In this document: piece by piece, positions 1-64,000 of the stretch | Position numbering within the stretch: the stretch's first letter is position 1 | Layout of the letters: each line of letters begins with the position of its first letter | DNA from: a virus | Lineage: Duplodnaviria; Caudoviricetes | DNA: 64,000 bases | IMG/VR virus record: IMGVR_UViG_3300037448_000016 | Span: 13,935 to 77,934 of that record | Strand: one strand, 5' to 3' | Translations under genes and position numbers: made by a program | Notes under the pieces: model-generated | Databases searched by the model: none | Told to the model about the DNA's origin: nothing | Seen by the model: only the letters and a program-made list of their open reading frames with translations

Positions 1-97
1 CCGCGTTGCGCGGGGCCTCGTCGATCCACCGGCTGATCGCCACCAAGGACGTGGCGGCAACCGTCGCGGGGGCCTGGTCATACGTCGGGTAGTTCAT
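1..97 (-). CDS. Hypothetical protein (N-terminal part; runs off window)
   Basis: ATG at 95-97 overlaps the stop of the upstream gene (ATGA); reads MNYPTYDQAP... Confidence 0.5.
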   Translation of the reverse strand, partial: MNYPTYDQAPATVAATSLVAISRWIDEAPRNA

Positions 98-327
98 GGT
101 CGTCCTCCTAGGTACGGGGTGAGGCTGACGTCCACTCCGCTGTTGTCCGCCCGGCGGCGAGCCTGCTCGGTGATGAACTGGACTTGATCGAGTTGATCTG
201 GCGTGCTGTCGCTGGAGATCGTCAGGTAATCGGCGATCTCCCGGTCGGTTATCCCTGGAGAGAACTCTCGGTGACCATCCAGCCATCGAGCAGCCGCCCG
301 CAGTAGGTCGATCCGTTCGGGCGTCAT
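94..327 (-). CDS. Hypothetical phage protein
   Basis: 77-aa ORF coupled by ATGA overlaps on both sides. Confidence 0.65.
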   Translation of the reverse strand: MTPERIDLLRAAARWLDGHREFSPGITDREIADYLTISSDSTPDQLDQVQFITEQARRRADNSGVDVSLTPYLGGRP

Positions 328-527
328 TCGTCCTCCAACGGTCCGTACAGGTCAGGGAACTCGCGCCGGTTGCGCTCGTTATCGGGTCTGGTCTCCAGCC
401 ACATCTGTCCCAGACGCTGCTCCATCGCGGCCTGGTTCCAGAGGACCCGGATGGGGGTCTCCTCGGCGAGGCGAACCGCGTCTTCCAGCATGGCATTGTC
501 GATGTACTCGGTGGTTGGGTCGCTCAC
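324..527 (-). CDS. Hypothetical phage protein
   Basis: GTG start at 527 overlaps the nuclease stop (GTGA); 67 aa. Confidence 0.6.
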   Translation of the reverse strand: MSDPTTEYIDNAMLEDAVRLAEETPIRVLWNQAAMEQRLGQMWLETRPDNERNRREFPDLYGPLEDE

Positions 528-1705
528 AGGACGACACCTCCATTGTCCATCGCGTTGCAAATGGTGCTGGCGTATTTCAGCAGCGCGCCGTCGTTGTCCG
601 TCCAGTCCGGGACCGGGTGCTGACGGTACAACTGGCGGATCTGATCGGACGTCGTGCAGGCGTCGATCATCTGGTACAGGTCCGGCGCCGGGGTGAACGG
701 GGACAGCCAGTTCTTGATGTTGCGGTGGTCTTTCACGGCTGGGACTGTCTCCACGGCGGCCTTGTACCCCTTGGCGATGTCGGTCCAGATCGCCTGGCCA
801 TGACCGGTACCGGCCGGGAGCGAGAGAGTGATGGCCAGGTGCGGGCAGACGTCAGGGATGTCGTACCGGGTCGCGCCGAGACCATCAGCCCACGGAACGT
901 ACTGCTTGCCGTGTGCGTAGATCGCTTCCTGCACACCCCACGACGCACCGTTCCACTGCACGGACTCGTTCTTTCCGGACTTCAGGTCACCGACGTAATG
1001 CCGCCGTCCGCACTGCTCGCCGGTCTTCTCGTTGATCACCATCAGGCACGGCCTGTACTTCCACAGCCGGTCGAATGTCCCTGCGAGCCGGACGTGATCG
1101 TGGTAGCCCCACTTGTTCAACAGTGGGCTGCCATCCTTGTCGAACCGGGGCTCGTCGAACGCGACGAAGCATTCCACTCCCGGCCGCCCGTCCGGCATGG
1201 TGGCGATCTCGAAGTACTGGGTGAGCCGCTTCCACGCTTCCAGGTCCGCCCGGAAGTCGTCACCCGGATCGACGGGCAGGCCGAGATCCCAGCGCTCGGT
1301 GATCGTGTGCAGCGCGGTGCCGACCCGGTCGGCCGAACTCACGATGCCCTTAGCCTTCTCGTACAGTTCGTTGTGCTTGCGCTTGGAGTCGCTGTCCTGT
1401 TCGGACGGGCCCAGCGCGGACCGCTCGGCTCGCAGCGCCTTGGACTGGTCACCGTAGTCGAGCATCGCCGAAACCACCATGCGCACCTCCCATTTGGAGA
1501 GGTTCGTGGTGTCCTCGACTTTCTTGCCGTGCGAAGAGGGACGACCGTAGAAGATCGCCTTGGAGCCGTCCGGCAGCCAGATCTTCGGCCGCCCGTCTTT
1601 CGGGTTGCGATGGACCGTGATCGAGTCTTCCACCCGGGGTGGCCGCTCGTATCCGTTCACCTGGGAGGCCGTAGCGTTGTCCCAGTCGTCGCGCAGTTTT
1701 GTCAT
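524..1705 (-). CDS. PD-(D/E)XK (Cas4/RecB-like) phage exonuclease
   Basis: VGTALH, LAGTFDRL, VGDLKSG and Q-x-x-x-Y (VQEAIYAHG) motifs. Confidence 0.8.
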   Translation of the reverse strand: MTKLRDDWDNATASQVNGYERPPRVEDSITVHRNPKDGRPKIWLPDGSKAIFYGRPSSHGKKVEDTTNLSKWEVRMVVSAMLDYGDQSKALRAERSALGPSEQDSDSKRKHNELYEKAKGIVSSADRVGTALHTITERWDLGLPVDPGDDFRADLEAWKRLTQYFEIATMPDGRPGVECFVAFDEPRFDKDGSPLLNKWGYHDHVRLAGTFDRLWKYRPCLMVINEKTGEQCGRRHYVGDLKSGKNESVQWNGASWGVQEAIYAHGKQYVPWADGLGATRYDIPDVCPHLAITLSLPAGTGHGQAIWTDIAKGYKAAVETVPAVKDHRNIKNWLSPFTPAPDLYQMIDACTTSDQIRQLYRQHPVPDWTDNDGALLKYASTICNAMDNGGVVL

Positions 1706-1717
1706 AGGCTCATTGTC

Positions 1718-2128
1718 TCACTGACCGCCGACAATCGGCATCGATCCGGTCTCGGCGAAAGGGTCACGTCCCGCTACTCGCGCAAGGTATTCCGCTTCGC
1801 GTACCCGCTGCTCGTCGTGGGTCCGCCACGCCGTGGAGGACAGATGCGCGACGTCGATCCAGTGCTTCTCCCCCTCCATTTCCACGAGGGTCCGGCGGCG
1901 GAATTCGGCGAGCGTCCAGATGCGCATCACGCCCCTCCGGTTGCCCCGCAGCCAGAGTTCGGCACCTTCGTAGTGCCGGAATTTTGCCACGATCCGCAGG
2001 CCGATCGGGTAGGCGTCCTCCACCACGACCCAGGTGCGATGGGCGTCATCCTTGAACGCCTGCAAGGCATCGACCCAGCGGTGCCAGTAGACACGGTGCT
2101 TCACGTGCTGCCTCCACAGGAGCCTCAT
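1718..2128 (-). CDS. Hypothetical phage protein
   Basis: 136-aa ORF in operon with a 4-nt overlap. Confidence 0.6.
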   Translation of the reverse strand: MRLLWRQHVKHRVYWHRWVDALQAFKDDAHRTWVVVEDAYPIGLRIVAKFRHYEGAELWLRGNRRGVMRIWTLAEFRRRTLVEMEGEKHWIDVAHLSSTAWRTHDEQRVREAEYLARVAGRDPFAETGSMPIVGGQ

Positions 2129-2418
2129 CCTTTCAGCCCCAGTCTGCGGCGGACCTTCTGGAGCGCTGTCCAGCGTTCGATGCCGACGTTCCTGTGGTTG
2201 CTGTAGTCCTCCAGCATGGAGATGGCCAGCGCGTCGGCCGTGCGGAAGTCGTTGAAGTCAGTGACCATCTTGGTCACCGCCTCGGTGCTCATCGAGACGG
2301 ATTCGGGCTGCGTCTCAGGCCAGATGATCCGCAACTGGCCGGTGTCGGTGTTGCGCTGGATGATCGGCGTGCCGTCCGGCGGAACCTCGGGGGGAGGCTT
2401 GTTCTTTCGCGTTGTCAT
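2125..2418 (-). CDS. Hypothetical phage protein
   Basis: Start MTTRKNK with GGAG RBS, downstream of the promoter at 2459-2488. Confidence 0.6.
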   Translation of the reverse strand: MTTRKNKPPPEVPPDGTPIIQRNTDTGQLRIIWPETQPESVSMSTEAVTKMVTDFNDFRTADALAISMLEDYSNHRNVGIERWTALQKVRRRLGLKG

Positions 2419-2458
2419 CGGCTGCTCCAATGGGGTGGACACGGATCGTCGAGACTCC

Positions 2459-2490
2459 ATTGTCCACCCCTTGACAGCAAGTTGTCAACT
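2459..2490 (-). promoter_or_regulatory. Sigma70-type promoter of the repeated family
   Basis: TTGACA-18 bp-GACAAT on the minus strand. Confidence 0.6.
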
Positions 2491-4763
2491 CACGTGGCGT
2501 ACGGTTCCGGCACCGGATCGGCAGCGTTCCGGACGCCACCACCCTTGATCTTCAGTCCCACCACGAACCACGTTCCGGACGACTTCACCCGATGGAAGCC
2601 AGCGTTTTCCAGGCGGGAGTAGAACTCCCCGGCTCTCAGGCGGCCGTTCCCGTTGCGGTCGGCCCACATCTTGTAGGTCGAGTAGCAGGTGGTCTGTAAC
2701 TCCCGGTGGTCTTCGGTGAGCGTGCATTCCTCTTCGACCCACTGCCGAACCTGGTCTATCTTCGTAGCGAAATCCGCCTCGCCCTGGGCCACTTCGCCTT
2801 CGGACTTGAAGTTACGCCGGACCATCAGGACCCGGAGCGCCTCCACGGCGCGGGCGGCGACGGCCGGGAGTTCGGCGGCCAACTTGTCGTCCAGATCGGG
2901 ATCGACTTCGGAGTCGGTGATCTGGCGGTCGAACTTGATGATCTTCCAGCGGCGCAGGTAGCCGAATGACGTGTCGGCCGAACCCGGGGCCTTGTTCGCG
3001 CTGAACATCGGTACGGCCCAGCACGTGTAGCGGAACGACTGACGGTGTTTCTCCTCAGCGTCGAGCATGTCGCCGCCGGTGAGTTTCTTGAACTTGCCGG
3101 TGTTCTCCTGGAACGTGGGGTCGATGTCCCCGGCCAGGTTGGCGATCCGGCCGAACAGGCTGGCAGCGGCGAACCGGTTGTTCGACAGCGAGTCCAGGTC
3201 CACGGCGGCGCAGTTCGCCGGGCCGAGCATGTGCTCGATCACCCGCATCAGCGTGCCTTTCCCGTTGCGCCCGTTGCCCAGCAGCATGAACGCCACCTGA
3301 AGCGGGTTGCCCGAGAACAGCATGTAGCCGAGCATTTCCCAGGTGTACTCGATGTAGTCGGGGGAGAGGATCTGGGACAGGAACTTGTCGAACAGCGGGG
3401 TGTCCTTGTCGCCCGTCCAGGCGAGCGGGAACTGCACGGTGGAGCCGAAATGCGGGGCGTGGTCGATGAGTTCCCCGGTACGCCAGTCCAGCATCCCGTT
3501 CGTGAAATTCATGTAGTCCGCGATCGGCTCGACGTTGATCTCGCCGGTGTAGTGCCGGACCATCGTGGCCGCGTTGGAGGCGTGGTTGCCCCGGAAGCGC
3601 GGGCCGAGCAGCCGGACGGTGCGGGCCTCGACGACGTGCGGGTCGGACTTCCAGACGCCGTTCTTGTACGACCAGAACCCGCCGTCGCGTCCCCACAGCA
3701 GCGGGCCCATGTCCATCGCGTCGCGGGCCAGCAGTTCGGCGTCGATCCCTTCCTTGCCGAAGTACTCGTCAGGCCGCCGTGGAGGCTGCCAGGACGTCGT
3801 CACGCTCACCGGCGCCGTGGTCTGCACGCTGGCTTTCTGGGCGGCGTCCTTGGCTGCGAGCCGCCCCTGCACCTCAGCCTTGCGCTTGACCGGATCGGTG
3901 GCCAGCGCCTGCGAGACGGCCCAGGCGATGACCCCCTTGAACTCGTTGCGGGGGAACCGGTCCCCGGCCATGTACGCCTCGAAATCCTGCCACAGACCGT
4001 CGATCACGGACTGGGCCGGGTAGTACCCGGCGCGGGCCTCGCGCATCCCCCAGACCGCTGCCCGGACCAGCGCCTCGTGCCGCGAGCCCCGGGCGTCGGT
4101 GCAGTCGTCCACGAACTTGGCCAGTACCGGCTTCAGCAGGTGGGCCATCTCGGAGTGGTTGTTCTCCGCGATGAAATCGGCCACCGTCTTGTCGTCGGCC
4201 ACGTCTTCGGCCCGCTGGCCGTTCGGGAGTTTCGATGAGATCTCCGGCGGCAGAACGGGAACCTCACCGGTGCGCACCCAGTGGTAACGCCCGTGGTCCT
4301 TGGTGTGGGCCGAAGGCGCGACGACGATGATGCCGTTGGTGCCGCGCACCTCACCGAATGCCTGCCCGAGTTCGCCCCGCCCGTTGCCGAGGACGCGCCC
4401 TTCCGGGACGGTGAAGATGTAGTGGCCCCGGCGCGGGTCGTTGTCCCGGGTGGACTGGAACGGCGCTGAGAGCAGGTGCGGAACAAGATCTTTCGGGAAG
4501 TCGTCCGGCGAGTCGACGTCCAGTGCCACGGCGCCGGACCGGCCGACGTGCAGGGCGAGCATCAGGTTGGTGCCCGCGAACCAGTCCGCGATCTCCATCG
4601 GATCGTTGGACGTCTTGTGCTGCCACTTGTTCCCGAGGATTTTCGCCGGGCGCTTCGTGTCGGGCTCGACGGGAAGCACGTACCAGCCAGCCCGCGCGTA
4701 AGCGATTGCGGCGGTGATGATATCGGCGTCGTCTGTGACCTCGGGAATGCGCAACGCTGTCAC
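2490..4763 (-). CDS. Bifunctional primase/polymerase (Prim-Pol) fused to D5/P4-type SF3 helicase
   Basis: N-terminal AIAYARAGWYVLPV...VALDVD...GHYIF...GIIVVAPSAH; C-terminal Walker A GNGRNGKG, KKLTGGD and AEEKH; winged-helix-like tail. Confidence 0.9.
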   Translation of the reverse strand: MTALRIPEVTDDADIITAAIAYARAGWYVLPVEPDTKRPAKILGNKWQHKTSNDPMEIADWFAGTNLMLALHVGRSGAVALDVDSPDDFPKDLVPHLLSAPFQSTRDNDPRRGHYIFTVPEGRVLGNGRGELGQAFGEVRGTNGIIVVAPSAHTKDHGRYHWVRTGEVPVLPPEISSKLPNGQRAEDVADDKTVADFIAENNHSEMAHLLKPVLAKFVDDCTDARGSRHEALVRAAVWGMREARAGYYPAQSVIDGLWQDFEAYMAGDRFPRNEFKGVIAWAVSQALATDPVKRKAEVQGRLAAKDAAQKASVQTTAPVSVTTSWQPPRRPDEYFGKEGIDAELLARDAMDMGPLLWGRDGGFWSYKNGVWKSDPHVVEARTVRLLGPRFRGNHASNAATMVRHYTGEINVEPIADYMNFTNGMLDWRTGELIDHAPHFGSTVQFPLAWTGDKDTPLFDKFLSQILSPDYIEYTWEMLGYMLFSGNPLQVAFMLLGNGRNGKGTLMRVIEHMLGPANCAAVDLDSLSNNRFAAASLFGRIANLAGDIDPTFQENTGKFKKLTGGDMLDAEEKHRQSFRYTCWAVPMFSANKAPGSADTSFGYLRRWKIIKFDRQITDSEVDPDLDDKLAAELPAVAARAVEALRVLMVRRNFKSEGEVAQGEADFATKIDQVRQWVEEECTLTEDHRELQTTCYSTYKMWADRNGNGRLRAGEFYSRLENAGFHRVKSSGTWFVVGLKIKGGGVRNAADPVPEPYAT

Positions 4764-5278
4764 TGGCCCTCCAGGGGGTAAGCGAAGGGAGCCACTGAGT
4801 GGAACTGGCGGGCCATCCGGATCGTCTGCCAGGTTCCGGAGCGCGCCGACTTCGGGTGGGCCTCAGGGTACTCCGGGAAGCCACAGAGCACGTTCGACCA
4901 GCGCACGATCTCCAGGTTGCGGTCGGCGTACGTCGTCCCTGGCGGCATGAACCGCACGGTGATCTTGGTGTCGTCCGGAACGGCGTCGCTTTCCCACCAC
5001 CGGATGACCCGGCTGATGCCGCTAGGCACCAGGATCAGGTGCGGCACGTGCGGGAAGACCTGGCTTAGCCAGAAACCGACGCGGTAGTCGATCCCGATGC
5101 AGGCTCCGGTGACGAAGCCTTTCGGGGTGCGCGGCAGCAGGGTGAGCCGGGCCTGGACGATCGCGGCGTGCTGCTCGTTCCTCAGGGGATCAAGACGTGA
5201 CCCACTCCACCCGATAATCAGGTCTCGTGGTGGGGGCCAGGCTTGACCACTAGATGTGGGGTCGTCAATACTACTCAC
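4760..5278 (-). CDS. SLOG/YspA-like (DprA-related Rossmannoid) protein
   Basis: IIGWSGSR, GFVTGACIGID, RNLEIV and RSGTWQTIRMA pattern. Confidence 0.6.
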   Translation of the reverse strand: MSSIDDPTSSGQAWPPPRDLIIGWSGSRLDPLRNEQHAAIVQARLTLLPRTPKGFVTGACIGIDYRVGFWLSQVFPHVPHLILVPSGISRVIRWWESDAVPDDTKITVRFMPPGTTYADRNLEIVRWSNVLCGFPEYPEAHPKSARSGTWQTIRMARQFHSVAPFAYPLEGQ

Positions 5279-5402
5279 AGCGGCTCCTCACAAGCCAAGC
5301 GGACCCTCATCAACCGGCAGGTGATGGGGGTCCGTACTTTTGTCCGGTCGGATGAACATACACCCGACCGGACCGACCAGGGATCCCTAGCGCATACTTT
5401 TC

Positions 5403-5675
5403 CTACGCGAGGACACCGTCCTGCTCGACCGGCTCCGGGACGTCTTCGCCGGTCATCAGCGCGACGCCAGCCGCGACCAGTTCGTCAAAGGTCTTGCCGC
5501 GCGGCACCTCGCCGTCGTTCGCACCCTGGGTCAAGCCGAAGGTGTGGTTGATCGCGAACCGCATGACAGCGGCCTTGGAGATGCCGAGTCGCTGGTCGAG
5601 CGCGTCGACCAGTTCGGTCTGGGTCTCAGTGCCCACGTAGGGGCGCTGGCTGGGGTAACGGCCACCGATAGCCAT
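5403..5675 (-). CDS. Ribbon-helix-helix-like DNA-binding protein
   Basis: AGGAGG RBS before MAIGG; beta strand YVGTET followed by LVDALDQRLGISKAAVMRFAI. Confidence 0.65.
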   Translation of the reverse strand: MAIGGRYPSQRPYVGTETQTELVDALDQRLGISKAAVMRFAINHTFGLTQGANDGEVPRGKTFDELVAAGVALMTGEDVPEPVEQDGVLA

Positions 5676-5721
5676 GTTGTCCTCCTGTGGACAGAGCGTT
5701 GTCGAGTGCTTGCAGGTCACA

Positions 5722-5757
5722 CCATAGTTGACGTCATGTCAACCTGTCAACTAGACT
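5722..5757. promoter_or_regulatory. Overlapping divergent promoters
   Basis: Minus: TTGACA-18-TATGGT. Plus: TTGACG-18-TAGACT. Confidence 0.7.
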
Positions 5758-5785
5758 GCACCTACGACGACACGAGGAGATGCAT

Positions 5786-5932
5786 ATGGACCCGAACGCC
5801 TGCCTGAAACGGCTGCGAGACGCCGTGAGCAACAGCGACAGCGAGGAGGCCGCCGAACTGCGCGCCGCCCTGCGCACCTGGGTGGGCCTCGGCGGCTTCG
5901 AGCCGTCCGACCGCACCTGGAGGGACGCCTGA
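5786..5932 (+). CDS. Small phage protein, MDPNA family (48 aa)
   Basis: GAGGAG RBS; MDPNACLKRLR...WVGLGGFEPSDRTWRDA; absent from the ORF track. Confidence 0.75.
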   Translation: MDPNACLKRLRDAVSNSDSEEAAELRAALRTWVGLGGFEPSDRTWRDA

Positions 5933-6090
5933 TGACCACCCTTCAGCGCGTCAACCGGTTGCTCCGCCAGGTCAAGGAAGCCCGCGCCAAGGGTCTCCAC
6001 AGCGAAGGTGACGCGCGGATGCGCGAACTGCATGACGTGGTCGAGGAGACCGGCGTCGAGCCCACCGACATCTACTGGAGGAAGGCATGA
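5932..6090 (+). CDS. Small hypothetical protein (52 aa)
   Basis: GGAGG RBS, TGATG overlap; ends EPTDIYWRKA. Confidence 0.7.
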   Translation: MTTLQRVNRLLRQVKEARAKGLHSEGDARMRELHDVVEETGVEPTDIYWRKA

Positions 6091-6236
6091 CCCCTGACGA
6101 GACCCTGGTCGAGATCCGCTGGTCGATGAAGGAAGGCTTCTTCGACTCCGCCGCGAACTTGCGGCGCATCCTGCGCGAAGGCGTCGAGTCCGGCGCGCTG
6201 CCCGAGCCGTCCGACCCCACCTGGAGGGAAGCGTGA
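6087..6236 (+). CDS. Small hypothetical protein (49 aa)
   Basis: GGAGG RBS, ATGA overlap; ends EPSDPTWREA. Confidence 0.7.
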   Translation: MTPDETLVEIRWSMKEGFFDSAANLRRILREGVESGALPEPSDPTWREA

Positions 6237-6547
6237 CCTTCCACAGCGCCGCCCAGGACATCCGCTCCAGCACGATCGTCCAACTGGACTACCAGACCCG
6301 CACGCTGATGAACGACCCCGATGCGGGTGAGTTCGTCGGCGGCAACAGTCCGGCCGTCGTCCAGACCGGACTGTCGGTGCTCAATGAGACGATGGACTGG
6401 TACGAGAAACTGGTGACCCAGACGCACAACGGCCGCCTTGCGCCGTATGCCGCACGCGACCTGCCGGAAGACGAGCAGGATGCTTACAAGAACGCCAAGC
6501 ACCAGTTGAAGGTGCTGAACGCACTGTACGGCCCGCAGAAAGCCTGA
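6233..6547 (+). CDS. Hypothetical phage protein
   Basis: 104-aa ORF, GTGA overlap, GGAGG RBS. Confidence 0.7.
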   Translation: MTFHSAAQDIRSSTIVQLDYQTRTLMNDPDAGEFVGGNSPAVVQTGLSVLNETMDWYEKLVTQTHNGRLAPYAARDLPEDEQDAYKNAKHQLKVLNALYGPQKA

Positions 6548-6583
6548 CCCAACGAGAGCCCAAAAGGCACAGGGAGCACGAAT

Positions 6584-7627
6584 ATGACTACCACTCGCAC
6601 CGAGAACCAGATCGACCACATCGCGCTCGTGGTCGATGCCTCCGGCTCCATGAGTCACCTGGCCCGCGACGTGATCAAGGTCGTGGACAACCAGATCGCC
6701 TACCTCGCCAGCCGTTCCAAGGATCTGGACCGCGAGGTGCGGGTCAGCGTCTACACCTTCGACGACACGGTGAAGTGCGTGATCTTCGACAAGGACGTGC
6801 TGCGGATGCCGTCTATCCGCGACCTCTACCGGATCGGCGGCATGACCGCGCTGATCGAGGCCACGATGAAGTCGCAGGAAGACCTGGCTACCACCAGCAC
6901 GATCTACGGTGATCACGCCTTCCTCACCTACGTCATCACGGACGGCGCCGAAAATGCCAGCCGTCATCGTCACGCCAGCCAGATGCGCTCCATGCTGGCC
7001 GGTCTCGCCGACAACTCGACGCTGGCCACGCTCGTGCCGGACCACCAGGCTGTCGATCGGGCCGTCCGGCTGGGTTTCCCGGCGGACAACATCGAGGTCT
7101 GGGACGCTTCATCCACGGCGGGGCTGGTGCGGGCTGGAAGCCGGATCCAGCAGGCGACCGACACCTGGATGGACAACCGCAGCAAGGGAATCCGCTCCAC
7201 GAAGACCCTGTTCTCCACCGGCCCAGAGGTACTGAACAAGGCCACCGTGACCGCCGCACTGACCCCGCTGCCGATGGACAAGTACTCGCTGATCCCGGTC
7301 ATGCCGGACGGCGTCCAGAAAGGCGACAAGGTCCGGGTCGACAAGTTCATCCGGGAAGACTGCGGCATGACCTTCAGGCTCGGCACGGTGTACTACGAGT
7401 GGAGCAAGAAGGAGACGGTGCAGCCGCAGAAGCGCCTGGCCGTCGTCCAGAAGTCCACGGGCAAGGTGTTCGTCGGCACCGGCGACGAGGTCCGGCAAAT
7501 GATCGGCCTGCCGTCCCTGAACACCCGCGAGGCTCCCAAGGCGAACCCGGACTTCACCGTGTTCGTCCAGTCGACCGCCCCGAACCGCAACCTGGTTCCG
7601 TTCACCAAGGTTCTGGTGATGCTCTGA
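6584..7627 (+). CDS. von Willebrand factor A (vWA) domain protein
   Basis: MIDAS motif HIALVVDASGSM, GMTAL and VITDGAEN. Confidence 0.85.
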   Translation: MTTTRTENQIDHIALVVDASGSMSHLARDVIKVVDNQIAYLASRSKDLDREVRVSVYTFDDTVKCVIFDKDVLRMPSIRDLYRIGGMTALIEATMKSQEDLATTSTIYGDHAFLTYVITDGAENASRHRHASQMRSMLAGLADNSTLATLVPDHQAVDRAVRLGFPADNIEVWDASSTAGLVRAGSRIQQATDTWMDNRSKGIRSTKTLFSTGPEVLNKATVTAALTPLPMDKYSLIPVMPDGVQKGDKVRVDKFIREDCGMTFRLGTVYYEWSKKETVQPQKRLAVVQKSTGKVFVGTGDEVRQMIGLPSLNTREAPKANPDFTVFVQSTAPNRNLVPFTKVLVML

Positions 7628-7791
7628 TGGCCAGCGAGTTGGCCTGGCAGGTCGCGGAACTGGAAGCGATCAAGCAGGCGACCGCCGTCGTCCGCAGCAA
7701 GATGACCCAGATCCGTCAGCGCAACTCAGGTGCCGACCCGATCAAGGTCAAGGTCGTTGACGTCGAACTGGATGTCCAGGTGGCCGGATGA
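7627..7791 (+). CDS. Small hypothetical protein (54 aa)
   Basis: TGATG and ATGA coupling; MASELAWQ... Confidence 0.6.
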   Translation: MASELAWQVAELEAIKQATAVVRSKMTQIRQRNSGADPIKVKVVDVELDVQVAG

Positions 7792-8291
7792 CCAAGGTGC
7801 ATTGGGCGACCGTCCAGATCGGAGACATTCTCCGGCTGGGCGGTTTCGCCTATGAGGTGATGGCCGAGGATCGCGTGGCCAACACGGTGACGGTGCGCAA
7901 GCCGGACGGCAGCCTGTTCACGAACGCCCGGCCTGACGCGCTGGTGGAGCGGATCTTCTCCGCCGAGGAGGCCATGTCGAACGCCGAGTCGGTCATCGTG
8001 ACCCGGCTCGGCGGGGTGGTGTCCGGCCGCCAGCGCGCCGACGGCTCGTGGACCATGCCGGAGTCGTACCCTGAGCCGGGTAGCCTGCTCGCGCACCTGA
8101 TGATCGGCCACGGGATCACCGAGTGGTCGGAGATCGATCCGGACGACGGTGGCACCGAGAGCCTGCGGGCCGTCACGAAATACCACGCCAGGAAGCACGA
8201 TCCGGGCGCCAAGCAGGGCGAAGGCTACCTGCCTCACGTCCACGACCCGCTATTCCTAGGGAGCACAGAACATGTCCGTCAGTCATCCTGA
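7788..8291 (+). CDS. Hypothetical phage protein
   Basis: 167-aa ORF in operon. Confidence 0.65.
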   Translation: MTKVHWATVQIGDILRLGGFAYEVMAEDRVANTVTVRKPDGSLFTNARPDALVERIFSAEEAMSNAESVIVTRLGGVVSGRQRADGSWTMPESYPEPGSLLAHLMIGHGITEWSEIDPDDGGTESLRAVTKYHARKHDPGAKQGEGYLPHVHDPLFLGSTEHVRQSS

Positions 8292-8559
8292 GTACGGGGC
8301 GCCGCCGATCGAGCGGCCCAACATGGAGAAGATCTGGGACAAGGCGCGGGCCGACGCGCGGGCGGAGGGTGCTCAGGAACGAGCCACCCTCCGCCGCGAA
8401 CTCCATCACCAGACGCTGACCTGGCTGGAGACGACCTTCCCCAAGACGAAACTCACGGTCGCTCAGAAGGATTCTCTGGCTGAGGTGTTCGGGCTGGGTC
8501 CAGTACCAGCCGGACTGAGCCCGGACTCAGACCCAGCAGGGCAATCTCGGCTTCCGTAA
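8272..8559 (+). CDS. Hypothetical phage protein
   Basis: 95-aa ORF with GGGAG RBS. Confidence 0.55.
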   Translation: MSVSHPEYGAPPIERPNMEKIWDKARADARAEGAQERATLRRELHHQTLTWLETTFPKTKLTVAQKDSLAEVFGLGPVPAGLSPDSDPAGQSRLP

Positions 8560-8782
8560 AGCCGTACTCCCGCAGGAACTTGCGCGCCCTGCCGGACACC
8601 TGACGTTTCGGGCAGCCGCCCTCGTGGATCGCCACGAGGGCGGCTGTTTTTTCTGCCTGGGCCACGGCGAGCCGGGCCTTCGCTTTCAGCACGGACAGTG
8701 CCGCAGCGGACAGCCGTTCCATCGGGCTCTGCTCGATCGGCCGGGTCGCGAAGTGTGGCGGTGGGGGCATCTTGTCGACCAT
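8453..8782 (-). CDS. Hypothetical protein, possible HTH; last gene of the T4SS operon
   Basis: TAGGAG RBS before MVDKMP; C-terminal FTEAEIALLGLSPGSVRLVL is HTH-like. Confidence 0.55.
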   Translation of the reverse strand: MVDKMPPPPHFATRPIEQSPMERLSAAALSVLKAKARLAVAQAEKTAALVAIHEGGCPKRQVSGRARKFLREYGFTEAEIALLGLSPGSVRLVLDPARTPQPENPSERP

Positions 8783-8790
8783 GGGTGCTC

Positions 8791-9744
8791 CTAGTGCTTC
8801 ACTGAGACGTGGACGTGGTTGACGTGGTCGAGCGTGTCGCTGTGCCCACCGGAAGGGTGGGCGTAAGGGCGCCATTGCCCGGTCTCGCTGGTGAAGATCC
8901 GCTTGTTGAAGATGACGTAGTGCCCACCGACCTGGGCCAGGTTCGCGGCCCAGTAGTCCGCTATCTCCTGTCCGAGGTCGTGCTTGTCGGCGGATCGGTA
9001 GTCGCTGCCCAGCATGATGTCCACGGCGTTTCCGGTCGCGTGGTCGGACAGCGTGCCGGTGCCAGCGATCGTGCGGTAGGCGTACCCACCGATCGAGGAG
9101 ATGCACGGCGGCGGGTTCGTGGCGCAGCCCCAGTCTTTCAGCGTCAGGGCTTTGATGTTCTCCGCGCGGGGGCGTAAGCCGTCGCCCCCTTGCGGTCCAC
9201 TCCCCGGATCGGACAGCGCTCCGTCCGCCACGGCGTTGCAGTCCAGACCGAGCCCGTCGACCGCCTCCTGAGCCGCCCCGATGAACTGCCGGTACGATCC
9301 TGACCAGAACGTGACCCAGGGAGAGAAACCATGCGCATCGGTCCATATCTGGAAGGCCACCGAGGCATTGAAGGCTGGATCGTGCCAGTCGCCGTGCGCC
9401 AGAAGGGCCGCGTGTACCGAGTTGATCTGCCACAGGCCGTAATCCGTGGACCCGTTGGTGTTCAGATTCGTGATATTTGCGTTCCATCCGGACTCCGCGT
9501 GCGCAATGGCCACAGCAGTGACCAGGTTGTCTCCGCGAAATCCAGCGGCCAGCGCGGCTTTCGCTACGGCAGCACCATCGCTGGCCGCGTGCCCCGTGAT
9601 GGAGCACGCCTGGCTGGCCGGACCGCCGCCGAGAGCCAGCGATGGAACCGGCGGAGCGCCGCCGCCCGGCAGGCCCGTGAACAGGACCGCCAGGACGGCA
9701 AGGGCCGCCGCACCGGCCAGCGCTAGGCGCTTCAATCCGCCCAC
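8791..9744 (-). CDS. VirB1/TcpG-like cell-wall hydrolase: lytic transglycosylase plus C-terminal M15-like Zn-peptidase domain
   Basis: N-terminal TM/signal; AVAIAHAESG...DYGLWQIN (SLT); SDHATGNAVD...HVNHVHVS. Confidence 0.8.
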   Translation of the reverse strand: MGGLKRLALAGAAALAVLAVLFTGLPGGGAPPVPSLALGGGPASQACSITGHAASDGAAVAKAALAAGFRGDNLVTAVAIAHAESGWNANITNLNTNGSTDYGLWQINSVHAALLAHGDWHDPAFNASVAFQIWTDAHGFSPWVTFWSGSYRQFIGAAQEAVDGLGLDCNAVADGALSDPGSGPQGGDGLRPRAENIKALTLKDWGCATNPPPCISSIGGYAYRTIAGTGTLSDHATGNAVDIMLGSDYRSADKHDLGQEIADYWAANLAQVGGHYVIFNKRIFTSETGQWRPYAHPSGGHSDTLDHVNHVHVSVKH

Positions 9745-10208
9745 GTCAGGCCGGTGCAGAGCCAGTCGCCGGAGACGACGTCCATCGTGACGAGCAGCGC
9801 GCCCCGGTTGGTGGGTACGCTGATCTCCTGCTCGGTCGGGCCGTCTTTCGACACGGTGGCCGAGCCGGTGATCACGGCATCCTTGGGCGCCTCGTTCGTC
9901 GTCAGGTCTTCCAGCACCGGCGGGGAGTACAGGTCGTCGTTCATCACGCCCCGGAACCAGCCGTCAACGGCGCTGATGGCGTCAGGGACGGCCGATCCGT
10001 GGGCGGGCCAGGTGAACGGGTCGGTGCCGGACGGCGATGGCGTCTGCGGGGTGTAGACGGGCGGCCGGGGCCCGGCCGTCGTGGTCGGGCTCGCTTCGGT
10101 CTTCGGGCCGGGCAGGTGGCTGACCGACCGGGCGATGTTGAACCCGGCCAGCACAGCGATCACGGTGAGCAGGGCGGCGATGGTGATTCTCTGGCGGTTG
10201 TTGTTCAT
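9732..10208 (-). CDS. Bitopic conjugation protein, VirB8/TcpC-like (inferred)
   Basis: One N-terminal TM, P/T linker, C-terminal VPTNRGALLVTM...GDW beta-rich domain; operon position. Confidence 0.5.
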   Translation of the reverse strand: MNNNRQRITIAALLTVIAVLAGFNIARSVSHLPGPKTEASPTTTAGPRPPVYTPQTPSPSGTDPFTWPAHGSAVPDAISAVDGWFRGVMNDDLYSPPVLEDLTTNEAPKDAVITGSATVSKDGPTEQEISVPTNRGALLVTMDVVSGDWLCTGLTWAD

Positions 10209-12082
10209 GGCGTGCCTTCCGGGTCGCTGGTGCTGGTGTCGAACATCTGACGGTGCCTGTTCTGCGCGGCTTTACGCGCTTCCTCCCGGTCCTGCTCGGC
10301 GGCCATCCGGGCGTATTCCTCACGGACCACGTCCAGCGGCCGGGTGTAGAACTCGGTCTGCGTGTTGGCCGGTGGCGGTACCGGGTCCGGAACGAACTCC
10401 TCACCGGCCTGGGACGGCCGGTACAGCACCGCGCCGGGCGCCTCCGAGCCCTCGTCGTCGCTGGGCTCGGAGGCGGGTGCGGCCTGAGCCGAGGTGAGGT
10501 AAGACGTGACGTGGGCGTGGGCGTCACGGACCCGCTCCATCCGCTCCTCGTGCTCCTCCTCGCTCTCCCGCGCCCCGGCGGCGGCGCCCTTGCTGACGGC
10601 CCAGGCCATGGCGCCGATGCCGGTGACCTTGCCGACCACGTGCCGGACCAGCCTGCCGTGCCCGCGTATGCGACCGGCGCTCATCAGCGCGAGCGCTTTC
10701 CGGTCGGGCCGCAGCGCCGTCCAGAAAATGAAGACACCCAGGCCCATCAGCAGGAAAGACACCCACGTCGGCCAGCCCGGCTGCATCACGGCCTCGGTGT
10801 AGACGGTATAGAGCCAGGTCCCGATCGCTGCGGTCACCACGATGCCGAGCGCCTGCGACGTGGTGTCGAGCAGCCCCTTGCCCGTCCGGTGCCCCTGCGG
10901 AGTGACCAGCCACGGCGAGGCGAGCAGCCAGACGATCCCGAGGATGGCCAGCAGCAGGATGCACATGATCATCAGGAGGTTGGCGAAGATCCGGAAGAAC
11001 GCCACCGTCAGCGCGAACGCCATCTCGTACAGCGCCGGGCCCGACCCGGCGGCCTGCTCACCGGTCAGCCACCGGTACGCCGCCGGGTCGGAATCTTTCA
11101 CCTCACCAGCGATCTTCTTAAACGCATCCGACTTCTCTTTCAGCAGCGCCTGGCGATCCTTGATCCGTTCCTCGCGATCGGCCTTGTCCTTGGCGAGCGC
11201 CGGGTCGGTGGCCTGGGCTTGGGCCCAGGTGATCCGGGTGGCGGCCAGCAGCGCCGGGCCGTACGTGCGGGCGGTGTCAGACTCGTCGGTGCCGAACGTC
11301 CGCCGCAGCCAGCCGTCGTAGTGGATGGCCTCCATCGCCCGGTCGGTCGCGGCCTGGGCCGGGGAGGCGCCTTCGTACAGCGACGAGGTCACCGCACCGA
11401 CTCCGGCCTGCGTGCTGGTCGCCACCTTCGTCGGGGCCATGATGACGAAACCACCGATCAGCAGGACGATCATGACCCAGGTGATCTGGCTCATCACACC
11501 CGCCGTGTCGCCGCGCTTGGCGCGCCGGAACAGCATGACGGTGCAGAACAGCAGCCCCAGACCCAGGAACGGCAGCAGGATCCGCTTGGAGATCACCGTG
11601 ATGGCCTTGTTCGCCAGCGTGCCGAGCAGTTTCGTCACCCAGGACGGATCGAACGCGAACCGGCTGGTGGCGTCCGCCGCCGCCGTGGAGGCTTGCCCGA
11701 TGCCGACCAGTTTCCTGGCCAGCGACTCGTCACCCCAGGCGTTCAGGTGCTTGCCCCAGTTCGTCACGTTGATCGAGCAGCCCAGGTCGTAGGTGAACGG
11801 CGACATTCCGGAGAAGCCGCTGGTCTCGTACAGGTGCGCGGGGTCGACCGGCTTCTCCCCGACGTCCGGCGGGTCACTGGGCCGGTCGGCGAACAGGCCG
11901 GGCACGCCGACGCTGGGCAACTGCGGTACGGGCGCGGACGGCTGGCAGACCCCCGGCAGGGCCTTCTCCACGGCGAGGGGCTCCGCCGCCTGGGCCCGGG
12001 AGCCGAGCGCGATGCTGAGCAGTACCGCGAGCAGCAGCACGCCGGAAGCGATCCGGCCGATGGTGGACTTCAGGATCCTCAT
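10205..12082 (-). CDS. Polytopic membrane protein, VirB6/TrbL/TcpH-like
   Basis: Signal peptide, several TM segments, acidic/Pro C-tail; ATGA overlap with VirB4. Confidence 0.7.
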   Translation of the reverse strand: MRILKSTIGRIASGVLLLAVLLSIALGSRAQAAEPLAVEKALPGVCQPSAPVPQLPSVGVPGLFADRPSDPPDVGEKPVDPAHLYETSGFSGMSPFTYDLGCSINVTNWGKHLNAWGDESLARKLVGIGQASTAAADATSRFAFDPSWVTKLLGTLANKAITVISKRILLPFLGLGLLFCTVMLFRRAKRGDTAGVMSQITWVMIVLLIGGFVIMAPTKVATSTQAGVGAVTSSLYEGASPAQAATDRAMEAIHYDGWLRRTFGTDESDTARTYGPALLAATRITWAQAQATDPALAKDKADREERIKDRQALLKEKSDAFKKIAGEVKDSDPAAYRWLTGEQAAGSGPALYEMAFALTVAFFRIFANLLMIMCILLLAILGIVWLLASPWLVTPQGHRTGKGLLDTTSQALGIVVTAAIGTWLYTVYTEAVMQPGWPTWVSFLLMGLGVFIFWTALRPDRKALALMSAGRIRGHGRLVRHVVGKVTGIGAMAWAVSKGAAAGARESEEEHEERMERVRDAHAHVTSYLTSAQAAPASEPSDDEGSEAPGAVLYRPSQAGEEFVPDPVPPPANTQTEFYTRPLDVVREEYARMAAEQDREEARKAAQNRHRQMFDTSTSDPEGTP

Positions 12083-14667
12083 ACCAGTTCCCCTTCGCGG
12101 TAGGCCCATCCTTCGGCACCGGCCGGGGTGGGGTTGGTCAGGACGACGTTACGCAGCGCCTGGTGATAGTCGACGTCGACTTTCAGGCCGCCGACTCGCC
12201 CGTCCGCGTCCAGGTGGACGAACTCGCCGGGGCGTCGGGTCGAAAGTTCCATCAGCACACGGGCATACGACTTGTCCTCGATGTGGAGGATCGACAGCAT
12301 CGCCTCGGCTGGTTCCGGGTTGGCCATCCGGCCGACGAACGCACCGGCCAGGAAGTTGCGCAGTTCGCCACCCATCATCTCGTCGGTGACGTTTTTCAGC
12401 CCGAGGTACACCGCGATGTTCCACTTGGAGTGGTCACGGCCCAGACGGTTCAGTTGCCCGCGCCCCGTTCCAGTGTCGAGCAGGTCCTCGGCTTCGTCGA
12501 AAATGCCGATGGCCCGTTCGTGGCGCGGCTTGCTGAACAGCAGCCGGTCCGTGTAGAGCGACGTCAAAAGGAGGATCGGGTCGGCGGCGTGCTCCGTCGC
12601 CGTCCAGTCGACCCGGTCCGAGGAGTCCGGCGCCCGGCGGATCCCGGGGGTCGAGATCACGGTCAGACCGGAGTATGACGCCGGAGAAAAGTCGTCGGTC
12701 GACTTCTCCGGGGGGAACAGCAGGCGGAACAGCGGCATGTCGGCAGCGTCCCGCAGCGCGGCCGAGACCTGGTCGGCGTGCTCGTCGCCCAGGGTCTCCA
12801 GCCCGTTGATCAGGTCCCACATCGTCGCGTACTGCGTCCAGCGGGTCAGGCCAGCCGCCCGGCGCAGCGCCCCGAAGGTGGCGGGGTGCCCGTACAGGTC
12901 GGGGGTCAGGCACCGCCGGGCCACATCGATCGTCAGGGCCCGGCGCTGGGCCAGCGCCTCGTCCTCCGACGTCGCCGAATCCGAGTCGTAGCGGATCAGG
13001 CTCGGCGGGTTCAAGATGCCGCGCTCGCCTTCGAGCAGGTTCAGCGAGCGGCTGATCCCCCGCAGTTCCGGCATCTGGCACAAGGCCATCATCGGGCCGG
13101 ACGGGTCACGGGCGACCACCCGGCCACCGCGCCGGGCGCCGTGGTAGGCGATCGACTCCAGCAGCACCGACTTGCCGCCGCCGAGGGTGGACACGACCGC
13201 CCACATGTTCTGCGAGCGGCCCAGTTCTCCCCGGCCTTCGGTGGCGTACCACGGGTCGTGCATGACCGGGCGCCGGGCGGCCCCAAGCGTGAAGCCGATG
13301 TACGGGCCCCGGCCGTCCCCGATGGCGCTGGACACGTTCGGCATCCCGGCGGCCAGGTAGGACAGCCGGACCTGACGCTGGTAGCCGCTGGTGTCGTAGG
13401 ACTCGCCGGGGACCGTTTCCCGCAGTCGCATCGCCTGGCCGTGCGCGGCGGTGAAATCCATCCGCATCGCGCCGGAGCCGTACAGCCGCCGGAAGGCGTC
13501 GGCCCGCTCCTCACAGGACTGCTCGGCCGACTTGACCACCCGCCCGTCCCGCTCGCGCGTCTCCTCACCGACGATGATCGCGTTGATCGTCCCGACGAAC
13601 CGGGCCGCGTACCGGGGCTGGCCGGTGGTGACCTGGTCGCGGATCTCCTTGGCCAGCGAGATACCCCGCTCGGTGTACTCGGGCGGCAGTTCGTCGAACA
13701 GCCGGTAGGTGTCGTTGATGTTGATGGCCTTGTTCAGGTCGAGGGTGGCCTGCTTCGCCAGTTCCTCGCCGGAGCGGATCCGGCCCTGCAACGACCACTC
13801 CACGGCGATGGGGGAGCCGTCCGAGTCGACCAGACGCTCGGCGAACGCCTGCCACGGCTCCAGCCCGTTCTCCGGGTAGTGCAGGTCGGCCAGCCGCGCG
13901 GCGGTCAGCACCTGCACGTGCCGGGTCTGCTGCACGCCGTCACGCCATGCCGTGACCTCGACCGTGCGGTCGAAGCGTGACTCGGCCCACCGCACGTCGT
14001 TGGACAACTCGGGAAGGTCACGCACGTCCCAGCCGGTCTCGGCTGCACGCATGGGGGCGGGCATTCCGGGGGCCAGCGAGCGCTCGTGGATCCAGCCCTG
14101 CTCGCGCTCGGTCATGCGTACGGCACGCCACCCGGTCACGGCGTCATGCACACGCTTCTCCTCCGCCAGAAGCGTGCCGACCTCCGCCGACACGGGCGTG
14201 CCCGTGCGTGCGTGCGTGAGGATCTCGCCCCGCACGTCACGGCCGGGCTCCACCGTGCCGACCGTGAACCAGCGGAAGACGATCTTGTCTTCCATGCCGG
14301 ACGCCCCGATCCGCCGCTGCATCCGCACCAGGTAGTCGTCCCAGGTCTCCCCGTCCACATCCGGTACGGGAGCCGGGGTGCGCCGGTCCAGGTCGGCGGC
14401 CCAGGCCGCAACGGGGTGCGGGCGGTTCGTGACGCGCTCCCTGAAGTCCCGGCCCGCCAGTTCGGCCCAGACGTCGGCCGACGCCTCAATGAGCCCGCTA
14501 CGGGCCTCCAGAGGCATGAAGTCCCAGCGGGACGCCCCGATCCGGTACCCGGCCCAGACCCGGCCGTCGCTGGCCACCACCAGATTGGAGACGATCTGCC
14601 GGACACCCGGGGCGATCTGAGCGTGCATCGGAGCCGAAAGGTCGGCTTTCGCCTTACGCCAGATCAT
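12079..14667 (-). CDS. virB4: VirB4/TcpF-like T4SS ATPase
   Basis: About 862 aa; Walker A STLGGGKS, VVARDPSG, Walker B IGIFDEAEDLL, RDHSKWNIAVYL, GEFVHLDADGRVG. Confidence 0.88.
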   Translation of the reverse strand: MIWRKAKADLSAPMHAQIAPGVRQIVSNLVVASDGRVWAGYRIGASRWDFMPLEARSGLIEASADVWAELAGRDFRERVTNRPHPVAAWAADLDRRTPAPVPDVDGETWDDYLVRMQRRIGASGMEDKIVFRWFTVGTVEPGRDVRGEILTHARTGTPVSAEVGTLLAEEKRVHDAVTGWRAVRMTEREQGWIHERSLAPGMPAPMRAAETGWDVRDLPELSNDVRWAESRFDRTVEVTAWRDGVQQTRHVQVLTAARLADLHYPENGLEPWQAFAERLVDSDGSPIAVEWSLQGRIRSGEELAKQATLDLNKAININDTYRLFDELPPEYTERGISLAKEIRDQVTTGQPRYAARFVGTINAIIVGEETRERDGRVVKSAEQSCEERADAFRRLYGSGAMRMDFTAAHGQAMRLRETVPGESYDTSGYQRQVRLSYLAAGMPNVSSAIGDGRGPYIGFTLGAARRPVMHDPWYATEGRGELGRSQNMWAVVSTLGGGKSVLLESIAYHGARRGGRVVARDPSGPMMALCQMPELRGISRSLNLLEGERGILNPPSLIRYDSDSATSEDEALAQRRALTIDVARRCLTPDLYGHPATFGALRRAAGLTRWTQYATMWDLINGLETLGDEHADQVSAALRDAADMPLFRLLFPPEKSTDDFSPASYSGLTVISTPGIRRAPDSSDRVDWTATEHAADPILLLTSLYTDRLLFSKPRHERAIGIFDEAEDLLDTGTGRGQLNRLGRDHSKWNIAVYLGLKNVTDEMMGGELRNFLAGAFVGRMANPEPAEAMLSILHIEDKSYARVLMELSTRRPGEFVHLDADGRVGGLKVDVDYHQALRNVVLTNPTPAGAEGWAYREGELV

Positions 14668-15631
14668 CGATCTCCCCCTGCCGGACAGCGGCCTCTTCGG
14701 CAACGGACACCATGGCTTCGTACGCCTGACCGAACTCCGAGCGCTGCACGCAGAACACGCTCCCGGTCTCGGTGTTGAACACGACGACCGTGCCGTCTTC
14801 GAGCGGCACGCCGTTGGCCGTGACCGCTGCACGCACGAGCACCTCCGTGCCCGTGCCGTCCGCGTGCAGCACGCGCTTCATCTGCACGCGCGTGACCTGC
14901 ACGCTGGCCCCCCGGTCACGCAACCACACCAGCACGTGCTGGCCGAGGCGCTCGTCGCGTGCAGTGGAGTCGAACAGCATCGCCTCCACCACGGGCCTGC
15001 GTTCCCTGTACTTGATCACCATGATGTCCTCCGGGTCGTAGTCGTTCAGGCTGGCCATGAAGTCGAGCAGGACCTGGTCGGCCTGCTCCGTGTCGAGAAC
15101 GAGGGGAAGGACCTCCACGGCGAGGGGGGTCCGCAGCGGGGCGACACCGCGCCACTGCTCCGGCAGCGTGCGCAGCCAGAAGGTCACCGGCCGGTTCCCG
15201 TCGATGAACGGGCGGGCCTGGCGCACCAGCAGGAACGCGACCAGCACGGCCAGCGGCCCGGCGGCCCAGAACGGCGACGGGAAGATCCACTTCGCCGGAT
15301 TCGGGACGATCACGAGGCCGAACAGCACCGCCACCCCAGCGATGACCACCTGGCCCCGCCTGCGGGCCGCTGCGGGCCTGGAGAAGGTCAGGCGGGCCAA
15401 GTGGTCCAGGGCCATCCCGTTGGCCGCCCAGCGGCCGAACAGGGCCGCGCTGAGGCCGACGATGCCGCCTACCGGGACCACCAGCCACAGCAGGGCGAAC
15501 AGCACCGGCACCGACAGCAGGCCGATCGCCCACTCGGTGTACGTCGCGTCGAACGGCCAGCGCCACGCACCGGTCGGCCCCAGCCACGGCGAGCGCAGAT
15601 TGCGCGAGGCGTCCTCGCTGCGCTGGATCAC
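14654..15631 (-). CDS. TcpE/VirB3-like conjugation membrane protein with C-terminal extension
   Basis: N-terminal WLGPTGAWRWPF, four TM segments, PFIDGNRP; directly upstream of virB4. Confidence 0.6.
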   Translation of the reverse strand: MIQRSEDASRNLRSPWLGPTGAWRWPFDATYTEWAIGLLSVPVLFALLWLVVPVGGIVGLSAALFGRWAANGMALDHLARLTFSRPAAARRRGQVVIAGVAVLFGLVIVPNPAKWIFPSPFWAAGPLAVLVAFLLVRQARPFIDGNRPVTFWLRTLPEQWRGVAPLRTPLAVEVLPLVLDTEQADQVLLDFMASLNDYDPEDIMVIKYRERRPVVEAMLFDSTARDERLGQHVLVWLRDRGASVQVTRVQMKRVLHADGTGTEVLVRAAVTANGVPLEDGTVVVFNTETGSVFCVQRSEFGQAYEAMVSVAEEAAVRQGEIDDLA

Positions 15632-15723
15632 CGCCACAACCACCGATCGAACGCCTCCACCGCGACGAGCCCGGCCAGCACGGCACCGGCCAGCACCCCC
15701 GCCACGAACAGCACGGGCCTCAC
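15628..15723 (-). CDS. 31-aa single-TM peptide
   Basis: GTGA overlaps at both ends; MRPVLFVAGVLAGAVLAGLVAVEAFDRWLWR. Confidence 0.55.
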   Translation of the reverse strand: MRPVLFVAGVLAGAVLAGLVAVEAFDRWLWR

Positions 15724-16118
15724 TCCGGCTGCCCGTCGCGCGACGGCTCCGGGCCGAACCCGGCCGACGTGAGCACCTGCTGGAAGGCGTCGAGCGCTGA
15801 ACCGCTCGTGAGCGGCCGGTTGAGCGCTGGCGCCCCGATCCGGGCGAATCGGATCTCCAGGTTCATGAGCCCGTGGCTGACGAGGTGGTCGACCTCCACG
15901 TTGGACAGCGTCCACACCGTGGCGATCGGCTCGGCGAAGAAATGCGCCTTCAGCGCGTCCGCGATCCCGTCCGGCAGGACGCTGGCCGGGACACGCCTGG
16001 GGAGGGACGGCCGGTCTCGTTCCGGGCCGCCCTCGCTGAACGTCAGGGTGACGTCGTCGATGTAGTTGCCTTCCACCTCCCGGCGGAAGTGGCTGAGGTG
16101 GTACTTCAGGTCGCTCAC
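15720..16118 (-). CDS. Hypothetical soluble protein in the T4SS operon
   Basis: 132-aa ORF with GTGA coupling. Confidence 0.6.
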   Translation of the reverse strand: MSDLKYHLSHFRREVEGNYIDDVTLTFSEGGPERDRPSLPRRVPASVLPDGIADALKAHFFAEPIATVWTLSNVEVDHLVSHGLMNLEIRFARIGAPALNRPLTSGSALDAFQQVLTSAGFGPEPSRDGQPE

Positions 16119-16414
16119 TTGCTCAGGAAGGGGACGGACCAGCCGAGGAACGCGGCGGCGAAGGCCAGGCCGGTACCGGCGATCCCGATCGCGCCGGGGA
16201 TGAGCGCGAGCAGGGTGGCGCCGACGATGTCGAAGATCTTGCGGGTGTTGCCCTTGCGGGCGTGCCCGGCGAGCGCTGCGAGCGTGATCCAGATCAGAAC
16301 GAGGCTGATCCCGAGCAGCAGCAGCGCGCGGGCCTTGTTCAGAGTGCTGTTCGGCGTGAAATCGCCGGTGGCGGCCAACTCGGTGGCGGCCTGGAGAGCC
16401 TGCACGTGGGTCAT
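16115..16414 (-). CDS. Small two-TM protein, VirB2/TcpD pilin-like (inferred)
   Basis: 99 aa; two hydrophobic helices around a basic loop HARKGNTRK; first gene of the operon; GAGGGG RBS. Confidence 0.55.
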   Translation of the reverse strand: MTHVQALQAATELAATGDFTPNSTLNKARALLLLGISLVLIWITLAALAGHARKGNTRKIFDIVGATLLALIPGAIGIAGTGLAFAAAFLGWSVPFLSK

Positions 16415-16440
16415 GGCTTAACCCCTCTCGCTAGTGGGCT

Positions 16441-16475
16441 ATCAACATAACACGTGTAGTCAGGCCGTTGTCAAC
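16441..16475 (-). promoter_or_regulatory. Promoter/operator of the T4SS operon (repeated family)
   Basis: GTTGACAACGGCCTGAC...TATGTT. Confidence 0.7.
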
Positions 16476-16513
16476 CCGCCGTACGCGGTGCGTAACCGTC
16501 ACAGGGCGCGGAA

Positions 16514-16720
16514 CCAGGGATTTTTTGGCAGGGACAGGGAAATTCAAAACACAGGCTCTATGGGCACATAGGAGCAAATAGTTTCTGGAGTCCCTAGAGA
16601 CCCTCTGAGCACGAAAAAAATCCCTGGCAGGGAGAAAACTTCCCTAGCCGGACGGCGCCAGCGGCGCACCCGCTACGCCGCGGAGGCAGTCCGCTACCCA
16701 CTGCGACGGCAGGGAGAAAT
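16514..16720. repeat. AT-rich AGGGA/TCCCT A-tract boxes, site 1
   Basis: CCAGGGATTTTTT (16514) and AAAAAATCCCTGG (16615) form an inverted pair; AGGGAGAAAACTTCCCT at 16629. Confidence 0.75.
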
Positions 16721-16721
16721 G

Positions 16722-16759
16722 CGAAAGGGGCCAGGATCGAAAAATCCCTGGCCCCTTCG
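16722..16759 (-). terminator. Hairpin after the holin gene
   Basis: GAAAGGGGCCAGG...CCTGGCCCCTTCG stem. Confidence 0.65.
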
Positions 16760-16769
16760 TCACGCTCGG

Positions 16770-17135
16770 TTACCGGGTTGCGGTGTGCCCGAGCACCCGA
16801 ACGCCGTAGTGGTCAGCCACGTTGGCCACGGTGCCGACCTGGATGGCGCCGACGAACGCGATCAGGATGGCCGCCCGCTCCGCAGGGGAGATCACGCCGT
16901 CCGTCCAGGCGTCCACTACGGCCAGCACGACCGCCGTGAAGATGGCGATGGCCTCCTTGGCGTTGGGCTGGGTGACGGTGTTGGCCTTGAAGTACACCGC
17001 CAGCGCGCCCAGGAACGTCACCACGGCGCCGATGACCACCGGCCGGGTAAAGTCCCCGGCGATGAGCGCGGCGGCCCCAGTGGAGCCCAGGACGGCGATG
17101 AGCGCGTACTGAATTGCTTTCGCTGCGTAATCCAT
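16770..17135 (-). CDS. Holin (multi-TM)
   Basis: 121 aa, four hydrophobic segments, directly after the endolysin. Confidence 0.7.
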   Translation of the reverse strand: MDYAAKAIQYALIAVLGSTGAAALIAGDFTRPVVIGAVVTFLGALAVYFKANTVTQPNAKEAIAIFTAVVLAVVDAWTDGVISPAERAAILIAFVGAIQVGTVANVADHYGVRVLGHTATR

Positions 17136-17158
17136 TGCTTACTCCTACGTCGCCCGGC

Positions 17159-17881
17159 TCAGCCGGTCCACTTGATGCCGAGGGCCTTGCAGGTGAGCGG
17201 GCCCACGGCGGGATTCCTGTGATCCGCCCGCAGCGCGGGGGATGGTGAGTGCAACTTGAACGACTGCACCGCAGCCGTCGTCTTCGGGCCGAAGTCGCCG
17301 TCTGCGGTCAGCCGTGCCTTGGCCACCGCGTTCAGCGTCTTCTGGAGCAGGATGGTCGAGCGGTGATGGGACGTACCGGGCACCAGCACGAACGAGATCG
17401 ACTTCGTCGGGGTCTTCGCTTCACGGGCCACGCGGATCTTCTTGGCCAGCGCGGCGACCGCTGCCTTACCCGCGTTGATCTCGAAGTGCATCTCGTCCTT
17501 GCGGGAGGTGTAGTGCCCGCCCCAGCGGACCACACCGTCGCAGAAGTCGAGGATCTTGTCGATCGCCGCGACCTGTTTCGTGGTGAACGTGCCCCGGGCC
17601 GCCAGCGGGTGCTGGGGGGCGTTCAGATCGATCGCCGTACCGCTGGCGTGGTTGGAGATGGCCGTGGAACTGCCCCGGATCGTGCGGGCCGCGTAGCCCC
17701 AGCAACCGGGGACGACCAGGCGCTCAACGGTCTTGTTGAACTCGTCCGCGACGTAGATCAGCACGGTGGCGACGTCGCCGGGCAGGATCGGCAACTTCAC
17801 GGTGGTGGCGCCGGGCACGATGAAGGTGGCGATGTCGGCACGAGCGACGACCGGCCACCCGTTCTGGCTGTGATCGGTCAT
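17159..17881 (-). CDS. Endolysin: M15-family peptidase plus peptidoglycan-binding domain
   Basis: SQNGWP, WGYAAR, SNHASGTAIDLN, DEMHFE; LQKTLN...DGDFGPKT. Confidence 0.9.
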   Translation of the reverse strand: MTDHSQNGWPVVARADIATFIVPGATTVKLPILPGDVATVLIYVADEFNKTVERLVVPGCWGYAARTIRGSSTAISNHASGTAIDLNAPQHPLAARGTFTTKQVAAIDKILDFCDGVVRWGGHYTSRKDEMHFEINAGKAAVAALAKKIRVAREAKTPTKSISFVLVPGTSHHRSTILLQKTLNAVAKARLTADGDFGPKTTAAVQSFKLHSPSPALRADHRNPAVGPLTCKALGIKWTG

Positions 17882-17985
17882 CAGTCATCCACCCCTTCAG
17901 GGAACTCGTCGGGGTCGGCGTAGTCATCCGGCTCGACGGCGGTGTCGTCCGGGTCTGTCACTTCCTCGCTCGGCTGGGTGCTCAT
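17881..17985 (-). CDS. 34-aa acidic micropeptide
   Basis: Overlap-coupled to both neighbours; MSTQPSEEVTDPDDTAVEPDDYADPDEFPEGVDD. Confidence 0.45.
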   Translation of the reverse strand: MSTQPSEEVTDPDDTAVEPDDYADPDEFPEGVDD

Positions 17986-18368
17986 GGTGTGTGGTCTCCT
18001 AGGCTCGGGCGCTCCTTCAGATGGCGCACCTGTTCCAATAATGACTCGTATCGCCGGGCAAAATCGTCCCGCTCTGCCCGAATTTGCGCTTCCAGACGAT
18101 TGATGTCGCTTATGTACCGCTGGCGCTCGGCATTGAACTGGGCCCGCTCCTCCGCGAGAGTCGTCCTCAGCCGGGCGTTATCCTCCGCGAGTTCGTCCCG
18201 GGCCCGCGCGATCGTGGCGATCGAGGCGTCCACGAAAGTATTTTGCGTGATCTCCTTGGGCGGGCGGTTCTTCCAGTCCTTATAGGTCTCGTAGGCGTAC
18301 TTGGCGCCACCACCGGTCATGAGGACGGTGGCGATAGCGACCCAGGGGTCTGGCGTCGAATTAGGCAT
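17982..18368 (-). CDS. Membrane-anchored coiled-coil protein (lysis cassette)
   Basis: N-terminal TM (WVAIATVLMTGGG) followed by a long coiled coil. Confidence 0.7.
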   Translation of the reverse strand: MPNSTPDPWVAIATVLMTGGGAKYAYETYKDWKNRPPKEITQNTFVDASIATIARARDELAEDNARLRTTLAEERAQFNAERQRYISDINRLEAQIRAERDDFARRYESLLEQVRHLKERPSLGDHTP

Positions 18369-18783
18369 CAGTTGTTCCCGAGGTCCGTTCCATCTCCTTG
18401 ACCAACGCCGACTCGCGATCCTTAAGCCACCACCCCCTCAGGAGGCAGACGGCCGACAGCATTGCGAGGAGCCCGGCGACTGCTCCGCCCCGGCTCCAGC
18501 CCGACGTCCCGACCACGGTGGCCGCGTACGCGACCATTGTGGCTGAGAACAGATACATCCCACGGGCAACGGTTCGGTACCGCTTCTTCCAGAAGATCCC
18601 GCTCATCACCGAAACCCCGGCGATCAGCATCAGGACGCCCAGCCCCATCATGACCGCCGGGGGCAGGCCCCTCAGCGAACTGCTCGGCGGCTGCCCCAGA
18701 ATCACCTCGACGGCGATGTAGAGACCCCATGCCGTCATGCCGCTCTCCAGAGGGAACTCGGCAAGGTTCCGGGGGAACGTCAT
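18361..18783 (-). CDS. Four-TM membrane protein (lysis cassette)
   Basis: Starts MTFPRN; four hydrophobic helices. Confidence 0.65.
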   Translation of the reverse strand: MTFPRNLAEFPLESGMTAWGLYIAVEVILGQPPSSSLRGLPPAVMMGLGVLMLIAGVSVMSGIFWKKRYRTVARGMYLFSATMVAYAATVVGTSGWSRGGAVAGLLAMLSAVCLLRGWWLKDRESALVKEMERTSGTTDA

Positions 18784-18838
18784 CAGCAGGATCTTCCGTT
18801 GCAGACGGGCGCGGGCGGTAATCAAAAGAGGCTCCAGT

Positions 18839-19594
18839 TCACAGGATTCGCACGATGTACGGCAGCGAAAGGTAGGGCGGCATGTTGTTGTGCGCCGTGC
18901 CGGACCCCACAGATGAGTGAGTGTGCCCGCCGTTCGCGCTGGAGGTGTTCGAGCCGGACGGGGTCGGCAGGAGCGTGCCGAACAGGTCAGCCGTCTTCGA
19001 GCGGTTGTCCGTGACGTACGACTGCACAGTGTGCGTATGGTCGCCCACCCCTCCGTGATCATGGGCGGGCAGGTTGGCCACGGTCAGCGTGGCGGTCTCG
19101 GCCCCGCCGGTGGTGGCCTGCGCGTGGCTGGCCGACACGCCGAGCGGGAACTTGCCTCGCAGGTCCGGCAGGTTGAAAGTGGTTGACCCGTCGCCGGTCC
19201 CGTACGCGGTTCCCATCGTGGCGAACGCGACCGGGTAGTCCGTCCGGCTGATCGCTGAACCGTCGCAGACGGCCCACCCGGCAGGCGCCGTGGAGCCAGC
19301 GAACGGCATGATGGCCCCGATCGGGTTGGCGCTCGACTCGCCGGACAGCCGACCCCCGACGATCCATACTGATGAGTATTGAAGCAACCACACACGGTCA
19401 CCAACATGGAGGAAGGTGTCTTCGGAGCGCGACACCCAGCCGGTACCGGTCTCCGACGTCTGCACCTTGCCGCCCGCCCCCGCGTCCACTGCCGTGATGG
19501 TGGCGAATCGCATGGTCAGCGGGCGATCTCCCGACGTCGACAACTGGTCGGCCAGTTTCTCGATCGCGGTGGCGTTCGCCGATGAGTCAGCCAT
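18839..19594 (-). CDS. Tail fibre/minor tail protein with tail-collar domain
   Basis: PIGAIMPFAGSTAPAGWAVCDG...TTFNLPDLRGKFPLG; HNNMPPYLSLPYIVR. Confidence 0.88.
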   Translation of the reverse strand: MADSSANATAIEKLADQLSTSGDRPLTMRFATITAVDAGAGGKVQTSETGTGWVSRSEDTFLHVGDRVWLLQYSSVWIVGGRLSGESSANPIGAIMPFAGSTAPAGWAVCDGSAISRTDYPVAFATMGTAYGTGDGSTTFNLPDLRGKFPLGVSASHAQATTGGAETATLTVANLPAHDHGGVGDHTHTVQSYVTDNRSKTADLFGTLLPTPSGSNTSSANGGHTHSSVGSGTAHNNMPPYLSLPYIVRIL

Positions 19595-20711
19595 TGCTGG
19601 TGAAGCCTCCCAGGCCGATCTGCTGGCAGAGCAGCCGGACGTGATCACCTTGGGTGTTGATGATCGGAATGGTGCCGGACTTGATCAGGTAATCGGCGTT
19701 GATCTTGGTCCGGGGATCGATGATGGTGATCACGTCCCCGACGTCGTGCTGCGGCCCGCCGCGCGTGAAGATCTCGACCCTCTGCGGCATGTTGGTGACC
19801 CGGGGGAACAGGCCGTTGGCGATGTCGAGAGCCTGCGCGGACGTCGTGATGAACTCGCTGTAGTACCCGTACGGACGGCGGCCGAACGGCCCCAGGGAGT
19901 ACGTCGGGCTGGCCGGGTTGACGTCCCAGACGGCCACGGCGAACGAGGTGTGGTCCGGGTTGGCGCCTTTCACGATGACCCCGGAGTTGACGTCGGTGTT
20001 GTCCCACGTCTGCTCACTGGAGATCAGCAGGCCGTTCGGCCCCGTCGCGTAGGTGATTCCGGTGCGCTCCTCGGTGAACGGCTCGATGACCGCCGTCCCC
20101 AGCGGGTCGAAGTAGAACACCATGTTCGTCGCCTTGCAGATGTCGGAGATCCCGTCCCATGGGGAAGACAGTTGCGGCAGAATGGTTTCGCTGAGCACGT
20201 ATGCCGAAGGCGTGACCCGGACCGGAACGGTGGGCAGCCGGTCCGCCATGATCATCGCCAGGCCGGTCGAAGCCAGCGTTCCGGCCGGGATGACGAACGG
20301 GGTCTCGAACTGAAGCGCCCGCAGGTGGTCGAGCCGGTCGAATCCCTTGACCTCGATCTTGGTCCCGGCCTCGTTCGCCCGCGTCGCCGGGGAGACCAGA
20401 CCGAACACGCCCATCGGGACGTACTCGTAGTCACCGATGCTCGGGATGTAAAGCCCCCGGTAGATACGGATCTCGGTACCTTTCGGCGCCAGCAGGTCAG
20501 TGGCCTGGCTCGGCGTCAGCACACCGTCCGCGTCCACCAGGGTGAAGTGGGCTTCCCGCCGGACCGCGACGTTGTCCAGGCTGACGTACCCCTGCACGAT
20601 GACGTCCAGCGCGGTGACGATCTCGTTGCCGAAAATCACCTCGATGTACGTCTTCCACCGGCGCGAGTTCGAGAGCAACTGTTCCTTGTAGAGTTCCGAA
20701 ACCGCCCACAT
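19587..20711 (-). CDS. Minor tail protein (baseplate hub-like)
   Basis: Position in tail cluster; YEYVPMGVFG and RRPYGYYSEFIT. Confidence 0.75.
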   Translation of the reverse strand: MWAVSELYKEQLLSNSRRWKTYIEVIFGNEIVTALDVIVQGYVSLDNVAVRREAHFTLVDADGVLTPSQATDLLAPKGTEIRIYRGLYIPSIGDYEYVPMGVFGLVSPATRANEAGTKIEVKGFDRLDHLRALQFETPFVIPAGTLASTGLAMIMADRLPTVPVRVTPSAYVLSETILPQLSSPWDGISDICKATNMVFYFDPLGTAVIEPFTEERTGITYATGPNGLLISSEQTWDNTDVNSGVIVKGANPDHTSFAVAVWDVNPASPTYSLGPFGRRPYGYYSEFITTSAQALDIANGLFPRVTNMPQRVEIFTRGGPQHDVGDVITIIDPRTKINADYLIKSGTIPIINTQGDHVRLLCQQIGLGGFTSNG

Positions 20712-20712
20712 A

Positions 20713-23700
20713 TCAGATCACTTCGACATAGTCGACGTCGATCTGGCGGTGCCGCTGCTGGTACACGTTGTACTGCCTCCGGATGAGCCGCGCCTTGAAG
20801 GTCTTCCCGTTCGGCTGCTGGACGATGAAGATCGACGTGGAGCGCAGCACGGAGACGACCGCCTCGATGTCGGTCGCGTAGGTGAAGATCGTGATGGTGC
20901 CGGTCGCGGCCTGCTCGCCCTCGGTATCCACGATCGGGTACTCGCGTCCCGAAGGGTGGCTGATGCTGGACTGCTCGTCGTCGATCCGGTGGTGGTTGGT
21001 CACCAGGGCGTACAACTCGTTGTCCGGCACGCTCAGGTCCCGGATCCCCCAGCGGTCGGCATCGATCGTCAGCGTGGCGACCAGGCTGACGGCGCTCTCC
21101 ACGGCGGAGCCGCCACCGGCGTCCACGTCGGTGAAACCCCGGTAGGAGACTTCCGTGTTGAACGGCATGTACCGGTCGATCGCACTGGCCTGCTGCGCCA
21201 GGGTCGGCTTCACCCGGTCCAGGATCTGGGTCCAGGTCAGCCCGCCGTCGTCCGAGCGCTCCACCCGTACCGTCTGCGTAGCGGAGTAGCCGCCTGGCTG
21301 CCAGGCCACGGTCCGGCCTGGGTGGAACGAGGGGAACGCGCTGTAGAAGATCTCTCCACCGGCCGTCGCGCCCAGGATCTCGAACACGACGCGGGCCAGC
21401 ACGGCGCCGACCGGCGCCACGTCGGTGACGAACGCCTGGACGTAGAACGTCGAATTGATGGTGAACTGGTTGCCGACCGACTCGCTGATCAGCGTGCCGG
21501 TGCCATCGTCGGCGTCGTACCAGCGGATCCTCACTCGCGCCGACCGGCTGGCCGACGCACAGCGCAGCGAGGAGAGCGCGGTGTACGCGACCCCCGCCAC
21601 CACGGGGAACGACAGCGGCCCGTTCGGCTGGACCTGACCGTACGGTGCCAGCGGGGGCGAGCCCGGCTTCGTCCGCACGCCGACGAGCCCCGCCGCCACG
21701 GAGGTGATCTTCACGCCCTGGTACAACTGGTTGACCGAGTCCGAAACCTGCTGCACGACAGTCGAATTAGCGTCGTTCTCCCAGCCGTCCGAACCGTCGT
21801 TCTGCGCTGTCGTCAGGAACGACGACTGGGCCAGGATGCTCAACTGGGTGAACGGGGCCTGGGTCAGGAAGTCGACACCGTCGATCGTCTCGATCAGCGG
21901 GCCGGACGGCGGCGTGATCGAGATCGAGAACTGGGTGTAGACCCAGGCCGACTGCACTCCGGTCGCGCTGGTCGAGCGGACGTACGCCCGGTACGTCGCC
22001 CCGTTGGTCAGCGGGACGCCAGTGCGGGTGGAGCGGGCGATGGCCGAAGACACCACGCCGGAATCCCACGTCGCCGTGGTGACGTCGGGGTCGATGCTGG
22101 CCTGCTCAAGGATGATCTTCACCTGGTAGTCCCGCTGCGCGTCCAGGCTGGTGTACGTCCAGCCGACCAGCGGGGTGGAGTCACCGAACACCAGCCCGGA
22201 GGGCGACGTCGGCGTGACGGCCGGGGCCGTGGTGGCGACCACGGTGCGCCCCGTGGCGAAGGCGCTGTTCGAGCCGGTGGACGATTTGGTGCTGACCGAC
22301 CACACGTACGTGGTGCCGGTCGTCCACTTCCCGGCCGGGAAGATGGCCTGCGTCGGCGTGGCCGGTACGGTCGTGTTGTAGACGACCCCGGCCTGCCACG
22401 CCTGCGTGCTGACGTTCCAGTACTCGGTGGTGCTGGAGTAGATCCGCCGGAAAGCCCACGCCTGCTGGGTGTCCCCGGGGGAGACCGGGTTGTAGGTCCA
22501 GGAGAAGACCTGGCCGACCGCGAGGTCGGCGCTCGCCCCCGACGCGGGGGAGACCAGCACCGGAGCGCTCGGGGCGCGCACGAGCGCGACCAACTGCTGG
22601 TAGTAGATCTGCCACGTCGTGCCGCCGCCCTGGGCGTAGATCATGTCCACGCTGTCACGGCTCGGGTGCCGGACCAATTGGATCTTGCCATCGTCGCCGG
22701 TGCTCGGCGGGGCCTGCGATACCGCGACGGCCCAGGCCGACCAGGTTGTCGTGGCGCGGGTGAACTTCGACCAGCGGATATCGCCGTCCGTGGCGTCGTA
22801 GTAGGCCAGGTAGACGTCACCGGTGGTCGGGTCGCACGACAGCGACAGGCCCAGCACGTTGCCGGTCCCGCCGGGCGCGGCCGGAGGGTTGCGTGCGGTG
22901 GGTGCCGCGACGCCGTCCCATTCGTAGACGTTGATCGTGGCCGACGTCTTGCTGTAGGCCACCATCAGCCGGGAGCCGTCCCAGACGGACGCCAGCGCGG
23001 TGTTCACCAGGTCGCCGGTGTCGACAGTGACCGGCGCGTCCCAGGTCCAGGTGCCGCCGGAGTAGACCGCCCGGTTGAGCCGGATCGGGGCGCTACTGGC
23101 CTGCACGCCGGTGGTGAAGAAGATGTGAGGGGCGGCGGACGGCGTCCGGCCGTCACCGTTGTGCGCGAACTCCAGGGTGCCGTACTGATTGGCCTGAAGC
23201 CCGCTGGACGGGCCGGTGGCGGTCGTGACGACGCTCAGGGCACCCGAGGCACTGACGGCCACCCGTGAGACCTGTGAGCCACCCGTGGGGCCCTGGGTGA
23301 ACTCGACGAACGCGACCCAGCCGGTGCCGTTGCGGAACGCCACGACGTCGGACTCGACACCGAGCCGCCCCGCCGCCGGGGAGATCGTCAGCGTGGTCCA
23401 GGACCAGCCTGGCGACGTCGTGCTGGTACCGGTCGGCGTGCCCCGGGCGTAGATGACCACCTGGGGGTTGTTGGACCAGACGATCCACGAGAGGTGCGCG
23501 TAACCGTCCGCGTCGATGAAGAACGACGGCACGGCGGTTGGCTGATTTAGGCCCAGGTCACTCGTCCCGGCGTAGGCCCACGAGTTGCCGCCGTCCACCG
23601 AGCGGAAGAACTTCGCCATGCCGACCGTTCCGGCCGCCACGATGCAGGCCCACATCGACCCGTCCGGGGCGAGGTCGAGCCGTTTCTCCGGGGAGCCCTG

Positions 23701-23742
23701 GAGCGAGTCGCCGTGGTTGCCATCCGTGATCTTGGTGGCCAC
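20713..23742 (-). CDS. Large minor tail protein (beta-propeller-like N-terminus, Fn3/Ig-like repeats, carbohydrate-binding-like segment)
   Basis: 1009 aa, S/T/W-rich beta content, immediately after the TMP. Confidence 0.75.
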   Translation of the reverse strand: MATKITDGNHGDSLQGSPEKRLDLAPDGSMWACIVAAGTVGMAKFFRSVDGGNSWAYAGTSDLGLNQPTAVPSFFIDADGYAHLSWIVWSNNPQVVIYARGTPTGTSTTSPGWSWTTLTISPAAGRLGVESDVVAFRNGTGWVAFVEFTQGPTGGSQVSRVAVSASGALSVVTTATGPSSGLQANQYGTLEFAHNGDGRTPSAAPHIFFTTGVQASSAPIRLNRAVYSGGTWTWDAPVTVDTGDLVNTALASVWDGSRLMVAYSKTSATINVYEWDGVAAPTARNPPAAPGGTGNVLGLSLSCDPTTGDVYLAYYDATDGDIRWSKFTRATTTWSAWAVAVSQAPPSTGDDGKIQLVRHPSRDSVDMIYAQGGGTTWQIYYQQLVALVRAPSAPVLVSPASGASADLAVGQVFSWTYNPVSPGDTQQAWAFRRIYSSTTEYWNVSTQAWQAGVVYNTTVPATPTQAIFPAGKWTTGTTYVWSVSTKSSTGSNSAFATGRTVVATTAPAVTPTSPSGLVFGDSTPLVGWTYTSLDAQRDYQVKIILEQASIDPDVTTATWDSGVVSSAIARSTRTGVPLTNGATYRAYVRSTSATGVQSAWVYTQFSISITPPSGPLIETIDGVDFLTQAPFTQLSILAQSSFLTTAQNDGSDGWENDANSTVVQQVSDSVNQLYQGVKITSVAAGLVGVRTKPGSPPLAPYGQVQPNGPLSFPVVAGVAYTALSSLRCASASRSARVRIRWYDADDGTGTLISESVGNQFTINSTFYVQAFVTDVAPVGAVLARVVFEILGATAGGEIFYSAFPSFHPGRTVAWQPGGYSATQTVRVERSDDGGLTWTQILDRVKPTLAQQASAIDRYMPFNTEVSYRGFTDVDAGGGSAVESAVSLVATLTIDADRWGIRDLSVPDNELYALVTNHHRIDDEQSSISHPSGREYPIVDTEGEQAATGTITIFTYATDIEAVVSVLRSTSIFIVQQPNGKTFKARLIRRQYNVYQQRHRQIDVDYVEVI

Positions 23743-23751
23743 GTCGTCCTC

Positions 23752-26700
23752 CTACCTCCGCTGAATTGCGTTCAGCAACTTGTCTGCCAGTTGGTCACCA
23801 GCGCCCGAGATGGCCGCCTGCACCTGGACAGCGGAGGCGTTGTCGCCCACAGTGACCTGGACCGCTCCGGAGGCTACCTGAATGGTAGCCGCCCCGGCCC
23901 CGCTGGCTGGCCGGACGCTGCTCAGCCCGGCGTTGGCGATCTGATCGAACGCCGCCGAACCGTTCAACTGGAGGGTCATCAGGTCAGCGATGTCCTTGGC
24001 CGCTGTGGCGATGGCCGGAGTCGAGTTGGCGATACCGGCGGCCAGGTCCTCACTGAAGTGCTGGCCACGGATCTGCGTCCAGCCCTGCCCGGACAATGGG
24101 CCGGTCACGGCGGGCGAGCCTGGCAGCAGGTCGGTGATCTTTTTGACCGCGCCTTTCACGGCGTCCAGTGCCGAGCCCAGCCCGGACAGAATCCCCTTGG
24201 CGAAATCCTCCATCAGCGCCCGGCCTGCCGACAGGAAGCGGCCCGCCGAGCCGGTAATCGCTGAAACCATCCGGCCGATCCCAGAGGAGACCGCCGAGAC
24301 GGTACTGGAGAAGCCAGATTTCACGGCCGACACGATGTTGCTCATCCCGGTCCGCACCGCCGACACCATGTTCGACCAACCGCTGCGGACAGCGCTGACG
24401 ATGCTGGACAGAACGCTGGTGAACGTCGAGTGAATCGCATTCCAGGTCGAACTGATCACCGAGTGGATCGCTGACATCGCGGCCGAGATGAGGCTGCGCA
24501 TGGTGGACCAGGCCGAACTCACCCCGGCCACGATCGCGTTCAGCGCGGCGGTGAAAATCGCCCTGATAGCGGCCCAGGCGCTCGACAGGATCGACTTCCA
24601 GGTGTCGGCCGCCGCCGTCAGCCCGGAAACGATGAGCGACCAGGCGGCTTTCAGCAGGGCGACGATGGCATCCCACGTAGCCTTGCTCAGCGAGACGATC
24701 GTCTTCCAGGCCGCCGTCAACCCGGCCACGACCGCGTTCCATCCGGCGACGAAAATGGCGATCACTGCGGCCCAGAAAGCATTGATCCCGGCCTGGATCG
24801 CGTTGACCGCACCGGTGAAGATGCTCGTGATCAGGTTCCACGCCGCCGTGACGCCAGAAGTGATGAGAGACCAGGCGGTCTGTGCGGCGGTTTCCAGCCC
24901 GGCCCACATGGCGGCCCAGACCTGAAGCAGCACGGCGCCGAAGGCCACGACGATACCGATGACGACCTCCACGGCGGCGCGCAGCAGGCCGAAGATGATC
25001 GTCCAGACGCCCTGGAGGATCAGGACGATCCCGTTCCACATCGCGGACCAGTCACCGGCCAGCAGGGCGCCGAAGAAGGTGATGATCCCCTCGATGATCA
25101 GGATCGCCCCGGAGATCACCGCCTTGATGGCGTCCCAGACGCCCTGAAGGATGATCAGCATCCCGGGCCAGATCGTGCTCCACAGGCCCGTGATGAACGC
25201 CAGCCCGGCCTGGAAGATGGCCGATATGACCGTCCAGGCGGCGGAGAAGAACGTGACGATGTTGTTCCAGGCGGCCTGGAAGGTGCCCGCGTTCTTGCTG
25301 GCCCAGTCCCGGATCTGGTTGAACTGCTCGATGACGAAGCCGACCACGGTGGCGACCACCGGGCCGAACGTGCTGCTCAGCCAGGCAGCGACCGCCCCCA
25401 GCCCGCCGACGATCGCGGTGAAGACGGTGGATGCGAACGCCAGGACCGCACCGGCGACCGCGTCCACGACGGTACGGAACGTCTGAAAATGACCGTAGGC
25501 GTAGATAATCGCTGCCGCCAGGGCGACCACCGCGAGCACCACCAGGGTGATGGGCGAGGTGATGAGCGCCAGAGTCGAGGCGAACAGTCCGGCGCCGACT
25601 TCCGCCACACCGAACGCGACCGCGATCGACTCGACCAGGCCGATGACCGCCGTGATGGGGCCCACCACGGCGAGGAACGCCGCCGCGAGCCCGGTCGACA
25701 GGAACGCTATGGCCACCAGGTGGGGCGCGATGTCGGACGCCACCTTGATGAGATCGAAGATCCGGGAGACGACGAAGACGATCCCCTCACCGACCGGCGC
25801 CAGCGCCCGGACGAGGGAGACGAACCCCTGGGCGAACGCCCCGATCAGCGCGAGCACGGCCGGGGTCTGGTCACGGATGTACTGCACGAAGTCCTGGAAC
25901 GACGTGTTCGTGGCCAGGTTCGTGGCCCACTCGGCGAACCTGGCCGTCATAGCCTCCAGCCCGCCGGAGAACGAGACGGACAGCGGCATGAAGCCACTCA
26001 CCAGACCGGCGAACGCCTTCAGAAGGTTGCCGATCGAGCGGCCCAGCGACTCCAGCATCGGCTTCGCCTGGCTGCCGACCATGCTGATGAACCCCTGCCA
26101 GAACGGGCCGGTCAGCGCGGACACCGCCGAGCGCTCCAGGTCCAGGAAGGCGTCGGCCGCGCCTTTCACGATCGGGGCCAGCGACGGCAGGAGCCCGCCG
26201 AGGCCGCGTAGCCCTTCCTGCGCGATCTGGAAGATCTCCGGCTGGAACTGGGCCGCGAACGTGTGCCAGGCCGCCTGAAACGCCTGGATCGACTTCACCA
26301 TCTGCTGCTGCGCCGGGGTAAGGGAATCCATGATCCCCTTCAACTTGGTCAGCGCGGCGTCCCGTTGCGCGTCGGTGGTGGCCTGGTTGTACTGCAACTG
26401 CGCGGCCTTCATCTTGGTCAGCGCCTGAGTGACCGGCGAGAAGACCGACACTGCAACGGCGCCGAACAGTCCGGCCGCCACGCCCGCGACGGTAAGTTCG
26501 GCGGCGAGCGCGGCGATCCCACCGACCGCGACCGCACCGATCGGGATCAGCGCCGGGGCCAGCAGCAGAACGGCGGCGACCAGCCCGCGCATGTTGCCTG
26601 ACGCCCGGTTCGACGTCGTGCCGAGCCGGTCCATGGACTGCTCGGCCTCATCGATCGGCCCCCGGTTGATATCCACGTCGATGTCGATGCTTTCGGCCCG

Positions 26701-27300
26701 CACCCGATCGATCTCGGCCTGGAGACGGGCGATGGCGGCAGCCGCGTCGAAGTCGACGTCGATCACCACGTCCTCTTCGCCGAGGCGATTGACTTCCTCG
26801 TCCAGCGCCGCGACATCAGCCTCAGCCGCCGCCGTGTCGACGTCGACCTCAACGTCCACATCGTTGAGTTCGTCGAGATTCTCACGTAGATCATCGATCT
26901 CCGCCGTGGCCTCGCCGGTGTCGACGTCGACCTCAACGGTCTCGTCCGACAGGTCGTTGAGTTCCTGCTCGATCTCATCGAGCGCGGCCCGCGCCTCATC
27001 GGTGTTCAGGTCGATGTCGACTTCTTCGTCCGACAGGTCGTTGAGTTCCTGCCGGAGTTCGTCCAGCGCCGCTTCGGCCGGTTCGATATCGGCGTCGACT
27101 TCCACGTCCTCGTTACCGAGGGCTTCGAGTTCGGCTTCCAGTTCGTCGATCGCGGCCTGGGCCTCGGACGTGTCCGCGTCGATGTCGACCTCGGGGTTCT
27201 GCCCCTCCAGTTCCCGGATCAGTGCGTCCAGGCGCAGGATCGTCTCAGTCGCGTCGTCTTTAGCGTTGATCTGAACGTCGAGTTCAGCGACTGTCGGCAT
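23752..27300 (-). CDS. Tape measure protein
   Basis: 1182 aa, Ala/Gly/Trp-rich 11-residue repeats, follows the tail assembly chaperones. Confidence 0.93.
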   Translation of the reverse strand: MPTVAELDVQINAKDDATETILRLDALIRELEGQNPEVDIDADTSEAQAAIDELEAELEALGNEDVEVDADIEPAEAALDELRQELNDLSDEEVDIDLNTDEARAALDEIEQELNDLSDETVEVDVDTGEATAEIDDLRENLDELNDVDVEVDVDTAAAEADVAALDEEVNRLGEEDVVIDVDFDAAAAIARLQAEIDRVRAESIDIDVDINRGPIDEAEQSMDRLGTTSNRASGNMRGLVAAVLLLAPALIPIGAVAVGGIAALAAELTVAGVAAGLFGAVAVSVFSPVTQALTKMKAAQLQYNQATTDAQRDAALTKLKGIMDSLTPAQQQMVKSIQAFQAAWHTFAAQFQPEIFQIAQEGLRGLGGLLPSLAPIVKGAADAFLDLERSAVSALTGPFWQGFISMVGSQAKPMLESLGRSIGNLLKAFAGLVSGFMPLSVSFSGGLEAMTARFAEWATNLATNTSFQDFVQYIRDQTPAVLALIGAFAQGFVSLVRALAPVGEGIVFVVSRIFDLIKVASDIAPHLVAIAFLSTGLAAAFLAVVGPITAVIGLVESIAVAFGVAEVGAGLFASTLALITSPITLVVLAVVALAAAIIYAYGHFQTFRTVVDAVAGAVLAFASTVFTAIVGGLGAVAAWLSSTFGPVVATVVGFVIEQFNQIRDWASKNAGTFQAAWNNIVTFFSAAWTVISAIFQAGLAFITGLWSTIWPGMLIILQGVWDAIKAVISGAILIIEGIITFFGALLAGDWSAMWNGIVLILQGVWTIIFGLLRAAVEVVIGIVVAFGAVLLQVWAAMWAGLETAAQTAWSLITSGVTAAWNLITSIFTGAVNAIQAGINAFWAAVIAIFVAGWNAVVAGLTAAWKTIVSLSKATWDAIVALLKAAWSLIVSGLTAAADTWKSILSSAWAAIRAIFTAALNAIVAGVSSAWSTMRSLISAAMSAIHSVISSTWNAIHSTFTSVLSSIVSAVRSGWSNMVSAVRTGMSNIVSAVKSGFSSTVSAVSSGIGRMVSAITGSAGRFLSAGRALMEDFAKGILSGLGSALDAVKGAVKKITDLLPGSPAVTGPLSGQGWTQIRGQHFSEDLAAGIANSTPAIATAAKDIADLMTLQLNGSAAFDQIANAGLSSVRPASGAGAATIQVASGAVQVTVGDNASAVQVQAAISGAGDQLADKLLNAIQRR

Positions 27301-27304
27301 CCTG

Positions 27305-27511
27305 CTACACCTTCGTTCTCGTTATCCCGTGGCCATTTTCGACTCCTTGCGCTGCCAAGGCCCACCGCATCCACACGACTGGCTTCTCGGCCAGATCCCA
27401 GGGCGGCACGCCGAGGTAACGTGCCGCCTGGATCAGCGAGAACCACATGGGCACCTCACCCATCGTGCCGTCGGTGGCCGCCCACCGGCGGAGGGCCTTC
27501 AGGCTTCCCCC
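27305..27511 (-). CDS. Tail assembly chaperone, -1 frameshift extension (gpGT-like)
   Basis: Open -1 frame GSLKALRRW...AARYLGVPPWDL...TKV* after the slippery site. Confidence 0.8.
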   Translation of the reverse strand, partial: GGSLKALRRWAATDGTMGEVPMWFSLIQAARYLGVPPWDLAEKPVVWMRWALAAQGVENGHGITRTKV

Positions 27512-27810
27512 GGCGAGTTGTCCTCCCGGATCGCGGTCGTGATCTTGTTGTAGATCGAGATCGGGACGTCCATCATGGCCTCGGCGTCCGCGATGTCGAT
27601 CGGCTCGCCGCTGTTCCCCGTGAGATCCCAGGCCACCAGCAGACCCTGCATCTGCGCGACGACCCGGCGGATGTTCTTCTCGTCCGCCTTCATCGCCTCG
27701 ATCTCACGGGGCGTCCAGTTCGGGGGCCGGTACTGAACATTCAGCACGCCCCCACCGTCGAACTCGATCTTCAGGTCTTTCGGGTCACCGAGTGCTTCAT
27801 TGATCCGCAT
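27499..27810 (-). CDS. Tail assembly chaperone (gpG-like)
   Basis: Lies between the major tail gene and TMP; LLVAWDL motif. Confidence 0.85.
   Translation of the reverse strand: MRINEALGDPKDLKIEFDGGGVLNVQYRPPNWTPREIEAMKADEKNIRRVVAQMQGLLVAWDLTGNSGEPIDIADAEAMMDVPISIYNKITTAIREDNSPGEA
27505..27511 (-). other. Programmed -1 frameshift site GGGGGAA
   Basis: Slippery heptamer at the end of the chaperone ORF (CCG GGG GAA GCC TGA). Confidence 0.85.
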
Positions 27811-27844
27811 GGTTCTTCCTTGCCGACGAGGAGTTGTTGACGGA

Positions 27845-28858
27845 TCAGAGCGTAGCGGTCGTGGTCACGACCTCCGCGTGGAACGCCTTGGCCCACGTCG
27901 GATCGTAGACGCCACTGAAGGTCCACTCCACGGCGAAGACTCCGTCCTCGTCGCTCATGGTGCCCACGTCGGTGATCTGACCGGCCACGTCCAGGGTGAC
28001 CTTGTGGTTGACGATCAGCGGGGTTCCGCCGGTGCCGGTGTAGATGTTCGGGCCAACGCCTTCCAGCCGCATGAACACGGTGGAACCGGCCCGCAGCGCG
28101 ACCAGGCTGGCCATGCCCTGGGCGTCGGCCTCCTGCGTCACCTTCATCTCGATCGTCGGCTCGGTCTCCACCGTGGCCACGAACGAGGTCTGAGCCGCGT
28201 CCACGACCCATAGTGGGTCGTACCGATCTCCGATCGTCAGTTCACCTTTCAGCGTCCGGAGCATCTTGGTGGTGCCCAGCGACGCCGCCGTGGAGTCCAT
28301 GTAGAAGGACAGTTCGGACGGCCGGACCGGCAACTGGGCCAGGATGGTCGGGCTCGCGGTGAGGGTGACGCCGTCCTGGAGAGACTTCCCGAAGACCTTC
28401 CCACCGAGTTCGATCTTGTCCCGGCTCCACTTCCAGGAGTACTCCTGGAAGATCATCCCGGCCGCGCGGTGCGCACGGAACGAGGAGCCCTGCTCGATGG
28501 TGAAGGTCTTCGGGGTGTCGTCGTTGAAGTTGGCCGAGTCGAAAGCCCACTTCGTGGCCCCGGTCGGCGTGGCGCCGTCCGTGATCCCGGTGACCACCGG
28601 CGAGTTGATTACCGAGGACAGCGCGTATGGCAGTTCCGGGTAGACGGGCATCCCCGACAACTTGCCCTCGACCCACTCCTTGCCGACGATCTGCGCGTTG
28701 GCGTATTTCTGGCCGTCGGGCTTCAGGGCGTTGACGTCGATCGAAGGCCCGATCTCGAACCCCATCGACCCGAGCCGCTTGTTGGCGGCGACGGCGGTGC
28801 CCGGCGTGGTCTCCACGCCAATCTGCGCCGCCTGAGTGATACTTGACCTCTCTGCCAC
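27845..28858 (-). CDS. Major tail (tube) protein
   Basis: 337 aa; QIGVETTPGT N-terminus; position. Confidence 0.85.
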   Translation of the reverse strand: MAERSSITQAAQIGVETTPGTAVAANKRLGSMGFEIGPSIDVNALKPDGQKYANAQIVGKEWVEGKLSGMPVYPELPYALSSVINSPVVTGITDGATPTGATKWAFDSANFNDDTPKTFTIEQGSSFRAHRAAGMIFQEYSWKWSRDKIELGGKVFGKSLQDGVTLTASPTILAQLPVRPSELSFYMDSTAASLGTTKMLRTLKGELTIGDRYDPLWVVDAAQTSFVATVETEPTIEMKVTQEADAQGMASLVALRAGSTVFMRLEGVGPNIYTGTGGTPLIVNHKVTLDVAGQITDVGTMSDEDGVFAVEWTFSGVYDPTWAKAFHAEVVTTTATL

Positions 28859-28932
28859 TTCAACTCCTAGGTGTGATCGTTATGCGTTCGGCCGAGTGAC
28901 AGAGAGCGTTGACACTCACTGCGGCGAGTCTA

Positions 28933-30546
28933 CTAGGCCGCCGCCAGCCCGAGGCTGGCGAAGTACTGCGCCCGCGTGAGCGGGTTGTTGGAAATCAGAT
29001 CCGAGACGATGTAACTGTTCGGGTCATCGAAGTAGGTCTCGTACGCCAGATCGCCAGCGTGCAGGGCGAAGTAGGCGATGTACCGCTTGACGTACTCGGC
29101 ATCGTCACCGCCCGCGTTGCCCTGCCACTGGCAGCCGGACACACTGCACGCCACGCCCCACTCCGGTACTGACCACTTCTTGCCGTTGGCCAGCGCGTAG
29201 GTGCGGGATTCGTCCAGCCGGTTGAAGGCCGTCAGGTGCGAGTTCCAGCCGGAGCCGGACGACGTCACCGGCGGCCAGGCGTCGTAGGTGTCGACCCCGA
29301 AGATGTCGACGTTCGCCTTGACCGCCTGGAACGCCCGGCGCGAGCAGTAGTTCGGCGCCGCATACGTGCCGCTGCTGCAACCGGTGGTCTGGTCCCCGCC
29401 TTCGTTCGGGTTGAAGTCGACCCGCAGGCCGGGGCAGCCCGCTTTCAGGCCGGTGGCGACCGCCTTGAACCGGGCGACCCAGGCGGTGTAATTGGCCGCC
29501 GTCAACGCGGCGCCGTTGGATCCGGCGCCGTCCGAGAGGTTCATCTCCCAGTCGAGCCGGACGATCGGCGTGGTGGCGTCTACCGAGCAGACGCTGGCAC
29601 CGATGGTTTGACCTTGCGCCTGCGTCATGAACGCGCCGTCACTGGTCCACGTGGTCAGCGCGAGGACAAGGTCCTGACGAAACCCGTTGAAATTGGTCGG
29701 CAGGCTGGCTTTCCACTGCGCCGGGGCGTTCTCCGTCGCAACGGTGTTGCGGGTGGCGTAGACCAGCACGTTGTCGAGCGCGCGGCCCTGCCGGACGATG
29801 GAGGTGAAGTTGTTCTCCAGCGTCGGATCGTTGTCGGCCCAGACTCCGGAGGACCAGGGCAGTCCGGAGACCCGGCCGGTGACCGGGGCGCTCGTCGTGG
29901 TCGCTGGCACCGTCGTGGTCGGCGGGGCGGTTGTGGTCGGCGGCGGAGTCGCGGCGGCGGCCGGGATGACGGTGGTTGACACCTGCTTGTTCCCGCTGGC
30001 GTAGACGGCCTGGACGAAGACGGTGTACGCCGTCCCGTTGATCAACTTGTCCAGGGTGACGCTCAGCGTGGTGACCGGCTGCACCTCGGAAGTGAAGGCG
30101 CCGTAACCGGTGCTGTCGACACCGTTTCGGCCGTAGACGTACCCGGTCGGTGTGCCGCTCACCGGCTTCGCCCACGTCAGGACGATTTTCTGATCACCGG
30201 CCGTGGCGCTAAAACTGGACGGCAGCGTTCCGTCCGTGGTCGGAGTAGGGCTCGCGGTGGTCGGTACCGGGTCAGCCGTCGTGGTGACCGGCGGCGGCGT
30301 CGGGCTGATCGTCGGTGTTGCGGTCTGCGTCGGGCTTGCCGTGGTAGTGGCCACCGGAGGCGTGGTGGCATCCGGGTGGGAAACGATGTAGTTGCGTACC
30401 GTTTCGTTGGCGTCCAGGGCCTGCTGCTGGGTCGGGTCGGTGATGGCCGTGCTGGGCTCCACGGCGAAGGCGACGCCGCCGACGAGCGCGGCGGTGGCCG
30501 CGACGGCGATCACCGCACTCCACGGGCTGATCTTCCTCATGCTCAC
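28933..30546 (-). CDS. Secreted GH26-like glycoside hydrolase with Fn3 domain and P/T linkers
   Basis: Signal peptide; Fn3 (VLTWAKP...LINGTAYTVFVQA); RLDWEMN, DIFGVDTYD and WSVPEWGV. Confidence 0.75.
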   Translation of the reverse strand: MSMRKISPWSAVIAVAATAALVGGVAFAVEPSTAITDPTQQQALDANETVRNYIVSHPDATTPPVATTTASPTQTATPTISPTPPPVTTTADPVPTTASPTPTTDGTLPSSFSATAGDQKIVLTWAKPVSGTPTGYVYGRNGVDSTGYGAFTSEVQPVTTLSVTLDKLINGTAYTVFVQAVYASGNKQVSTTVIPAAAATPPPTTTAPPTTTVPATTTSAPVTGRVSGLPWSSGVWADNDPTLENNFTSIVRQGRALDNVLVYATRNTVATENAPAQWKASLPTNFNGFRQDLVLALTTWTSDGAFMTQAQGQTIGASVCSVDATTPIVRLDWEMNLSDGAGSNGAALTAANYTAWVARFKAVATGLKAGCPGLRVDFNPNEGGDQTTGCSSGTYAAPNYCSRRAFQAVKANVDIFGVDTYDAWPPVTSSGSGWNSHLTAFNRLDESRTYALANGKKWSVPEWGVACSVSGCQWQGNAGGDDAEYVKRYIAYFALHAGDLAYETYFDDPNSYIVSDLISNNPLTRAQYFASLGLAAA

Positions 30547-30980
30547 TCCTGATGTCCCGCGCTGGCGCGGATGCGGAAAATGCCGCCAAGGTGGCGGTAC
30601 TGCACGCCTTCGTCAATCTCCGGGTAGGAAACGACACGCTCCCTGATGCTGGAGAGCGAGCCGCCCCCCAGCGTCACCACCGTGTTGGGCAGGTGGAACA
30701 ATGCGTCGATCCGGTTGGCGGCAGCACGCACATCGTCCCATGATCCGCTGGCCGCCACCGCCTTGATCACGTACAGGTTCTCGGTGGAGATCCGGTCCCC
30801 ACCGGCCGCCGTGATGACGTCGACCGTCGAATTCATCAGGAAGGTGACGTACGGCGGGGTGAGCGGAGTGGCCGACAGCGTGCCGGAGATCGAGTCCACG
30901 CCGACCAGCGCGAGGATCTGTGAGTCGCTGGCCAGCCGGTCGTAAATCCAGGGCTCGACCATGTCGACGGTTTCGATCAC
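30543..30980 (-). CDS. Tail terminator / completion protein
   Basis: WIYDRLASD...PPYVTF...YRHLGGIFRI; position. Confidence 0.75.
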   Translation of the reverse strand: MIETVDMVEPWIYDRLASDSQILALVGVDSISGTLSATPLTPPYVTFLMNSTVDVITAAGGDRISTENLYVIKAVAASGSWDDVRAAANRIDALFHLPNTVVTLGGGSLSSIRERVVSYPEIDEGVQYRHLGGIFRIRASAGHQE

Positions 30981-31330
30981 TGGGCGTCACACGCCTCGGA
31001 CACGGCCTGGCTCATTTCCTCGATGTAGCGCGGCCGGAACACTTCCGACGTCGGCCCAACGATCGGCCGGGCCGCCTGCTTGATCGTCCCCCACTCCTGA
31101 AACCGCGAGTAGAAGCCATGGCCTCGGTTGTAACCGATCCATACCTCAGCGTGAAGATGTCTGCGCCCGGCGTCCGTGGTGACCCGGCGGACCATGCCCG
31201 TGTCGACCCAGAGGATGCCTTTCAGGATCAGCGCCAGCCCTTCTGCGGCCTCACCGACCGCGTCGTCCATCCGGCGCGGCAGTTCCTCACCGATCGCGCC
31301 GAGGTGGTTGTACCGCACCGTCCAGCCCAT
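30977..31330 (-). CDS. HK97 gp10-like tail completion protein
   Basis: VDTG, FQEWGT...ARPIVGP. Confidence 0.8.
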   Translation of the reverse strand: MGWTVRYNHLGAIGEELPRRMDDAVGEAAEGLALILKGILWVDTGMVRRVTTDAGRRHLHAEVWIGYNRGHGFYSRFQEWGTIKQAARPIVGPTSEVFRPRYIEEMSQAVSEACDAQ

Positions 31331-31705
31331 TCAGATCACCTCCTGTGCGATGCCGTACCGGCACACCGTGGCGATCTCGGACGGCGGCGTGATGTTGCGG
31401 ACGATCCGCCACAGCCCGGCCTGAGTCAGGTTGCGGACCCGGTCGCCTTCCGCGAAGTCGTCCGCCCCGACGGCGACCTCCAGGATCAACTCGATCCGGC
31501 CGAACACCGAGTCGAGTTGCAGGCTCGGGTCGTTGTCCTTGGGCTGGACGAACCGGCACTTCAGGTCGGTGTTCCGCTCGGTGAACGTCTCCTTCTTACC
31601 GCCGGTCGAGTCCTTGACGATGGCCCGGTCCTGGATCCGGCACACGTCAAGCAGGGTCGTGCCGACAAGGCGACGACCCGAGTTGACGATCGACCGGATG
31701 CTCAT
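31331..31705 (-). CDS. Head closure / head-tail adaptor
   Basis: DSTGGKKE, GDRV; position. Confidence 0.7.
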   Translation of the reverse strand: MSIRSIVNSGRRLVGTTLLDVCRIQDRAIVKDSTGGKKETFTERNTDLKCRFVQPKDNDPSLQLDSVFGRIELILEVAVGADDFAEGDRVRNLTQAGLWRIVRNITPPSEIATVCRYGIAQEVI

Positions 31706-31708
31706 GGA

Positions 31709-31873
31709 TCAGTCCTTGGGCAGAGGGATGTTGTTCTCGGCGAGGAAGGCTCGGTGCTTGTCACTGATCGCCTCGCTGTACGGCCGGGCCGGGGGCGCGT
31801 CCGCCATGTAATCGACCTCGGTCTCAGTGGGGACCGGCGTCTCGTCTTTCGCCTGCTTACCAACGGTGGCCAT
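31709..31873 (-). CDS. Small hypothetical protein (54 aa)
   Basis: AAGGAG RBS; MATVGKQAKD... Confidence 0.55.
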   Translation of the reverse strand: MATVGKQAKDETPVPTETEVDYMADAPPARPYSEAISDKHRAFLAENNIPLPKD

Positions 31874-31882
31874 CGGAACTCC

Positions 31883-32182
31883 TTAGTGGGTTGGGATGAA
31901 ACTGGGCTGGACGTCGACGATGTACTCGTTGACGGCGTCGACGATCCCCACGCCTTCGGCGCGGAACGCCCACTGGCCGGGCTCGTTCACCAGCACCGAA
32001 CCCTCGTAGGCGCCGGTGCTCCGCCGGGTGTACGTGGCCGCAGGGTAGGTGAGGGTCGACACCACCCCGGACGGCGAACTGGCCGTCAGGGTGACGATGT
32101 TGGGGTCCTGCGGAACGCCGTTGAGACGGAAGATCGTTTCGATCAGCACGCGCTGGCCGACGAAGGTGGGGAAGTAGGCCAT
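31883..32182 (-). CDS. Small Ig-like virion-associated protein (99 aa)
   Basis: Starts MAYFPTF; beta-strand pattern with STGAYE and GQWAFRAEG. Confidence 0.6.
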   Translation of the reverse strand: MAYFPTFVGQRVLIETIFRLNGVPQDPNIVTLTASSPSGVVSTLTYPAATYTRRSTGAYEGSVLVNEPGQWAFRAEGVGIVDAVNEYIVDVQPSFIPTH

Positions 32183-33255
32183 CAGTCTCTCCTGTGCCGG
32201 ACGGTGACGGTGGCGCGCTGAAGCAGTTGCATCGCAACGAGACCGGGGCGGCCGAAGACGCGCCCGACGTTGACAGCGACGAGCGCACCGGCCGGGGCGA
32301 TCGCACCGGACATCTTCCGGATTCCACTCCGGATCATGTTGGCGCCGGGCGTAGCGGCACCGGCGAAATTCTTCCGGGCCTGCTTCAGCAGGGTGGCGGC
32401 CGGGGTGATGGTACCGGCGAACGCCTTCGGGACGACCTTTTTCAGCGCGCCAGCCGGGGTGATGGCACCGGCGAATGCCCGGGTGACGACCCGGAGCGCT
32501 ACGAGCGCCCCGGTCGGCGTGGTGGCGCCGGTGAACTTCTTGCCCGCCACCTTCACCAGCGTGGCGCTCGGCGTGATCCCGCCCGCCGCCGCGAGCGTCG
32601 CCTGCGACGGCGTCTCGGTGTCGTGCAGGTCCACGTTGTCGATGAAGAAGTTCTTCGATCCGGTGCTGCCGGAGTTGGTCGTGAAACCCCAATACCCGGC
32701 CGTGTTCACGGTGTGGGTGTCGGTGGTGTTGATCTGCCAGGAGGACGTCGGCTCCGAGCCGCTAGCCAGCCACGTGCGGGCCTTTAGCGTCTTCGTGCCG
32801 GTGCCGCCGAACACCGCGATCCGGGTCCGGACCGTAGTGCCAGCGGTGAAACCATGGGTGTAGGTGACCAGGTCGTGGCCGGAGTAGGTCGAGGTCGTCT
32901 CGGTGTATGACAAGGTCATGTCGCCGGACGCGAGCGTGAACGCATACCCGGACGCGGTGTCGACGGCCGTGGGCGTCCGGGCCCAGACGGCGGGGAACTG
33001 GTCGTTCAGCACCGGAACGACCCAGTCGAACACGATCTCGCTGTTCAGCAGGGCCGACGTCAGCAGCCGGACCGACGTCCGGTTGCCGGTCACCGTGCCA
33101 GTGGCGATGCGGCCCTGGTTGCCCTGGATCGTCGCACCGCCACCGGTGCCCTGGTTCAGGGCGATGGTCCAGTTGGTCGAGTTCCAGGCCGCGCCGTTGG
33201 AGCCGGTGAACGTGTCCGGCACGGCACCGTTGGGCATCAGGTCAGTACCGGTCAC
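32182..33255 (-). CDS. Putative virion structural protein (lectin-like N-terminus, repetitive C-terminus)
   Basis: GGAGG RBS; DTFT...W motif; repeated AGxITPxGAL units. Confidence 0.6.
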   Translation of the reverse strand: MTGTDLMPNGAVPDTFTGSNGAAWNSTNWTIALNQGTGGGATIQGNQGRIATGTVTGNRTSVRLLTSALLNSEIVFDWVVPVLNDQFPAVWARTPTAVDTASGYAFTLASGDMTLSYTETTSTYSGHDLVTYTHGFTAGTTVRTRIAVFGGTGTKTLKARTWLASGSEPTSSWQINTTDTHTVNTAGYWGFTTNSGSTGSKNFFIDNVDLHDTETPSQATLAAAGGITPSATLVKVAGKKFTGATTPTGALVALRVVTRAFAGAITPAGALKKVVPKAFAGTITPAATLLKQARKNFAGAATPGANMIRSGIRKMSGAIAPAGALVAVNVGRVFGRPGLVAMQLLQRATVTVRHRRD

Positions 33256-33302
33256 GATTCACCTCCGATCGGATCGACAACGGATTGACAACGAGTTGTT
33301 GC

Positions 33303-34034
33303 CTAACCTCCGGCCGTAATCGTGAAATCGTATGTGGCCTGCAATGACTCGCCGCTGGCCAGGTTGACGGCCGAGAACAGTGTGCGGTCCAGCATGGTGC
33401 CGCCAGCGACTGCGGCCTGGCTGAAGATCCCGTGCTCGGTCAGCGCGACGGTGGCCGACACCGAGATCGTCGCTGCGGTCTCGAAGACGTTCGAGTTACC
33501 GGCCTGCTCACCGAGCGATCCGGTGGGGCGCGTGTTCGCGGAGGCGTACTGCGTGGTCAGTTCGGTGACCAGCGCGGTCTGGCTGCTCGCCTCCGCCGTG
33601 GTGCCCGTACCGACCCCGTGGTACTTCAGATTCTCCAGTTCCGTCAGGTTCTGGAAGGCGTCCACGATGAAGTTGACCCCAGCCGTGGTGACGACCCGGC
33701 ACCCGGCCAGGCCGAGATCCTGTTGACGCCCGTCCCGGTCGACGGTGGCCAGCCAGAGATGGCCGACGATGCTCAGGGCGCCACCACGCCGGGCATCCTC
33801 CACGGCGGCCTGTGCGGCGAGCGAGCGCTCGAAGATCTCCGCGTTCGCTTCCTGCCACTCCAGCCTGCGCCGGACCGGTCCGGGCCGCAGGAAGCCGGGC
33901 AGGGCCAGGCCGAGCCCCTTGGGACCGCCACCGTAGTGCAGCGCGTCGTCCACCGTCTTGATGGCCGGACGCTTCAGCAGCGCGGGGATACGCGCCGTGC
34001 GCAGGCCGCCGGAAGGGATCATCTCGTTGTTCAC
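33303..34034 (-). CDS. Putative virion structural protein
   Basis: TAGGAG RBS and GTG start; VTTAGVN...YHGVGTGTTA...TAL. Confidence 0.65.
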   Translation of the reverse strand: MNNEMIPSGGLRTARIPALLKRPAIKTVDDALHYGGGPKGLGLALPGFLRPGPVRRRLEWQEANAEIFERSLAAQAAVEDARRGGALSIVGHLWLATVDRDGRQQDLGLAGCRVVTTAGVNFIVDAFQNLTELENLKYHGVGTGTTAEASSQTALVTELTTQYASANTRPTGSLGEQAGNSNVFETAATISVSATVALTEHGIFSQAAVAGGTMLDRTLFSAVNLASGESLQATYDFTITAGG

Positions 34035-34042
34035 TGCTACTC

Positions 34043-34504
34043 CTATGCCCAAGGCCAGGGCGTGCGCCGGTACGGGGTGGACGTAATCAACTGCCGGGAC
34101 TTGACTCTGGTCGGGATGTAGCCCTCGGACTCCAGCACGGCTGCGTCGATGGCGTCGAGGTCGGCCTGGTCGATGTAGATGCCGGAACCGGCATCCGTGT
34201 CGAACGAGACGCCGACCGAGCCATCCGCGCCGATCTGCTGCTGGGTGTTCACGTCGGGATTGCGCATGAAGCGGATGACGGCTTCGCACATGGCGATCTT
34301 GATCAGCGATTCAAGGTCGGCGTGCTGCTGGATGTGCGGCGCGGTGTCGACCGGCATGGCGTCCAGGAACGCTTCCAGTTTCGGGCGCAGGATGCGCATC
34401 TTCACCTGCGCCTGGGCCAGCCGCGTTGCCGCGACCGGAGTTTCGTCATCGTCAAGGGGACGCCACATCGCCACGATGTCGGCGGTGCTCACATCGAACG
34501 ACAT
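34043..34504 (-). CDS. Head-to-tail adaptor (Gp19/Gp15-like)
   Basis: DIVAMWRPL...EAVIRFMRNPD. Confidence 0.8.
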   Translation of the reverse strand: MSFDVSTADIVAMWRPLDDDETPVAATRLAQAQVKMRILRPKLEAFLDAMPVDTAPHIQQHADLESLIKIAMCEAVIRFMRNPDVNTQQQIGADGSVGVSFDTDAGSGIYIDQADLDAIDAAVLESEGYIPTRVKSRQLITSTPYRRTPWPWA

Positions 34505-34529
34505 GGCGTCCCCTCTCGGACTTCTCGGG

Positions 34530-34898
34530 TTACTTGCTGGTGGGCGTGTGGACGACGGTCTCCGGGTTCGGAGTACCGGCGTTCACCCCGGCCAGCGTGT
34601 AGGCCGAGTTCGGGACGGCCTTCGCGCCACGTGCGCCCCGGAAGCCCTGCTCGGTCTCTTTGGCGATGCGCTCGTGGACCGACTTCTGCGCGGCGGCCAT
34701 GCTCGGCTCGTCCGCGATGTGGTCGGCGGGCAGTTCGTCCACGCCCCGGGGCGGGTTGGTGGACAGGATGCCGGTGACGGTCTGGTTGGGCTGGAGGTAG
34801 CGCGGGTCGACCGGAGCCACCTCCGGGCCGTTCGCGGTCACGCCGTCTGCCGGGGAACCGGCCTGCGGCTCAGTGGGCTTGCGGGGTGTCGTAGCCAT
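34530..34898 (-). CDS. Hypothetical head-region protein
   Basis: Starts MATTPRKP; GGAGG RBS; TGATG coupling. Confidence 0.6.
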   Translation of the reverse strand: MATTPRKPTEPQAGSPADGVTANGPEVAPVDPRYLQPNQTVTGILSTNPPRGVDELPADHIADEPSMAAAQKSVHERIAKETEQGFRGARGAKAVPNSAYTLAGVNAGTPNPETVVHTPTSK

Positions 34899-35296
34899 CA
34901 GTCGTTCCTCCCGAAGGTGACGTCGATCTTTCCGCCCGGGTCGACCAGGCCGGTGCCGCCGACTGCGGCGGACCGGAACTCCAGTTCGTCCCCGGCGGCC
35001 ACGACCAGATCGCTGGCTGTGGCGGAGTTGGTGAGCGTCTTCTCGTCGAATGCGACGAGGTTGACGCCGGACACCAGCGCCAGACTGGCGACCACCGTGG
35101 TGCCGGTGCCGTCCTGCTTGCGGTTGACGAGGCTCAGCGTCCGGCTGGCGGGGCTGGCGGCGCCGGTGACGGCCGCAACCGGTGTGTAGGTCACGCTGAC
35201 CACGACACCGGTGTACGGAGCCTCCACGATGACGCTGGAGGTGGCCAGGATGGTGCTGGCCGGGATGGTCTCGCTCTTGACGTTCTGCTGCGGCAT
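34898..35296 (-). CDS. Capsid decoration / head-fibre-like protein
   Basis: 132 aa, beta-rich, directly after the major capsid gene. Confidence 0.6.
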   Translation of the reverse strand: MPQQNVKSETIPASTILATSSVIVEAPYTGVVVSVTYTPVAAVTGAASPASRTLSLVNRKQDGTGTTVVASLALVSGVNLVAFDEKTLTNSATASDLVVAAGDELEFRSAAVGGTGLVDPGGKIDVTFGRND

Positions 35297-35299
35297 GAC

Positions 35300-36328
35300 T
35301 CAGGCTCCCAGGGTGCGCAGGTACCCGACCGGGTAGCGGGTGCTGCCGTCCGGGTTGTCGTTGTTGATGGTGTTGGCCACCTGCCAGCCGATCCGGAACT
35401 TGAGCCGGAGCGCCTGCATGTCCTGCTGCGGCAGGTTGTAGACGATGTTGTTCTGGTCGTCGGTGATGACGCCCTCGGTGATCAACTTGTACTCGATCCC
35501 CGACTTCACGCCGATCACGAACTGCGACCAGTCGCCACCCATCAGGGCCACGCCGTTCACGCCCGCGCCACCGGCAGCGGGCCACAGGCCACGCATCGGG
35601 TAGAGGATCGGAACGCCGTCCACGGCGAGCAGGTTGCCCGCCACCCGGCCCTCGTCCAACTTCCGGCCCTGGGTGTCACGAGCCGAGCGGAACCGGGCTC
35701 GGGTGGTGATCGGAGAGAGGTAACCGGTGATGTCGTACCCGTCCTCTTCCACCTTGCTGATCAGCGCGTCCAGGTCGCCCATGAACCCACCGGCGGCAGT
35801 GGCGTGCGAGCCGACGTCGATGTAGTTCCCGGCCGCAGCGGCAGCCGCAGCGATGTTGGTGGGGAAGGACGACGGGGCGTTGGCGCCGAAGAACACGGCC
35901 GAGTCGAGCACCCGAGCGAACGCCTCCACGATCAGCGGCTGCGCCTCGTCCCAGATGTTGACCGAGATGTCGTCCATGACGTTGTCCGCAACGGGCATGA
36001 TCACGGCGATCTCTTCGATGGTCAGGTACTTGTTCGACCAGGCCATCTCAGTGGTCTGCTTCAGACCGGTGTCGCCGGACACCCAGTACGCGATCGGCAG
36101 CGCGGTGAGGATCGGGAAGCGCATCGCGTTGCCCTGGACCGGGATCGGGCGGAACATGCTCAGCACCGCCGACCCCTGCGTGGCCTTGCCGAGCATCTCG
36201 TTGGAGACCTGCTCGGGAATCAGGGCCTGGACGTCGGAGCGGGTGGTGAGGCTGTCGAAAGCGCCCCCCGAGAAGCCGAAAATCGGCCGCCCATCGGAGC
36301 GGAAGCCCAGGGGCTTGGAGTGGTTCAC
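35300..36328 (-). CDS. Major capsid protein (HK97 fold)
   Basis: ALIPEQVSNE, AYWVSG..LKQTT, IAVIMPV and GDWSQFVIG. Confidence 0.92.
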   Translation of the reverse strand: MNHSKPLGFRSDGRPIFGFSGGAFDSLTTRSDVQALIPEQVSNEMLGKATQGSAVLSMFRPIPVQGNAMRFPILTALPIAYWVSGDTGLKQTTEMAWSNKYLTIEEIAVIMPVADNVMDDISVNIWDEAQPLIVEAFARVLDSAVFFGANAPSSFPTNIAAAAAAAGNYIDVGSHATAAGGFMGDLDALISKVEEDGYDITGYLSPITTRARFRSARDTQGRKLDEGRVAGNLLAVDGVPILYPMRGLWPAAGGAGVNGVALMGGDWSQFVIGVKSGIEYKLITEGVITDDQNNIVYNLPQQDMQALRLKFRIGWQVANTINNDNPDGSTRYPVGYLRTLGA

Positions 36329-36372
36329 TGCGTCTCCTACGGAGGTCAGGCGACCCCCGGACGGAGGCCGCG

Positions 36373-37053
36373 TCAGCCGCGCTTGTTGCGCGAGGCGCTG
36401 CGGAGGAAGTTGTCCATCGACGGCTTGCCGGTCGCGGTCTGACGCGCGCCCAACTCGAAGTCGGTGTCACCTTCCTTCTTCTTCACCCAGTGACGCTTCA
36501 GATCGGCCAGCACACGCAACTCACGGTCGATGTGCTTGACGTCGGGCCTGCCGTCGTCTCCCACGAAATCGTCCGCCTGGTCCCGGAAGTAAGCCACGAC
36601 GTCGTCCGGGTCCTCGAAGATCCCGGCGGCGCGAGCCTCCACCTTGGCCAGAGCGATCATCCGGTTGGCCTGAGTCGTCGCTTTCGACTCGGCTTCCTTG
36701 GTGATCTTGGCGAGGTCGATCTGCTGGTCACCTGAAGCGGAGCCGTTGCCCTTGCCCTTGGTGCTGAGAATGTCTTTCAGCGCGTCCAGGCTGGTCACTC
36801 CGGCTTCACGCATCGCGACCTTGTACCCACGCGCTTCAGCGCGGGCCGCCTTGTGCGCTTCGCGCTCTGCTGCGAGAGCCTTCTGCACCTTGGCCAGGTC
36901 GGTCTCCGGCTTGTCGTCCGCGTCCTTATCGTCCGCGTCCTTGTCGCCGTCGTCGTCGCCCCCACCGTCCCCATCGCCTTCAGCGCCGGACATACCCCAG
37001 ATCGGGCGTCCGTCGAGCCGAAAACCGAGTGGGTAGACAAGTTCGATCGACAT
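36373..37053 (-). CDS. Scaffolding protein
   Basis: AAGGAG RBS before MSIELV; acidic N-region, coiled coil, FEDPDDV; upstream of the capsid gene. Confidence 0.85.
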   Translation of the reverse strand: MSIELVYPLGFRLDGRPIWGMSGAEGDGDGGGDDDGDKDADDKDADDKPETDLAKVQKALAAEREAHKAARAEARGYKVAMREAGVTSLDALKDILSTKGKGNGSASGDQQIDLAKITKEAESKATTQANRMIALAKVEARAAGIFEDPDDVVAYFRDQADDFVGDDGRPDVKHIDRELRVLADLKRHWVKKKEGDTDFELGARQTATGKPSMDNFLRSASRNKRG

Positions 37054-37163
37054 GCGTTGCTCCTTGGGTGTCGACGGCCTCACGCCGTCCGATCTGGTCC
37101 GTGGGCATCATGCCTACGAAGTTGGTAGGACATCACGTCCTGTCAAGGTGAAATATAGCGCAC

Positions 37164-38216
37164 CTACCTGGCCGGACCTCCAGTGATGTATCCGAAGCGG
37201 CGCAGCAACTCGATCGCCTTGTCCTGGTCGCCGTCCGCTTCCTGATAGATCTGATACGGCGTCGGACGGCGAGACTGCTCACTGCGGTACCCGTACCCGC
37301 CGTTCTTACGGGCCAGTTCCATCGTGTACCGGCCGCCGTCCGCGATGTACGTCGCGCCGCCGCGCTGAGCGTTGATGACCCGGTCGATCGCCGCTCCGTC
37401 GCGGACGGCCTGGGCCTGCGGGCCACCGAAGTACCGGTTCTGCTCGGCCTCGGTCAGCGAGTTGAAGTAGATCATCGGGTCGGTGAGAATGTCGCTGGCG
37501 TTCGCCTCGGAAACGCCTATGTGACGGCAGTCACAATTTGGATGTCTATAGAAGCCCTCGTTCCAGCGGAAGAACTTCCCGGCCAGCGCTACGCAGCGCC
37601 CGCACGACGGCGGATTGAGCACGCGGATCCAGCCCAGTGCGACGTCCTTGCCGTTCTGGTCCCTGGGCCCGGCCACCACGATGCTGACCTGCTCGGCCTC
37701 CCGCGCGGCATCGGCCGCCTGGGTCTGGGTGACCATCCGCAGCCAGTCGGCTCCACGGCGGGAGCCTTCGGCTGGCGGCCTGCCCTCACGCTCGGCCCGG
37801 CGCAGCGCCACCACAGCGCCAGCCAGCAGCGACTCCAGATCGCGCCCGTCACTGGCCCGGCCCGCGAACTTGAGCGGATCCAGGTCGGGACCGGTGTACG
37901 TCAGCCCCTGGAGCGCCATGACCTGCCGGACGTAGGTGTTCGAGTGCCGGGCCATCAACTCCTGGAGCATCGACACCAGGACGTAGATCTTCTCCCCGAT
38001 GCCGGACTTCCACGACGCGATGGCCTTGCCGGTCTCGATCGTTGCCCAGGCTGCGAGGACGCTGGCGATCATCGCCGCTGTCGCGGCCTGCTGCTCAGCG
38101 ATGTACTGGGTGCTGGTGGCCAGGATTTCCGCGCTGCCCGGCCGCTTCAGGGCCGCGCCCGGATTGACCGGCGGCGTCTCGGCCCCGCCCGGCCGGGCCA
38201 GCGGCTGAACGGTCAC
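37164..38216 (-). CDS. MuF-like minor capsid / head morphogenesis protein
   Basis: GWIRVLNPPSCGRC...HPNCDCRH; position after the portal gene. Confidence 0.75.
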   Translation of the reverse strand: MTVQPLARPGGAETPPVNPGAALKRPGSAEILATSTQYIAEQQAATAAMIASVLAAWATIETGKAIASWKSGIGEKIYVLVSMLQELMARHSNTYVRQVMALQGLTYTGPDLDPLKFAGRASDGRDLESLLAGAVVALRRAEREGRPPAEGSRRGADWLRMVTQTQAADAAREAEQVSIVVAGPRDQNGKDVALGWIRVLNPPSCGRCVALAGKFFRWNEGFYRHPNCDCRHIGVSEANASDILTDPMIYFNSLTEAEQNRYFGGPQAQAVRDGAAIDRVINAQRGGATYIADGGRYTMELARKNGGYGYRSEQSRRPTPYQIYQEADGDQDKAIELLRRFGYITGGPAR

Positions 38217-39895
38217 GTCGTCGCGGGCTTAGGGGCGTTCGGGCGGCGCTTGGCCGCGCTCGCGCTGGACTGGCCGCCGGACTGGCCGCCCGGGTTCGGG
38301 TTGCCCGCTGGTTTCTTCCTGGCCGGGGCCTGCGGCTGGCCGGTCTGCGTGCCGGTCGGCCCGCCACCGGCCGGGGCCGGGCCAGCCACCGTCGCGGCAG
38401 CCTGCCGGAACCGGTCCGCGAGCACCACGGTGGCGTCACCGGCGGCGGCGCGGGCCATCTTGTCCTCCAACATGTCCTTCCAGCGCTCCACCTCGACCGG
38501 GCTGGCGCCCCAGCGCTCCCAGAGCGCTTCCTCCGGCACGCCCAGGTCGGCCATCTTCAGCAGGGCGTCGACCAGTTCGCCCTCGGTGCGGAACTCCGGG
38601 TTGCGCCACATCGGCTCGTAGTACTGCTGGGTGTTTTTCAGGTCGCCCAGCCCGGCCAGTTTCCGGACCTGCGTGGCGCTGCCGACCAGCCCGCCCTTGT
38701 GCCCGCGCTGGCGCTGCTTCACCTTCGCCACCAGGCCGGACTCGCTGGCCTTCAGGGTGTCGCCGTTGACGTTGTTCATCTCGCCGAGGAGGTACTGCGC
38801 TGGGGTCCGGCTGCGGGAGGCGATGTCCTTGACGTCTTCGGGCTTGGCATTGATGTAGCCCTGAAGGTCGGCCGCCGAGAACTGACCGAACCGTGTCTCG
38901 ACAACCTCGGTGGTGACCATCCGGTCGCGGCCCACCTCGATCGGGGGCGTCGGGTTGCCGGAGGCGTCCTCTTCCGGCCAGCCGGTCGCCCACTTCTGCG
39001 GGAACGCGCCGTAGTCCTGCGTCATCAGCCGGTCCGCGATCGTCTTGACGATCCGGTCCTGGCTGTCGGTCAGGTCGTACAGTTCGGACTGGCCGCCGGT
39101 CAGCAGCCGGGGGTTGTTCGGCAGTTCCCAGAACGGGACGATGCCCTGCGTGTTCGGGCTGGCCGAAGCGTCCTGGTTCTGGTTACGGAACTCCCACACC
39201 GGCGACACGATCTCGGACAGGCCACCGAACTGGCTGGGGATCACCGGCATCCGGTGCTCGGAGCCGTCCGTCTGGAACTTCCAGAGCACCTTGTCCAGGT
39301 AGAGCGTGGCGAACACGACGCCGGTCCACTCGTCCTGGAAGACCTTCAGCGCCGCGCGGGCCTTGCGCCGGTTGGTGCCCGGCACGAACGCCATGATCGT
39401 CTGGCTGGAATGCTCCACCGTCCAGATCGGCGTGCTGGAGTCCTCGGGGTTCGGCGCCACCGCGACGTAGGAGACGCCAGTGATCGCGGCCTCCAGGAAT
39501 CCCATGTCCATCTGAGAGTCCATCTCGTTGGCTTCCCAGATGCGCAGCAGTTCGTCGTCCACGATCGGCATGTCCGCGTCCTCGGAGTCCGCGTCCGGTG
39601 CGATCGACCCCTGCCCGGCCGGGCCGCTGCGCCGGGTCGACAGCCGGAAACCGTCGATCGCCATCCGCTCGCACTGCGCGTCGATGACCAGGCCCATGTA
39701 GTTCGCTCGCGCCATCTTCAGGATCCGGCGGAACTCCTCGGCGGCCTGCGGCGCGAGCCACGGGAGCGGGAAGTCGCCCCGGTAGTAGTCGTCCCACTTG
39801 TTGATGAGTGGACGACGGTTGAGCAACTCCTGATACAGCCGATTGACCCACCAGACAGGCTGACCAACCTTGTAGGCATCGAGGCTGATCGCCAT
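38213..39895 (-). CDS. Portal protein (SPP1 gp6-like)
   Basis: DDYYRG, ANYMGLVID, VPFWELPNNPR, PQKWATG and SGLVAKV. Confidence 0.92.
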   Translation of the reverse strand: MAISLDAYKVGQPVWWVNRLYQELLNRRPLINKWDDYYRGDFPLPWLAPQAAEEFRRILKMARANYMGLVIDAQCERMAIDGFRLSTRRSGPAGQGSIAPDADSEDADMPIVDDELLRIWEANEMDSQMDMGFLEAAITGVSYVAVAPNPEDSSTPIWTVEHSSQTIMAFVPGTNRRKARAALKVFQDEWTGVVFATLYLDKVLWKFQTDGSEHRMPVIPSQFGGLSEIVSPVWEFRNQNQDASASPNTQGIVPFWELPNNPRLLTGGQSELYDLTDSQDRIVKTIADRLMTQDYGAFPQKWATGWPEEDASGNPTPPIEVGRDRMVTTEVVETRFGQFSAADLQGYINAKPEDVKDIASRSRTPAQYLLGEMNNVNGDTLKASESGLVAKVKQRQRGHKGGLVGSATQVRKLAGLGDLKNTQQYYEPMWRNPEFRTEGELVDALLKMADLGVPEEALWERWGASPVEVERWKDMLEDKMARAAAGDATVVLADRFRQAAATVAGPAPAGGGPTGTQTGQPQAPARKKPAGNPNPGGQSGGQSSASAAKRRPNAPKPATT

Positions 39896-39909
39896 GCCGT
39901 CCTCCAGTT

Positions 39910-41592
39910 TTAGTACGCGCGGGCCTTACCCTTGGCTCTGGTGAGGCGCCGGGCCGGTCGCCATGCGTCAGGACCGATGGCGTGAAGATCGGCGGCTGCC
40001 TCGTGGGCCAGGGTATCCGCCATCGCGATGTCAATCTTCTGGTGTGCGCTGGGCTTGCCCAGGATGTACTTGTCGCCCGGCTTGGCCACCTTCCGCGCTG
40101 AGGAGATGTGCAGCGCGGCCACCGCGTCCGCGTCGTGCGTGCTGCGGCCCGATTTCAGGTCGTTGAAGGCCCGTTTCAGCGCGAGGAACATGGCATCGAT
40201 GCGCCAGGTGTTCCACTCGAAGACCTCCTCCTCGCCGTACGCCAGGGCCCAGTCACCGATCTCCGAGCGCCAGTCCCTCGGGTCGCAGTAGAAACGCCGC
40301 AGCCGGTATCGCGTGGCGATCTCGTCCACGCACGCCTGCACTTCGCCGCGCGGGATGGAGCCGCCCCACTCGGCCGGGTTCCAGTAGGCCGGGCGCCGGT
40401 CGGGGCCGTAGTGCGGGGTGAAGCGGTAGCCGTCCTGCGTCTCCAGCCGGATCGCGGTCCAGTCGTCGTTCTCTGAGCCGTCGAAGCCACCGGCGACCGC
40501 CGTGCCGTCCGGCGGCTCGGGGCGGGTCTTGTCCTCGTGAGCCTCCCAGAGCGCGTCCTCGATCCACTGGCCGAGGCCCGCCACGATCCGGTTGCCGTAG
40601 AACCGCTCGGCCATGCCCGGGTCGGTCAGGATGATCTCTTCGGCCTCCGCGTTGACTGCGGACAGGTCGACCCACCACGAGCCCCGGTAGACGTGCCGCA
40701 GGATGCGCATCCGCTCGCGCTTGTCGGTGAACGACAGGTGCGCGGGGGCGAGCCGGTGCAGCCGGAAGATGTCCTTCTTCACCCGGCTGGACAGTTCGGT
40801 CTGCTGGGCCACCGAGTTCTCGGACGGATCCCAGCCGTTGGTCGTCTCCACCACGCGCCCGGCCATACCGGAGACACCACGGCGCTGGGTCTGCGCGACC
40901 TTCACCATGTTGCCGCCCTTGCCGTCTTTCGACATCGGCAGCCACAGGCCGACCTCGTCCTGCGGGACGAACGTGACGCGCTGGCCGAGCCGGGACTGGT
41001 TGTTGCTCGTCACCCGGTCGATCCGGCCGTCTTCCGGCAGCCGGATGAACTCCTCACCGGTGCGGGGGATGACGTTGGTCAGCGGGCCTTTCTCGATCAT
41101 CGGGCGCAGCGCGTCCCAGACGTTCCCGGCCTGTTCCTCGGAGAAGGCGGTGATCTGGATCAGCGGCGTCGGCCGGACGGCGCCCATCGGCTCGCCGCGC
41201 TCGTACTCGTACTCCCAGCCGCACGGGCAGCCGTTGTCGTCGCAGCGGTAGACCTCGCCGCCTTCGGCCCAGCCCGCGAACATGCTCGGGCCGACCGCTT
41301 CCAGGCAGCACTGAGCCGCCGTCATCGGGCCCTTGCCCGCCTTCTGCGGCATGACGACCTGCGAGCGCCGGTACCAGAACGCCGGGGCCCCCACCGCCGG
41401 GGAGCGGGTCAGACGCGCCGTCGGCTTCACCCGGTAGTGGTTGAGGAAAAACCACTCCTGCCAATCGGCCAGAAGATACGGCTCACCGGCCGAAAACTGG
41501 TCCGGGATAACGCAGTGCGCTTCCACCCAGTCGACCGTGATGAACATCGTCGGCCATTCGACGACGAACTGGTCCGGGTCTTGCGGCGGCAT
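39910..41592 (-). CDS. terL: Terminase large subunit
   Basis: PQKAGKG, IQITAFSEEQ, QDEVGLW, GFDGSENDDWT and KIDIAMA. Confidence 0.92.
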   Translation of the reverse strand: MPPQDPDQFVVEWPTMFITVDWVEAHCVIPDQFSAGEPYLLADWQEWFFLNHYRVKPTARLTRSPAVGAPAFWYRRSQVVMPQKAGKGPMTAAQCCLEAVGPSMFAGWAEGGEVYRCDDNGCPCGWEYEYERGEPMGAVRPTPLIQITAFSEEQAGNVWDALRPMIEKGPLTNVIPRTGEEFIRLPEDGRIDRVTSNNQSRLGQRVTFVPQDEVGLWLPMSKDGKGGNMVKVAQTQRRGVSGMAGRVVETTNGWDPSENSVAQQTELSSRVKKDIFRLHRLAPAHLSFTDKRERMRILRHVYRGSWWVDLSAVNAEAEEIILTDPGMAERFYGNRIVAGLGQWIEDALWEAHEDKTRPEPPDGTAVAGGFDGSENDDWTAIRLETQDGYRFTPHYGPDRRPAYWNPAEWGGSIPRGEVQACVDEIATRYRLRRFYCDPRDWRSEIGDWALAYGEEEVFEWNTWRIDAMFLALKRAFNDLKSGRSTHDADAVAALHISSARKVAKPGDKYILGKPSAHQKIDIAMADTLAHEAAADLHAIGPDAWRPARRLTRAKGKARAY

Positions 41593-41894
41593 TACCGGCT
41601 CAACGCGGCGGCGCGCTCCGGGTCGAACGAGTTCGGCACGTCAACGGTCCAGCGGCTGGCCACCAGCAGGTAGTCGCCACCCTCCACCAGATCGGAGCCG
41701 CGCCGGATGTAGAACTCCGGCGGACGGTCCAGACGCAGCCGCCCACCGACCTCGCGTGCGACCTGCTCGGCCTTCACCCGGCACCGCTCGACAACGTCCG
41801 CAGCCAATGCGTTCTTCCTCGCCGTGGAGAAGAGGTTCTCGGCCAGCATCGCCTCGTTGATCGCCAGTTCGACGTCCATCTTCACGGTCTTCAC
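41592..41894 (-). CDS. Hypothetical protein
   Basis: GGAG RBS, GTG start, 100 aa. Confidence 0.55.
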   Translation of the reverse strand: MKTVKMDVELAINEAMLAENLFSTARKNALAADVVERCRVKAEQVAREVGGRLRLDRPPEFYIRRGSDLVEGGDYLLVASRWTVDVPNSFDPERAAALSR

Positions 41895-41896
41895 GG

Positions 41897-42193
41897 TTAC
41901 TCCAGGGTGAGCGGTGGCATCGGCCACAAGGGGATCGGCACGGCAGCCGACTGCCGGGCTCGCTGGTCCCCCACCGGCAGGATAGCGACATTGGCCCAGC
42001 GCACCGTCGTGTGACCACCGTGGCCGTGGACCGCTCGGGCCTGGTCGATCGAATCCCAGAGCGCCGTGGAGGGGGTCGCGGTCAGCCAGCGCAGCGCCAC
42101 GCGCCCGTCCGTGAACTCCACCCCCTCCGCGACGATCCCCGTGCCGGACACGCCGCTGACGTCGACCTCCCTCACCAGATGGAACGGTCGCAT
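41897..42193 (-). CDS. Small protein of a type I recognise from actinophages
   Basis: MRPFHLVREVDVSGVSGTGIVAEGVEFTDGRVALRW. Confidence 0.75.
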   Translation of the reverse strand: MRPFHLVREVDVSGVSGTGIVAEGVEFTDGRVALRWLTATPSTALWDSIDQARAVHGHGGHTTVRWANVAILPVGDQRARQSAAVPIPLWPMPPLTLE

Positions 42194-42777
42194 CAGAAGG
42201 GGATATCTCCTTCGGGCTCCTGCTCGTCGCCGTGCTCGTCGGTCTTCGGCAGGTCCTCGTCGGCCGTGGGCGGCACGACGGTGAACTTGTTCCGGCTGCC
42301 CTTGGGGCGGCCGACCGGTCGGCCGGTGGGCACGTAGTTGCTCGGCGGGGCGCCGGAGCGGATCGCCGAATCGAGCAGTTCCGCTTCCCGCGTGCCGTCG
42401 ATGACGTACCGGCCGCTGGCCAGCGCCGCCGGGGTGAGGAACAGGTCGTTCGACAACTGCCGGACGAACATCCGGGCCTGCGCACCGGCCTTGGGGTTCA
42501 TCGCCTCCAGGTAGGTGCGGACGTAGAACGCCACCAGGTCGTTGGAGCGGTCCATCTCCCAGACCAGCGCCTGGGGGAGCGTCCACACCTCGCGCCACTT
42601 CAGCAGTTCGTCCTCGTTGGGCTCCGGAACGGCAGCGGGCCACTCCGGAGCCTCAGCGAGGCGCCCCGCCGCAGGGAGTTTCGTCCACTCCTTGCCGTCC
42701 CGGTTGCGCTTCAGTGCCTGCATGTCCGGCGCCGGTCCGCTACGGACTCGTGCGCCGCCTGATCCTGGTCCGCCCAT
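42193..42777 (-). CDS. terS: Terminase small subunit
   Basis: MGGPGSGGAR..SGPAPD, LPAAGR..PEWP and W..VW..PQA..W. Confidence 0.8.
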   Translation of the reverse strand: MGGPGSGGARVRSGPAPDMQALKRNRDGKEWTKLPAAGRLAEAPEWPAAVPEPNEDELLKWREVWTLPQALVWEMDRSNDLVAFYVRTYLEAMNPKAGAQARMFVRQLSNDLFLTPAALASGRYVIDGTREAELLDSAIRSGAPPSNYVPTGRPVGRPKGSRNKFTVVPPTADEDLPKTDEHGDEQEPEGDIPF

Positions 42778-42786
42778 CCCCCCAGA

Positions 42787-43791
42787 CTAGCGCCGCAGGT
42801 CGAAGACCTGGTTCTTGATGACCAGGGGCTTATCCTCGGGGCCGCGAACGTGGTCGTTGATCCAGATTCGCTTGCGCTCTTTCCGGCCTTCACCGTGGGC
42901 CTGCCAGCGCCAGAACCCGCGTACCAGCCAGCGGTGCGACCACTCCACGGCGCTGCCTTCGGCCTCGTCGGGCCGCTTGGCGTACCGGTGCTTGCGCAAC
43001 TCCACGACGGTCACCTTGGAGTCTTTCGGCATCCGGGCCTTCTTGAGGCCAGGCTTCACGCTGGGGTGAGGCCGCTGCGTGCTGACCACGGTGATCTGCT
43101 GGTCGATCATCAGCCAGAAGGCGTGCAGCAGCCGGGCCGTATTCGTGACGGGCATCTCCGCGATGTTGCCGCTGATCTCGACCGGATCGTGAGCGTCGCC
43201 CCGGCTGACGTATTCAGGCAGCACGGACGGCCCGAGCGACAGACCGTTGGGCCGGGAGACGATCTGGGTCCAGCGCCACCGGCCGAACACCTTCTGGCTC
43301 ACGCTGGACGCCACCGCCGTGGTCACGCCTTCCTCAGGCCGGTCGACGGCGTCCATCATCAGGATGTAGGTCACTCCGGTTGCGCCAGCCCGCCAGAGGA
43401 TCCAGTCGACCCAGGTATCGATCTCGCCCACGATGATGCGCAGACCGCCGTCGAACCGGACCAGCCCCGACGACGACGGCGCGAGCGCCGCATTGGTCAC
43501 GTCGGACTCGTCGAGTCCCTCGGCGGCGTGCTGGATCACCTTGGTCATGTCGGCGGACACGTGGAACGCCTCAGCGTTGCGAGCGATGACGCTGGTGTCA
43601 TGGGCCAGTTCGGCAGCGATGCGGAGTTTCTCCCGCTCCTGGATCGGGAGCAGCACACCACTGAGCCGTTCCCTCGTCGCGGTCTGGTAGAAGAACCGCG
43701 CGGTGTAGATCATGAATTCGTCGTCCTGGAAGCGGCGGAGCAGATCCGCCTGCGCTTCAAGGACTTTCGCCGGTGCCATCTTCGTCGCCAT
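42787..43791 (-). CDS. Hypothetical phage protein
   Basis: C-terminal WSHRWLVRGFWRWQAHG...IWINDHVRGP; leaderless after a strong promoter. Confidence 0.7.
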   Translation of the reverse strand: MATKMAPAKVLEAQADLLRRFQDDEFMIYTARFFYQTATRERLSGVLLPIQEREKLRIAAELAHDTSVIARNAEAFHVSADMTKVIQHAAEGLDESDVTNAALAPSSSGLVRFDGGLRIIVGEIDTWVDWILWRAGATGVTYILMMDAVDRPEEGVTTAVASSVSQKVFGRWRWTQIVSRPNGLSLGPSVLPEYVSRGDAHDPVEISGNIAEMPVTNTARLLHAFWLMIDQQITVVSTQRPHPSVKPGLKKARMPKDSKVTVVELRKHRYAKRPDEAEGSAVEWSHRWLVRGFWRWQAHGEGRKERKRIWINDHVRGPEDKPLVIKNQVFDLRR

Positions 43792-43796
43792 GGTTC

Positions 43797-43828
43797 ATTG
43801 TAAGCGTCCAGTCAGTGACTTGTCAACT
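43797..43828 (-). promoter_or_regulatory. Near-consensus promoter (repeated family)
   Basis: TTGACA-AGTCACTGAC...-18 bp-TACAAT, 5 nt before ATG. Confidence 0.85.
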
Positions 43829-43987
43829 ACTGGACAAATAGAGAGAGGCCGATCGCATGGCCTCTTCAGGCGTTTGCGTTCGGCCCCTCTCGGCGGCGGC
43901 CAACCCTGGGATGAGGTTTGACGACGACGACCCAGTTTCGCAGCACCGCTGTGGTCAACTATGGGCGATGGTCAGCCCGTTGTCAAC

Positions 43988-44302
43988 CTAGACGCGCGAG
44001 GTCGGCTCACCAGCCGACACCACGATCTCGGTCACCTCGCCGGTCACGACGTCAATCGCCAGGCTGCCCTGGAAATTGACCGTGCCGTCGCCGTCCGGGT
44101 CGTCGTTCACGGTCACGACGGCGGTGCCGAGGGTTCCCGTGGTGACGACCAGCGCGGTGCCGTCGCCGTTGTCGGTCAGGGTCAGGATCGACTCGTCGTC
44201 CACCGTGAACGCCAGGCCGGTCGGCTGGATCGGTACCGGGTTGCCAGCGGCATCCACACCGGAAACGGACAGGGTGACCTGCTGGGAATCGAGCAGTTGC
44301 AT
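43988..44302 (-). CDS. Ig-like domain protein (104 aa)
   Basis: TAGGAG RBS; VTLSVSGVDAAGNPV...TDNGDGTALV. Confidence 0.65.
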   Translation of the reverse strand: MQLLDSQQVTLSVSGVDAAGNPVPIQPTGLAFTVDDESILTLTDNGDGTALVVTTGTLGTAVVTVNDDPDGDGTVNFQGSLAIDVVTGEVTEIVVSAGEPTSRV

Positions 44303-44912
44303 GGTGACGTCTCCTAGGTGAGCGGAACTCGCCGGGCGGTGCTTCCGCTTCCGGCGGTGAGGGTTTCCAGAGAGTGGGCGGCTGGTGACAGGACCGATCG
44401 TCCAATGCACCCCTCCACGGCGAGGCGGGCCCGCGAGCGGGACAGCGGTCGTCGTGGTGGTCACCGTCCAGCCGAGCGGGAATTGGCTCGACAGGTCCAT
44501 GAGTGGCAATTCGATGACGCACCTCCCGGTAGCGAAATCAGGGTGCCACAGCAACGGCCGAACGGGCGAGTACGGACACAGAAACGGCCCACCGGGGTCG
44601 AGTCCGGTGAGCCGTCCTGCCAGACAGATAACACGCTGTCAACCGTGGCGTTTACCGGCCGCTCGCCCTGTCCGCCGTGCGGCTACGATCCAGTCATTGA
44701 CCGGGCGCGATGTCGCAACGGTTTCCAGATCTGGGATCCTACACCGGATGGTGCCCGGAGCGCACCCCGCCGGGCCGGGTGGAACGACGGATCTGGAGCA
44801 CCACTCCATCACCGTCGAGTGCTGGGCCGCGATCCGGGTTCCACCCCGGGCCGACCGTATGGCGCTCAGTTCGCAGTCTCTGGCCTTGCGGCGTAGTGCT
44901 GCTCACCTTCTG

Positions 44913-45008
44913 CGTGCCCCTGCCGGTCTCGAACCGGCTCGACGGGTGCTCCACCGTCTTTAACCTAATGGGCGCGTCCGCCCGGGGCTTGCGACCGGCG
45001 GTAGGCAC
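44913..45008 (-). ncRNA. tRNA-like element (long variable arm, degenerate anticodon arm)
   Basis: GTGCCT/GGGCAC acceptor-like stem; T-arm GCCGG-TTCGAGA-CCGGC; GACGG/CCGTC arm. Confidence 0.55.
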
Positions 45009-45072
45009 CGGGAGGAACCGAAGTCCCCCATCGGGGAGACGCTATGCGCCCCGAACCCATACCACCGGCCCA

Positions 45073-45149
45073 CCAGGCACTGCCGTCCTCGGTCTCCGGG
45101 TCTGGAACCAGGTTCCTTTACGGCTGGACCTACACGCGGCAGTGCTTGG
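45073..45149 (-). ncRNA. Structured RNA with a long closing helix
   Basis: GCACTGCCG/CGGCAGTGC perfect 9-bp stem extended by CCA/TGG. Confidence 0.45.
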
Positions 45150-45150
45150 C

Positions 45151-45207
45151 TGGTGGAGCCCCAGGGAATCGAACCCCAGTCGGTTTCCGCCGAGATAACT
45201 CGGCCCC
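45151..45207 (-). ncRNA. Mini tRNA-Ala / tmRNA-TLD-like RNA (57 nt)
   Basis: 5' GGGGCC and 3' GGCTCC-A-CCA with G3:U70; T-loop TTCGATT. Confidence 0.6.
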
Positions 45208-45217
45208 CTGCTGCCAG

Positions 45218-45296
45218 CGTGCCCCTTGACCCTCAGCGTCCGCCGGAGGATCGCTCCAACGCTGCGAGGGTACAGCCGGTTGGGGCTGCGAGACAC
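45218..45296 (-). ncRNA. Multi-stem structured RNA with an acceptor-like stem
   Basis: GTGTCTC/GGGGCAC, CAGCC/GGCTG, CCCTC/GAGGG, AGCGT/ACGCT and GGAG/CTCC stems. Confidence 0.45.
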
Positions 45297-45333
45297 AGTC
45301 TTCCACGCTTGACTGGACGCTGTCAAGGTTTTG

Positions 45334-45840
45334 TCAATTGCCAATGCGGTCTCGCTTGTCCAGGTTGCAGCCCAAATGAGCCAGTTGGACATTGGCCAGC
45401 ACGTGCTTGCCACCGCGCGAAATCGGGAACCGGTGATCGAGGCTTTTGCTCGCTCGATCCGGATACTCCAGCGTCATATCCACCAGTCCGCCGCAGAGAC
45501 GGCACGTCCAGCCGTCGCGGCGGGCGACCTCCGTCAGCAGGATGCGCTCACCGGAGTCCATCTGTGCTCGGCGCCGGTGGTAGGCATCGCGGCGCCGGTC
45601 ATTCCAGCCACCAGCCGATTCGTACTCGGCCGCGTAGTCCCGAGGCGGACGTGACTCTTTCAGGTGGGTGTTGCAGAGACCTTTCGCGCGATGCGGCCGG
45701 TTGCAGGATTTCCGCGAGCAACGGCGGGGGTTCGCTCGCTCCTGGCATTGCTTGCAGCAGTACAGCCTGGGGCGGCCAGATCCGGTACGGAATGGGAGCA
45801 AATTGGCGCATGGAAAGGCTTGACAGGTCGTTGTCGTCAC
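45334..45840 (-). CDS. HNH endonuclease with N-terminal Zn-finger
   Basis: RDGWTCRLCG, SLDHRFPISRGG and NVQLAHLGCN. Confidence 0.9.
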   Translation of the reverse strand: MTTTTCQAFPCANLLPFRTGSGRPRLYCCKQCQERANPRRCSRKSCNRPHRAKGLCNTHLKESRPPRDYAAEYESAGGWNDRRRDAYHRRRAQMDSGERILLTEVARRDGWTCRLCGGLVDMTLEYPDRASKSLDHRFPISRGGKHVLANVQLAHLGCNLDKRDRIGN

Positions 45841-46616
45841 GGCTTCAGCCTACCAGTTCACGCTCCCCCGTGCGACGCCCCGACAATCAACTGACAACTG
45901 ACTATTTGAACCAACTTGTGGAAAAAGTGCTCTCCCCCTTAGGTCCAGGCGCGCGAGGCGGGGAGGGGGCGCCCCCCAGGGTGGGGCCCGAGCCGAGCCG
46001 GAGCCGCAGCCCCGAGGCGCCCTGTGGTCAGCCGCTTGACAAGCCGTGGTCAGCCGTGAGAGGGTGGCCCCATGCCGCAGTGAGGGGCACCCGGAAGGGG
46101 CTCGCACAGCAGCAGCAGCACCCCCGCTGCACCCCTGCACCGCACGGAGCCTCGCTCCCTCTGCACAGCACGGGTCCGGAGGGGCAGGCACCACAGCACG
46201 GCAAGGCAGGCTTGACAAGCCCCTGACAAGGGCTGGTAAGGTACGACCAGCACCACCGAGGACCGCACTACATGCAAGAGCCGTGTGCCGAAGGCGCCCG
46301 TGAGCGGACCCCCTGCGACAGGACCCCCTTGTCGCTAGCAGGGACCTACGCTCCGAGCCACGCTAGGCCGTACGGAGGGTGAGGGTTCCCAACGCTGAAA
46401 CGCGGGAACGCCGTAACCGACCACAGGGGAGTCCTGTGGGAGGGGCGTTCAAACCGGGCGGACGGAACGCGATCCACCCCCCCGGACCTACGGAACACGG
46501 TAGGCGGGCTGCGAGAGCCGCCGGGGGGGCTAGTCAACGGCTTGACAAGCCGCTGACAAGCACGCTAAGGTTCCACCACGACGACGACGCACCGACACCG
46601 CCCCTGGAGGCAACCA

Positions 46617-47156
46617 GTGAAGTACCGCCGCACCCGGACCACTCGCACGGCCAAGATCGTGATCGGCCTTGCCGCAGCAGCAACGGCGATCGTGAGTCAG
46701 ACACAGCACGCCGAAGCCGCCACTACCGACAGCGTGGCCTGGGGCAAGGCGCTCACGCTCTGCCAGACCGTGAAAGCGTATGGACCGCACGAAGAGTGCG
46801 TGGTCGGCGCCACCGTGAACGCCACGGGGAGGGTGCTGACCGGCGACGACTATCACATGAGCAAGACGGGGCTGGTCCTGGACCACGCCACCCGGCCGAT
46901 CACGTCAACGGTGAGCAAGCCGACCACGGCGGACAGGGCTCGCATGGTGACGGCGAACGCCGAGTGCAAGAGCGTGCCGAACCATACCGTCAAGTGGTCA
47001 GCATGCATCACGGGCAGTGCGAACGCCAACGGTGGTGACACGGCTTTCGTGACGTCGGCTGACTGGTTCGCCATCCGGGTACGTCAGCACGTGGGGTACA
47101 CATGGAAGGCGTACGCCGTCCACCACGCTCACGCTCTGGTCACGCCCCTGCCGTAA
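46617..47156 (+). CDS. Secreted or membrane-anchored hypothetical protein
   Basis: GGAGG RBS; basic N-terminus, hydrophobic core and AEA cleavage-like site; four Cys. Confidence 0.7.
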   Translation: MKYRRTRTTRTAKIVIGLAAAATAIVSQTQHAEAATTDSVAWGKALTLCQTVKAYGPHEECVVGATVNATGRVLTGDDYHMSKTGLVLDHATRPITSTVSKPTTADRARMVTANAECKSVPNHTVKWSACITGSANANGGDTAFVTSADWFAIRVRQHVGYTWKAYAVHHAHALVTPLP

Positions 47157-47162
47157 GGCACA

Positions 47163-47211
47163 GGCCGGAGGACCGCGAACACGGCGGTACGGCTCGACAC
47201 CTCCTCCGGCC
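47163..47211 (+). repeat. Three-way-junction RNA motif, copy 1
   Basis: GGCCGGAGG-ACCGC(GAACACG)GCGGT-AC-GG(CTCGACA)CC-T-CCTCCGGCC. Confidence 0.8.
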
Positions 47212-47245
47212 ACTCGACCCACCAACGACGAAAGCGAGGCGCGAC

Positions 47246-47536
47246 ATGAGCGAACGGGTCAGCACGGGACGTGTCCGGCACCTGCTCAGCGAGGAGGTGG
47301 AACGGGCCGTCACGGAAGCGATCGAGTACGGCAAGGTACCGAGCAACGCCGTGGCTGCCACGATCGCATCGTGGTACCAGACGCCAGGGGGCCATGGGCT
47401 CACGTTCGCCCTGCTCCAACAGGGCAGCGAGGTGCTCCGCGAAGACCTGAGCGACGCCATCACGTCCGAGAGCGCCGAGAGCGCCGAGCACGACCGCCAC
47501 ATGTGGACTCTGAGCATGTGGATGGAAAGCCGCTGA
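47246..47536 (+). CDS. Hypothetical protein
   Basis: GAGG RBS; starts MSERVST. Confidence 0.65.
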   Translation: MSERVSTGRVRHLLSEEVERAVTEAIEYGKVPSNAVAATIASWYQTPGGHGLTFALLQQGSEVLREDLSDAITSESAESAEHDRHMWTLSMWMESR

Positions 47537-47596
47537 CAGCGACTTGACAACGCACTGACCAGCACGGTACGGTTCAACCACCGACGACAACGAGGA

Positions 47597-47884
47597 GTGA
47601 CCGTGAGCCACAGGTACGTGATGGACTTCCATCCACACGACGGAGCGCCGACCGGGCCGATGATGGAAGAGGTCAGCGAGAGCGAGGTTCTCGCCGGACG
47701 GTCCGGATCGGGTGAGGAGTTCCGCCGCCGGACCCGCAACGAAGGCGAGGAAAAGCCGCCCGTGGACGGCGGATCATGGGCCGACCTGTACGACGCCGAA
47801 GCGTGGGACGGCGTGTCCTACGGCTACCCGGTCTACCGGCTCACCTGGAACCGGAACCGATCGATCCACATCGAATCCCACTGA
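47597..47884 (+). CDS. Hypothetical protein
   Basis: GAGGAG RBS after a promoter. Confidence 0.65.
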   Translation: MTVSHRYVMDFHPHDGAPTGPMMEEVSESEVLAGRSGSGEEFRRRTRNEGEEKPPVDGGSWADLYDAEAWDGVSYGYPVYRLTWNRNRSIHIESH

Positions 47885-47890
47885 ACCCCA

Positions 47891-47941
47891 GCCTCTGGCA
47901 GCGCACCTCGACGGCGCTACGGCTCGAATCCGGCCAGGGGC
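47891..47941 (+). repeat. Three-way-junction RNA motif, copy 2
   Basis: GCCTCTGGC-AGCGC(ACCTCGACG)GCGCT-AC-GG(CTCGAAT)CC-G-GCCAGGGGC. Confidence 0.8.
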
Positions 47942-47973
47942 ACGCACACCACTCCGACAACGAAAGGCCCATC

Positions 47974-48189
47974 GTGATCAAGGTCATCGACTCCATCGTT
48001 CGGCTCAGGAGTTCCGTCAACGGAAACCCGCGCTACGAAATCACGTTCACCGACGGCACGGTTGCCCGTACTGCTTCCGATCACCAGTTCGCTACCTTCG
48101 TCGAGAACCAGGGAATGCGGAACGGCGACACGGTGCGGGTCGAGATCAACGGTAAGGGCACGATCTCGCACATGGAGCCGAAGTCCTGA
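47974..48189 (+). CDS. Small hypothetical protein
   Basis: GAAAGG RBS; SVNGNPRYEITF. Confidence 0.65.
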   Translation: MIKVIDSIVRLRSSVNGNPRYEITFTDGTVARTASDHQFATFVENQGMRNGDTVRVEINGKGTISHMEPKS

Positions 48190-48218
48190 CCACGGCAGCC
48201 GCCCCGACGACGAAAGGC

Positions 48219-48353
48219 ATGGCGATGCAACGGTATGACGTGCTAGACGACAATGGAGACGTCTTGGAGTCGTTCGATTCCTGGGCCCTGGCGAACATCA
48301 AGGCGCGAGAGCACAGATTCACGGTCCGCGACAACATGCCGGATGAGGACTGA
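48219..48353 (+). CDS. Small hypothetical protein (44 aa)
   Basis: GAAAGG RBS; MAMQRYDVLDD... Confidence 0.5.
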   Translation: MAMQRYDVLDDNGDVLESFDSWALANIKAREHRFTVRDNMPDED

Positions 48354-48424
48354 CCAGCAGTTGACAACGGACTGACCAGCACGGTACGGTTCAACCACCG
48401 ACGACGACGAAACGAGGCCACACA

Positions 48425-48739
48425 GTGAGAATGCATTTCGACAACGTCCGAGAGCGTGACCTGCGGGAAGCGTTCCAGGAAGCCGACATCCCGCACGCTT
48501 CGCTCACCATCAAGGGTGAGCATTCCAGCCGCTCGCACCGGACGGCTTTCGAGGTCCGGCTCACGGGTGACGGCATCTCCAACGGCCGGAAGACCCAAGA
48601 CGGGCAGGACTACGCCGCGACGTACGACGAGTGGGGCGAGTTCATCTCGCGGCTCTACGACCGCGACGTCACCGCGAAGATCGGCCCGTACACCTCCCGG
48701 GCCGACTTCCAAGACCGAACCGGCAGCCGGTACACCTGA
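48425..48739 (+). CDS. Hypothetical phage protein
   Basis: GAGG RBS after a promoter; AATYDEWG. Confidence 0.65.
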   Translation: MRMHFDNVRERDLREAFQEADIPHASLTIKGEHSSRSHRTAFEVRLTGDGISNGRKTQDGQDYAATYDEWGEFISRLYDRDVTAKIGPYTSRADFQDRTGSRYT

Positions 48740-48745
48740 AACCCG

Positions 48746-48794
48746 GCCTCTGGCACCGCGAACACGGCGGTACGGCTCGAATCCAGCCAGAGGC
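48746..48794 (+). repeat. Three-way-junction RNA motif, copy 3
   Basis: GCCTCTGGC-ACCGC..GCGGT-AC-GG(CTCGAAT)CC-A-GCCAGAGGC. Confidence 0.8.
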
Positions 48795-48851
48795 ACGCAA
48801 GGCAAGAGCGGAAGTCCTTGCCTCCCACCCCAACTCACCCAGGAGAGCACC

Positions 48852-49094
48852 ATGCGCTCACTGTCCAGCATTGCCAACGAGATCGAAATCCTATGGTCCG
48901 CGAAAGGTTCCGGCGTCAACTACGCGGCACGCCCCTACCTAGACGCCATGAAGACCCTGACCACGGTCGATGACCGGTACTACGACGACTCTGCCAAGTC
49001 GATCGTCCTCTACTTCCTGAGCAACGCTTCAGGGTTCCGGGGCGAACGCGCCAAGGAGATTAAGGCCGAACTGAAGTCCATGATCGGCAAGTAG
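48852..49094 (+). CDS. Small phage protein (80 aa)
   Basis: AGGAG RBS; ARPYLDAM...DSAKSIVLYFLSNA..FRGE.AK.IK.ELK. Confidence 0.75.
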   Translation: MRSLSSIANEIEILWSAKGSGVNYAARPYLDAMKTLTTVDDRYYDDSAKSIVLYFLSNASGFRGERAKEIKAELKSMIGK

Positions 49095-49100
49095 AACTCA

Positions 49101-49149
49101 GCCTGGCGGACCGCGAACACGGCGGTACGGCTCGACACCGCTGCCAGGC
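49101..49149 (+). repeat. Three-way-junction RNA motif, copy 4
   Basis: GCCTGGCGG-ACCGC..GCGGT-AC-GG(CTCGACA)CC-G-CTGCCAGGC. Confidence 0.8.
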
Positions 49150-49181
49150 ACGCACACCACCCCGACGACGAAAGGCGCATC

Positions 49182-49337
49182 ATGACCGAACAGGGCAAGT
49201 GGATCATGTGGGCCGATCCCAAGCGCGGCACTCAGCCGCTGGGAACGATCCTGTCCAGCGACGACGACACCATCACGTACCAACCGCGTTTCGGGCGGCC
49301 GATCACGGTCAAGCGGGCCGAAGTGAAGATCCGCTGA
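49182..49337 (+). CDS. Small hypothetical protein (51 aa)
   Basis: GAAAGG RBS; MTEQGKW... Confidence 0.55.
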   Translation: MTEQGKWIMWADPKRGTQPLGTILSSDDDTITYQPRFGRPITVKRAEVKIR

Positions 49338-49471
49338 TGCCACGTCCAGCCGGATCATTGGCCACGTGCCCGACCTGCAACGCCATCGTGCTGATTACGC
49401 CCAAGGGCGTGGTCAAGCATTTCCCGGGAGCGACCGACTGCCCCACCGAGGGCACTACGCTTAACCAGTAG
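49337..49471 (+). CDS. Small Zn-ribbon-like protein (44 aa)
   Basis: TGATG coupling; CPTC...H...C. Confidence 0.55.
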   Translation: MPRPAGSLATCPTCNAIVLITPKGVVKHFPGATDCPTEGTTLNQ

Positions 49472-49507
49472 TTGACAACTCCCTGACAACTCCGATAGCC
49501 TCCCATC

Positions 49508-50155
49508 ATGACGACGACGAAAGGTGCTCCCGTGGCAACGCTGGCCGACATCCTCCCCTCCGAGACTGCGATGGTCCGGAACATCCTGAAGGTCTACCGT
49601 TCCGCCACCGACGCGCAACGAGGCCAGGGAATGGCCTGGTACGACGAGGCGCACAGCCTGGCGGTTGCGCTGGACCCGGAGAACCCGATGCGAGCAGCCG
49701 GTGTCATCTCGGCGCTCTCCCCTCGGATCCAGTGGTCGTACAACCAGAAGTTGGCCATCCGGCTGTACGCCGACGGCGTGCTGACCGGCGGCTGCCTGCC
49801 TGCGAACTACACGAAGGCGAACAAGATCTTTAACGGGGCCGACGTGATGGCCACGCTGAAAGCACCCAAGACGCAAGCGTTCGCCGCGACCATTGCCAAT
49901 CCGGCAGGCGATCACGCTCCCGTGATCGACCGTCACGCTTTCAGCGTTGCCGTCGGATACGCCAGTACCGACGACGACACGTCGATCCTGGGACGCAAGG
50001 GGGCGTACGACCTGTTCGCCGGGGCGTACCGGAAGGCAGCGAAGCGGGCCGGGATCAGCCCGAGCCAGATGCAGGCCGTGACCTGGGTCGTGTGGCGCCA
50101 GACCGCGATCCGATACTCCGCTTCCATCCTCCGCGAGGAAACGGTTGCTGCCTGA
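49508..50155 (+). CDS. Phage protein with HhH-GPD/glycosylase-like features
   Basis: GMAWY, AAGVISALSP, KTQAF, PVIDRHA and QMQAVTW. Confidence 0.65.
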   Translation: MTTTKGAPVATLADILPSETAMVRNILKVYRSATDAQRGQGMAWYDEAHSLAVALDPENPMRAAGVISALSPRIQWSYNQKLAIRLYADGVLTGGCLPANYTKANKIFNGADVMATLKAPKTQAFAATIANPAGDHAPVIDRHAFSVAVGYASTDDDTSILGRKGAYDLFAGAYRKAAKRAGISPSQMQAVTWVVWRQTAIRYSASILREETVAA

Positions 50156-50445
50156 TGGTGGACGTCACTAAACCCGAAGGGTACCGGCTGGTCATCGACC
50201 ACCCGAAGCCCCAGGCCGAAGATCAAAACCAGTACGTCGTGGTCCTGCGACGTGACCGGCCCGGGGCGAAAGCCGTCCGGATCGGCAAGGAACCGCTGAC
50301 GAAGCGGAGCAAGCGTGCCAGACGACGTCAGGCCATCAGGATCGGTACCGCGATCGTGATGGCCGACAAGGAAGCACGGATCAGGGTAATCAAGGCGACG
50401 ATCGCCAGTCTGTCGGTCGTGCCTGACATCGACAGAGCGGAGTGA
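50155..50445 (+). CDS. Basic hypothetical protein
   Basis: TGATG coupling, 96 aa. Confidence 0.55.
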   Translation: MVDVTKPEGYRLVIDHPKPQAEDQNQYVVVLRRDRPGAKAVRIGKEPLTKRSKRARRRQAIRIGTAIVMADKEARIRVIKATIASLSVVPDIDRAE

Positions 50446-50702
50446 TCATGAGCGCACGCTTCAAGGTGAAGCACCACGACACCTGGTACGACGTGAAAGA
50501 CGTCGGCAAGGAGGAGGCATTCGACAGGGGGTGTCCGGACGCAACGGTCAAGTTGACCGGCCGCCATGAAACCACTTACGGCACCATGACCGGGATGCGC
50601 GACGAGGTCCGGGTGCCGGGCACATCCGACGGATTGCGTGGATACCCACGCACCTTCCATGGGTTCGATTCGGGCCCGCTGGAGGGGTACTACATCCCCT
50701 GA
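50442..50702 (+). CDS. Hypothetical protein
   Basis: GTGA overlap, 86 aa. Confidence 0.6.
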   Translation: MIMSARFKVKHHDTWYDVKDVGKEEAFDRGCPDATVKLTGRHETTYGTMTGMRDEVRVPGTSDGLRGYPRTFHGFDSGPLEGYYIP

Positions 50703-50708
50703 CCGACA

Positions 50709-50770
50709 GACCGGAGGACCGCGAGCCAGTTCACTGGCTCTGGCGGTACGGCTCGAAACCTCCTCCGGTC
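50709..50770 (+). repeat. Three-way-junction RNA motif, copy 5 (P2 loop replaced by an extra hairpin)
   Basis: GACCGGAGG-ACCGC-GAGCCAG(TTCA)CTGGCTC-TG-GCGGT-AC-GG(CTCGAAA)CC-T-CCTCCGGTC. Confidence 0.8.
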
Positions 50771-50841
50771 ACGGGTGATCGGATCGGCCGATCACCATCC
50801 AGCAGTTGACAACTCGTTGACCACTATGGAAAGATGGAGCC

Positions 50842-51327
50842 ATGACGACGACACAGGCAATCACCATCGTGAGCAAGCAGTGCGGCAAGTTCCGGGGGCA
50901 CCCTGGATCGTGCGACGACACGATCGAGTTCACCAGCCCGCACGCCGAAGATCAGTGCGTGGTCGGCATCCCGGTACTGAAGCACAATGACCGGGTGCTG
51001 ATCGACGGCATGGCCAATGGCTACGCGGTCCGCGCCGTGGTCACCACGCTCGGCGGGTACGGCGCCAGCAACCGCTCGTACGAGGGGCCGGACGGAATGG
51101 CCCGGTACCTGAAGGCGCTGGAGCGCAACGAGAAGCACGGCGGTGCGTGGATCAGCGTCGAGGCCACCGTGATCTCGGCCTACCGCGAAGCAGAGAGGCC
51201 GCGCACGATCGTCAAGATCGGCGGCCTGGTCCGGATCGTCTCGGACGTGCCGGGTGAAGGCGGCATCTACCGGCTGGAGTTTTACAGCCAGTGGGACCAC
51301 CACAACGTGCTCCTGGTCCGCGCCTGA
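50842..51327 (+). CDS. Hypothetical protein
   Basis: 161 aa, downstream of the promoter at 50806. Confidence 0.65.
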   Translation: MTTTQAITIVSKQCGKFRGHPGSCDDTIEFTSPHAEDQCVVGIPVLKHNDRVLIDGMANGYAVRAVVTTLGGYGASNRSYEGPDGMARYLKALERNEKHGGAWISVEATVISAYREAERPRTIVKIGGLVRIVSDVPGEGGIYRLEFYSQWDHHNVLLVRA

Positions 51328-51423
51328 ACCATCTCGCTCCCGCTGGCCATCGACCCCGAGTCGGTGGCCAGTGGTACTTAACCACAACTTGACAACTCGT
51401 TGACAAAACGGAAGGATGAGGAC

Positions 51424-52791
51424 GTGAAAGAACCCAGGCCGTACCAGAACGAAGCGGTGTGCTCGCTCGACACCGGCTGGACCGAAGGGTGGTTACGCCA
51501 GGTTCTGCTCCTGCCGACTGGGACCGGCAAGACGTTCGTCGGCGGCCTGGTCATCGGATCGCACGACTTCAGCCTCGGGGTGGTGGTGTTCCTGGCCCAC
51601 AGGGCGGAGTTGATCAATCAGACCGTCGCCATGATCCAGGAGAATCTCCCACACCTGCGGGTCGGCGTGGTCAAGGCCGAACGACACGAAGTCCAGAACG
51701 TGGACGTGATCGTGGCCAGCGTGCAGACGCTCGGCCTGTCGCCGCTGAAACGCGCCAGCATCGGCAAGGTCGGCCTGCTGATCATCGACGAGTGCCACCA
51801 CGCCGCCGCTCGCACGTACAAGGACGTCGTGACCGACTTCGGCGGATTCGAGGGCACCCGAGTGGTCGGCCTGACCGCGACCCTGGTGCGCAACGACAAG
51901 TTGGGCCTGGGTGACGTCTGGCAACGGGTGGCATTCGAGCGCTCGATCAAATGGGCTGAGGACAACTGCTTCCTGGTCCGGCACGACGAAGACGTGATCA
52001 TCGTTCCGTCCTTGCGGCTGGAGGACGTGCCGCAGGTCAAGGTCAACGCGGACGAGGACGACAGCACCGAGGACGGCAGGGACTACTCAGCCCGCAGCCT
52101 CGGCAAGCAACTGGTCGACCTGGACGCCGGTCCGATCCTGGCCAGTAAGTACCTGGCGAAAGCGGGCAAGCGGCAGGGGATCGTGTTCGCGCCGACGGTC
52201 GCGGCTGCGGTCCACATCCTTGACGCCTTCAACGCGGCCGGGATCCGCTCGGCACTGATCACGGGCGAAACGGAAGTCGAAGACCGGGAACTGATCTTCA
52301 AGATGATCCGCAACCATGAGTTGCAGGTGATCGTCAACGTGATGGTGCTGACCGAAGGGTTCGACCTTCCGCAACTGGAGGTCGCGGTCATCGCCCGGAT
52401 CACGAAGTCGAAGTCCCTGAAGGTGCAGATGGTCGGCCGGGTGAAACGCCTGTCCGAGGAGACCGGCAAGACCCGGGCCCTGGTGCTGTACGTATCCGGC
52501 GAGACAGCGGCGGTGTCGACGAAGAACCTGGTCGACCTGAAACGCACCGGCTCGGCCGGGGCGCCGCTGGAGAAAGTGAAGGCCAAGCCGCGCAAGCCGC
52601 GCGAGAAGATCCCGGTCGCTTCGTACAAGGCCACGATCGTCGGCAAGACGGTGATCGTGGTCCGCACGATCGGCACCGAGCACCTGGAGGTGGCCCGGTT
52701 CACACTGAAGAAGACGGCCAGCGCGGCCGACCTGCACAAGGCCGCCACCCTGCTGATCAAGCGCGATCAGATCATGCGGGGCAAGAGGTGA
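51424..52791 (+). CDS. SF2 DExH helicase (ResIII/UvsW-like)
   Basis: LPTGTGKT, IIDECHH, GLTAT, VLTEGFD and QMVGR. Confidence 0.92.
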   Translation: MKEPRPYQNEAVCSLDTGWTEGWLRQVLLLPTGTGKTFVGGLVIGSHDFSLGVVVFLAHRAELINQTVAMIQENLPHLRVGVVKAERHEVQNVDVIVASVQTLGLSPLKRASIGKVGLLIIDECHHAAARTYKDVVTDFGGFEGTRVVGLTATLVRNDKLGLGDVWQRVAFERSIKWAEDNCFLVRHDEDVIIVPSLRLEDVPQVKVNADEDDSTEDGRDYSARSLGKQLVDLDAGPILASKYLAKAGKRQGIVFAPTVAAAVHILDAFNAAGIRSALITGETEVEDRELIFKMIRNHELQVIVNVMVLTEGFDLPQLEVAVIARITKSKSLKVQMVGRVKRLSEETGKTRALVLYVSGETAAVSTKNLVDLKRTGSAGAPLEKVKAKPRKPREKIPVASYKATIVGKTVIVVRTIGTEHLEVARFTLKKTASAADLHKAATLLIKRDQIMRGKR

Positions 52792-52822
52792 GTCCTCGCC
52801 GGAGCGGCAGAGGACTCACCTT
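52786..52822. terminator. Hairpin between convergent genes
   Basis: AGGTGAGTCCTC...GAGGACTCACCT inverted repeat. Confidence 0.7.
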
Positions 52823-53430
52823 CAGCCCTTGAATGCTCCTGAGGCCACCAGGAAGCCGACGACCAGCACCACGCTGGCCAGGAAGCCCGCCAGGGCGTAG
52901 ACGCCGGAGATCGTCTCCCGTCCGCCCTGGCGGATGCTTTCCACCTTCCCGACACGCTCTTTCAGGTCATCGATCTTGTCACCGAGCCCTGCGCCCGTGG
53001 TGTTCAGCAGGGCGGTCAGGTTGCGGATGGTCTCGCTGGTGGCGATCTCCGACTTGCCGATCGCTTCGGCGTTGGCCTTGTTCTGGGCGGCGGCCTGCTT
53101 CTCCTGTGCGGCGAACGCGGCATCGACGGCCAACTTGTTGTCGCGCGCTTCCCGCTCCTGCCGGGTGTCCCGCTCGGCGAACTGAAGCCCGATGGACCGC
53201 AATCGCTCATCCATCAGACCGGTCAGGTGGGACACTTCGCGCTGCACGTCGGTCGGCACACGGTTGACCGTCTCGTTGAGCAGCCGGGTGGCGACATCGA
53301 TCGCGTGCAGCCTCTGCTCCAGCACGGCGACCCGGCCGTCGACGTAGTCACGCTCGGCGTTCACCGCGCGGATCAGCGCCTCGGTGGTGAGCACTGTGGG
53401 GTCGGGCGTCGGCGTGCTGTCGTCGGCCAT
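52822..53430 (-). CDS. Coiled-coil protein with C-terminal TM anchor
   Basis: Long helical region; C-terminal VYALAGFLASVVLVVGFLVA. Confidence 0.7.
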   Translation of the reverse strand: MADDSTPTPDPTVLTTEALIRAVNAERDYVDGRVAVLEQRLHAIDVATRLLNETVNRVPTDVQREVSHLTGLMDERLRSIGLQFAERDTRQEREARDNKLAVDAAFAAQEKQAAAQNKANAEAIGKSEIATSETIRNLTALLNTTGAGLGDKIDDLKERVGKVESIRQGGRETISGVYALAGFLASVVLVVGFLVASGAFKG

Positions 53431-53502
53431 CCCGCCAGGCTATGCGCCATCAACACTGACAGGGTATTGACAACTCGCTGACCACAGGAGTACGATCGGG
53501 TC

Positions 53503-53643
53503 ATGGACGATGACAAGAAAATCGAGATGCTCTACTGCGACACCGCGCGGTGCCGGGTCAACACCTTCGAGCACGGTCCCAGCGGCCGGTGCCCGGGATG
53601 CGGCTGGGACGGCGTGCCGATCCCGGAACGGGACGGGCGATGA
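53503..53643 (+). CDS. Small Zn-finger protein (46 aa)
   Basis: Leaderless after TTGACA-18-TACGAT; CDTARC...CPGC. Confidence 0.6.
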   Translation: MDDDKKIEMLYCDTARCRVNTFEHGPSGRCPGCGWDGVPIPERDGR

Positions 53644-53864
53644 GCGGGAGGTATCGCAACATGGCCGAAGACCTGCGCAACGAGACTCTCGGCACGCCCG
53701 CCGACTTCGCCACCTGGGAGGACAAGGTGGCCGCGATGCTCTCGGATCCCGACCAGTTCGCCTACCTCTGGTCCGAGATCAAGGACGAAGTGGAAGACGT
53801 CGACGCGATCCGATGGGAGATCAACCGCTGGGCCGACGCCCGGCCGTACGCCCCCCGAGCCTAG
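53640..53864 (+). CDS. Small hypothetical protein
   Basis: ATGA overlap; starts MSGRYRN. Confidence 0.6.
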   Translation: MSGRYRNMAEDLRNETLGTPADFATWEDKVAAMLSDPDQFAYLWSEIKDEVEDVDAIRWEINRWADARPYAPRA

Positions 53865-53983
53865 GAGGTTGGTGGACGTCCGGGGCTCTTGCTTCCTGCG
53901 ACCCCAGGCCGGGAGTTGACCGCACCACAAGCAGGGGGTCCACAGCCCCGCTACCCCGATCGGGTGGCGGGGCTTCCGTCTGC

Positions 53984-54523
53984 CTACCGGTCTCCACGGC
54001 GTGGCGCTAGCCGCGCTACGCGCTTCAAGGGCCGCCGCGCGGGCGAGGCCGAAGGCCGCAAGCCTTCCGGAGCGTCCGGCTTGAAGGATGCAGGGCGTAG
54101 GCGCCGTTCTGCGGGCCTAGGGGGCGGCGCGGGTACCTCTGGCCGGACCGGGTCCTGATCGCCGCTGGGAGGCACCACAGCGCGCCGCTGAGCGAGGGTC
54201 GCGGCTCCAGCCTTACCCGCCGCCTCGACGTTGCAGTGGGCGTGCTCCGGACCCATGATCGTCTCGCCCTGGTGCCCGAGGTGCCAGGTCTGCCCGCGTG
54301 GGATGGCCTCACCGCAGCGCCAGCACACCAACCGCTGGCCTTTTGCCTCGCGTTTCTCCCACACCCGGCGGGCCCGGTCGAACTCCGGGCCGTATCCCCG
54401 CTCCTGCCGGGTTCCGCGTGCGGCGTCCACCTCTTGCAGGTGACCGGCACACAATCCGTCACGTGAGATCGCCAAGTGGCAATTCGCCCTGCGACATACT
54501 CCCGCCGCTCTCGGCAAGTGCAT
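53984..54523 (-). CDS. HNH-like endonuclease (second copy)
   Basis: RGYGPEF..AR, CWRCGE, WHLGH and GPEHAHCN. Confidence 0.75.
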   Translation of the reverse strand: MHLPRAAGVCRRANCHLAISRDGLCAGHLQEVDAARGTRQERGYGPEFDRARRVWEKREAKGQRLVCWRCGEAIPRGQTWHLGHQGETIMGPEHAHCNVEAAGKAGAATLAQRRAVVPPSGDQDPVRPEVPAPPPRPAERRLRPASFKPDAPEGLRPSASPARRPLKRVARLAPRRGDR

Positions 54524-55013
54524 TCACCTCCGCCATGAAATCCTTCACCGCTTTCGCGGTGGAATGCGCGCGCAATCCTTCACCGCGAACATACGTGAAA
54601 CCAGAATCCCATTTCCCGTCGACCCACAGCCCGGCCGCGAAGAATGAGGAAGAAGTTTCGTTGCCGAAACTCTTCCCACACCGCACGAGCCACGACGGCA
54701 CGGAGTCACGCGGCACGTACCCGGTCACGGCCATGGCCGCACGCCCACTGGGTGTCTCCTCGCCGGTCGGCTCCCGCACGGCCGTGCGTGCCTCCTCGCC
54801 GTCCAGCGTGACTTCCCACCCGAGGGCGTAGGTCACGTGCGTGACCCATCCGGCTGCACGTGCGGCGTGCAGCCATGTGCGTGCTGCACGCGGCATGTCA
54901 GCCTCGCCCGGCACGGAGTCACGGGTCACGGCCTGCGAGCGCACGAGTGGGGCACGCACGACCGGCGGCACGTACGCCGGGTGCGGCATGCCACCGACCG
55001 TCGTGATGCTCAC
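54459..55013 (-). CDS. Hypothetical protein
   Basis: 184 aa, coupled to the upstream gene. Confidence 0.55.
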   Translation of the reverse strand: MSITTVGGMPHPAYVPPVVRAPLVRSQAVTRDSVPGEADMPRAARTWLHAARAAGWVTHVTYALGWEVTLDGEEARTAVREPTGEETPSGRAAMAVTGYVPRDSVPSWLVRCGKSFGNETSSSFFAAGLWVDGKWDSGFTYVRGEGLRAHSTAKAVKDFMAEVNALAESGGSMSQGELPLGDLT

Positions 55014-55126
55014 CGCGTCACCCAGTGAGCCAGGAGGGGAGCGCCGAGCAGGCAGAGCACTCCGAGCCCGGCCAGGTTGATGCTGACGACCAGAGTCGCC
55101 AGCCGCCGCCGCCCGAGGTCACTCAC
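55010..55126 (-). CDS. Small TM peptide (38 aa)
   Basis: GTG start; LATLVVSINLAGLGVLCLLG. Confidence 0.5.
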   Translation of the reverse strand: MSDLGRRRLATLVVSINLAGLGVLCLLGAPLLAHWVTR

Positions 55127-55553
55127 CGCGTGCCCGACCCTCGCAGTAGCGGTAGAACGCCTCGGTGTCCACGACTTCGTTGGGATCGGGGCGCCCGGAC
55201 GGCTGGACGTGGGTCGGCGGCCGGTGCAGGCGGCCGAGGCGGATCTCGTTGACGATCGCACCATCATTCATCGGCTCGCGGTAGTTCTCGCCCGCATCGA
55301 TCCATCGACCCCCCTTGTGGATCCACTTCTTCATCGAGCCACGACCACATCGGTGGCGGCTGGTTGCTACCGCCACCAGCACTGGCTTGCCGTTGCTCAT
55401 CGTGTTCGGCAACACCCAGTACGCACGCCCGATGCCGGGTAACGCTGGCGCGGGGGCCCAGACCTCTCCACGGCGGGGCTTCTCCAGGCCCGCCGTGATG
55501 ATGTCGATCCACGCGATCTGGTCGCCTGGCTTGTAGTCCTTCGCGGTCGTCAT
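55119..55553 (-). CDS. Hypothetical protein
   Basis: 144-aa ORF starting MTTAK. Confidence 0.55.
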   Translation of the reverse strand: MTTAKDYKPGDQIAWIDIITAGLEKPRRGEVWAPAPALPGIGRAYWVLPNTMSNGKPVLVAVATSRHRCGRGSMKKWIHKGGRWIDAGENYREPMNDGAIVNEIRLGRLHRPPTHVQPSGRPDPNEVVDTEAFYRYCEGRARGE

Positions 55554-55600
55554 GAAGACAGCCTACCACGGCTTGACAACGCGCTGACTGGAAGATCGTT

Positions 55601-55828
55601 TAGGGATTTTTTTTCTTCCCTAGCCTTTACGAATCGCATGTGCAGGTAAAGGCTATATATTTTCTCCCCAAAATTTCCCTGTGGGTACGTTTCCGCAGGT
55701 CAGACCCAGGGACAAAAAATCCCTAGGGAAATTTTTCTCCCTGATTCGACCCTCCGACCGCCTCCGGCGCGCATCCGCGAAGATCCACATCCGACCCTCC
55801 GGGCGGTCCAGGGAGAAAAAATCCCTGG
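55601..55828. repeat. AT-rich AGGGA/TCCCT A-tract boxes, site 2
   Basis: Boxes at 55601, 55708, 55725 and 55808; TAGCCTTTAC/GTAAAGGCTA inverted repeat. Confidence 0.8.
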
Positions 55829-55904
55829 ATGTTGATCATGGAATGGAACACTCACCATGAGGTCGAGGTTGAGGGTTTCGACACCGGAGAGGAGGATCTT
55901 CGCC

Positions 55905-56228
55905 ATGAGTGAACGACTGGACGTCGCACCGGCGCGGCCGACCCTGGAACGGGCCGACCGGGTGGGTCAGTTCGCTCCGCTCCGGGGCCGGGCGGTGGTC
56001 CTCCTGAACGAGTCCGGCTCGCACCGCGATTACCGTGCGTGGTCGGATCTGGAGGTGGACGACACGGGCGCCTGGGTCGCGGTGGTCCGCGAGCGGCACT
56101 GGTGGATCTGGGTGCTGACCTACAGCCAGCCCCGGGTGATCCGCTGGCCCGCCGGGGCGGTGTGGGTGATGGAGTGGGATGAGGTGCCCGGTACCGCCCC
56201 TGAGGAGACCGGCCAGCCGGGGCGGTAG
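55905..56228 (+). CDS. Hypothetical protein
   Basis: GAGGAGG RBS before MSERLD. Confidence 0.65.
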   Translation: MSERLDVAPARPTLERADRVGQFAPLRGRAVVLLNESGSHRDYRAWSDLEVDDTGAWVAVVRERHWWIWVLTYSQPRVIRWPAGAVWVMEWDEVPGTAPEETGQPGR

Positions 56229-56476
56229 ACCTCGCCGTGGAGGACCATCGCGGCGCGCTGTCCCTCGGCTCACGCTCGCCGTCCCGGCCTGGTGGCTTCA
56301 CGGGCTGGACCGCTGGCGTCGCGGCCTGCGAGCCTGGCCCGGCCCGGCTTCGCTGGCTCGCTTGAACGAAGACGCTCGGCCAGCGTACCGCCCCTGTCAA
56401 GACTCTCGACCTCTACCTTAGGGTGAGTCCTCCCGCCCCCGTCTGGTCCGTCTCCCGGGGGCGGGATCCGGGCGGG

Positions 56477-56665
56477 CTACCTGGCGCTAATCCAGGAGCC
56501 GATCACGCTGGCCAGCCCGGCGCACCAGAAAATCAGCGCGAGCCGGTTGAGGCTGCGCGCCCGAGGCCTGGTAAGGGGGTCGAGGGCGGTCAACCACGCG
56601 GTCAGGGCCAGCGCGAGCAGGATCATGGCGCTCAGCGCCAGTACGAGGCTCATCACGCCGACCAC
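56477..56665 (-). CDS. Two-TM small membrane protein
   Basis: 62 aa, hydrophobic. Confidence 0.55.
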   Translation of the reverse strand: MVGVMSLVLALSAMILLALALTAWLTALDPLTRPRARSLNRLALIFWCAGLASVIGSWISAR

Positions 56666-56943
56666 GGGTCCGCCGCGATGGACTCGCGGTTGATGTACCA
56701 GTTGTGGGCGCCGTGCCCCGGCAGGGTGCCGGTCAGGATCTCCCAGCCGTTGCGCCGGGTCAGGTGGATGTCGGTCAGCCGGTCCATGAGGCTCAGGGAG
56801 CCGCTGAGGGTCCGCCCCGTCACGGTGTCCGGCGAGCCGATCAGCCCGTCCCGCCCGTTGTTGTTCGCACTCATCCGCAGCAGATTTTTCGCCTGCACGC
56901 GCGTGCAGGGCACGGTCTCGGTCACGGTCTCGTTCGTCGTCAT
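56653..56943 (-). CDS. Hypothetical protein
   Basis: Leaderless after TTGACA-18-TAGGAT. Confidence 0.65.
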   Translation of the reverse strand: MTTNETVTETVPCTRVQAKNLLRMSANNNGRDGLIGSPDTVTGRTLSGSLSLMDRLTDIHLTRRNGWEILTGTLPGHGAHNWYINRESIAADPWSA

Positions 56944-57000
56944 GCCCCGATCCTACCGGAGTTGTCAGTCTCTTGTCAACCCGTCATCCACTCCCCCGCG

Positions 57001-57152
57001 TACGTGCCGTGCAGCGTGCCGACCCCGTGCCGCACACACGCCGACCGCGTGCCGAGCCCGTGCGTGCAGGCGTGCCGAGCCCGGCACGCACGTGCCGCAC
57101 GTGACCGGCACGGCGTGCGGCACGGCTGCACGCCGACCCCGGCACGCACACG
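57001..57152. repeat. Non-coding GCACG/CGTGC-dense tract
   Basis: About 17 copies of the pentamer in about 150 bp (hand count). Confidence 0.7.
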
Positions 57153-57182
57153 AAAAAGGCCGTCCCGAAGGACGGCCGGTTT
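57152..57182 (-). terminator. Intrinsic terminator
   Basis: GGCCGTCC-TTCG-GGACGGCC followed by TTTTT on the minus strand. Confidence 0.85.
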
Positions 57183-57202
57183 CGAGCGGGAAAAGGGATC
57201 GC

Positions 57203-57928
57203 TTACGGATTGAGGTGAAGTTCTGTCTGCTGAGGCCCGCCGGTGTACGGCCGGGCGGTGGTGACTAGGAATCGTGCCCGCTCCAGTGCGTTCTGAGAGG
57301 TGAAGACTCCGATCTCGATTTTCTGATCGCCTTCCTCCACGTACATCAGAATGGCGACCGGCTTGCCGTCCGCATTCCGGATCACGTCGTCGCCGGTGGT
57401 GCCCTGAATGGTGCCGTCGTCAATGTCCATACCCTTACCCTCCTCCCATTGACTACGAGTTGTCAAGACGGGAGCCGGGCGGAACATGTTCGGCCAGCGC
57501 CGCGACAGCGCGAGGTAGTCTCCCCACGCCAGCGCGAGCGCGGTTCGTGCCGCGACCATCCGGTCCGAGTTCGCGATCATCGGCCCCGGCACGGTCTCGC
57601 GGCCCGGAGTCCGGCTGGCCGCCTGAATCCTGAACTCCTCTTCCAGCGCGGAAAGGTACCCCTCCTCGATCGTGTCGTGCCCGATGCAGTCGCTGTGCCA
57701 CAAATCCATCAGGATGGCCACCCCGCCGCGCCCGATCATCACCTCGCCCGCCTGCCGGTGCGTTTCCTGCACCATCCGCATCCGTAGAGTGGAGATCGCA
57801 CTGGCCTCTTCGGTGTCCGCCTCCCGGCGCTGGTTGAGCAGCGCCTTCCGCGTGCCGTCCAGCAGCAGCATCACGTCCACGGGATGCATCCGGTACCAGA
57901 CCGGCTGATGCGGCGGCTGCTTCATCAC
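57203..57928 (-). CDS. Hypothetical protein (possible second internal start at MDIDDG)
   Basis: 241-aa ORF; internal GGAGGAGG RBS near 57440. Confidence 0.55.
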   Translation of the reverse strand: MMKQPPHQPVWYRMHPVDVMLLLDGTRKALLNQRREADTEEASAISTLRMRMVQETHRQAGEVMIGRGGVAILMDLWHSDCIGHDTIEEGYLSALEEEFRIQAASRTPGRETVPGPMIANSDRMVAARTALALAWGDYLALSRRWPNMFRPAPVLTTRSQWEEGKGMDIDDGTIQGTTGDDVIRNADGKPVAILMYVEEGDQKIEIGVFTSQNALERARFLVTTARPYTGGPQQTELHLNP

Positions 57929-58251
57929 ATGCTCCTTCTGAAGTCGAGGTCTCCGGCCATCGCCGCGAAGCGGGCGAGGTTCATTCCGTCTGGGTGGCCA
58001 GCGACCACGGCATCGATCGCTGCCCGCATCAGCCGGTCTTCCGAGGAGTGTGCGGCCTCGTCGTCACCGGCGATGGCCAGGCCGCGAATGGTCATGTACA
58101 ACTCGGCCGCCTCGGGCAGCGTCATCGGGTCGCGGCGCCCGTCGTTCATCAGCATCTCGACCGTCTGCGGCGCCGCCGCCATCGCCGCCTGCATGGCCTC
58201 CACGGCGAGGGGGTGATCGAGCCGTGGCTTCTCGTGCTTGTTCGTCGTCAT
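57925..58251 (-). CDS. Hypothetical protein
   Basis: Leaderless after TTGACA-18-TAGGAT; HSSEDRLM...HPD. Confidence 0.7.
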   Translation of the reverse strand: MTTNKHEKPRLDHPLAVEAMQAAMAAAPQTVEMLMNDGRRDPMTLPEAAELYMTIRGLAIAGDDEAAHSSEDRLMRAAIDAVVAGHPDGMNLARFAAMAGDLDFRRSM

Positions 58252-58312
58252 GCCCGAATCCTACAGGAGTGGTCAACAAGTTGTCAACGACTGGACAAGG
58301 CGGGACGGATCC

Positions 58313-58501
58313 TCACCGGTGCTCGTACCCGTAGGGGCTGCCGTACCGGTACGTCATGACCACCAGCGAGCAGCGGCCGAACCGGTCCAGGAACCGCCCG
58401 CACGCGCCGCACTTGGTCTGCCCGTTCCGCCCGCGCCACGGCGGCGGAGCCGACCAGCCCGCAGGCTGATCGGCGTCCGCTTCCTCCAGTTCCCAGTCCA
58501 T
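58313..58501 (-). CDS. Small Zn-finger-like protein
   Basis: KCGACGRFL...C. Confidence 0.55.
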   Translation of the reverse strand: MDWELEEADADQPAGWSAPPPWRGRNGQTKCGACGRFLDRFGRCSLVVMTYRYGSPYGYEHR

Positions 58502-58737
58502 CAGAACTGGGCCTGCCCCGGCCGCTGGCAGGTCGCGTGGACCTCGGTGCCGCCGTACGGCGAGTAGGGGATCGAGTCGTTCCGCCCGTCCCGGTTGAAC
58601 CGGCGCCCGCTCTCGACCACGATCATGGTCTTGGTGACCCGCTTGATCACCGAGTGCCGATGCACCGGCCGGTCGGTCCCCTGTCCGGTGATGCAGACCC
58701 GCTGGCCGACCACCTGCTTCTCCTGCTCGATCATCAT
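58501..58737 (-). CDS. Small hypothetical protein
   Basis: ATGA overlap with the ArdC-like gene; IKRVTKTMIVV. Confidence 0.6.
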   Translation of the reverse strand: MMIEQEKQVVGQRVCITGQGTDRPVHRHSVIKRVTKTMIVVESGRRFNRDGRNDSIPYSPYGGTEVHATCQRPGQAQF

Positions 58738-59597
58738 GCCCCTTCGATCTGCGCGATCAGCGCCTTGGCTGTCCGCTGGACCCGCTGCCCGGCGGCCATG
58801 ACCTTGTCGACGCCGCCCCAGTGCGCGACGTAGGAGAAAGACGACGTGCCCATTTCCATCCCGAGCACCCGTCCGACCACGTACGCCACCGATTCGGCCT
58901 CCACTTCGGCCTCGCCCCGGTGCTGCTGGTACGAGTAGTCCTCCGCGAGGTGGCCGAGCATCACGTGTGCGATCTCGTGCAGCAGGGTGGCCACGGTCTG
59001 CGGCTCGTCCCCGGCGAACCGCGAGGAGATCACGATGTTTTTCAGCACGCCGTCGGTGTGCCCGTCTGCCGTGCCCGAGTCGCCGTAGGCCCACGGGTAA
59101 CCGGTCCCGGCCGCGATCCCGGCCAGCGTGACCAGCAGACCTTCCGGCACGGACGTCGCCACGGTGCCGTGGTCGACCGTGGGCAGCGGCTCGCCGTCGG
59201 TCTGCGAGACGTCGAACACGGTGGCCATCTTCCAGCCGACCAGTTTCGTGGCCTTCGGGTCACCGTTGGCCCGCTTAACGTCGTCCGGCACGATGACCGG
59301 CGCGAGCACCTTGAAGCCGGTCGATCCTTTGATCACGTTCCGGCCCGCCTTCTTCCAGACGCCGAAACCGGCGAACCGGGTGACCTCCATGTTGCGGATC
59401 GCGGCCTGCCGCAGCAGGAACAGGACGTTGCCGAACGAGTAGGAGTGGAACTGGGCGCTGAAGTCCAGCACGCGGACCCAGTCCTCGGAGGAACGGATTT
59501 CGGCCACCTGCGCCGCAATGGCGTTGTGGGCCTCGTCGAGCCGGGCGGCCTTCTCTTCGGCGCTCAGCGGGGTGTATGCCTTCGTTTTCGTCGTCAT
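58734..59597 (-). CDS. ArdC-like ssDNA-binding / antirestriction protein with HExxH metalloprotease-like domain
   Basis: YSFGNVLFL, FAGFGVWKKAGRNVIKG, VFDVSQTDG, LLHEIAH and EVEAESVAY. Confidence 0.8.
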   Translation of the reverse strand: MTTKTKAYTPLSAEEKAARLDEAHNAIAAQVAEIRSSEDWVRVLDFSAQFHSYSFGNVLFLLRQAAIRNMEVTRFAGFGVWKKAGRNVIKGSTGFKVLAPVIVPDDVKRANGDPKATKLVGWKMATVFDVSQTDGEPLPTVDHGTVATSVPEGLLVTLAGIAAGTGYPWAYGDSGTADGHTDGVLKNIVISSRFAGDEPQTVATLLHEIAHVMLGHLAEDYSYQQHRGEAEVEAESVAYVVGRVLGMEMGTSSFSYVAHWGGVDKVMAAGQRVQRTAKALIAQIEGA

Positions 59598-59968
59598 ACC
59601 TGGAGGTTACAGGAGTGGTCAACAAGTTGTCAACCCCTGGACAAGAAAATGGGCACCCGCTCGGAACAGGCCCGGTCGTCTCTGGCAGGAGACGTACCAA
59701 CCGATGGCCGCTCACGAGCGGGCGCCCCTTCAGTGCGCTGGCCGGATCAGCGGGAGAGATTAGTCCCCTAGCCGACCATCCTTCCGTGCTCCCAGGAGAA
59801 TGAGTGGCCCTGGGCGGTGAGGTTGACGCGAAAACTATGCGGTACCACAGTCCCTCTTGCAGGCCCGCCGAATCAAGGCGATCCACCGGTTGGCCAGTGG
59901 GTGACCTGAGGCCAGCCACTCCCGGATCAGCCCGGAGTGAGTCTCGCAGCAGCCGATCGCCGCCCCGG

Positions 59969-60268
59969 TCATGATCGCATCACGTCCTCGTAGTTCATCC
60001 CGGAGCCGAGCCGCATGATCACGTTCACCACCTTGGCCCGGCCGCCCTGGATCCGGTCGCGGCCCCAGTCGTAACCGACCGCAGCGAACACCGAGTCGAG
60101 GTCACCGTTCACCCGGAAGAACAGGTCCATCACGTACTGGGGACCGCCGAGCGGCGCGTCCGGCAGCGGCCTGACCTTGATGGTCAGTCGCCGTTTCGTG
60201 AACGCGGTGATCTCCCAGCCCTGCTCGACCGCATAGTCCGAGAGGATCTGGCGACTGGTCGTCATCAT
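59969..60268 (-). CDS. Hypothetical protein
   Basis: Starts MMTTSRQ; ATGA overlap. Confidence 0.55.
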   Translation of the reverse strand: MMTTSRQILSDYAVEQGWEITAFTKRRLTIKVRPLPDAPLGGPQYVMDLFFRVNGDLDSVFAAVGYDWGRDRIQGGRAKVVNVIMRLGSGMNYEDVMRS

Positions 60269-60495
60269 GACGCCGCCAGCACTGCGAGCAGGGTGTCCCA
60301 CGTGGCGATCGTGATCGTGGTGGTCTCCCCGCCGGTCCGCCGGTAGGCGATGGTGAAGGTGTCGTCGTTCCGCCCGGACCACAGCACGTTGATCCGGACC
60401 CCGTCCCGCTCGAACTTCATCGAGCGTGTGTCGAGGCCCTGAACAGACCAGCCGTTCTTGTGGCCCCACTGGATGATGCCCTGTCTCGTCGTCAT
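60265..60495 (-). CDS. Hypothetical protein
   Basis: Leaderless MTTRQG after a divergent promoter. Confidence 0.6.
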   Translation of the reverse strand: MTTRQGIIQWGHKNGWSVQGLDTRSMKFERDGVRINVLWSGRNDDTFTIAYRRTGGETTTITIATWDTLLAVLAAS

Positions 60496-60570
60496 GGGGT
60501 AACCCTCCCACACTCGACAAGCCGCTGTCAACACCTTGACAACGCGACGACCAGGGTGCAGACTTCAACC

Positions 60571-60894
60571 ATGCAGACGAACGAGACCATCAAGTCCCTC
60601 AGCACCACTCAGGTGCTGGCCTACAACGACTTCTGTGCGAAGTGCATCCGCGCCGGGATGAGCAAGATCCCGGCCATCGGCGCACTGCGCGCCGCCCACG
60701 CCGGTATCACCGGCGAGCCGATGAGCCTGCGGGTCGCGAAAGACATCGTCGACCACGGCTACCAGGTGCGCACCAACGTGATCGTGATGGAGGAACTGCC
60801 CCGCGCCCTCCGGCACCAGGCCACCAGCCTCATCGTCGTCCTGGCCACCCAGCGCGACTTCCTGTTCCGTCTCGGCCTGGAGGTGCGGCTCTGA
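60571..60894 (+). CDS. Protein with ribosomal L7/L12 CTD-like motif
   Basis: KIPAIGALR...SLRVAKDIVD. Confidence 0.55.
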   Translation: MQTNETIKSLSTTQVLAYNDFCAKCIRAGMSKIPAIGALRAAHAGITGEPMSLRVAKDIVDHGYQVRTNVIVMEELPRALRHQATSLIVVLATQRDFLFRLGLEVRL

Positions 60895-61154
60895 TGACCA
60901 GGGAAATCGACAAGGCCGAAGCGAAGCGCCTCCTCGACATCACCGACGAGAACAACCAGTTCGACGGCATCGCGCGGCCCCAGATGATGCTGAAGCAGAG
61001 CCGTTACTTCGCCTACGAGGAGATCGACCAGGCCACCACCATCTGCATCACCGACGACGGATACCGGGTCGTCCTGCACGCTGCTGTCGACGGCCGGATC
61101 GCTTCCTGGTACGTCGATACCGAACTGAACCCCTACCGGAACGAAGAGGATTGA
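60894..61154 (+). CDS. Hypothetical protein
   Basis: GGAGG RBS, TGATG coupling. Confidence 0.65.
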   Translation: MTREIDKAEAKRLLDITDENNQFDGIARPQMMLKQSRYFAYEEIDQATTICITDDGYRVVLHAAVDGRIASWYVDTELNPYRNEED

Positions 61155-61325
61155 GCCATGACCCCCGAAGAGTACGACGCCTTCCGCGCGGGCCCTGGTG
61201 GAGCAGACCGACCCGGCTTCTGGGTCCGCTGACCACGACTTGACAACGCACTGACCACAGCGTAGAGTTTCACCAGGCCCGAACGAGTCGGGCCTTCCAC
61301 ACCGAATCGCCTCCAGGAGGCCGAG

Positions 61326-61499
61326 ATGTCCCGCACCGCCCGCACCGAGCCCACCGACGACGTCCAGCGTGCTCGCGTCAGCCGGATCCAGAACCTGCGG
61401 CGCTCCAATGCCGCCGGACCGCAGCCGCTGAAAACCCGCCGGGTGCGCGGCGGCCGACAGGGCGTCCGCGTGGCGCTCGCCAAGGGGGTGCTGGTCTGA
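61326..61499 (+). CDS. Small basic actinophage-type protein (57 aa)
   Basis: AGGAGG RBS; LRRSNAAG motif. Confidence 0.7.
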   Translation: MSRTARTEPTDDVQRARVSRIQNLRRSNAAGPQPLKTRRVRGGRQGVRVALAKGVLV

Positions 61500-61678
61500 T
61501 GGATCCCGAAGACGTCGCCAACACCATCGCTGACCTGATCGACGTCAGCGATCCGCAGACCCTCACCGTCGACGAGGCCGGAGTCGAGGAGAACGCCCGC
61601 ACCGGCGGAGCGTTCTTCCAGATCCGTGACAGGCTCGGCCACACCTTCACCGTCGAGATCACAAGGAATGAGTTCTGA
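61499..61678 (+). CDS. Small hypothetical protein (59 aa)
   Basis: TGATG coupling on both sides. Confidence 0.6.
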   Translation: MDPEDVANTIADLIDVSDPQTLTVDEAGVEENARTGGAFFQIRDRLGHTFTVEITRNEF

Positions 61679-61938
61679 TGGGCCTTGTCACCGAGATCGA
61701 GCGCCAGCGTGAACCGGACGTCGGGCCGCAGGGTGTCCTGAAGGCCGTTCAGAAGGCGCTTTTCGACGAGAAGCCGAAAGACTTCTGGCAGGCATCGGAG
61801 ATCGCCCGCCGGGAGATCCTGAACGCGAAGTGGACGCCCGGTCACGATTTCGGTCAGGGCCGTCAGTACGTCTGCGAGATTACGTCAGCGTCTGGGACAT
61901 TCATTCTGCGCGCCGTCATCCCGGAGGCGTCCCGGTAA
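61678..61938 (+). CDS. Hypothetical protein
   Basis: 86-aa coupled ORF. Confidence 0.6.
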   Translation: MGLVTEIERQREPDVGPQGVLKAVQKALFDEKPKDFWQASEIARREILNAKWTPGHDFGQGRQYVCEITSASGTFILRAVIPEASR

Positions 61939-61951
61939 CAGAACCTCCACG

Positions 61952-61984
61952 GCGCCCCCGTTCCAGTTCCGGAGCGGGGGCGTT
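61952..61984 (+). terminator. GC-rich hairpin
   Basis: CGCCCCCGTT/AGCGGGGGCG. Confidence 0.6.
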
Positions 61985-62066
61985 CCTGTGTCTACAACGA
62001 CTTGACAACGCATTGACCGGTGCGGGATGCTGTTCCCGGCAACGACACTCACCCCTTGGAGAATCC

Positions 62067-62675
62067 ATGACCAACATCGAACTCGACGACGACCAGGCCC
62101 AGCGGGCGCTCATCGTCCAGTTGGTGGCCAGCGCTCTGGCCGCCAAGCCGTCCGGTCTCGCCGGTGGCAGGCCCGCCCCGGCCGACGACGTCCTGAAAGT
62201 CGCTGAGTGGGTCTACAGCGGCGAGGTGGGCGAGGACAGCGTCGCGATCGACGAGGACCAGGATTTTCTCAAGGACGTAGGCCAGATGATCCAGCGCGCC
62301 CGCGAGCAGTCGTTCGCCGACCTGCTGAAAAACCTTACGCGGAAGGCGCCGCCCACCGACCAGCGGATCGAGAAGTTCATGGTCGACTGGGGCAAGACCG
62401 AGGCCGACACCCCCGAGGCCATCGCCACCGAGGTTTTTCACCCGACCCGGCCCGACGAGGTGCTGCCCGGTTTCATGACCGCTCAGTGGCGGATCACGAA
62501 GGTGGACCAGGCGGACAGCGACGTCACGTTGGAGTACGTCAGCCGCGAAACCGGCGACGCCGGTGTGGTCACCCTGGACGCGAGGGCGGAGGAACTCCAG
62601 ATCGTCTGCGGCGCCTGCACCGAGCAGTACCGCATCCTGAACGCCAAGGCCGAGCAGGCTGCCGCTGGTCGGTAA
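62067..62675 (+). CDS. Hypothetical protein
   Basis: GGAG RBS; starts MTNIEL; C-terminal CxxC. Confidence 0.65.
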   Translation: MTNIELDDDQAQRALIVQLVASALAAKPSGLAGGRPAPADDVLKVAEWVYSGEVGEDSVAIDEDQDFLKDVGQMIQRAREQSFADLLKNLTRKAPPTDQRIEKFMVDWGKTEADTPEAIATEVFHPTRPDEVLPGFMTAQWRITKVDQADSDVTLEYVSRETGDAGVVTLDARAEELQIVCGACTEQYRILNAKAEQAAAGR

Positions 62676-62692
62676 CGATTCCCGCTCCGCCG

Positions 62693-62722
62693 AACCCCGC
62701 ACCGAAGTGCGGGGTTTCGTCG
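62693..62722 (+). terminator. Intrinsic terminator
   Basis: AACCCCGCAC-CGAA-GTGCGGGGTT followed by TCGTCGTT. Confidence 0.75.
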
Positions 62723-62792
62723 TTCATCAGTGAGTTGACAAGACACTGACAACCCATATAGAGTCGAGGCAACGACGACGACGGAGGACGGC

Positions 62793-63413
62793 ATGAACAA
62801 GGCACAGATCCTGAAGGCCATCAAGACCGGCCAGCACGTGGCGTTCGGTAAGCGCGACTCCTACGCCGCACCGCGCAAGGTCATCGTGCTGGGTGAGGAG
62901 AAGATGCCAATCAACGTCTACGGCCGCCTCGCCCCCGAGCACGACTGGCCGCTGCGCTGGAAGGTGCAGCAGGTCGAGGACGTGAGGCACAACGGCTCGC
63001 TGACCTACGAGGCCGGTAGCACCACGTTCGCCAAGTCTCAGGAGTTGCTCGGTGATTGGGACGTGGTCGAGGCTGAGCGCACCGCCGAGCGTGAGCGCGG
63101 TCAGATCGAGGCCAAGCGCAAGGCCGACGCGCACCAGGCCCAGAAGGACGCCGGTGCGAAGATCAAGGAACTGTTCGCTGCGGTCGGCAGCACCACCTAC
63201 ATCGACGACTGGGGCGGCGAGATCCGCATCCGCCCCACGGACCTGTACGACTTCCTGGAGCGTCTCGGCAAGACCACGGCTCGCACCCTGGCCGCCGACG
63301 CCCGCGAGCACTTCGCCCCGGATCTCACCAACGACGCCGCCGCAGGGTTCGACGAAGGGTTCAGCAGCGGCATCGAAGCAGCCATCGGCTACATCGAGGA
63401 GAGCGCCAGATGA
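62793..63413 (+). CDS. Hypothetical protein
   Basis: GGAGG RBS, 206 aa. Confidence 0.7.
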   Translation: MNKAQILKAIKTGQHVAFGKRDSYAAPRKVIVLGEEKMPINVYGRLAPEHDWPLRWKVQQVEDVRHNGSLTYEAGSTTFAKSQELLGDWDVVEAERTAERERGQIEAKRKADAHQAQKDAGAKIKELFAAVGSTTYIDDWGGEIRIRPTDLYDFLERLGKTTARTLAADAREHFAPDLTNDAAAGFDEGFSSGIEAAIGYIEESAR

Positions 63414-63928
63414 CCACCAGCCACCCCGTTTTCGAGACGAACACCGGCCGGGACCACAAGAACGCGGCCGGGTCCAGCCAGTCGGCTGACCGCGACCGCG
63501 CCGAACGAGCGGCCGGAACCGTCGAGGCCCGAAAGGCGATGATCGTGGCGCTGGTCCGGGATGCAGGCTTGATCGGCATGACCTGGAAAGAGGTCAGCGA
63601 CGTCACCGGCCTGCCGCACCAGAAAGTCACCCCGGCGCTGTCTAACCTGCACCAGGACGGCGTGCTGGTCGCGCTACGACACGACAAGCGCAACGGCTCC
63701 GGTGTCTACGTGACCCCCGAGCACGTGGCCAGCCGGATCGTGCGCACCTTCCGGCACAACAACTCCGGCAACACCGAGGCCCAGCGCCCCCGGCTGACGG
63801 CCGAAGAGGTCACCAGGATTGCCGACATCCGCGCCGGTCTGGCTCAGCAGTCCGACCAGCCGGTGATCCGCATCCGGCGCGAGACGCTCCGGCTGCTGCT
63901 GGCGGCCATTGAGCGGCTGAACAAGTAA
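63410..63928 (+). CDS. Winged-helix DNA-binding-like protein
   Basis: GMTWKEVSDVTGLPHQKVTPALSNL...RNGSGVY. Confidence 0.6.
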   Translation: MTTSHPVFETNTGRDHKNAAGSSQSADRDRAERAAGTVEARKAMIVALVRDAGLIGMTWKEVSDVTGLPHQKVTPALSNLHQDGVLVALRHDKRNGSGVYVTPEHVASRIVRTFRHNNSGNTEAQRPRLTAEEVTRIADIRAGLAQQSDQPVIRIRRETLRLLLAAIERLNK

Positions 63929-64000
63929 TGTCCCGCAGGTCGACGTCCCGGCCGGGCTCGTACGGCGCGACCGCGAATCAGGCACTGCGGGGGACGGTCG
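63928..64000 (+). CDS. Hypothetical protein (N-terminal part; runs off window)
   Basis: TAATG coupling. Confidence 0.4.
   Translation, partial: MSRRSTSRPGSYGATANQALRGTV

Follow-up and report, generated by a model that had tools for sequence, protein, structure and literature searches.

Does a tailed phage that encodes its own virions also carry a membrane channel of the kind used in conjugation, and if so, what would pass through it? The question is raised by a locus in a viral genome, of which a window of 64,000 nucleotides (the whole stretch of DNA that was analysed) was examined. The operon occupies positions 8453–16474 of the window on the minus strand and lies between the lysis cassette and the early/replication genes. 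Its nine co-oriented genes (8453–16414; GC3 of 0.81–0.94) are tightly coupled, with GTGA, GTGA, ATGA and ATGA overlaps, two overlaps of 13–14 nt and one 8-nt gap. They encode a two-TM protein, a soluble protein, a 31-aa TM peptide, a three-TM protein, a VirB4-family ATPase, a VirB6-like polytopic protein, a bitopic VirB8-like protein, an SLT+LAS cell-wall hydrolase and a 109-aa protein. An earlier note on this DNA had reported nine co-oriented genes, mostly with ATGA/GTGA or short-overlap joins, and had listed among their products a VirB4-family ATPase, a polytopic protein, a bitopic protein, a two-TM protein and an SLT/peptidase hydrolase, all of which were recovered here; the location between lysis and early genes and the integrity of the neighbouring head–tail module likewise hold. 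Judged by the identity of its parts, the region is very probably a T4SS membrane-channel module that derives from a plasmid and belongs to the monoderm (actinobacterial) type.

The genome that carries the module is a genuine, complete tailed phage (Caudoviricetes) with an intact head–tail module, known from metagenomes only. It was assembled as a circle of 77.9 kb with a 127-bp overlap and DTRs, and CheckV scores it as 100% complete. TerL matches phrog_19179 at 2e-134, and the virion genes include a portal (SPP1_portal, 9e-22), an HK97-type capsid protein (Phage_capsid, 3e-18), a tail Collar protein (1e-25) and a tape measure protein. The portal is 56% identical to that of cultured Arthrobacter phages, and the hosts are high-GC Gram-positive soil bacteria. 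The lysis cassette that flanks the module (16770–17881, minus strand) consists of an endolysin (17159–17881; phrog_1512 at 1e-41 and Peptidase_M15_4 at 5e-13) and a multi-TM protein (16770–17135) that its position and TM content make a candidate holin.

The identification of the channel starts from g41 (12079–14667, minus strand; 862 aa), which matches Pfam AAA_10 at 2.1e-14 (53.8 bits, against a gathering cut-off of 27.5). The NCBIfam TcpF model also matches its ATPase domain (3.6e-12), but the 45 bits of this match fall far short of the cut-off of 1100, and g41 is therefore no TcpF ortholog. The Walker A (GGGKS) and Walker B (DEAED) motifs are intact, and residues G496, G498, K499, D724 and E725 are invariant among 18 homologues. 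When the AF2 model (pLDDT 80.3) was compared with the PDB using Foldseek, the best 12 matches were all to full-length R388 TrwK/VirB4 (E of 7e-19 to 1.7e-15, 857–898 aligned columns, TM-scores of 0.48–0.61). HerA, DndH and TrwB matched the C-terminal half only, with lower scores. The predicted structure thus combines the VirB4-specific N-terminal domain with a C-terminal RecA-like ATPase domain.

The bitopic protein g39 (9732–10208, minus strand; 158 aa) is VirB8/TcpC-like. Its AF2 model comprises an N-terminal TM helix and an extracytoplasmic, NTF2-like α+β domain (residues 70–158, pLDDT above 93). Foldseek alone returned weak matches only. In an exhaustive VIA-align comparison with 48,161 PDB chains, the best four matches were all T4SS VirB8-like proteins, namely R64 TraM (Z of 9.8), DotI (9.7), pIP501 TraM (9.1) and an IcmL-like protein (9.0), with rmsd values of 2.5–2.8 for 88–89 residues; PrgL, VirB8, TrwG, CagV, TcpC and TraE gave Z values of 8.7–8.1. 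VirB8 homologues account for about 15 of the 33 top matches, and generic NTF2 folds tie with them within 1 Z unit.

The polytopic protein g40 (10205–12082, minus strand; 625 aa, about six TM helices) is a candidate VirB6/TrbL-like subunit. Its nearest Atlas clusters are actinobacterial (feature score of 0.96), with PF04610 (TrbL) in 11–25% of their members, and its structural TM-score to a 'TrbL/VirB6' cluster is 0.71. It is homologous to the large gene that follows VirB4 on Streptomyces plasmids (4e-21 and 5e-32); no direct Pfam match was obtained for any of 11 orthologues. Since the accessory proteins have no significant Pfam family, the VirB6-like and VirB3-like assignments are based on gene position, on topology and on similarity by language model or predicted structure.

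Two proteins occupy VirB3-like gene positions, with no family match for either: g44 (16115–16414, minus strand; 99 aa) and the N-terminal 165 residues of g42 (14654–15643, minus strand; 329 aa). The former has two TM helices by hydropathy and no significant Pfam match, is kept in five relatives (L002, L003, L005, L010 and L011) and is a candidate VirB2/VirB3-like small membrane subunit. In g42, hydropathy and comparison indicate three TM helices, all in the conserved N-terminal portion, which is shared with proteins of 154–171 aa encoded just upstream of VirB4 in L003, L006 and L051, and a soluble C-terminal domain that is lineage-specific. Between them lie g43 (15720–16118, minus strand; 132 aa), a soluble protein of no known family with a weak ortholog in L002, and a 31-aa micro-ORF with a single TM helix (15628–15723, minus strand), whose GTG start overlaps the g43 stop codon; the latter is presumably a module gene, as judged only from its overlap coupling and hydrophobicity. 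At the other end of the operon, g38 (8791–9744, minus strand; 317 aa) encodes a VirB1-like wall hydrolase made up of a signal/TM segment, an SLT_3 lytic transglycosylase with an ES motif (Pfam SLT_3 at 8.8e-20, SLT at 2.8e-07) and a C-terminal LAS/VanY-type metallopeptidase (H..D, HxH). Its orthologs combine SLT_3 with VanY/VldE. The final gene, g38b (8453–8782, minus strand; 109 aa), has an AGGAG RBS in front, and its position is filled by genes of 75–105 aa in L002, L005 and L011.

The module has a promoter of the phage's own type. An exact match to a phage motif (16444–16474, minus strand) consists of a TTGACAAC-N3-CTGAC box (16459–16474) and a TATGTT −10 element (16444–16449). This promoter type is common to about 25 other transcription units of the phage and is not confined to early genes; the motif occurs 26 times in the window against about one expected occurrence, a count that none of 100 shuffles attained. 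Ahead of the promoter, within a 355-bp repeat-rich spacer, terminator-like hairpins (16621–16757, minus strand; an 11-bp stem at 16725–16757 and a stem with a T-run at 16621–16633) mark the end of the tail–lysis unit. The module is edged by a phage-type promoter on one side and by a convergent phage gene on the other, and the edges are alike in relatives. A search for syntenic virB4 operons in other phage contigs, as the earlier note had proposed, found the tail–lysis–module–PrimPol order in no fewer than seven independent assemblies, which come from different samples (L002, L003, L005, L010, L011, G003 and G004). All of the phage's close relatives, none of them cultured, carry the module. Among them the ATPase identity is 39–69% and the GC content 59–67%; in one of them the lysis genes are followed by PrimPol and only then by the module. 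The VirB4 proteins found in a phage context form one clade (local support of 100) nested in an actinobacterial plasmid and chromosomal family, and 39–44-kb sister phages have no module. The best explanation is that an ancestor of the lineage captured the module once and that it has since been inherited vertically as a standard part of the genome.

The closest parallels are found on actinobacterial plasmids, including Streptomyces pSM17C (NZ_CP029341) and those of Streptomyces sp. 891-h (NZ_CP050694) and Rhodococcus pseudokoreensis (NZ_CP070618). Plasmids and phage share the order of two small proteins, a VirB4 of ~860–1000 aa, a large polytopic protein, a protein of ~180–280 aa and a wall hydrolase, and the identity between their VirB4 proteins, about 30%, extends across more than 95% of the length. 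They differ in the wall hydrolase, which is NlpC/P60, C40 or M23 on the plasmids and SLT+LAS in the phage, and in the extra soluble domain on the protein upstream of VirB4 and the virion-encoding genome, both of which only the phage has. The plasmid cassettes are annotated as 'ATP-binding protein' and typed as non-mobilizable. With the MPF_FATA systems (pCW3 Tcp, ICEBs1 Con/CwlT, Tn916 orf13–16, pIP501 and pCF10) the phage module has in common VirB4, a VirB8-like NTF2 protein and a wall hydrolase that is bifunctional, as well as small TM subunits and a candidate VirB6-like protein; the structural matches of g39 include pIP501 TraM, PrgL and TcpC. It departs from them in that its operon lacks TcpA/VirD4 and that neither a relaxase nor an adhesin was found. 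The TcpD/E/F/H/C/G order that the earlier note had recognized is not upheld: the tcpA–tcpH gene order of pCW3 is different, and the order here is that of the actinobacterial plasmid cassettes. The conD–conE–conG–cwlT order of ICEBs1 is roughly that of the phage module.

Nor do the data support a complete conjugation system, as had been proposed. The operon holds no coupling protein, and VirD4 (PF02534) is absent from the three (near-)complete genomes of the lineage (G000, G001 and G004), for which positive controls were detected. The same is true of relaxases of PF08751 (TrwC, MOBF) and PF03432 (MOBP/Q), the two families that the search comprised; a Pfam/PHROGs scan of about 60 proteins likewise gave no relaxase. 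As a motor, the one candidate is an HNH–FtsK fusion (FtsK_SpoIIIE at 2.7e-13) encoded 22 kb from the module, outside the window, with the promoter type of the module upstream. On the plasmids, VirD4 or an FtsK/SpoIIIE protein is adjacent to the cassette, and that FtsK/SpoIIIE protein is homologous to the phage fusion: the best plasmid matches of HNH–FtsK are FtsK genes 3–5 kb from VirB4 homologues, on the same plasmids in at least 12 cases, and the similarity reaches upstream of the ATPase core. The plasmid coupling ATPase has an N-terminal TM region where the phage protein has HNH, and a long C-terminal tail. All three (near-)complete genomes encode HNH–FtsK and five sister genomes lack it, but this co-occurrence with the module is confounded, since about 35 kb of other genes are likewise specific to the lineage. 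As read from these sequences, HNH–FtsK is a candidate counterpart of the FtsK-type coupling motors that stand beside the cassette on plasmids, and may have a coupling role; the link is circumstantial, because phages that have no T4SS also encode FtsK-like ATPases. Compared by PADLOC with models of anti-phage defence proteins (HerA-type systems), g41 and HNH–FtsK gave generic P-loop matches only (mad8 at 3e-06 for VirB4; mad8 and SspH for HNH–FtsK).

In Streptomyces, relaxase-independent conjugation of double-stranded DNA is driven by FtsK-type hexameric motors (as summarised in PMC13492992). On the FtsK/TraB plasmids SLP2, pSN22 and SAP1 an FtsK-like motor moves double-stranded DNA without a relaxase, which would explain the missing relaxase of the phage. 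The SLP2 motor is linked with a hydrolase, membrane proteins and an ATP-binding protein (PMC13492992; also annotation). The SLP2 cassette has no similarity to the phage VirB4 that is detectable by tblastn; the matches to SLP2 were a weak one for FtsK (1e-5) and one for an unrelated DUF7178 gene. The mycobacterial plasmids of the pRAW type carry an actinobacterial variant T4SS of which only VirB4, VirD4-like and TcpC/VirB8-like parts are recognisable, and in which the virB4-like gene was shown by experiment to be essential for conjugation (PMC4173767). The phage differs in this from pRAW, which depends in addition on an ESX type VII system and encodes a TraA relaxase.

The module suggests direct passage of DNA or proteins from cell to cell beside the virions, and our best guess at its function is that it translocates phage DNA on contact. 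After infection, the g38 hydrolase of the host cell's phage would open the wall, the VirB4-, VirB6- and VirB8-like proteins would build the channel and the FtsK-type motor would feed phage DNA through it into a touching neighbour. The DNA so moved may be double-stranded and cut by the HNH domain of HNH–FtsK; alternatively, the cargo may be DNA-bound proteins. The phage would then spread by contact between cells as well as by virions. This whole account, of a plasmid-derived channel captured once, driven by a phage promoter, served by an FtsK motor and used for contact-dependent transfer, is the best that we can offer, at somewhat less than an even chance. That the module functions in DNA transfer is, from sequence, a tentative proposal.

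The rival that survives best, which we nevertheless consider rather unlikely, is that the channel moves proteins instead of the genome or acts in cis: anti-defence or takeover proteins would reach neighbouring cells before infection does, or superinfection or conjugation would be excluded at the membrane. That neither VirD4 nor a relaxase of the two families turned up in the three genomes fits this reading, and the lineage-specific soluble domain of g42 could recruit substrates. The genome encodes an ArdC-N-like protein, and ArdC-type proteins are sent by plasmids through T4SSs. T4SSs are also known to have diversified into effector delivery (PMC12857230). However, none of the proteins stood out as an effector by a recognisable secretion signal, the FtsK motor that the phage has kept is of plasmid type and points to DNA, and the closest relatives of the module are plasmid cassettes paired with DNA-transfer ATPases.

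Less likely again is that the element is a plasmid-like prophage that conjugates while silently carried, so that the module spreads the carrier state rather than lytic infection. The circular assembly with its 127-bp overlap, the PrimPol–D5 helicase replicase, a type also found on a related Streptomyces plasmid, and the plasmid-like genes (DUF7178, shared with SLP2, Zeta/AAA_33 and ArdC-N) are in keeping with such a lifestyle, and the phage-plasmids of the P1, N15 and SSU5 groups likewise unite virion and plasmid-type genes in a single element. In contrast to these, the present lineage has a mating channel and neither ParA nor an integrase was found: PF13614, PF00589 (integrase) and PF00239 (serine recombinase) are absent from G000, G001 and G004, with positive controls detected for the latter two. 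There was no ParB or Rep initiator among the proteins scanned, no repressor was identified, and 185,579 species-representative genomes yielded no copy of the lineage, the one exception being a phage-free chromosomal cassette in a single MAG. Since integrase, serine recombinase and ParA were not found in the three genomes, the phage looks lytic, and would therefore have little time for mating.

That the module assists the lysis programme in egress or in remodelling the envelope, helping to breach the thick actinobacterial wall with nothing translocated, is very unlikely. The module directly follows the endolysin and holin in most relatives and contains a two-domain wall hydrolase, yet terminators set it off as a transcription unit of its own, PrimPol parts it from the lysis genes in one relative, the same cassette occurs on plasmids without lysis genes, and lysis needs neither a conserved 860-aa VirB4 motor nor a VirB6-like subunit. 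The two artefacts that the earlier note had warned of, an assembly chimera and an inserted ICE, are excluded as far as comparative data reach, and so is the recent insertion of a plasmid segment with no bearing on phage biology: the GC content of the module (0.69–0.71) is slightly higher than the window mean of about 0.66, but the conserved synteny, with both junctions identical in type across the seven or more assemblies, the monophyletic, deep phage VirB4 clade, the phage-type promoter and the lack of any integrase in the three genomes speak against them.

Returning to the reading as a DNA-transfer channel, these would be apparently lytic tailed actinophages with two routes of transmission, namely virions and the pumping of replicating phage DNA into touching cells by the T4SS and HNH–FtsK, a picture that we regard as possible and still doubtful. 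No comparable case of a phage T4SS is reported in two recent reviews. If the picture is true, the recipients could be hyphal compartments or neighbours that lack the receptor or resist adsorption, and this would be the first bacterial virus shown to conjugate.

The 77,934-bp record is the genome of a genuine tailed actinophage. A 127-bp terminal overlap indicates that the assembly is circular or circularly permuted, and CheckV puts the completeness of the record at 100%. The window has a GC content of ~66% and no tRNA genes were found in it. The virion and lysis genes form a long block on the minus strand, which encodes the terminase large subunit (PHROG match, 2e-134), an SPP1-type portal, an HK97-type capsid, a tape-measure protein of 1182 residues, large distal tail proteins, a tail-collar protein, an M15 endolysin and a multi-TM holin-like protein. 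With the terminase, portal, capsid, tape-measure, tail and collar genes all present, the head and tail module is intact, as the earlier note held. The portal is 56% identical to that of cultured Arthrobacter phages of ~43 kb.

Two terminator-like hairpins and a repeat-rich spacer of 355 bp follow the holin-like gene on its 3' side. Next come a promoter (TTGACAAC-N3-CTGAC ... TATGTT) and nine co-oriented genes (16414-8453, minus strand), which are joined by GTGA/ATGA overlaps, overlaps of 13-14 nt or an 8-nt gap. Third-position GC is high in all nine, as in real genes of this genome. The box TTGACAAC-N3-CTGAC has 26 exact matches in the window compared with about one expected, including that of the operon itself (16459; other examples are at 2473, 5690, 43971, 47544, 48361, 49472, 53467, 55573 and 61240). 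Four further boxes in the first 14.5 kb of the genome (524, 1458, 2328 and 11658 in locus L004) bring the number of transcription units headed in this way to ~30, among them the T4SS operon, the PrimPol operon and the gene for an HNH-FtsK fusion. The box also heads a unit leading into the packaging genes, and it is therefore a promoter/operator box acting as a genome-wide regulon signal rather than strictly a mark of early genes. The spacer repeats (window 16480-16760) are CCAGGGATTTTT(T), which occurs three times with one copy in inverted orientation, and TTTCTCCCTGCC, which occurs twice. They mostly fold into terminator hairpins, and their 10-mer is not enriched across the window (nine occurrences compared with 7.5 expected); they could be regulatory or a cis-acting transfer site, and an oriT was considered.

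The gene types described in the earlier note are correct. The product of g41 is a VirB4-family ATPase. It clears the Pfam AAA_10 threshold, and its match to the TcpF model (3.6e-12) falls far short of the ortholog cutoff of that model. For an AlphaFold model built from 18 homologues (pLDDT 80), the 12 best PDB matches are all full-length R388 TrwK/VirB4, with both domains aligned, whereas HerA, DndH and TrwB match the ATPase half only. A sequence profile search of the PDB gave Walker-A-level matches only. Conserved blocks of the VirB4 include LGRDHSKW. The polytopic protein g40 has actinobacterial 'TrbL/VirB6' groups as its nearest Atlas clusters and is homologous to the gene that follows VirB4 on Streptomyces plasmids. 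The bitopic protein g39 has a confidently modelled NTF2-like outer domain; its best four matches among 48,161 PDB chains, compared with an exhaustive aligner, are T4SS VirB8-like proteins, with generic NTF2 proteins tying closely, and VirB8 homologues account for about 15 of its 33 top PDB matches. Foldseek returned no match to the g39 model at E<=0.001. The wall hydrolase g38 joins an SLT_3 lytic transglycosylase to an LAS/VanY-type peptidase. Small TM proteins without a family match, namely g44 and the conserved N-terminal part of g42, occupy the VirB3 position, and no assignment was obtained for g43, the micro-ORF of 31 residues or g38b. A Pfam search of 48 accessory proteins from 11 loci gave no significant match, the best scores being 0.057 for TrbC/VirB2 (one member) and 0.006 for DUF3828, neither of which is significant. 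Reading the module as a defence system found no support, as PADLOC gave generic P-loop matches only.

The earlier note had described a complete minimal conjugation/T4SS channel operon. The operon is without a coupling protein, and VirD4, TrwC-type relaxases and MobA/VirD2-type relaxases are absent from the three complete or near-complete genomes of the lineage (G000, G001 and G004; positive controls matched), so the system is not 'complete' in the conjugation sense. A candidate for the missing coupling half, linked to the module by four observations on sequence and context, is the HNH-FtsK fusion encoded outside the window and 22 kb from the module (genome 2539-4161; L004:2539-4161:+). In it an HNH nuclease and a glycine-rich hydrophobic segment are fused to an FtsK/SpoIIIE ATPase. 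Among plasmid genes it best matches the FtsK genes that lie 3-5 kb from the VirB4 homologues, on at least 12 plasmids that carry both, and it does so more strongly and over a greater length than for any FtsK of a cultured phage. The likeness extends upstream of the ATPase core, although the plasmid homologues have an N-terminal membrane region where the phage protein has its HNH domain, as well as a C-terminal tail that is missing from the phage version. G001 (38% identity) and G004 (47%) retain the fusion together with its HNH motif, and the sister phages lack it. A promoter of the TTGACAAC type also precedes its gene.

Homologues of the VirB4 at 39-69% identity come from metagenomes only, several of them on contigs of 70-83 kb. 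As the earlier note had asked, syntenic virB4 operons were sought in other phage contigs, and they were found in loci from different samples spanning 59-67% GC (L002, L003/G001, L005, L010/G006, L011, a 76-kb contig, G003 and G004). Every readable locus has the order tail genes, lysis genes, module and PrimPol-helicase region, with the exception of one relative in which PrimPol has shifted to between the lysis genes and the module. The hydrolase is SLT plus VanY or VanY alone, and such variation is usual for T4SS hydrolases. Relatives were sampled a second time by terminase (TerL) rather than VirB4: at TerL identities of at least 65% every contig that reaches far enough has the module, and six sister phages of 39-44 kb (TerL ~50%, 60-100% complete, some of them proviruses) lack both the module and the FtsK gene. 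Neither a tyrosine nor a serine recombinase was found in G000, G001 or G004. An inserted ICE or an assembly chimera was rejected because of the conserved synteny, the phage type of promoter and the lack of a detected integrase. The module had no Megablast match among 50,697 phage records, tblastn of VirB4 against cultured phages gave one weak Enterococcus fragment only and the VirB6-like protein had no matches among cultured phages; judged from these searches, therefore, no cultured phage record carries the ATPase or the VirB6-like protein.

The same cassette order is found on plasmids of Streptomyces, Nonomuraea, Gordonia and Rhodococcus, where two small proteins come before VirB4 and after it a large polytopic protein, one of ~180-280 residues and a wall hydrolase; the cassette there adjoins a VirD4 or FtsK/SpoIIIE gene. 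A profile search of 1.84 billion representatives recovered 341 relatives at E<=1e-30, counted as cluster representatives, which points to a widespread actinobacterial plasmid cassette whose ATPase is annotated merely as 'ATP-binding protein'. PLSDB types as 'non-mobilizable' 117 of the 157 actinobacterial plasmids that have the VirB4/VirB6-like/hydrolase cassette and a VirD4 or FtsK neighbour (for example NZ_CP029341, NZ_CP050694 and NZ_CP070618, with about 150 other records), and a whole class of probable conjugation systems seems to escape current plasmid typing. The SLP2 transfer cassette was rejected as the closest system, as its FtsK alone matches the phage FtsK, weakly, and it has no detectable similarity to the phage VirB4. 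In a FastTree of 86 sequences all VirB4s in a phage context fall in one clade (local support 100), nested among actinobacterial plasmid and chromosomal sequences. The nearest outgroups include a stand-alone cassette in a 3.75-Mb chromosomal contig of an Actinomycetota MAG (CAWIXB010000001.1; L006 6254-13818). It encodes proteins of 88 and 160 residues, an 864-residue VirB4, proteins of 629 and 190 residues and a 347-residue CHAP-like protein, and lies amid ordinary chromosomal genes, with TetR/M20 peptidase genes on one side and InhA-like protease, hemerythrin and luciferase-like genes on the other; no phage, relaxase, coupling or integrase gene was found near it. The tree agrees with a single old capture and vertical inheritance since then, but the order of events is suggestive only, because the tree is a quick one rooted on a long branch.

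Other genes of the phage were also noted. A protein with an ArdC N-terminal (ssDNA-binding antirestriction) domain is encoded at window 58734-59597 (minus strand; 4.9e-09), with a copy of the promoter box directly upstream; conjugative plasmids typically carry ArdC. Another gene of plasmid type encodes a DUF7178 protein (window 49508-50155, plus strand; 6.6e-53) that has a tblastn match (2.4e-27) on SLP2, a linear plasmid of Streptomyces, to a homologous gene. Further products of the lineage-specific ~35 kb are a Zeta-toxin/AAA_33-like kinase, a JAB/MPN peptidase, a YdjM-family membrane hydrolase and a PrimPol-D5-helicase replicase (L004 5724-6302, 7926-8750 and 8747-9244; window 2490-4763), and the YdjM and JAB genes adjoin the module again in the relatives L051 and L010.

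The phage carries a conserved, intact T4SS-type channel module under its own promoter type, together with a matching plasmid-type motor; no integrase, ParA, relaxase or VirD4 of the families searched for was found in G000, G001 and G004. The module proteins may form a channel across the wall of the infected cell, into which the FtsK motor would feed DNA, perhaps double-stranded by analogy with Streptomyces conjugation, which is driven by FtsK/TraB on double-stranded DNA (PMC13492992); such transfer would account for the missing relaxase. An FtsK pore at least 20 Å wide would admit double-stranded DNA, an argument made for SLP2 and pCW3 (PMC13492992). The channel might instead serve protein delivery or exclusion, or conjugation out of a plasmid-like carrier state. 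An accessory role in lysis is a further rival.

Gene flow through phage infection and gene flow through conjugation are treated as distinct. According to a 2025 review, no conjugating phage-plasmid has been found (PMC12282955), and phages go unmentioned in another review of that year, on T4SS diversity (PMC12857230). The retention of an intact T4SS channel and a DNA motor of plasmid type, under the phages' own promoters, throughout a deep lineage of complete tailed phages is apparently a phenomenon so far unpublished. If the channel moves phage DNA, assumptions on host range and receptor-based resistance, views on spread in mycelia or biofilms and the split between 'virus' and 'plasmid' made by metagenomic tools would all need revision for soil Actinomycetota. 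If it instead serves effector delivery or exclusion, it would still be a new viral use of a T4SS.

Follow-up and report, generated by a model that had tools for sequence, protein, structure and literature searches.

The locus described here raises the question of how a tailed phage that carries genes for a T4SS channel would bring DNA to it. The carrier is an uncultured actinobacterial tailed phage with siphovirus-type structural genes, and the window (the whole 64,000-nucleotide stretch that was analysed) corresponds to bases 13935–77934 of its complete 77,934-bp genome, so that 64.0 of 77.9 kb are covered. Working from the window, an initial annotation had proposed that neither a relaxase nor a coupling protein accompanies the channel; if this held genome-wide, the substrate would have to be recruited unconventionally, or else the system would export protein rather than DNA.

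The secretion module

The T4SS module is a block of seven genes on the minus strand, for which window coordinates are used throughout. Its originally assigned span, 8453–16414, is upheld as a seven-gene block, except that position 8453 belongs to an alternative-frame ORF (8453–9607), the true hydrolase gene running from 8791 to 9744.

Working from the start of the block, we read a sigma-70-like promoter (TTGACA-N18-TATGTT) at 16441–16475 on the minus strand, followed by the first gene (16115–16414), which encodes a 99-aa protein with two TM helices by hydropathy. This protein is kept in seven of ten related loci and finds zero family matches in Pfam and NCBIfam scans; from its size, topology and position we infer a small TcpD/TcpE- or VirB3-like membrane component. 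Below this lies a 132-aa protein (15720–16118), soluble by hydropathy and unassigned by family scans, which is weakly conserved, being found in a single related locus (L002), and then a membrane protein of about 305–329 aa (14654–15643; its start codon is uncertain) with three TM-like segments, located directly upstream of the ATPase. The C-terminal part of the latter is kept in ten of ten related loci, a bacterial MAG included; an ESM Atlas search with it gave zero matches.

The VirB4/TcpF-like ATPase itself (12079–14667; 862 aa counted from a conserved ATG) has a VirB4-type C-terminal ATPase domain, matching PF12846 (AAA_10) with 53.8 bits against a cut-off of 27.5 and the NCBIfam TcpF profile with 45 bits, and aligning by hhalign with pCW3 TcpF (probability 98.5, E 1.5e-15, columns 400–859 against 400–832). 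Its Walker A (GGGKS) and DE motifs are invariant across 15 relatives; residues 1–400 match no family, and PDB profile matches to TrwB and VirB4 (4ag5) are marginal (E about 0.006–0.009). The adjoining 634-aa polytopic membrane protein (10205–12109), recognised by its signal/TM segments and kept in all related loci, is paired by ESM Atlas (feature score 0.96, TM 0.71) with actinobacterial clusters named TrbL/VirB6, 11–25% of whose members carry PF04610; we treat a VirB6/TrbL-like identity as a lead, not as proven.

The block closes with two further membrane-associated products: a 158-aa bitopic protein (9732–10208), laid out by hydropathy as an N-terminal TM, a Pro-rich linker and a C-terminal domain, which has no family match in Pfam and NCBIfam scans and which, again by size, topology and position, we infer to act in a VirB8/TcpC-like role; and a membrane-anchored cell-wall hydrolase (8791–9744; SLT_3 lytic transglycosylase, PF18896, E 8.8e-20, with a C-terminal domain), which fills the VirB1/TcpG role and whose slot in relatives is taken by SLT_3+VldE, NlpC/P60, M23 or M15 hydrolases. 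On the opposite (plus) strand, a 167-aa protein (7788–8291) with zero family matches in Pfam/PHROGs scans adjoins the module in eight of nine related phage loci. Set against the components of a Gram-positive conjugative T4SS, the phage has the VirB4-like ATPase, the hydrolase and a candidate T4CP; a relaxase is absent.

Relaxase and coupling protein across the whole genome

Six-frame searches of the whole genome for relaxase families PF03432, PF08751, PF03389, PF01076, PF02486, PF07514 and PF13814 gave zero matches at E ≤ 0.1, as did tblastn of TcpM against the phage genome, and about 70 ORFs scanned with Pfam, PHROGs and NCBIfam likewise yielded no relaxase. A six-frame search for the tyrosine recombinase family PF00589 was negative too. 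The reported lack of a relaxase thus extends genome-wide for every family tested. The VirD4-type family PF02534 (T4SS-DNA_transf) likewise has no six-frame match across the genome, and within the 64-kb window matches to FtsK/SpoIIIE, VirD4 and relaxase families are all absent. The accompanying statement that there is no second large ATPase overlooks a D5-type primase-helicase, a DEAD-box helicase and a presumed large terminase, all of which the window encodes.

The FtsK profile, run on the full genome, does find a motor: PF01580 (FtsK_SpoIIIE) matches once, at genome bases 3382–3864, with 50.3 bits against a cut-off of 24, in a 540-aa ORF on the plus strand (L001:2539–4161) that ends 9,774 nt before the first base of the window. 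The encoded protein begins with an N-terminal HNH nuclease domain, continues through two hydrophobic helices and ends in a P-loop motor of the FtsK/SpoIIIE type, in which both Walker motifs, A and B, are intact. The HNH residues C27, C30, D42, H43, N60, C65, C73 and H74 are invariant in 15 relatives, as are the Walker A (GxTxSGKT, 289–296) and DE (383–384) of the motor. All 15 also have, between HNH and motor, two Gly/Ala-rich hydrophobic helices and then a basic Pro-rich linker; in the phage's own protein the hydrophobicity of these helices is weak (Kyte-Doolittle values 0.99 and 1.23), the anchor being read by hydropathy alone. They form a probable membrane hairpin, and we see the 540-aa protein as probably a membrane-anchored motor of the TcpA/FtsK class.

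In an AF2 model of the protein (pLDDT 83.6), the motor has as its best Foldseek PDB match the pCW3 coupling protein TcpA (6o1w; E 1.3e-17, TMt 0.61), followed by FtsK motors (E about 1e-14, TMt 0.58–0.63). There is, then, both fold and profile likeness to a proven coupling protein, yet Foldseek does not separate TcpA from FtsK because the TM-scores are equal. By hhalign the motor aligns with TcpA at a probability of 98.5 (E 3.9e-15), tblastn of TcpA against the phage genome returns the HNH-FtsK gene as its sole match, and NCBIfam plasmid_TraB matches the motor weakly (21 bits).

With a motor of this class encoded in the 13.9 kb that the window leaves out, the claim that there is no coupling protein is true of the 64 kb and refuted for the genome; an absence inferred from a partial window proved wrong for one of the two components. 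The argument for unconventional recruitment or protein export accordingly loses its coupling-protein premise and retains its relaxase premise, and since the latter stands, some unconventional DNA processing stays plausible, for instance by the fused HNH or by a TraB-like, relaxase-free pumping of double strands. The puzzle is narrowed from ‘no processing or recruiting machinery’ to ‘no relaxase, but an HNH-fused coupling motor’.

The motor and its relatives on plasmids and in phages

The motor is homologous to TcpA and to T4SS-linked FtsK-like proteins of plasmids. Its best plasmid matches are FtsK/SpoIIIE proteins (over residues about 178–530, with up to 138 bits), and in a tree made by a ‘quick’ method, with long plasmid branches, 15 phage HNH-FtsK and six plasmid T4SS-linked proteins split from 12 cellular FtsK and 11 other-phage FtsK-like proteins (SH-aLRT 100). 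Actinobacterial plasmid modules (for example those of Streptomyces sp. 891-h NZ_CP050694.1, Rhodococcus pseudokoreensis NZ_CP070618.1, Brevibacterium pAP13 NC_022590.1 and Mycobacterium sp. JS623 pMYCSM03) share the order of small proteins, ‘ATP-binding protein’, membrane protein of ~610–850 aa and hydrolase. The ‘ATP-binding protein’ is 25–31% identical to the phage VirB4-like ATPase over 83–96% of its length, and the plasmids carry an FtsK/SpoIIIE protein from the clade of the phage motor; no shown function was found for these modules either.

Twenty-seven accessions are common to the best 60 VirB4 and the best 60 FtsK plasmid matches, the FtsK-like gene lying 2.4–4.6 kb from the VirB4-like gene and its module. 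We inspected this adjacency on plasmids of Streptomyces, Rhodococcus, Brevibacterium, Cutibacterium, Mycobacterium and Curtobacterium; on one Streptomyces plasmid, a VirD4-type protein occupies the FtsK-like position. The plasmid FtsK-like proteins are HNH-free and have a C-terminal extension of ~150–200 aa, whereas the phage motor is without it; at least two N-terminal TM-like segments are seen in 4/6 plasmid homologues. A VirB4-like match was found on 160 plasmids, of which 120 are typed as non-mobilizable (relaxase unrecognised); MOB-suite calls none of the 160 conjugative.

In IMG/VR, an HNH-FtsK orthologue is present in all four VirB4-bearing records that are 78–100% complete, and a profile search finds the full-length HNH-FtsK architecture in those four module-bearing records only; common descent, however, is a confounder when two genes co-occur inside a single phage lineage. 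The FtsK/SpoIIIE translocases of other phages (Bacillus SPO1-like phages, mycobacteriophages) are 25–30% identical in the motor domain, align to the motor alone (42–50% of the query) and cluster in the tree with cellular FtsK; a VirB4-like gene is absent from these genomes, with AAA_10 above its cut-off in 0/16 other phages having FtsK-like motors. One chromosomal copy of the module was found, among cellular genes in an uncultured Actinomycetota MAG. This MAG has cellular FtsK alone, both HNH-FtsK and a plasmid-type FtsK-like gene being absent, which means that the module is able to survive where no such motor exists.

The MAG copy is one of several observations that fit a channel needing no dedicated coupling protein, one that might serve in protein export, in envelope remodelling (release or superinfection exclusion) or in substrate recruitment by VirB4 alone; HNH-FtsK would then have an unrelated job in phage DNA metabolism, be it host DNA breakdown or genome resolution or segregation. 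FtsK-like motors are common among phages without a T4SS, the module directly follows the lysis cassette in all relatives, and the HNH-FtsK gene lies ~22 kb from the module, in a separate operon on the opposite strand. Against such a division of labour, the motor belongs to the clade of T4SS-linked plasmid proteins, apart from other-phage and cellular FtsK, its plasmid homologues always adjoin a homologous module, and its architecture is confined in IMG/VR to module-bearing phages. We consider this alternative possible, if somewhat unlikely.

The reading we favour, and judge reasonably probable from sequence comparison, is that of a T4SS module of the actinobacterial plasmid type (Tcp-like, Gram-positive), which the phage encodes together with a displaced, HNH-fused coupling-class ATPase. 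The two operons, as read from their sequences, both start at one repeated phage promoter motif: the family TTGACAAC-N3-CTGAC has 30 genome matches at ≤2 mismatches, the module promoter included, and one of its members, at genome base 2328 (+), directly precedes the operon of a 67-aa protein and HNH-FtsK.

Integrity of the module and a possible transfer route

A decaying passenger, derived from a plasmid or ICE and functionless in the phage, might look much the same in two respects, its plasmid relatives being just 25–31% identical and its T4CP gene lying outside the operon. We think this improbable: gene order is unchanged across nine related phage loci, in which the ORFs are intact (VirB4 41–71% identical), the Walker motifs are invariant, and the module has its own phage-type promoter and a GC3 of ~0.9 that matches the remaining genome. 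That the association is an artefact, through chimeric assembly of a phage with a plasmid/ICE or misclassification of a non-viral element, is suggested by the metagenomic origin of the record and by the finding of a VirB4-like gene in no cultured phage (one weak match among 50,697 GenBank phage records), and is made extremely unlikely by a 127-bp repeat shared by the genome ends, a CheckV completeness of 100%, matches to capsid, portal and endolysin families and an 1182-aa presumed tape-measure gene, all on the same strand and beside the module, and independent 61–83 kb assemblies from other samples that repeat the order tail, lysis, module, Prim-Pol.

Amongst known systems, the pCW3 Tcp system of Clostridium perfringens, made up of the TcpA coupling protein, TcpF (VirB4-like ATPase), TcpH (VirB6-like), TcpG (hydrolase) and TcpM (relaxase), is like the phage in having an FtsK/SpoIIIE-type ATPase, in the phage a candidate, for coupling in place of VirD4, and in its set of small membrane proteins, large polytopic protein and wall hydrolase. 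The phage differs in being without TcpM or another relaxase, in the extra N-terminal HNH of its motor, in the 22 kb between motor and channel genes and in an identity of only about 20–26%; the carriers differ too, a high-GC actinobacterial tailed phage as against a firmicute plasmid. Streptomyces TraB resembles the phage motor as an FtsK-type, relaxase-free protein of an actinobacterial mobile element. TraB itself needs no VirB4/VirB6 channel to work, and its C-terminal wHTH domain recognises clt repeats, whereas the phage has a putatively full channel gene set and a C-terminal wHTH domain is not seen.

Should the plasmid-type module and the HNH-fused motor work together as we favour, the motor would sit at the membrane, docked to the VirB4/VirB6 channel, and feed DNA into it, with the HNH domain making a cut or nick in the relaxase's stead; we know of no HNH-type relaxase. 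Alternatively, the pump could act on double-stranded DNA in the manner of Streptomyces TraB. What reaches the neighbouring cell, with no virion involved, would be DNA of the phage (or of the host). Neither an integrase nor ParA was found in the phage genome, which is the basis for calling these phages ‘virulent’. In its fullest form, the scheme would have apparently virulent phages send their own replicating genome from cell to cell via a plasmid-derived T4SS, free of virion and relaxase, the HNH cutting and the motor pumping into the VirB4/VirB6 channel; as a whole, we hold this to be doubtful.

Horizontal DNA transfer is seen as following two distinct routes, one by tailed phages and the other by conjugative elements. 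The lineage described here is that of a complete phage that forms virions, and it retains a plasmid-type channel, with phage promoters in front, along with a nuclease-fused, coupling-class motor. This suggests that a phage may have a second way to spread, dependent on contact, and that DNA may be prepared for a T4SS without a relaxase. On plasmids, the module family is widespread among Rhodococcus, Streptomyces, Gordonia and Mycobacterium, and MOB-suite does not recognise it; understanding it would therefore improve predictions of plasmid mobility.

The secretion module and the search for a relaxase and coupling protein

The block at window positions 8791–16414 comprises seven genes, all on the minus strand, its start preceded by the terminator hairpin of the lysis genes and then by a minus-strand promoter, TTGACA-N18-TATGTT. 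In order, these encode a 99-aa protein with two transmembrane (TM) segments, a 132-aa soluble protein, a protein of ~305–329 aa with three TM-like segments (an ESM Atlas search with the 329-aa form gave no match), an 862-aa AAA_10 ATPase, a 634-aa polytopic protein, a 158-aa bitopic protein and a membrane-anchored SLT_3 hydrolase. The hydrolase gene ends at 8791; the left edge of 8453 given in the initial annotation belongs to an alternative-frame ORF.

Judged by its sequence, the ATPase is VirB4/TcpF-like: its AAA_10 match exceeds the cut-off, the NCBIfam TcpF model gives 45 bits, and alignment by hhalign with TcpF—the VirB4-like protein of the Clostridium perfringens pCW3 Tcp conjugation system—returns a probability of 98.5 and an E-value of 1.5e-15, collinear over residues 400–859 against 400–832. 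In the ESM Atlas, the 634-aa protein is similar to clusters from actinobacteria that bear the label TrbL/VirB6 (feature score 0.96, model TM 0.71); since PF04610 is present in only 11–25% of the members of these clusters, we take a VirB6/TrbL-like assignment as a lead. Putative VirB3- and VirB8-like roles are assigned from topology and position only. Together, the TcpF-like ATPase and the TrbL/VirB6-like lead make it reasonable to speak of a ‘channel’.

The initial annotation had claimed that neither a relaxase nor a VirD4/TcpA coupling protein accompanies this channel; the claim stands within the 64-kb window and, for the relaxase families tested, across the genome. Six-frame searches of the whole genome gave no match for PF03432, PF08751, PF03389, PF01076, PF02486, PF07514 or PF13814, scans of ~70 ORFs with Pfam, PHROGs and NCBIfam found no relaxase, and TcpM, the pCW3 relaxase, had no tblastn match in the phage genome; a simple scan of every ORF for HUH and Walker A motifs added no credible candidate. 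VirD4 (PF02534) had no six-frame match in the whole genome. FtsK_SpoIIIE (PF01580) gave a single one, over cut-off, at genome positions 3382–3864; the claim of no coupling protein, which was to fall if one were found in the rest of the genome, is thus refuted by an FtsK/SpoIIIE-type ORF of 540 aa lying outside the window.

The HNH-FtsK protein and its plasmid relatives

This ORF (genome 2539–4161, plus strand, 9,774 nt before the window) encodes an N-terminal HNH domain together with PF01580, and is referred to here as HNH-FtsK. Across 15 full-length relatives of 36–73% identity, the zinc-finger/catalytic residues of the HNH domain (C27, C30, D42, H43, N60, C65, C73 and H74) are invariant, as are the Walker A (289–296) and DE (383–384) motifs of the motor. 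In every relative, a pair of hydrophobic, Gly/Ala-rich helices and then a basic, Pro-rich linker separate the HNH domain from the motor; hydropathy suggests that the helices form a membrane hairpin, the Kyte–Doolittle values for the phage's own protein being just 0.99 and 1.23. One relative, P0043, is 891 aa long and also carries the LAGLIDADG/homing-endonuclease families PF05204 and PF14528, its extra length probably representing an intein inserted in the motor.

By E-value, the best match to the AF2 model of HNH-FtsK (pLDDT 83.6) is TcpA, the pCW3 coupling protein (6o1w; 1.3e-17, TMt 0.61), followed by FtsK motor domains (~1e-14, TMt 0.58–0.63) and then EccC/EssC; the predicted fold by itself does not separate TcpA from FtsK. 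Alignment with TcpA by hhalign gives a probability of 98.5. In a tree built by a quick method, with long plasmid branches and with TraB and TcpA themselves left out, 15 phage HNH-FtsK proteins and six plasmid proteins linked to type IV secretion (T4SS) split from 12 cellular FtsK and 11 other-phage FtsK-like proteins with an SH-aLRT of 100.

Full-length relatives of the VirB4-like protein, annotated ‘ATP-binding protein’ and 25–31% identical, are found on 160 PLSDB plasmids, mainly of Rhodococcus, Streptomyces, Gordonia and Nonomuraea. The best plasmid matches of HNH-FtsK span residues ~178–530, extending beyond the motor stretch matched by cellular FtsK, and comparison by hand of the top-60 PLSDB match lists for the two proteins yields 27 shared accessions, with the two genes 2.4–4.6 kb apart. 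In six inspected plasmids, from six genera, an FtsK/SpoIIIE gene adjoins a module of small proteins, ATPase, ~610–850-aa protein and hydrolase; a seventh has a VirD4-type protein in that place. Typing with MOB-suite scored 120 of the 160 plasmids as non-mobilizable and none as conjugative. The absence of a relaxase is therefore not peculiar to the phage, its plasmid relatives being mostly typed non-mobilizable, and the actinobacterial plasmid module with its adjacent FtsK/SpoIIIE gene is probably an unrecognised class of conjugation system.

Module and motor in related phages and a bacterial genome

Metagenomes yield 35 relatives of the VirB4-like protein at 40–99% identity, several on contigs of 74–83 kb, and the gene is carried by eight IMG/VR records. 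Nine related phage loci keep the same gene order—tail, endolysin, small TM proteins, VirB4-like, ~600-aa membrane protein, ~170-aa protein, hydrolase, and then Prim-Pol where the locus is long enough to reach it—at VirB4 identities of 41–71%, which rules out a chimeric assembly; such conservation of order points to selection. The VirB4-like protein finds just one weak match in 50,697 GenBank phage records, and thus the lineage is uncultured; when the block was compared with GenBank phages by megablast, nothing matched.

A single-sequence search of IMG/VR with HNH-FtsK found nothing, its relatives there emerging from a profile search. An orthologue occurs in all four VirB4-bearing records of 78–100% completeness, the only IMG/VR records with the full-length architecture, and in none of the four VirB4-bearing fragments of 20–62% completeness. 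AAA_10 is over cut-off in none of 16 other phages with FtsK-like motors, weak matches being the FtsK P-loop itself. This lineage-wide co-occurrence of module and HNH-FtsK is confounded by descent.

The sole relative among 185,579 species genomes is a module copy in the metagenome-assembled genome of an uncultured Actinomycetota (L045:6254–13074, on a 3.75-Mb contig), encoding a 160-aa protein, VirB4-like and VirB6-like proteins, a 190-aa protein and a CHAP/NlpC hydrolase. Its flanks are cellular (TetR, RibD and M20 peptidase on one side; InhA-like, hemerythrin and luciferase-like monooxygenase on the other), and the ~6 kb on either side contain no phage genes and neither a coupling ATPase nor a relaxase. 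Neither HNH-FtsK nor a plasmid-type FtsK-like gene is present in that genome, whose only such motor is its 865-aa FtsK; this orphan module is evidence against an obligate link between motor and module.

Within the phage, the motif TTGACAAC-N3-CTGAC (30 matches in the whole genome at ≤2 mismatches) lies ahead of the module (window 16474, minus strand) as well as the operon of a 67-aa protein and HNH-FtsK (genome 2328, plus strand). The common motif would fit their co-regulation, a sign that is not specific because many early genes carry the same promoter motif (other sites include window 47544, 48361, 49472, 50806 and 59633). Many matches sit 35–37 nt ahead of a start codon that is followed by ACGACG, an arrangement that suggests early genes with leaderless mRNAs and a single regulator.

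Separately, a 12-mer, CCAGGGATTTTT, has five copies (≤1 mismatch) against 0.07 expected by chance, confined to two non-coding stretches: three at window 16514–16751, just upstream of the module promoter, and two at 55715–55828, in the 284-nt leader of a 123-aa gene at 55857. Some build CCAGGGA-loop-TCCCTGG hairpins. We set these repeats aside as a transfer origin, as they are not conserved in related loci.

The carrier phage and a possible transfer mechanism

The 77,934-bp record, whose bases 13935–77934 form the window, has ends identical over 127 bp, a CheckV completeness estimate of 100%, and a GC content of ~66% (third-position ~0.9) across the genome. It encodes an HK97-type capsid protein and SPP1-type portal (both by family matches), a presumed large terminase (560-aa ORF upstream of the portal), a 1182-aa protein without family match presumed from size and place to be the tape measure, tail proteins, an M15 endolysin, a Prim-Pol/D5 primase-helicase and a DEAD-box helicase. 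With no tyrosine recombinase, serine recombinase or ParA found in the genome, nothing points to lysogeny or to maintenance as a plasmid, and the phage is apparently virulent. A 287-aa ArdC-like protein (window 58734–59597, minus strand) has the ArdC N-terminal domain and matches the M78 peptidase family weakly; as ArdC proteins counter restriction and are typically found on conjugative plasmids, it would be a second plasmid-type function carried by the phage. In the minus-strand early region outside the window (genome 7926–9244, minus strand), a 274-aa Prok-JAB domain protein adjoins a 165-aa YdjM-family membrane protein. PADLOC identified no defence system, returning generic P-loop matches (mad8, SspH) and a weak PtuB HNH match.

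On sequence grounds, then, the phage has a Tcp-like channel gene set and a motor of the T4SS clade with ATPase and HNH motifs intact. Of the systems that have been characterised, pCW3 Tcp is the closest, and the nearest relatives are the uncharacterised actinobacterial plasmid modules; the present system differs from both in being carried by a tailed, apparently virulent phage, in the displacement of its motor gene and in the fusion of the motor to an HNH domain. No account of a tailed phage carrying a VirB4/VirB6 module of its own turned up in the searchable literature, whose incomplete coverage means that this does not prove novelty. We propose that HNH-FtsK is membrane-anchored and would serve as the coupling ATPase, its HNH domain cutting or nicking the DNA to be moved. 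Streptomyces TraB pumps double-stranded DNA; as an alternative to HNH cutting, the phage pump may do likewise, the TraB profile match being 21 bits only. For HNH-FtsK as coupling ATPase, the cargo would be phage DNA, handed to a neighbouring cell.

Follow-up and report, generated by a model that had tools for sequence, protein, structure and literature searches.

The DNA analysed here belongs to an uncultured, tailed soil actinophage that is known from metagenomes alone. The window, by which we mean the whole stretch of 64,000 nucleotides, covers bases 13935-77934 of a single 77,934-bp contig, and coordinates below refer to it unless they are given as genome coordinates. The contig ends (genome 1-127 and 77808-77934) share an identical 127-bp overlap, so the genome either was assembled as a circle or is terminally redundant. 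GC content of the DNA is 66%. Hallmark genes of tailed phages are present, namely an HK97-type capsid, an SPP1-type portal and a terminase large subunit, along with DUF5047 tail genes, an M15 endolysin and a primase-polymerase, and the segment from 16.7 to 43.8 kb forms one leftward packaging, structural and lysis block. A megablast search of 20 kb against deposited phages found no close match; relatives were found solely in metagenomes. Rfam profiles run over the whole window gave nothing at gathering score.

The window also contains an operon that resembles a type IV secretion system (T4SS; Table 1). Its first gene matched no Pfam family and an Atlas search gave no usable lead for it; the earlier label "pilin-like" is a guess. 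Homologues of this gene (33-62% identity) head the operon in eight relatives. The ATPase matches the TcpF model at E 3.6e-12, a remote similarity far below the curated cut-off, and the VirB4-like PDB entry 4ag5 at a marginal E of 0.006. For the TrbL/VirB6-like protein, the nearest Atlas clusters are actinobacterial, with TrbL in 11-25% of their members (score 0.96, TM 0.71). Neither a coupling protein nor a relaxase is encoded in the operon, which also has no oriT, and no relaxase was found among the proteins scanned, which were a subset of the ORFs. A 540-aa fusion of an HNH nuclease with an FtsK/SpoIIIE ATPase lies before the window (L020 2328-4161, genome coordinates), behind a promoter at genome 2328 of the family described below; among candidate DNA translocases it alone could serve the T4SS-like module as a partner.

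Table 1. Coordinates in the window of the T4SS-like operon, its promoter region, members of the repeated promoter family and the candidate regulator.
Feature	Coordinates	Strand	Remarks
T4SS-like operon	8791..16414	-	small membrane proteins, ATPase, TrbL/VirB6-like protein, 158-aa single-helix membrane protein, SLT hydrolase
First gene	16115..16414	-	heads the operon; 99-aa protein with two predicted membrane helices
VirB4/TcpF-like ATPase	12079..14832	-	AAA_10 2e-14, 53.8 bits against a cut-off of 27.5
TrbL/VirB6-like protein	10205..12109	-	at least 5 hydrophobic segments; no Pfam hit
SLT hydrolase	8791..9744	-	SLT_3 at 9e-20
Unit 1, TTGACAA	16468..16474	-	first six bases are the -35 hexamer TTGACA, 6/6 consensus
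Unit 2, CTGACTA	16457..16463	-	inside the spacer, starts exactly 11 bp after unit 1; 6/7 of YTGWCMA
-10 hexamer TATGTT	16444..16449	-	19-bp spacer
Predicted 5' leader	16415..16443	-	about 22-24 nt; Shine-Dalgarno GAGAGGGG at 16422-16429
Strong hairpin after holin-like gene	16727..16755	-	-34.7 kcal/mol, z -3.2; conserved in L001
AT-rich island	16476..16720		AGGGA/TCCCT palindromes; between terminator and promoter; long hairpin, z -3.4
Candidate regulator (P0036)	5403..5675	-	90-aa ribbon-helix-helix-like protein; RHH_1 E 0.047, weak
Two-unit array without -10	33274..33291		operator-only type; within the structural operon, 36 nt ahead of gene 32182-33255(-)
Three-unit promoter	43797..43837	-	TTGACA-18-TACAAT (43826), leaderless ATG; 11/12 consensus bases; heads the packaging/structural operon
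Family promoter	2459..2488	-	TTGACAAcTTGCTGTCAA, palindromic type; just after the primase-polymerase gene
Face-to-face overlapping promoters	5721..5757		plus TTGACG-18-TAGACT, minus TTGACA-18-TATGGT; units 8 bp apart
Three-unit promoter	47533..47573	+	CTGACAG, TTGACAA, CTGACCA; -10 TACGGT; then CGACGACAACGA, an ACGACGA-box variant
Three-unit family promoter, typical	48350..48390	+	motif match
Family promoter	49461..49510	+	motif match; leaderless ATGACGACGA start
Family promoter	50795..50845	+	motif match; leaderless start
Family promoter	51378..51420	+	motif match; before helicase gene
Family promoter	53456..53500	+	motif match
Family promoter	56940..56979	-	motif match; leaderless
Family promoter	58250..58298	-	motif match; three units, leaderless
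Family promoter	59596..59644	-	motif match; three units, before anti-restriction-like gene
Family promoter	61229..61270	+	motif match; three units
Family promoter	62735..62795	+	motif match

The predicted promoter of this operon lies on the minus strand at 16474-16444 and consists of TTGACA, a 19-bp spacer and TATGTT, the letters from 16474 being TTGACAACGGCCTGAC TACACGTGT TATGTT; at 18-bp spacing the hexamer would read TTATGT. It is intergenic and co-oriented with the gene at 16115-16414(-), 60 nt before the ATG at 16414, and it matches TTGACAAC-N3-CTGAC perfectly, at 13 of 13 specified bases. The leader, GATAGCCCACTAGCGAGAGGGG, includes a Shine-Dalgarno sequence; the ATG stands 29 nt past the -10, with GAGAGGGG 7 nt before it, and an 18-nt stretch of the leader, CCCACTAGCGAGAGGGGT, is identical in L001, one of the metagenomic relatives compared below. 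A relaxed minus-strand scan of 8700-16800 gave no other good sigma-70-like candidate: the sole other match upstream of the first gene is a weak TTGAAT-16-AAAAAT at 16547, and two weak matches lie inside the operon (12702 and 10869). A strict promoter scan, which allows spacers of 16-18 bp, does not call the site because its spacer is 19 bp. The original prediction had placed a phage-type promoter before the operon's first gene, and this is borne out by a match that is perfect, intergenic and the only good sigma-70-type candidate there.

Upstream, the hairpin at 16727-16755 is likely the terminator of the structural and lysis operon, although it has no clean U-tract, and with it the T4SS-like operon has its own terminator-to-promoter gap. 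The AT-rich island in that gap is partly conserved in L001. A second AT-rich island with AGGGA...TCCCT palindromes and A/T runs lies at 55601-55828, just downstream of a motif promoter at 55573(+) that has no clear -10; local alignment of the two islands found short common boxes only.

The motif itself is abundant. Within the window TTGACAAC-N3-CTGAC has 26 matches at two mismatches or fewer, eight of them perfect, against 0.97 expected and 4 in the largest shuffle, which agrees with the earlier count of about 20 promoters bearing the same signature. Over the whole 77,934-bp genome there are 22 sites with at most one mismatch. We estimate from base composition that a perfect match is expected by chance about 7e-4 times per window, and a generalised 18-mer gave 17 matches against 0.01 expected. 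The repeat unit is a 7-bp pseudo-palindrome, YTGWCMA, in arrays spaced exactly 11 bp. Counting either strand it occurs 124 times, against 46 in dinucleotide shuffles, and 31 pairs of units are exactly 11 bp apart from centre to centre and 7 pairs 22 bp apart; 30 shuffles gave about 0, and all other spacings between 5 and 30 bp had one pair at most.

Members of the family follow a common design: an optional unit at -11, TTGACAA, four bases, YTGAC(C/A)A, about six bases, and TAnnnT, with a +1 region that is often (C)A(T)GACGACGA and frequently a leaderless ATG. One unit of the array doubles as the -35 hexamer, and about half of the members have a third unit 11 bp upstream of it. TTGACA is present in all arrays, perfect or nearly so, and in most of them TAnnnT follows at 17-19 bp, family members being mostly near-ideal hexamers 17-18 bp apart. 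Nearly all of the top-scoring sites are intergenic and point in the direction of the next gene, which starts 11-86 nt further on. Further arrays lack a -10, at 46025-46042 and at 5690-5705 in the leader of the RHH-like gene, in addition to the one in Table 1; the arrays at 33274-33291 and 46025-46042 may be operator-only or roadblock sites. Units occur in both orientations, as TGGTCAG in the third unit at genome 10031 and as TTGTCAA in relatives, and this fits a symmetric reader for each unit. Since TTGACAA and TTGTCAA are mutual reverse complements, only the central base tells a "direct" from an "inverted" version. Phasing by exactly one turn, indifference to orientation and the existence of promoter-less copies together point to a protein-binding array and not to polymerase contacts. 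The family is thus most likely a set of host-type promoters overlaid by a predicted operator for a phage-encoded regulator.

Several other repeats were observed. (i) A sequence (C)A(T)GACGACGA lies about 7 nt after the -10 at about 15 promoters (for example at window 46542, 47544, 48361, 49472, 50806, 56979, 58287, 59633 and 62735); in many it supplies a leaderless ATG, with proteins starting MTT, and in others it is non-coding. There are 41 copies of GACGACGA in the genome, and an ACGACGA-like sequence also follows promoters of the distant relative G001. (ii) Plain k-mer counts are dominated by coding bias. The 10-mer CTCCACGGCG or its complement has 33 copies genome-wide, inside genes and with unrelated flanks (for example at window 749, 2841, 11966, 13798 and 15113), and another over-represented 10-mer, CGCCCTGGCC, has 41 copies in G001. 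(iii) The face-to-face promoters at 5721-5757, both strong, lie between the RHH-like gene and a rightward operon, and the arrangement, with its 8-bp in place of 11-bp spacing, looks like a switch region.

Motif scoring placed the T4SS-operon site inside the family. With a leave-one-out weight matrix applied to all genome positions it scored 27.6 bits (background mean -48, sd 12) and ranked 22nd, in the lower half of the family. Where other copies have a unit at -11 it has CGTACGG, 3/7, and it lacks both the ACGACGA box at +1 and a leaderless start. It is a partial member of the family, like the copies at 2488, 43986 and 46212.

About two dozen transcription units begin with two- or three-unit arrays. 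Most copies of the family are in regions of small genes (44-64 kb, and genome 0.5-12 kb), and the genes behind them include a helicase, an anti-restriction-like gene, the HNH-FtsK fusion and many unknowns. The original prediction took the signature as a sign of co-regulation with early genes, and as stated this is not supported: the three-unit copy at 43826(-) heads the packaging and structural operon, is the best consensus promoter of the region 27-46.7 kb and, going upstream from the terminase, portal, capsid, tail and lysis genes, is the first consensus promoter to be reached. As the same motif heads the structural operon, sharing it gives no timing, and by its distribution the signature marks the phage's transcription units in general, not early genes specifically. 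Nor does shared timing with early genes follow for the T4SS-like operon, whose copy is partial, has a 19-bp spacer and has its own conserved leader. These three features suggest a strength or timing of its own for this operon, which would be part of the phage's general regulon and not of a specifically early set.

The promoter was compared with the orthologous position in 16 related metagenomic loci, one of them cellular (L019). Half of them (8/16) have a two-unit array there (Table 2). These loci retain the units and the -10 but differ in the four bases between the units and in the 25 nt upstream, and like this phage they lack the third upstream unit. In L004 the two units together form a perfect palindrome of 18 bp that extends from the -35 into the spacer, the 18-mer is identical to that of another L004 promoter, and the orthologue of the 2459-2488 promoter (L004 19812) is again a perfect palindrome. 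Arrays elsewhere in the available DNA of the relatives number five in 32 kb for L004, three for L013 and two for L014. Two leader boxes, GNTANC and then YTAGCR 3-7 nt apart, recur in L004, L013, L014 and L015, with a copy in L001 like that of this phage; they are not at the phage's other promoters and may be an operon-specific control site.

Table 2. Two-unit arrays at the promoter of the T4SS-like operon in this phage (G000) and eight related loci.
Locus	Unit 1	Gap	Unit 2	-10	Spacer (bp)
G000	TTGACAA	cggc	CTGACTA	TATGTT	19
L001	TTGACAA	gatc	CTGACCA	TACGTT	19
L021	TTGACAA	gtcc	TCAACAA	TAGTCT	19
L022	TTGACAA	ctcc	TCGACAA	TATGGT	17
L004	TTGACAA	cgcg	TTGTCAA	TATATC	19
L013	TTGACAA	gcgg	TTGTCAA	TACCTT	18
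L014	TTGTCAA	gcgg	TTGTCAA	TACTCT	18
L015	TTGTCAT	gagg	TTGTCAA	TATGGT	18
L024	TTGTCAG	gtgg	TTGTCAA	TATGAT	18

The other eight loci (L003, L012, L010, L011, L016, L023, G001 and the cellular L019) have no array at this position and no exact 18-mer match anywhere in the DNA fetched, so the array is not essential to the module. L003, L012, L010, L011, L016, L023 and G001 have other sigma-70-like promoters at the position and no arrays in the DNA fetched. TAGTAAA(G/C)TC is common to two L003 promoters, that of the T4SS operon and the one that follows the primase gene; a repeat search in L003 returned noise only. G001, whose VirB4-like protein is 39% identical, has no copies of the motif, and its T4SS-operon promoter has TAnnnT-MACCAC, as do five early-type promoters; this is a post hoc pattern (6 against about 2.8 expected), and the link it would make between these promoters is only suggestive. 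A fair reading of the alignments is that in each phage the T4SS-operon promoter resembles that phage's other promoters. The VirB4 tree divides the array-bearing phages into two fully supported clades with array-less ones between them, and because the backbone is unresolved, one origin with losses is indistinguishable from two gains.

For the VirB4-like ATPase of the module, 35 homologues were found, which are 40-99% identical to it and lie on contigs of up to 83 kb. The common gene order runs from tape measure, tail genes, endolysin and a small membrane gene across a gap to small membrane genes and the ATPase, and then to a membrane protein of about 620 aa, small genes, the SLT hydrolase, a short opposite-strand block, the RHH-like gene and the primase-polymerase; this order was seen in every locus with enough flank, with the primase relocated in one contig. 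The synteny is fixed in at least 12 phage contigs, where the module sits between lysis and replication genes, and an intergenic gap with terminator and promoter is present in all loci examined. Even the distant G001, a 69.5-kb phage rated 96% complete, shares with this phage its capsid (60% identity), terminase (64%), portal (51%) and ATPase (39%), tail genes also being common to both, as well as the VirB6-like protein (31%), the SLT hydrolase (34%), the RHH-like protein (37%) and the HNH-FtsK fusion (35%). When loci are compared, the identity of the ATPase rises and falls with that of the tail proteins (r 0.64-0.73) and, more closely, with that of the two other module proteins (r 0.93).

No flanking repeats of 10 bp or more were found around the block, no integrase was found among the proteins scanned, which took in part of the small ORFs, and the GC fraction of the block, 0.69, is close to the 0.67 of the structural genes. 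Among 185,579 species genomes the sole cellular hit was an uncultured Actinomycetota MAG (L019), and among 50,697 deposited phage genomes there were no ATPase homologues except one 23%-identical fragment. Conserved synteny, co-divergence, absent flanking repeats, similar GC and the lone cellular hit make a passenger integrative conjugative element (ICE) untenable, and a lineage-wide, "domesticated" phage module is well supported by these comparisons.

The MAG carries a compact, stand-alone chromosomal module (L019 6254-13818), in which a VirB4-like gene (38% identical) and a gene for a 629-aa VirB6-like protein are accompanied by two small genes, one gene of 190 aa and another for a CHAP hydrolase. 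TetR/M20-peptidase genes border it on one side and InhA-like/hemerythrin genes on the other, and the neighbourhood is free of phage genes.

An integrative conjugative element was considered for the block in this phage and rejected: no integrase or relaxase was found among the scanned proteins, no flanking repeats were seen, the synteny is fixed, and VirB4 tracks the tail proteins. Of the statement that the module is domesticated and co-regulated with early genes, then, the first half stands, on a phage-type promoter and a module of the whole lineage, while early co-regulation does not follow, the motif being present on the structural operon too.

We propose, with a probability of roughly 0.6, that the site before the T4SS-like operon is a real, autonomous promoter of host type acting under a phage operator array, likely that of a repressor or timer. 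Its TTGACA, 19-bp spacer and TATGTT would be read as a host primary-sigma promoter, with a leader of about 23 nt and a strong ribosome-binding site. The starts of TTGACAA and CTGACTA, 11 bp apart, put the two units on one face of the helix, where a phage-encoded DNA-binding protein could place one dimer on each unit and bind cooperatively along the array. Covering the -35 and the spacer, the bound protein would shut these promoters together, so that the regulator would be a global repressor or timer and, less likely, an activator.

The first alternative is that the repeats are promoter-strength elements for the host RNA polymerase, for example an extended -35 or spacer preference, with no regulator and a constitutive operon. 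That every array has a perfect or near-perfect TTGACA, mostly with TAnnnT at 17-19 bp, would follow directly, and our search for a regulator gave no identification. We nevertheless think this unlikely, because polymerase preference does not call for exact 11-bp phasing of up to three units with one of them upstream of the -35, for units in either orientation or for arrays without any -10, and because eight related loci have good sigma-70-like promoters here without the second unit.

Phased repeats also recall a host regulator, such as an OmpR/PhoB-type response regulator on direct repeats, which would tie the phage to a host signal. Regulators of that class typically bind repeats with 11-bp phasing, and an overlap with the -35, as the units show, is a feature of some activator-dependent promoters; the pseudo-palindromic form of the units, their occurrence in both orientations, and a motif that varies among closely related phages and is absent from several leave this explanation with a small chance of being right.

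Comparably improbable, in our view, is an activator site, at which a phage factor over the -35 and spacer would remodel a poor 19-bp promoter in a MerR-like or sigma-appropriation-like way and give a timed switch-on. Most family members are near-ideal at 17-18 bp and should fire unaided, and the dyad centre is 3-4 bp after the -35, unlike that of MerR operators, which is mid-spacer. The idea draws on the 19-bp spacer conserved in this phage, L001, L004 and L021, on the perfect palindrome of L004, and on the precedent of an actinophage MerR-family regulator that binds repeats, D29 Gp36, although that protein represses (PMC12266134).

Finally, it is very hard to credit that the match is a coincidence and that the operon depends mainly on the late transcript, of which it would be the last part: the operon does lie directly downstream of the lysis genes on the same strand, behind a hairpin without a clean U-tract, but so few perfect matches are expected by chance (about 7e-4 per window, our estimate), the hexamers and units are conserved in relatives while their flanks diverge, and the gap with terminator and promoter is kept in all loci examined.

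For the phage-encoded repressor or timer that we favour, the best candidate is the RHH-like protein at 5403-5675, which is unproven and is offered as a lead, not a result. It is conserved beside the module in seven relatives, and its gene adjoins the face-to-face overlapping promoters packed with units. The structure model has a coil-helix-helix core (pLDDT 72), for which Foldseek found nothing significant. Homologues are also present in array-less phages, so that presence or absence of the protein fails to separate phages with and without the array. No gp71-like repressor was detected among the proteins scanned.

Operator arrays embedded in promoters are a familiar phage device, and one more such site is no revolution. 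What makes it valuable is its bearing on the module: a tailed phage would hold a conjugation-type secretion module as a transcription unit of its own under phage regulation, and a lineage known from metagenomes only would have retained that unit and adjusted it together with the other phage promoters. The question moves from whether this is a contaminating ICE to what role a T4SS has in a phage, and the analysis supplies defined DNA sites and a short list of candidate regulators for it. Perhaps the T4SS-like machine, with its VirB4-like ATPase, VirB6-like channel protein and wall hydrolase and with the HNH-FtsK translocase encoded elsewhere, is a core function across a lineage of soil actinophages (about 70-83 kb), is controlled through the phage's promoter/operator network and is used for something not known from any tailed phage, for example virion-free movement of DNA from cell to cell or between hyphal compartments, or an envelope-spanning conduit during infection; this is a tentative idea that we would bet against.

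The closest known relatives of the module are the MPF-FATA type conjugative T4SSs of Gram-positives, such as those of pCW3 (Tcp), ICEBs1 and pIP501 (PMC3548315). Shared with these are a VirB4/TcpF-like ATPase, a candidate TrbL/VirB6-like polytopic protein, a wall hydrolase and small membrane proteins, in the usual order. The module differs in lying inside a tailed-phage genome, in the interval between lysis and replication, with no relaxase or VirD4 in the operon; the only FtsK-like gene is the HNH fusion elsewhere, and similarity to the curated families is remote. A limited literature search turned up no published tailed phage that has a VirB4/VirB6-type module.

For the repeats, one parallel is with the stoperators of Cluster A mycobacteriophages, short sites bound by an L5 gp71-type repressor in dozens of copies per genome (PMC9283540, PMC6550527). 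Both cases have many short sites in an actinophage genome, one class of stoperator overlaps the -35 of an early promoter, and many transcription units answer to one phage protein, as is proposed here. Stoperators, however, are single, asymmetric 13-bp sites that lie mostly off promoters and block elongation, whereas in this phage two or three pseudo-palindromic 7-mers follow one another with 11-bp phasing, almost always inside promoters, and neither a gp71-like repressor nor an integrase was found among its scanned proteins. Cluster O mycobacteriophages have a 17-bp palindromic repeat, TGTTCGG-N3-CCGAACA, in more than 30 copies, together with SigA-like leaderless promoters (PMC4351075). There too a short symmetric repeat occurs at gene boundaries and host-type, often leaderless promoters are strongly predicted; that repeat is separate from the promoters, whereas here the repeat unit itself is the -35. 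Ribbon-helix-helix repressors (Arc, Mnt, CopG and the omega protein of inc18 plasmids) read phased sub-sites as dimers. The present system would differ from these in serving about 25 promoters, far more than they do, and in a candidate protein that is weakly RHH-like; it resembles them in short, near-symmetric sub-sites, tolerance of either orientation, overlap with the promoter hexamers and, as predicted here, cooperative binding along one face of the DNA.
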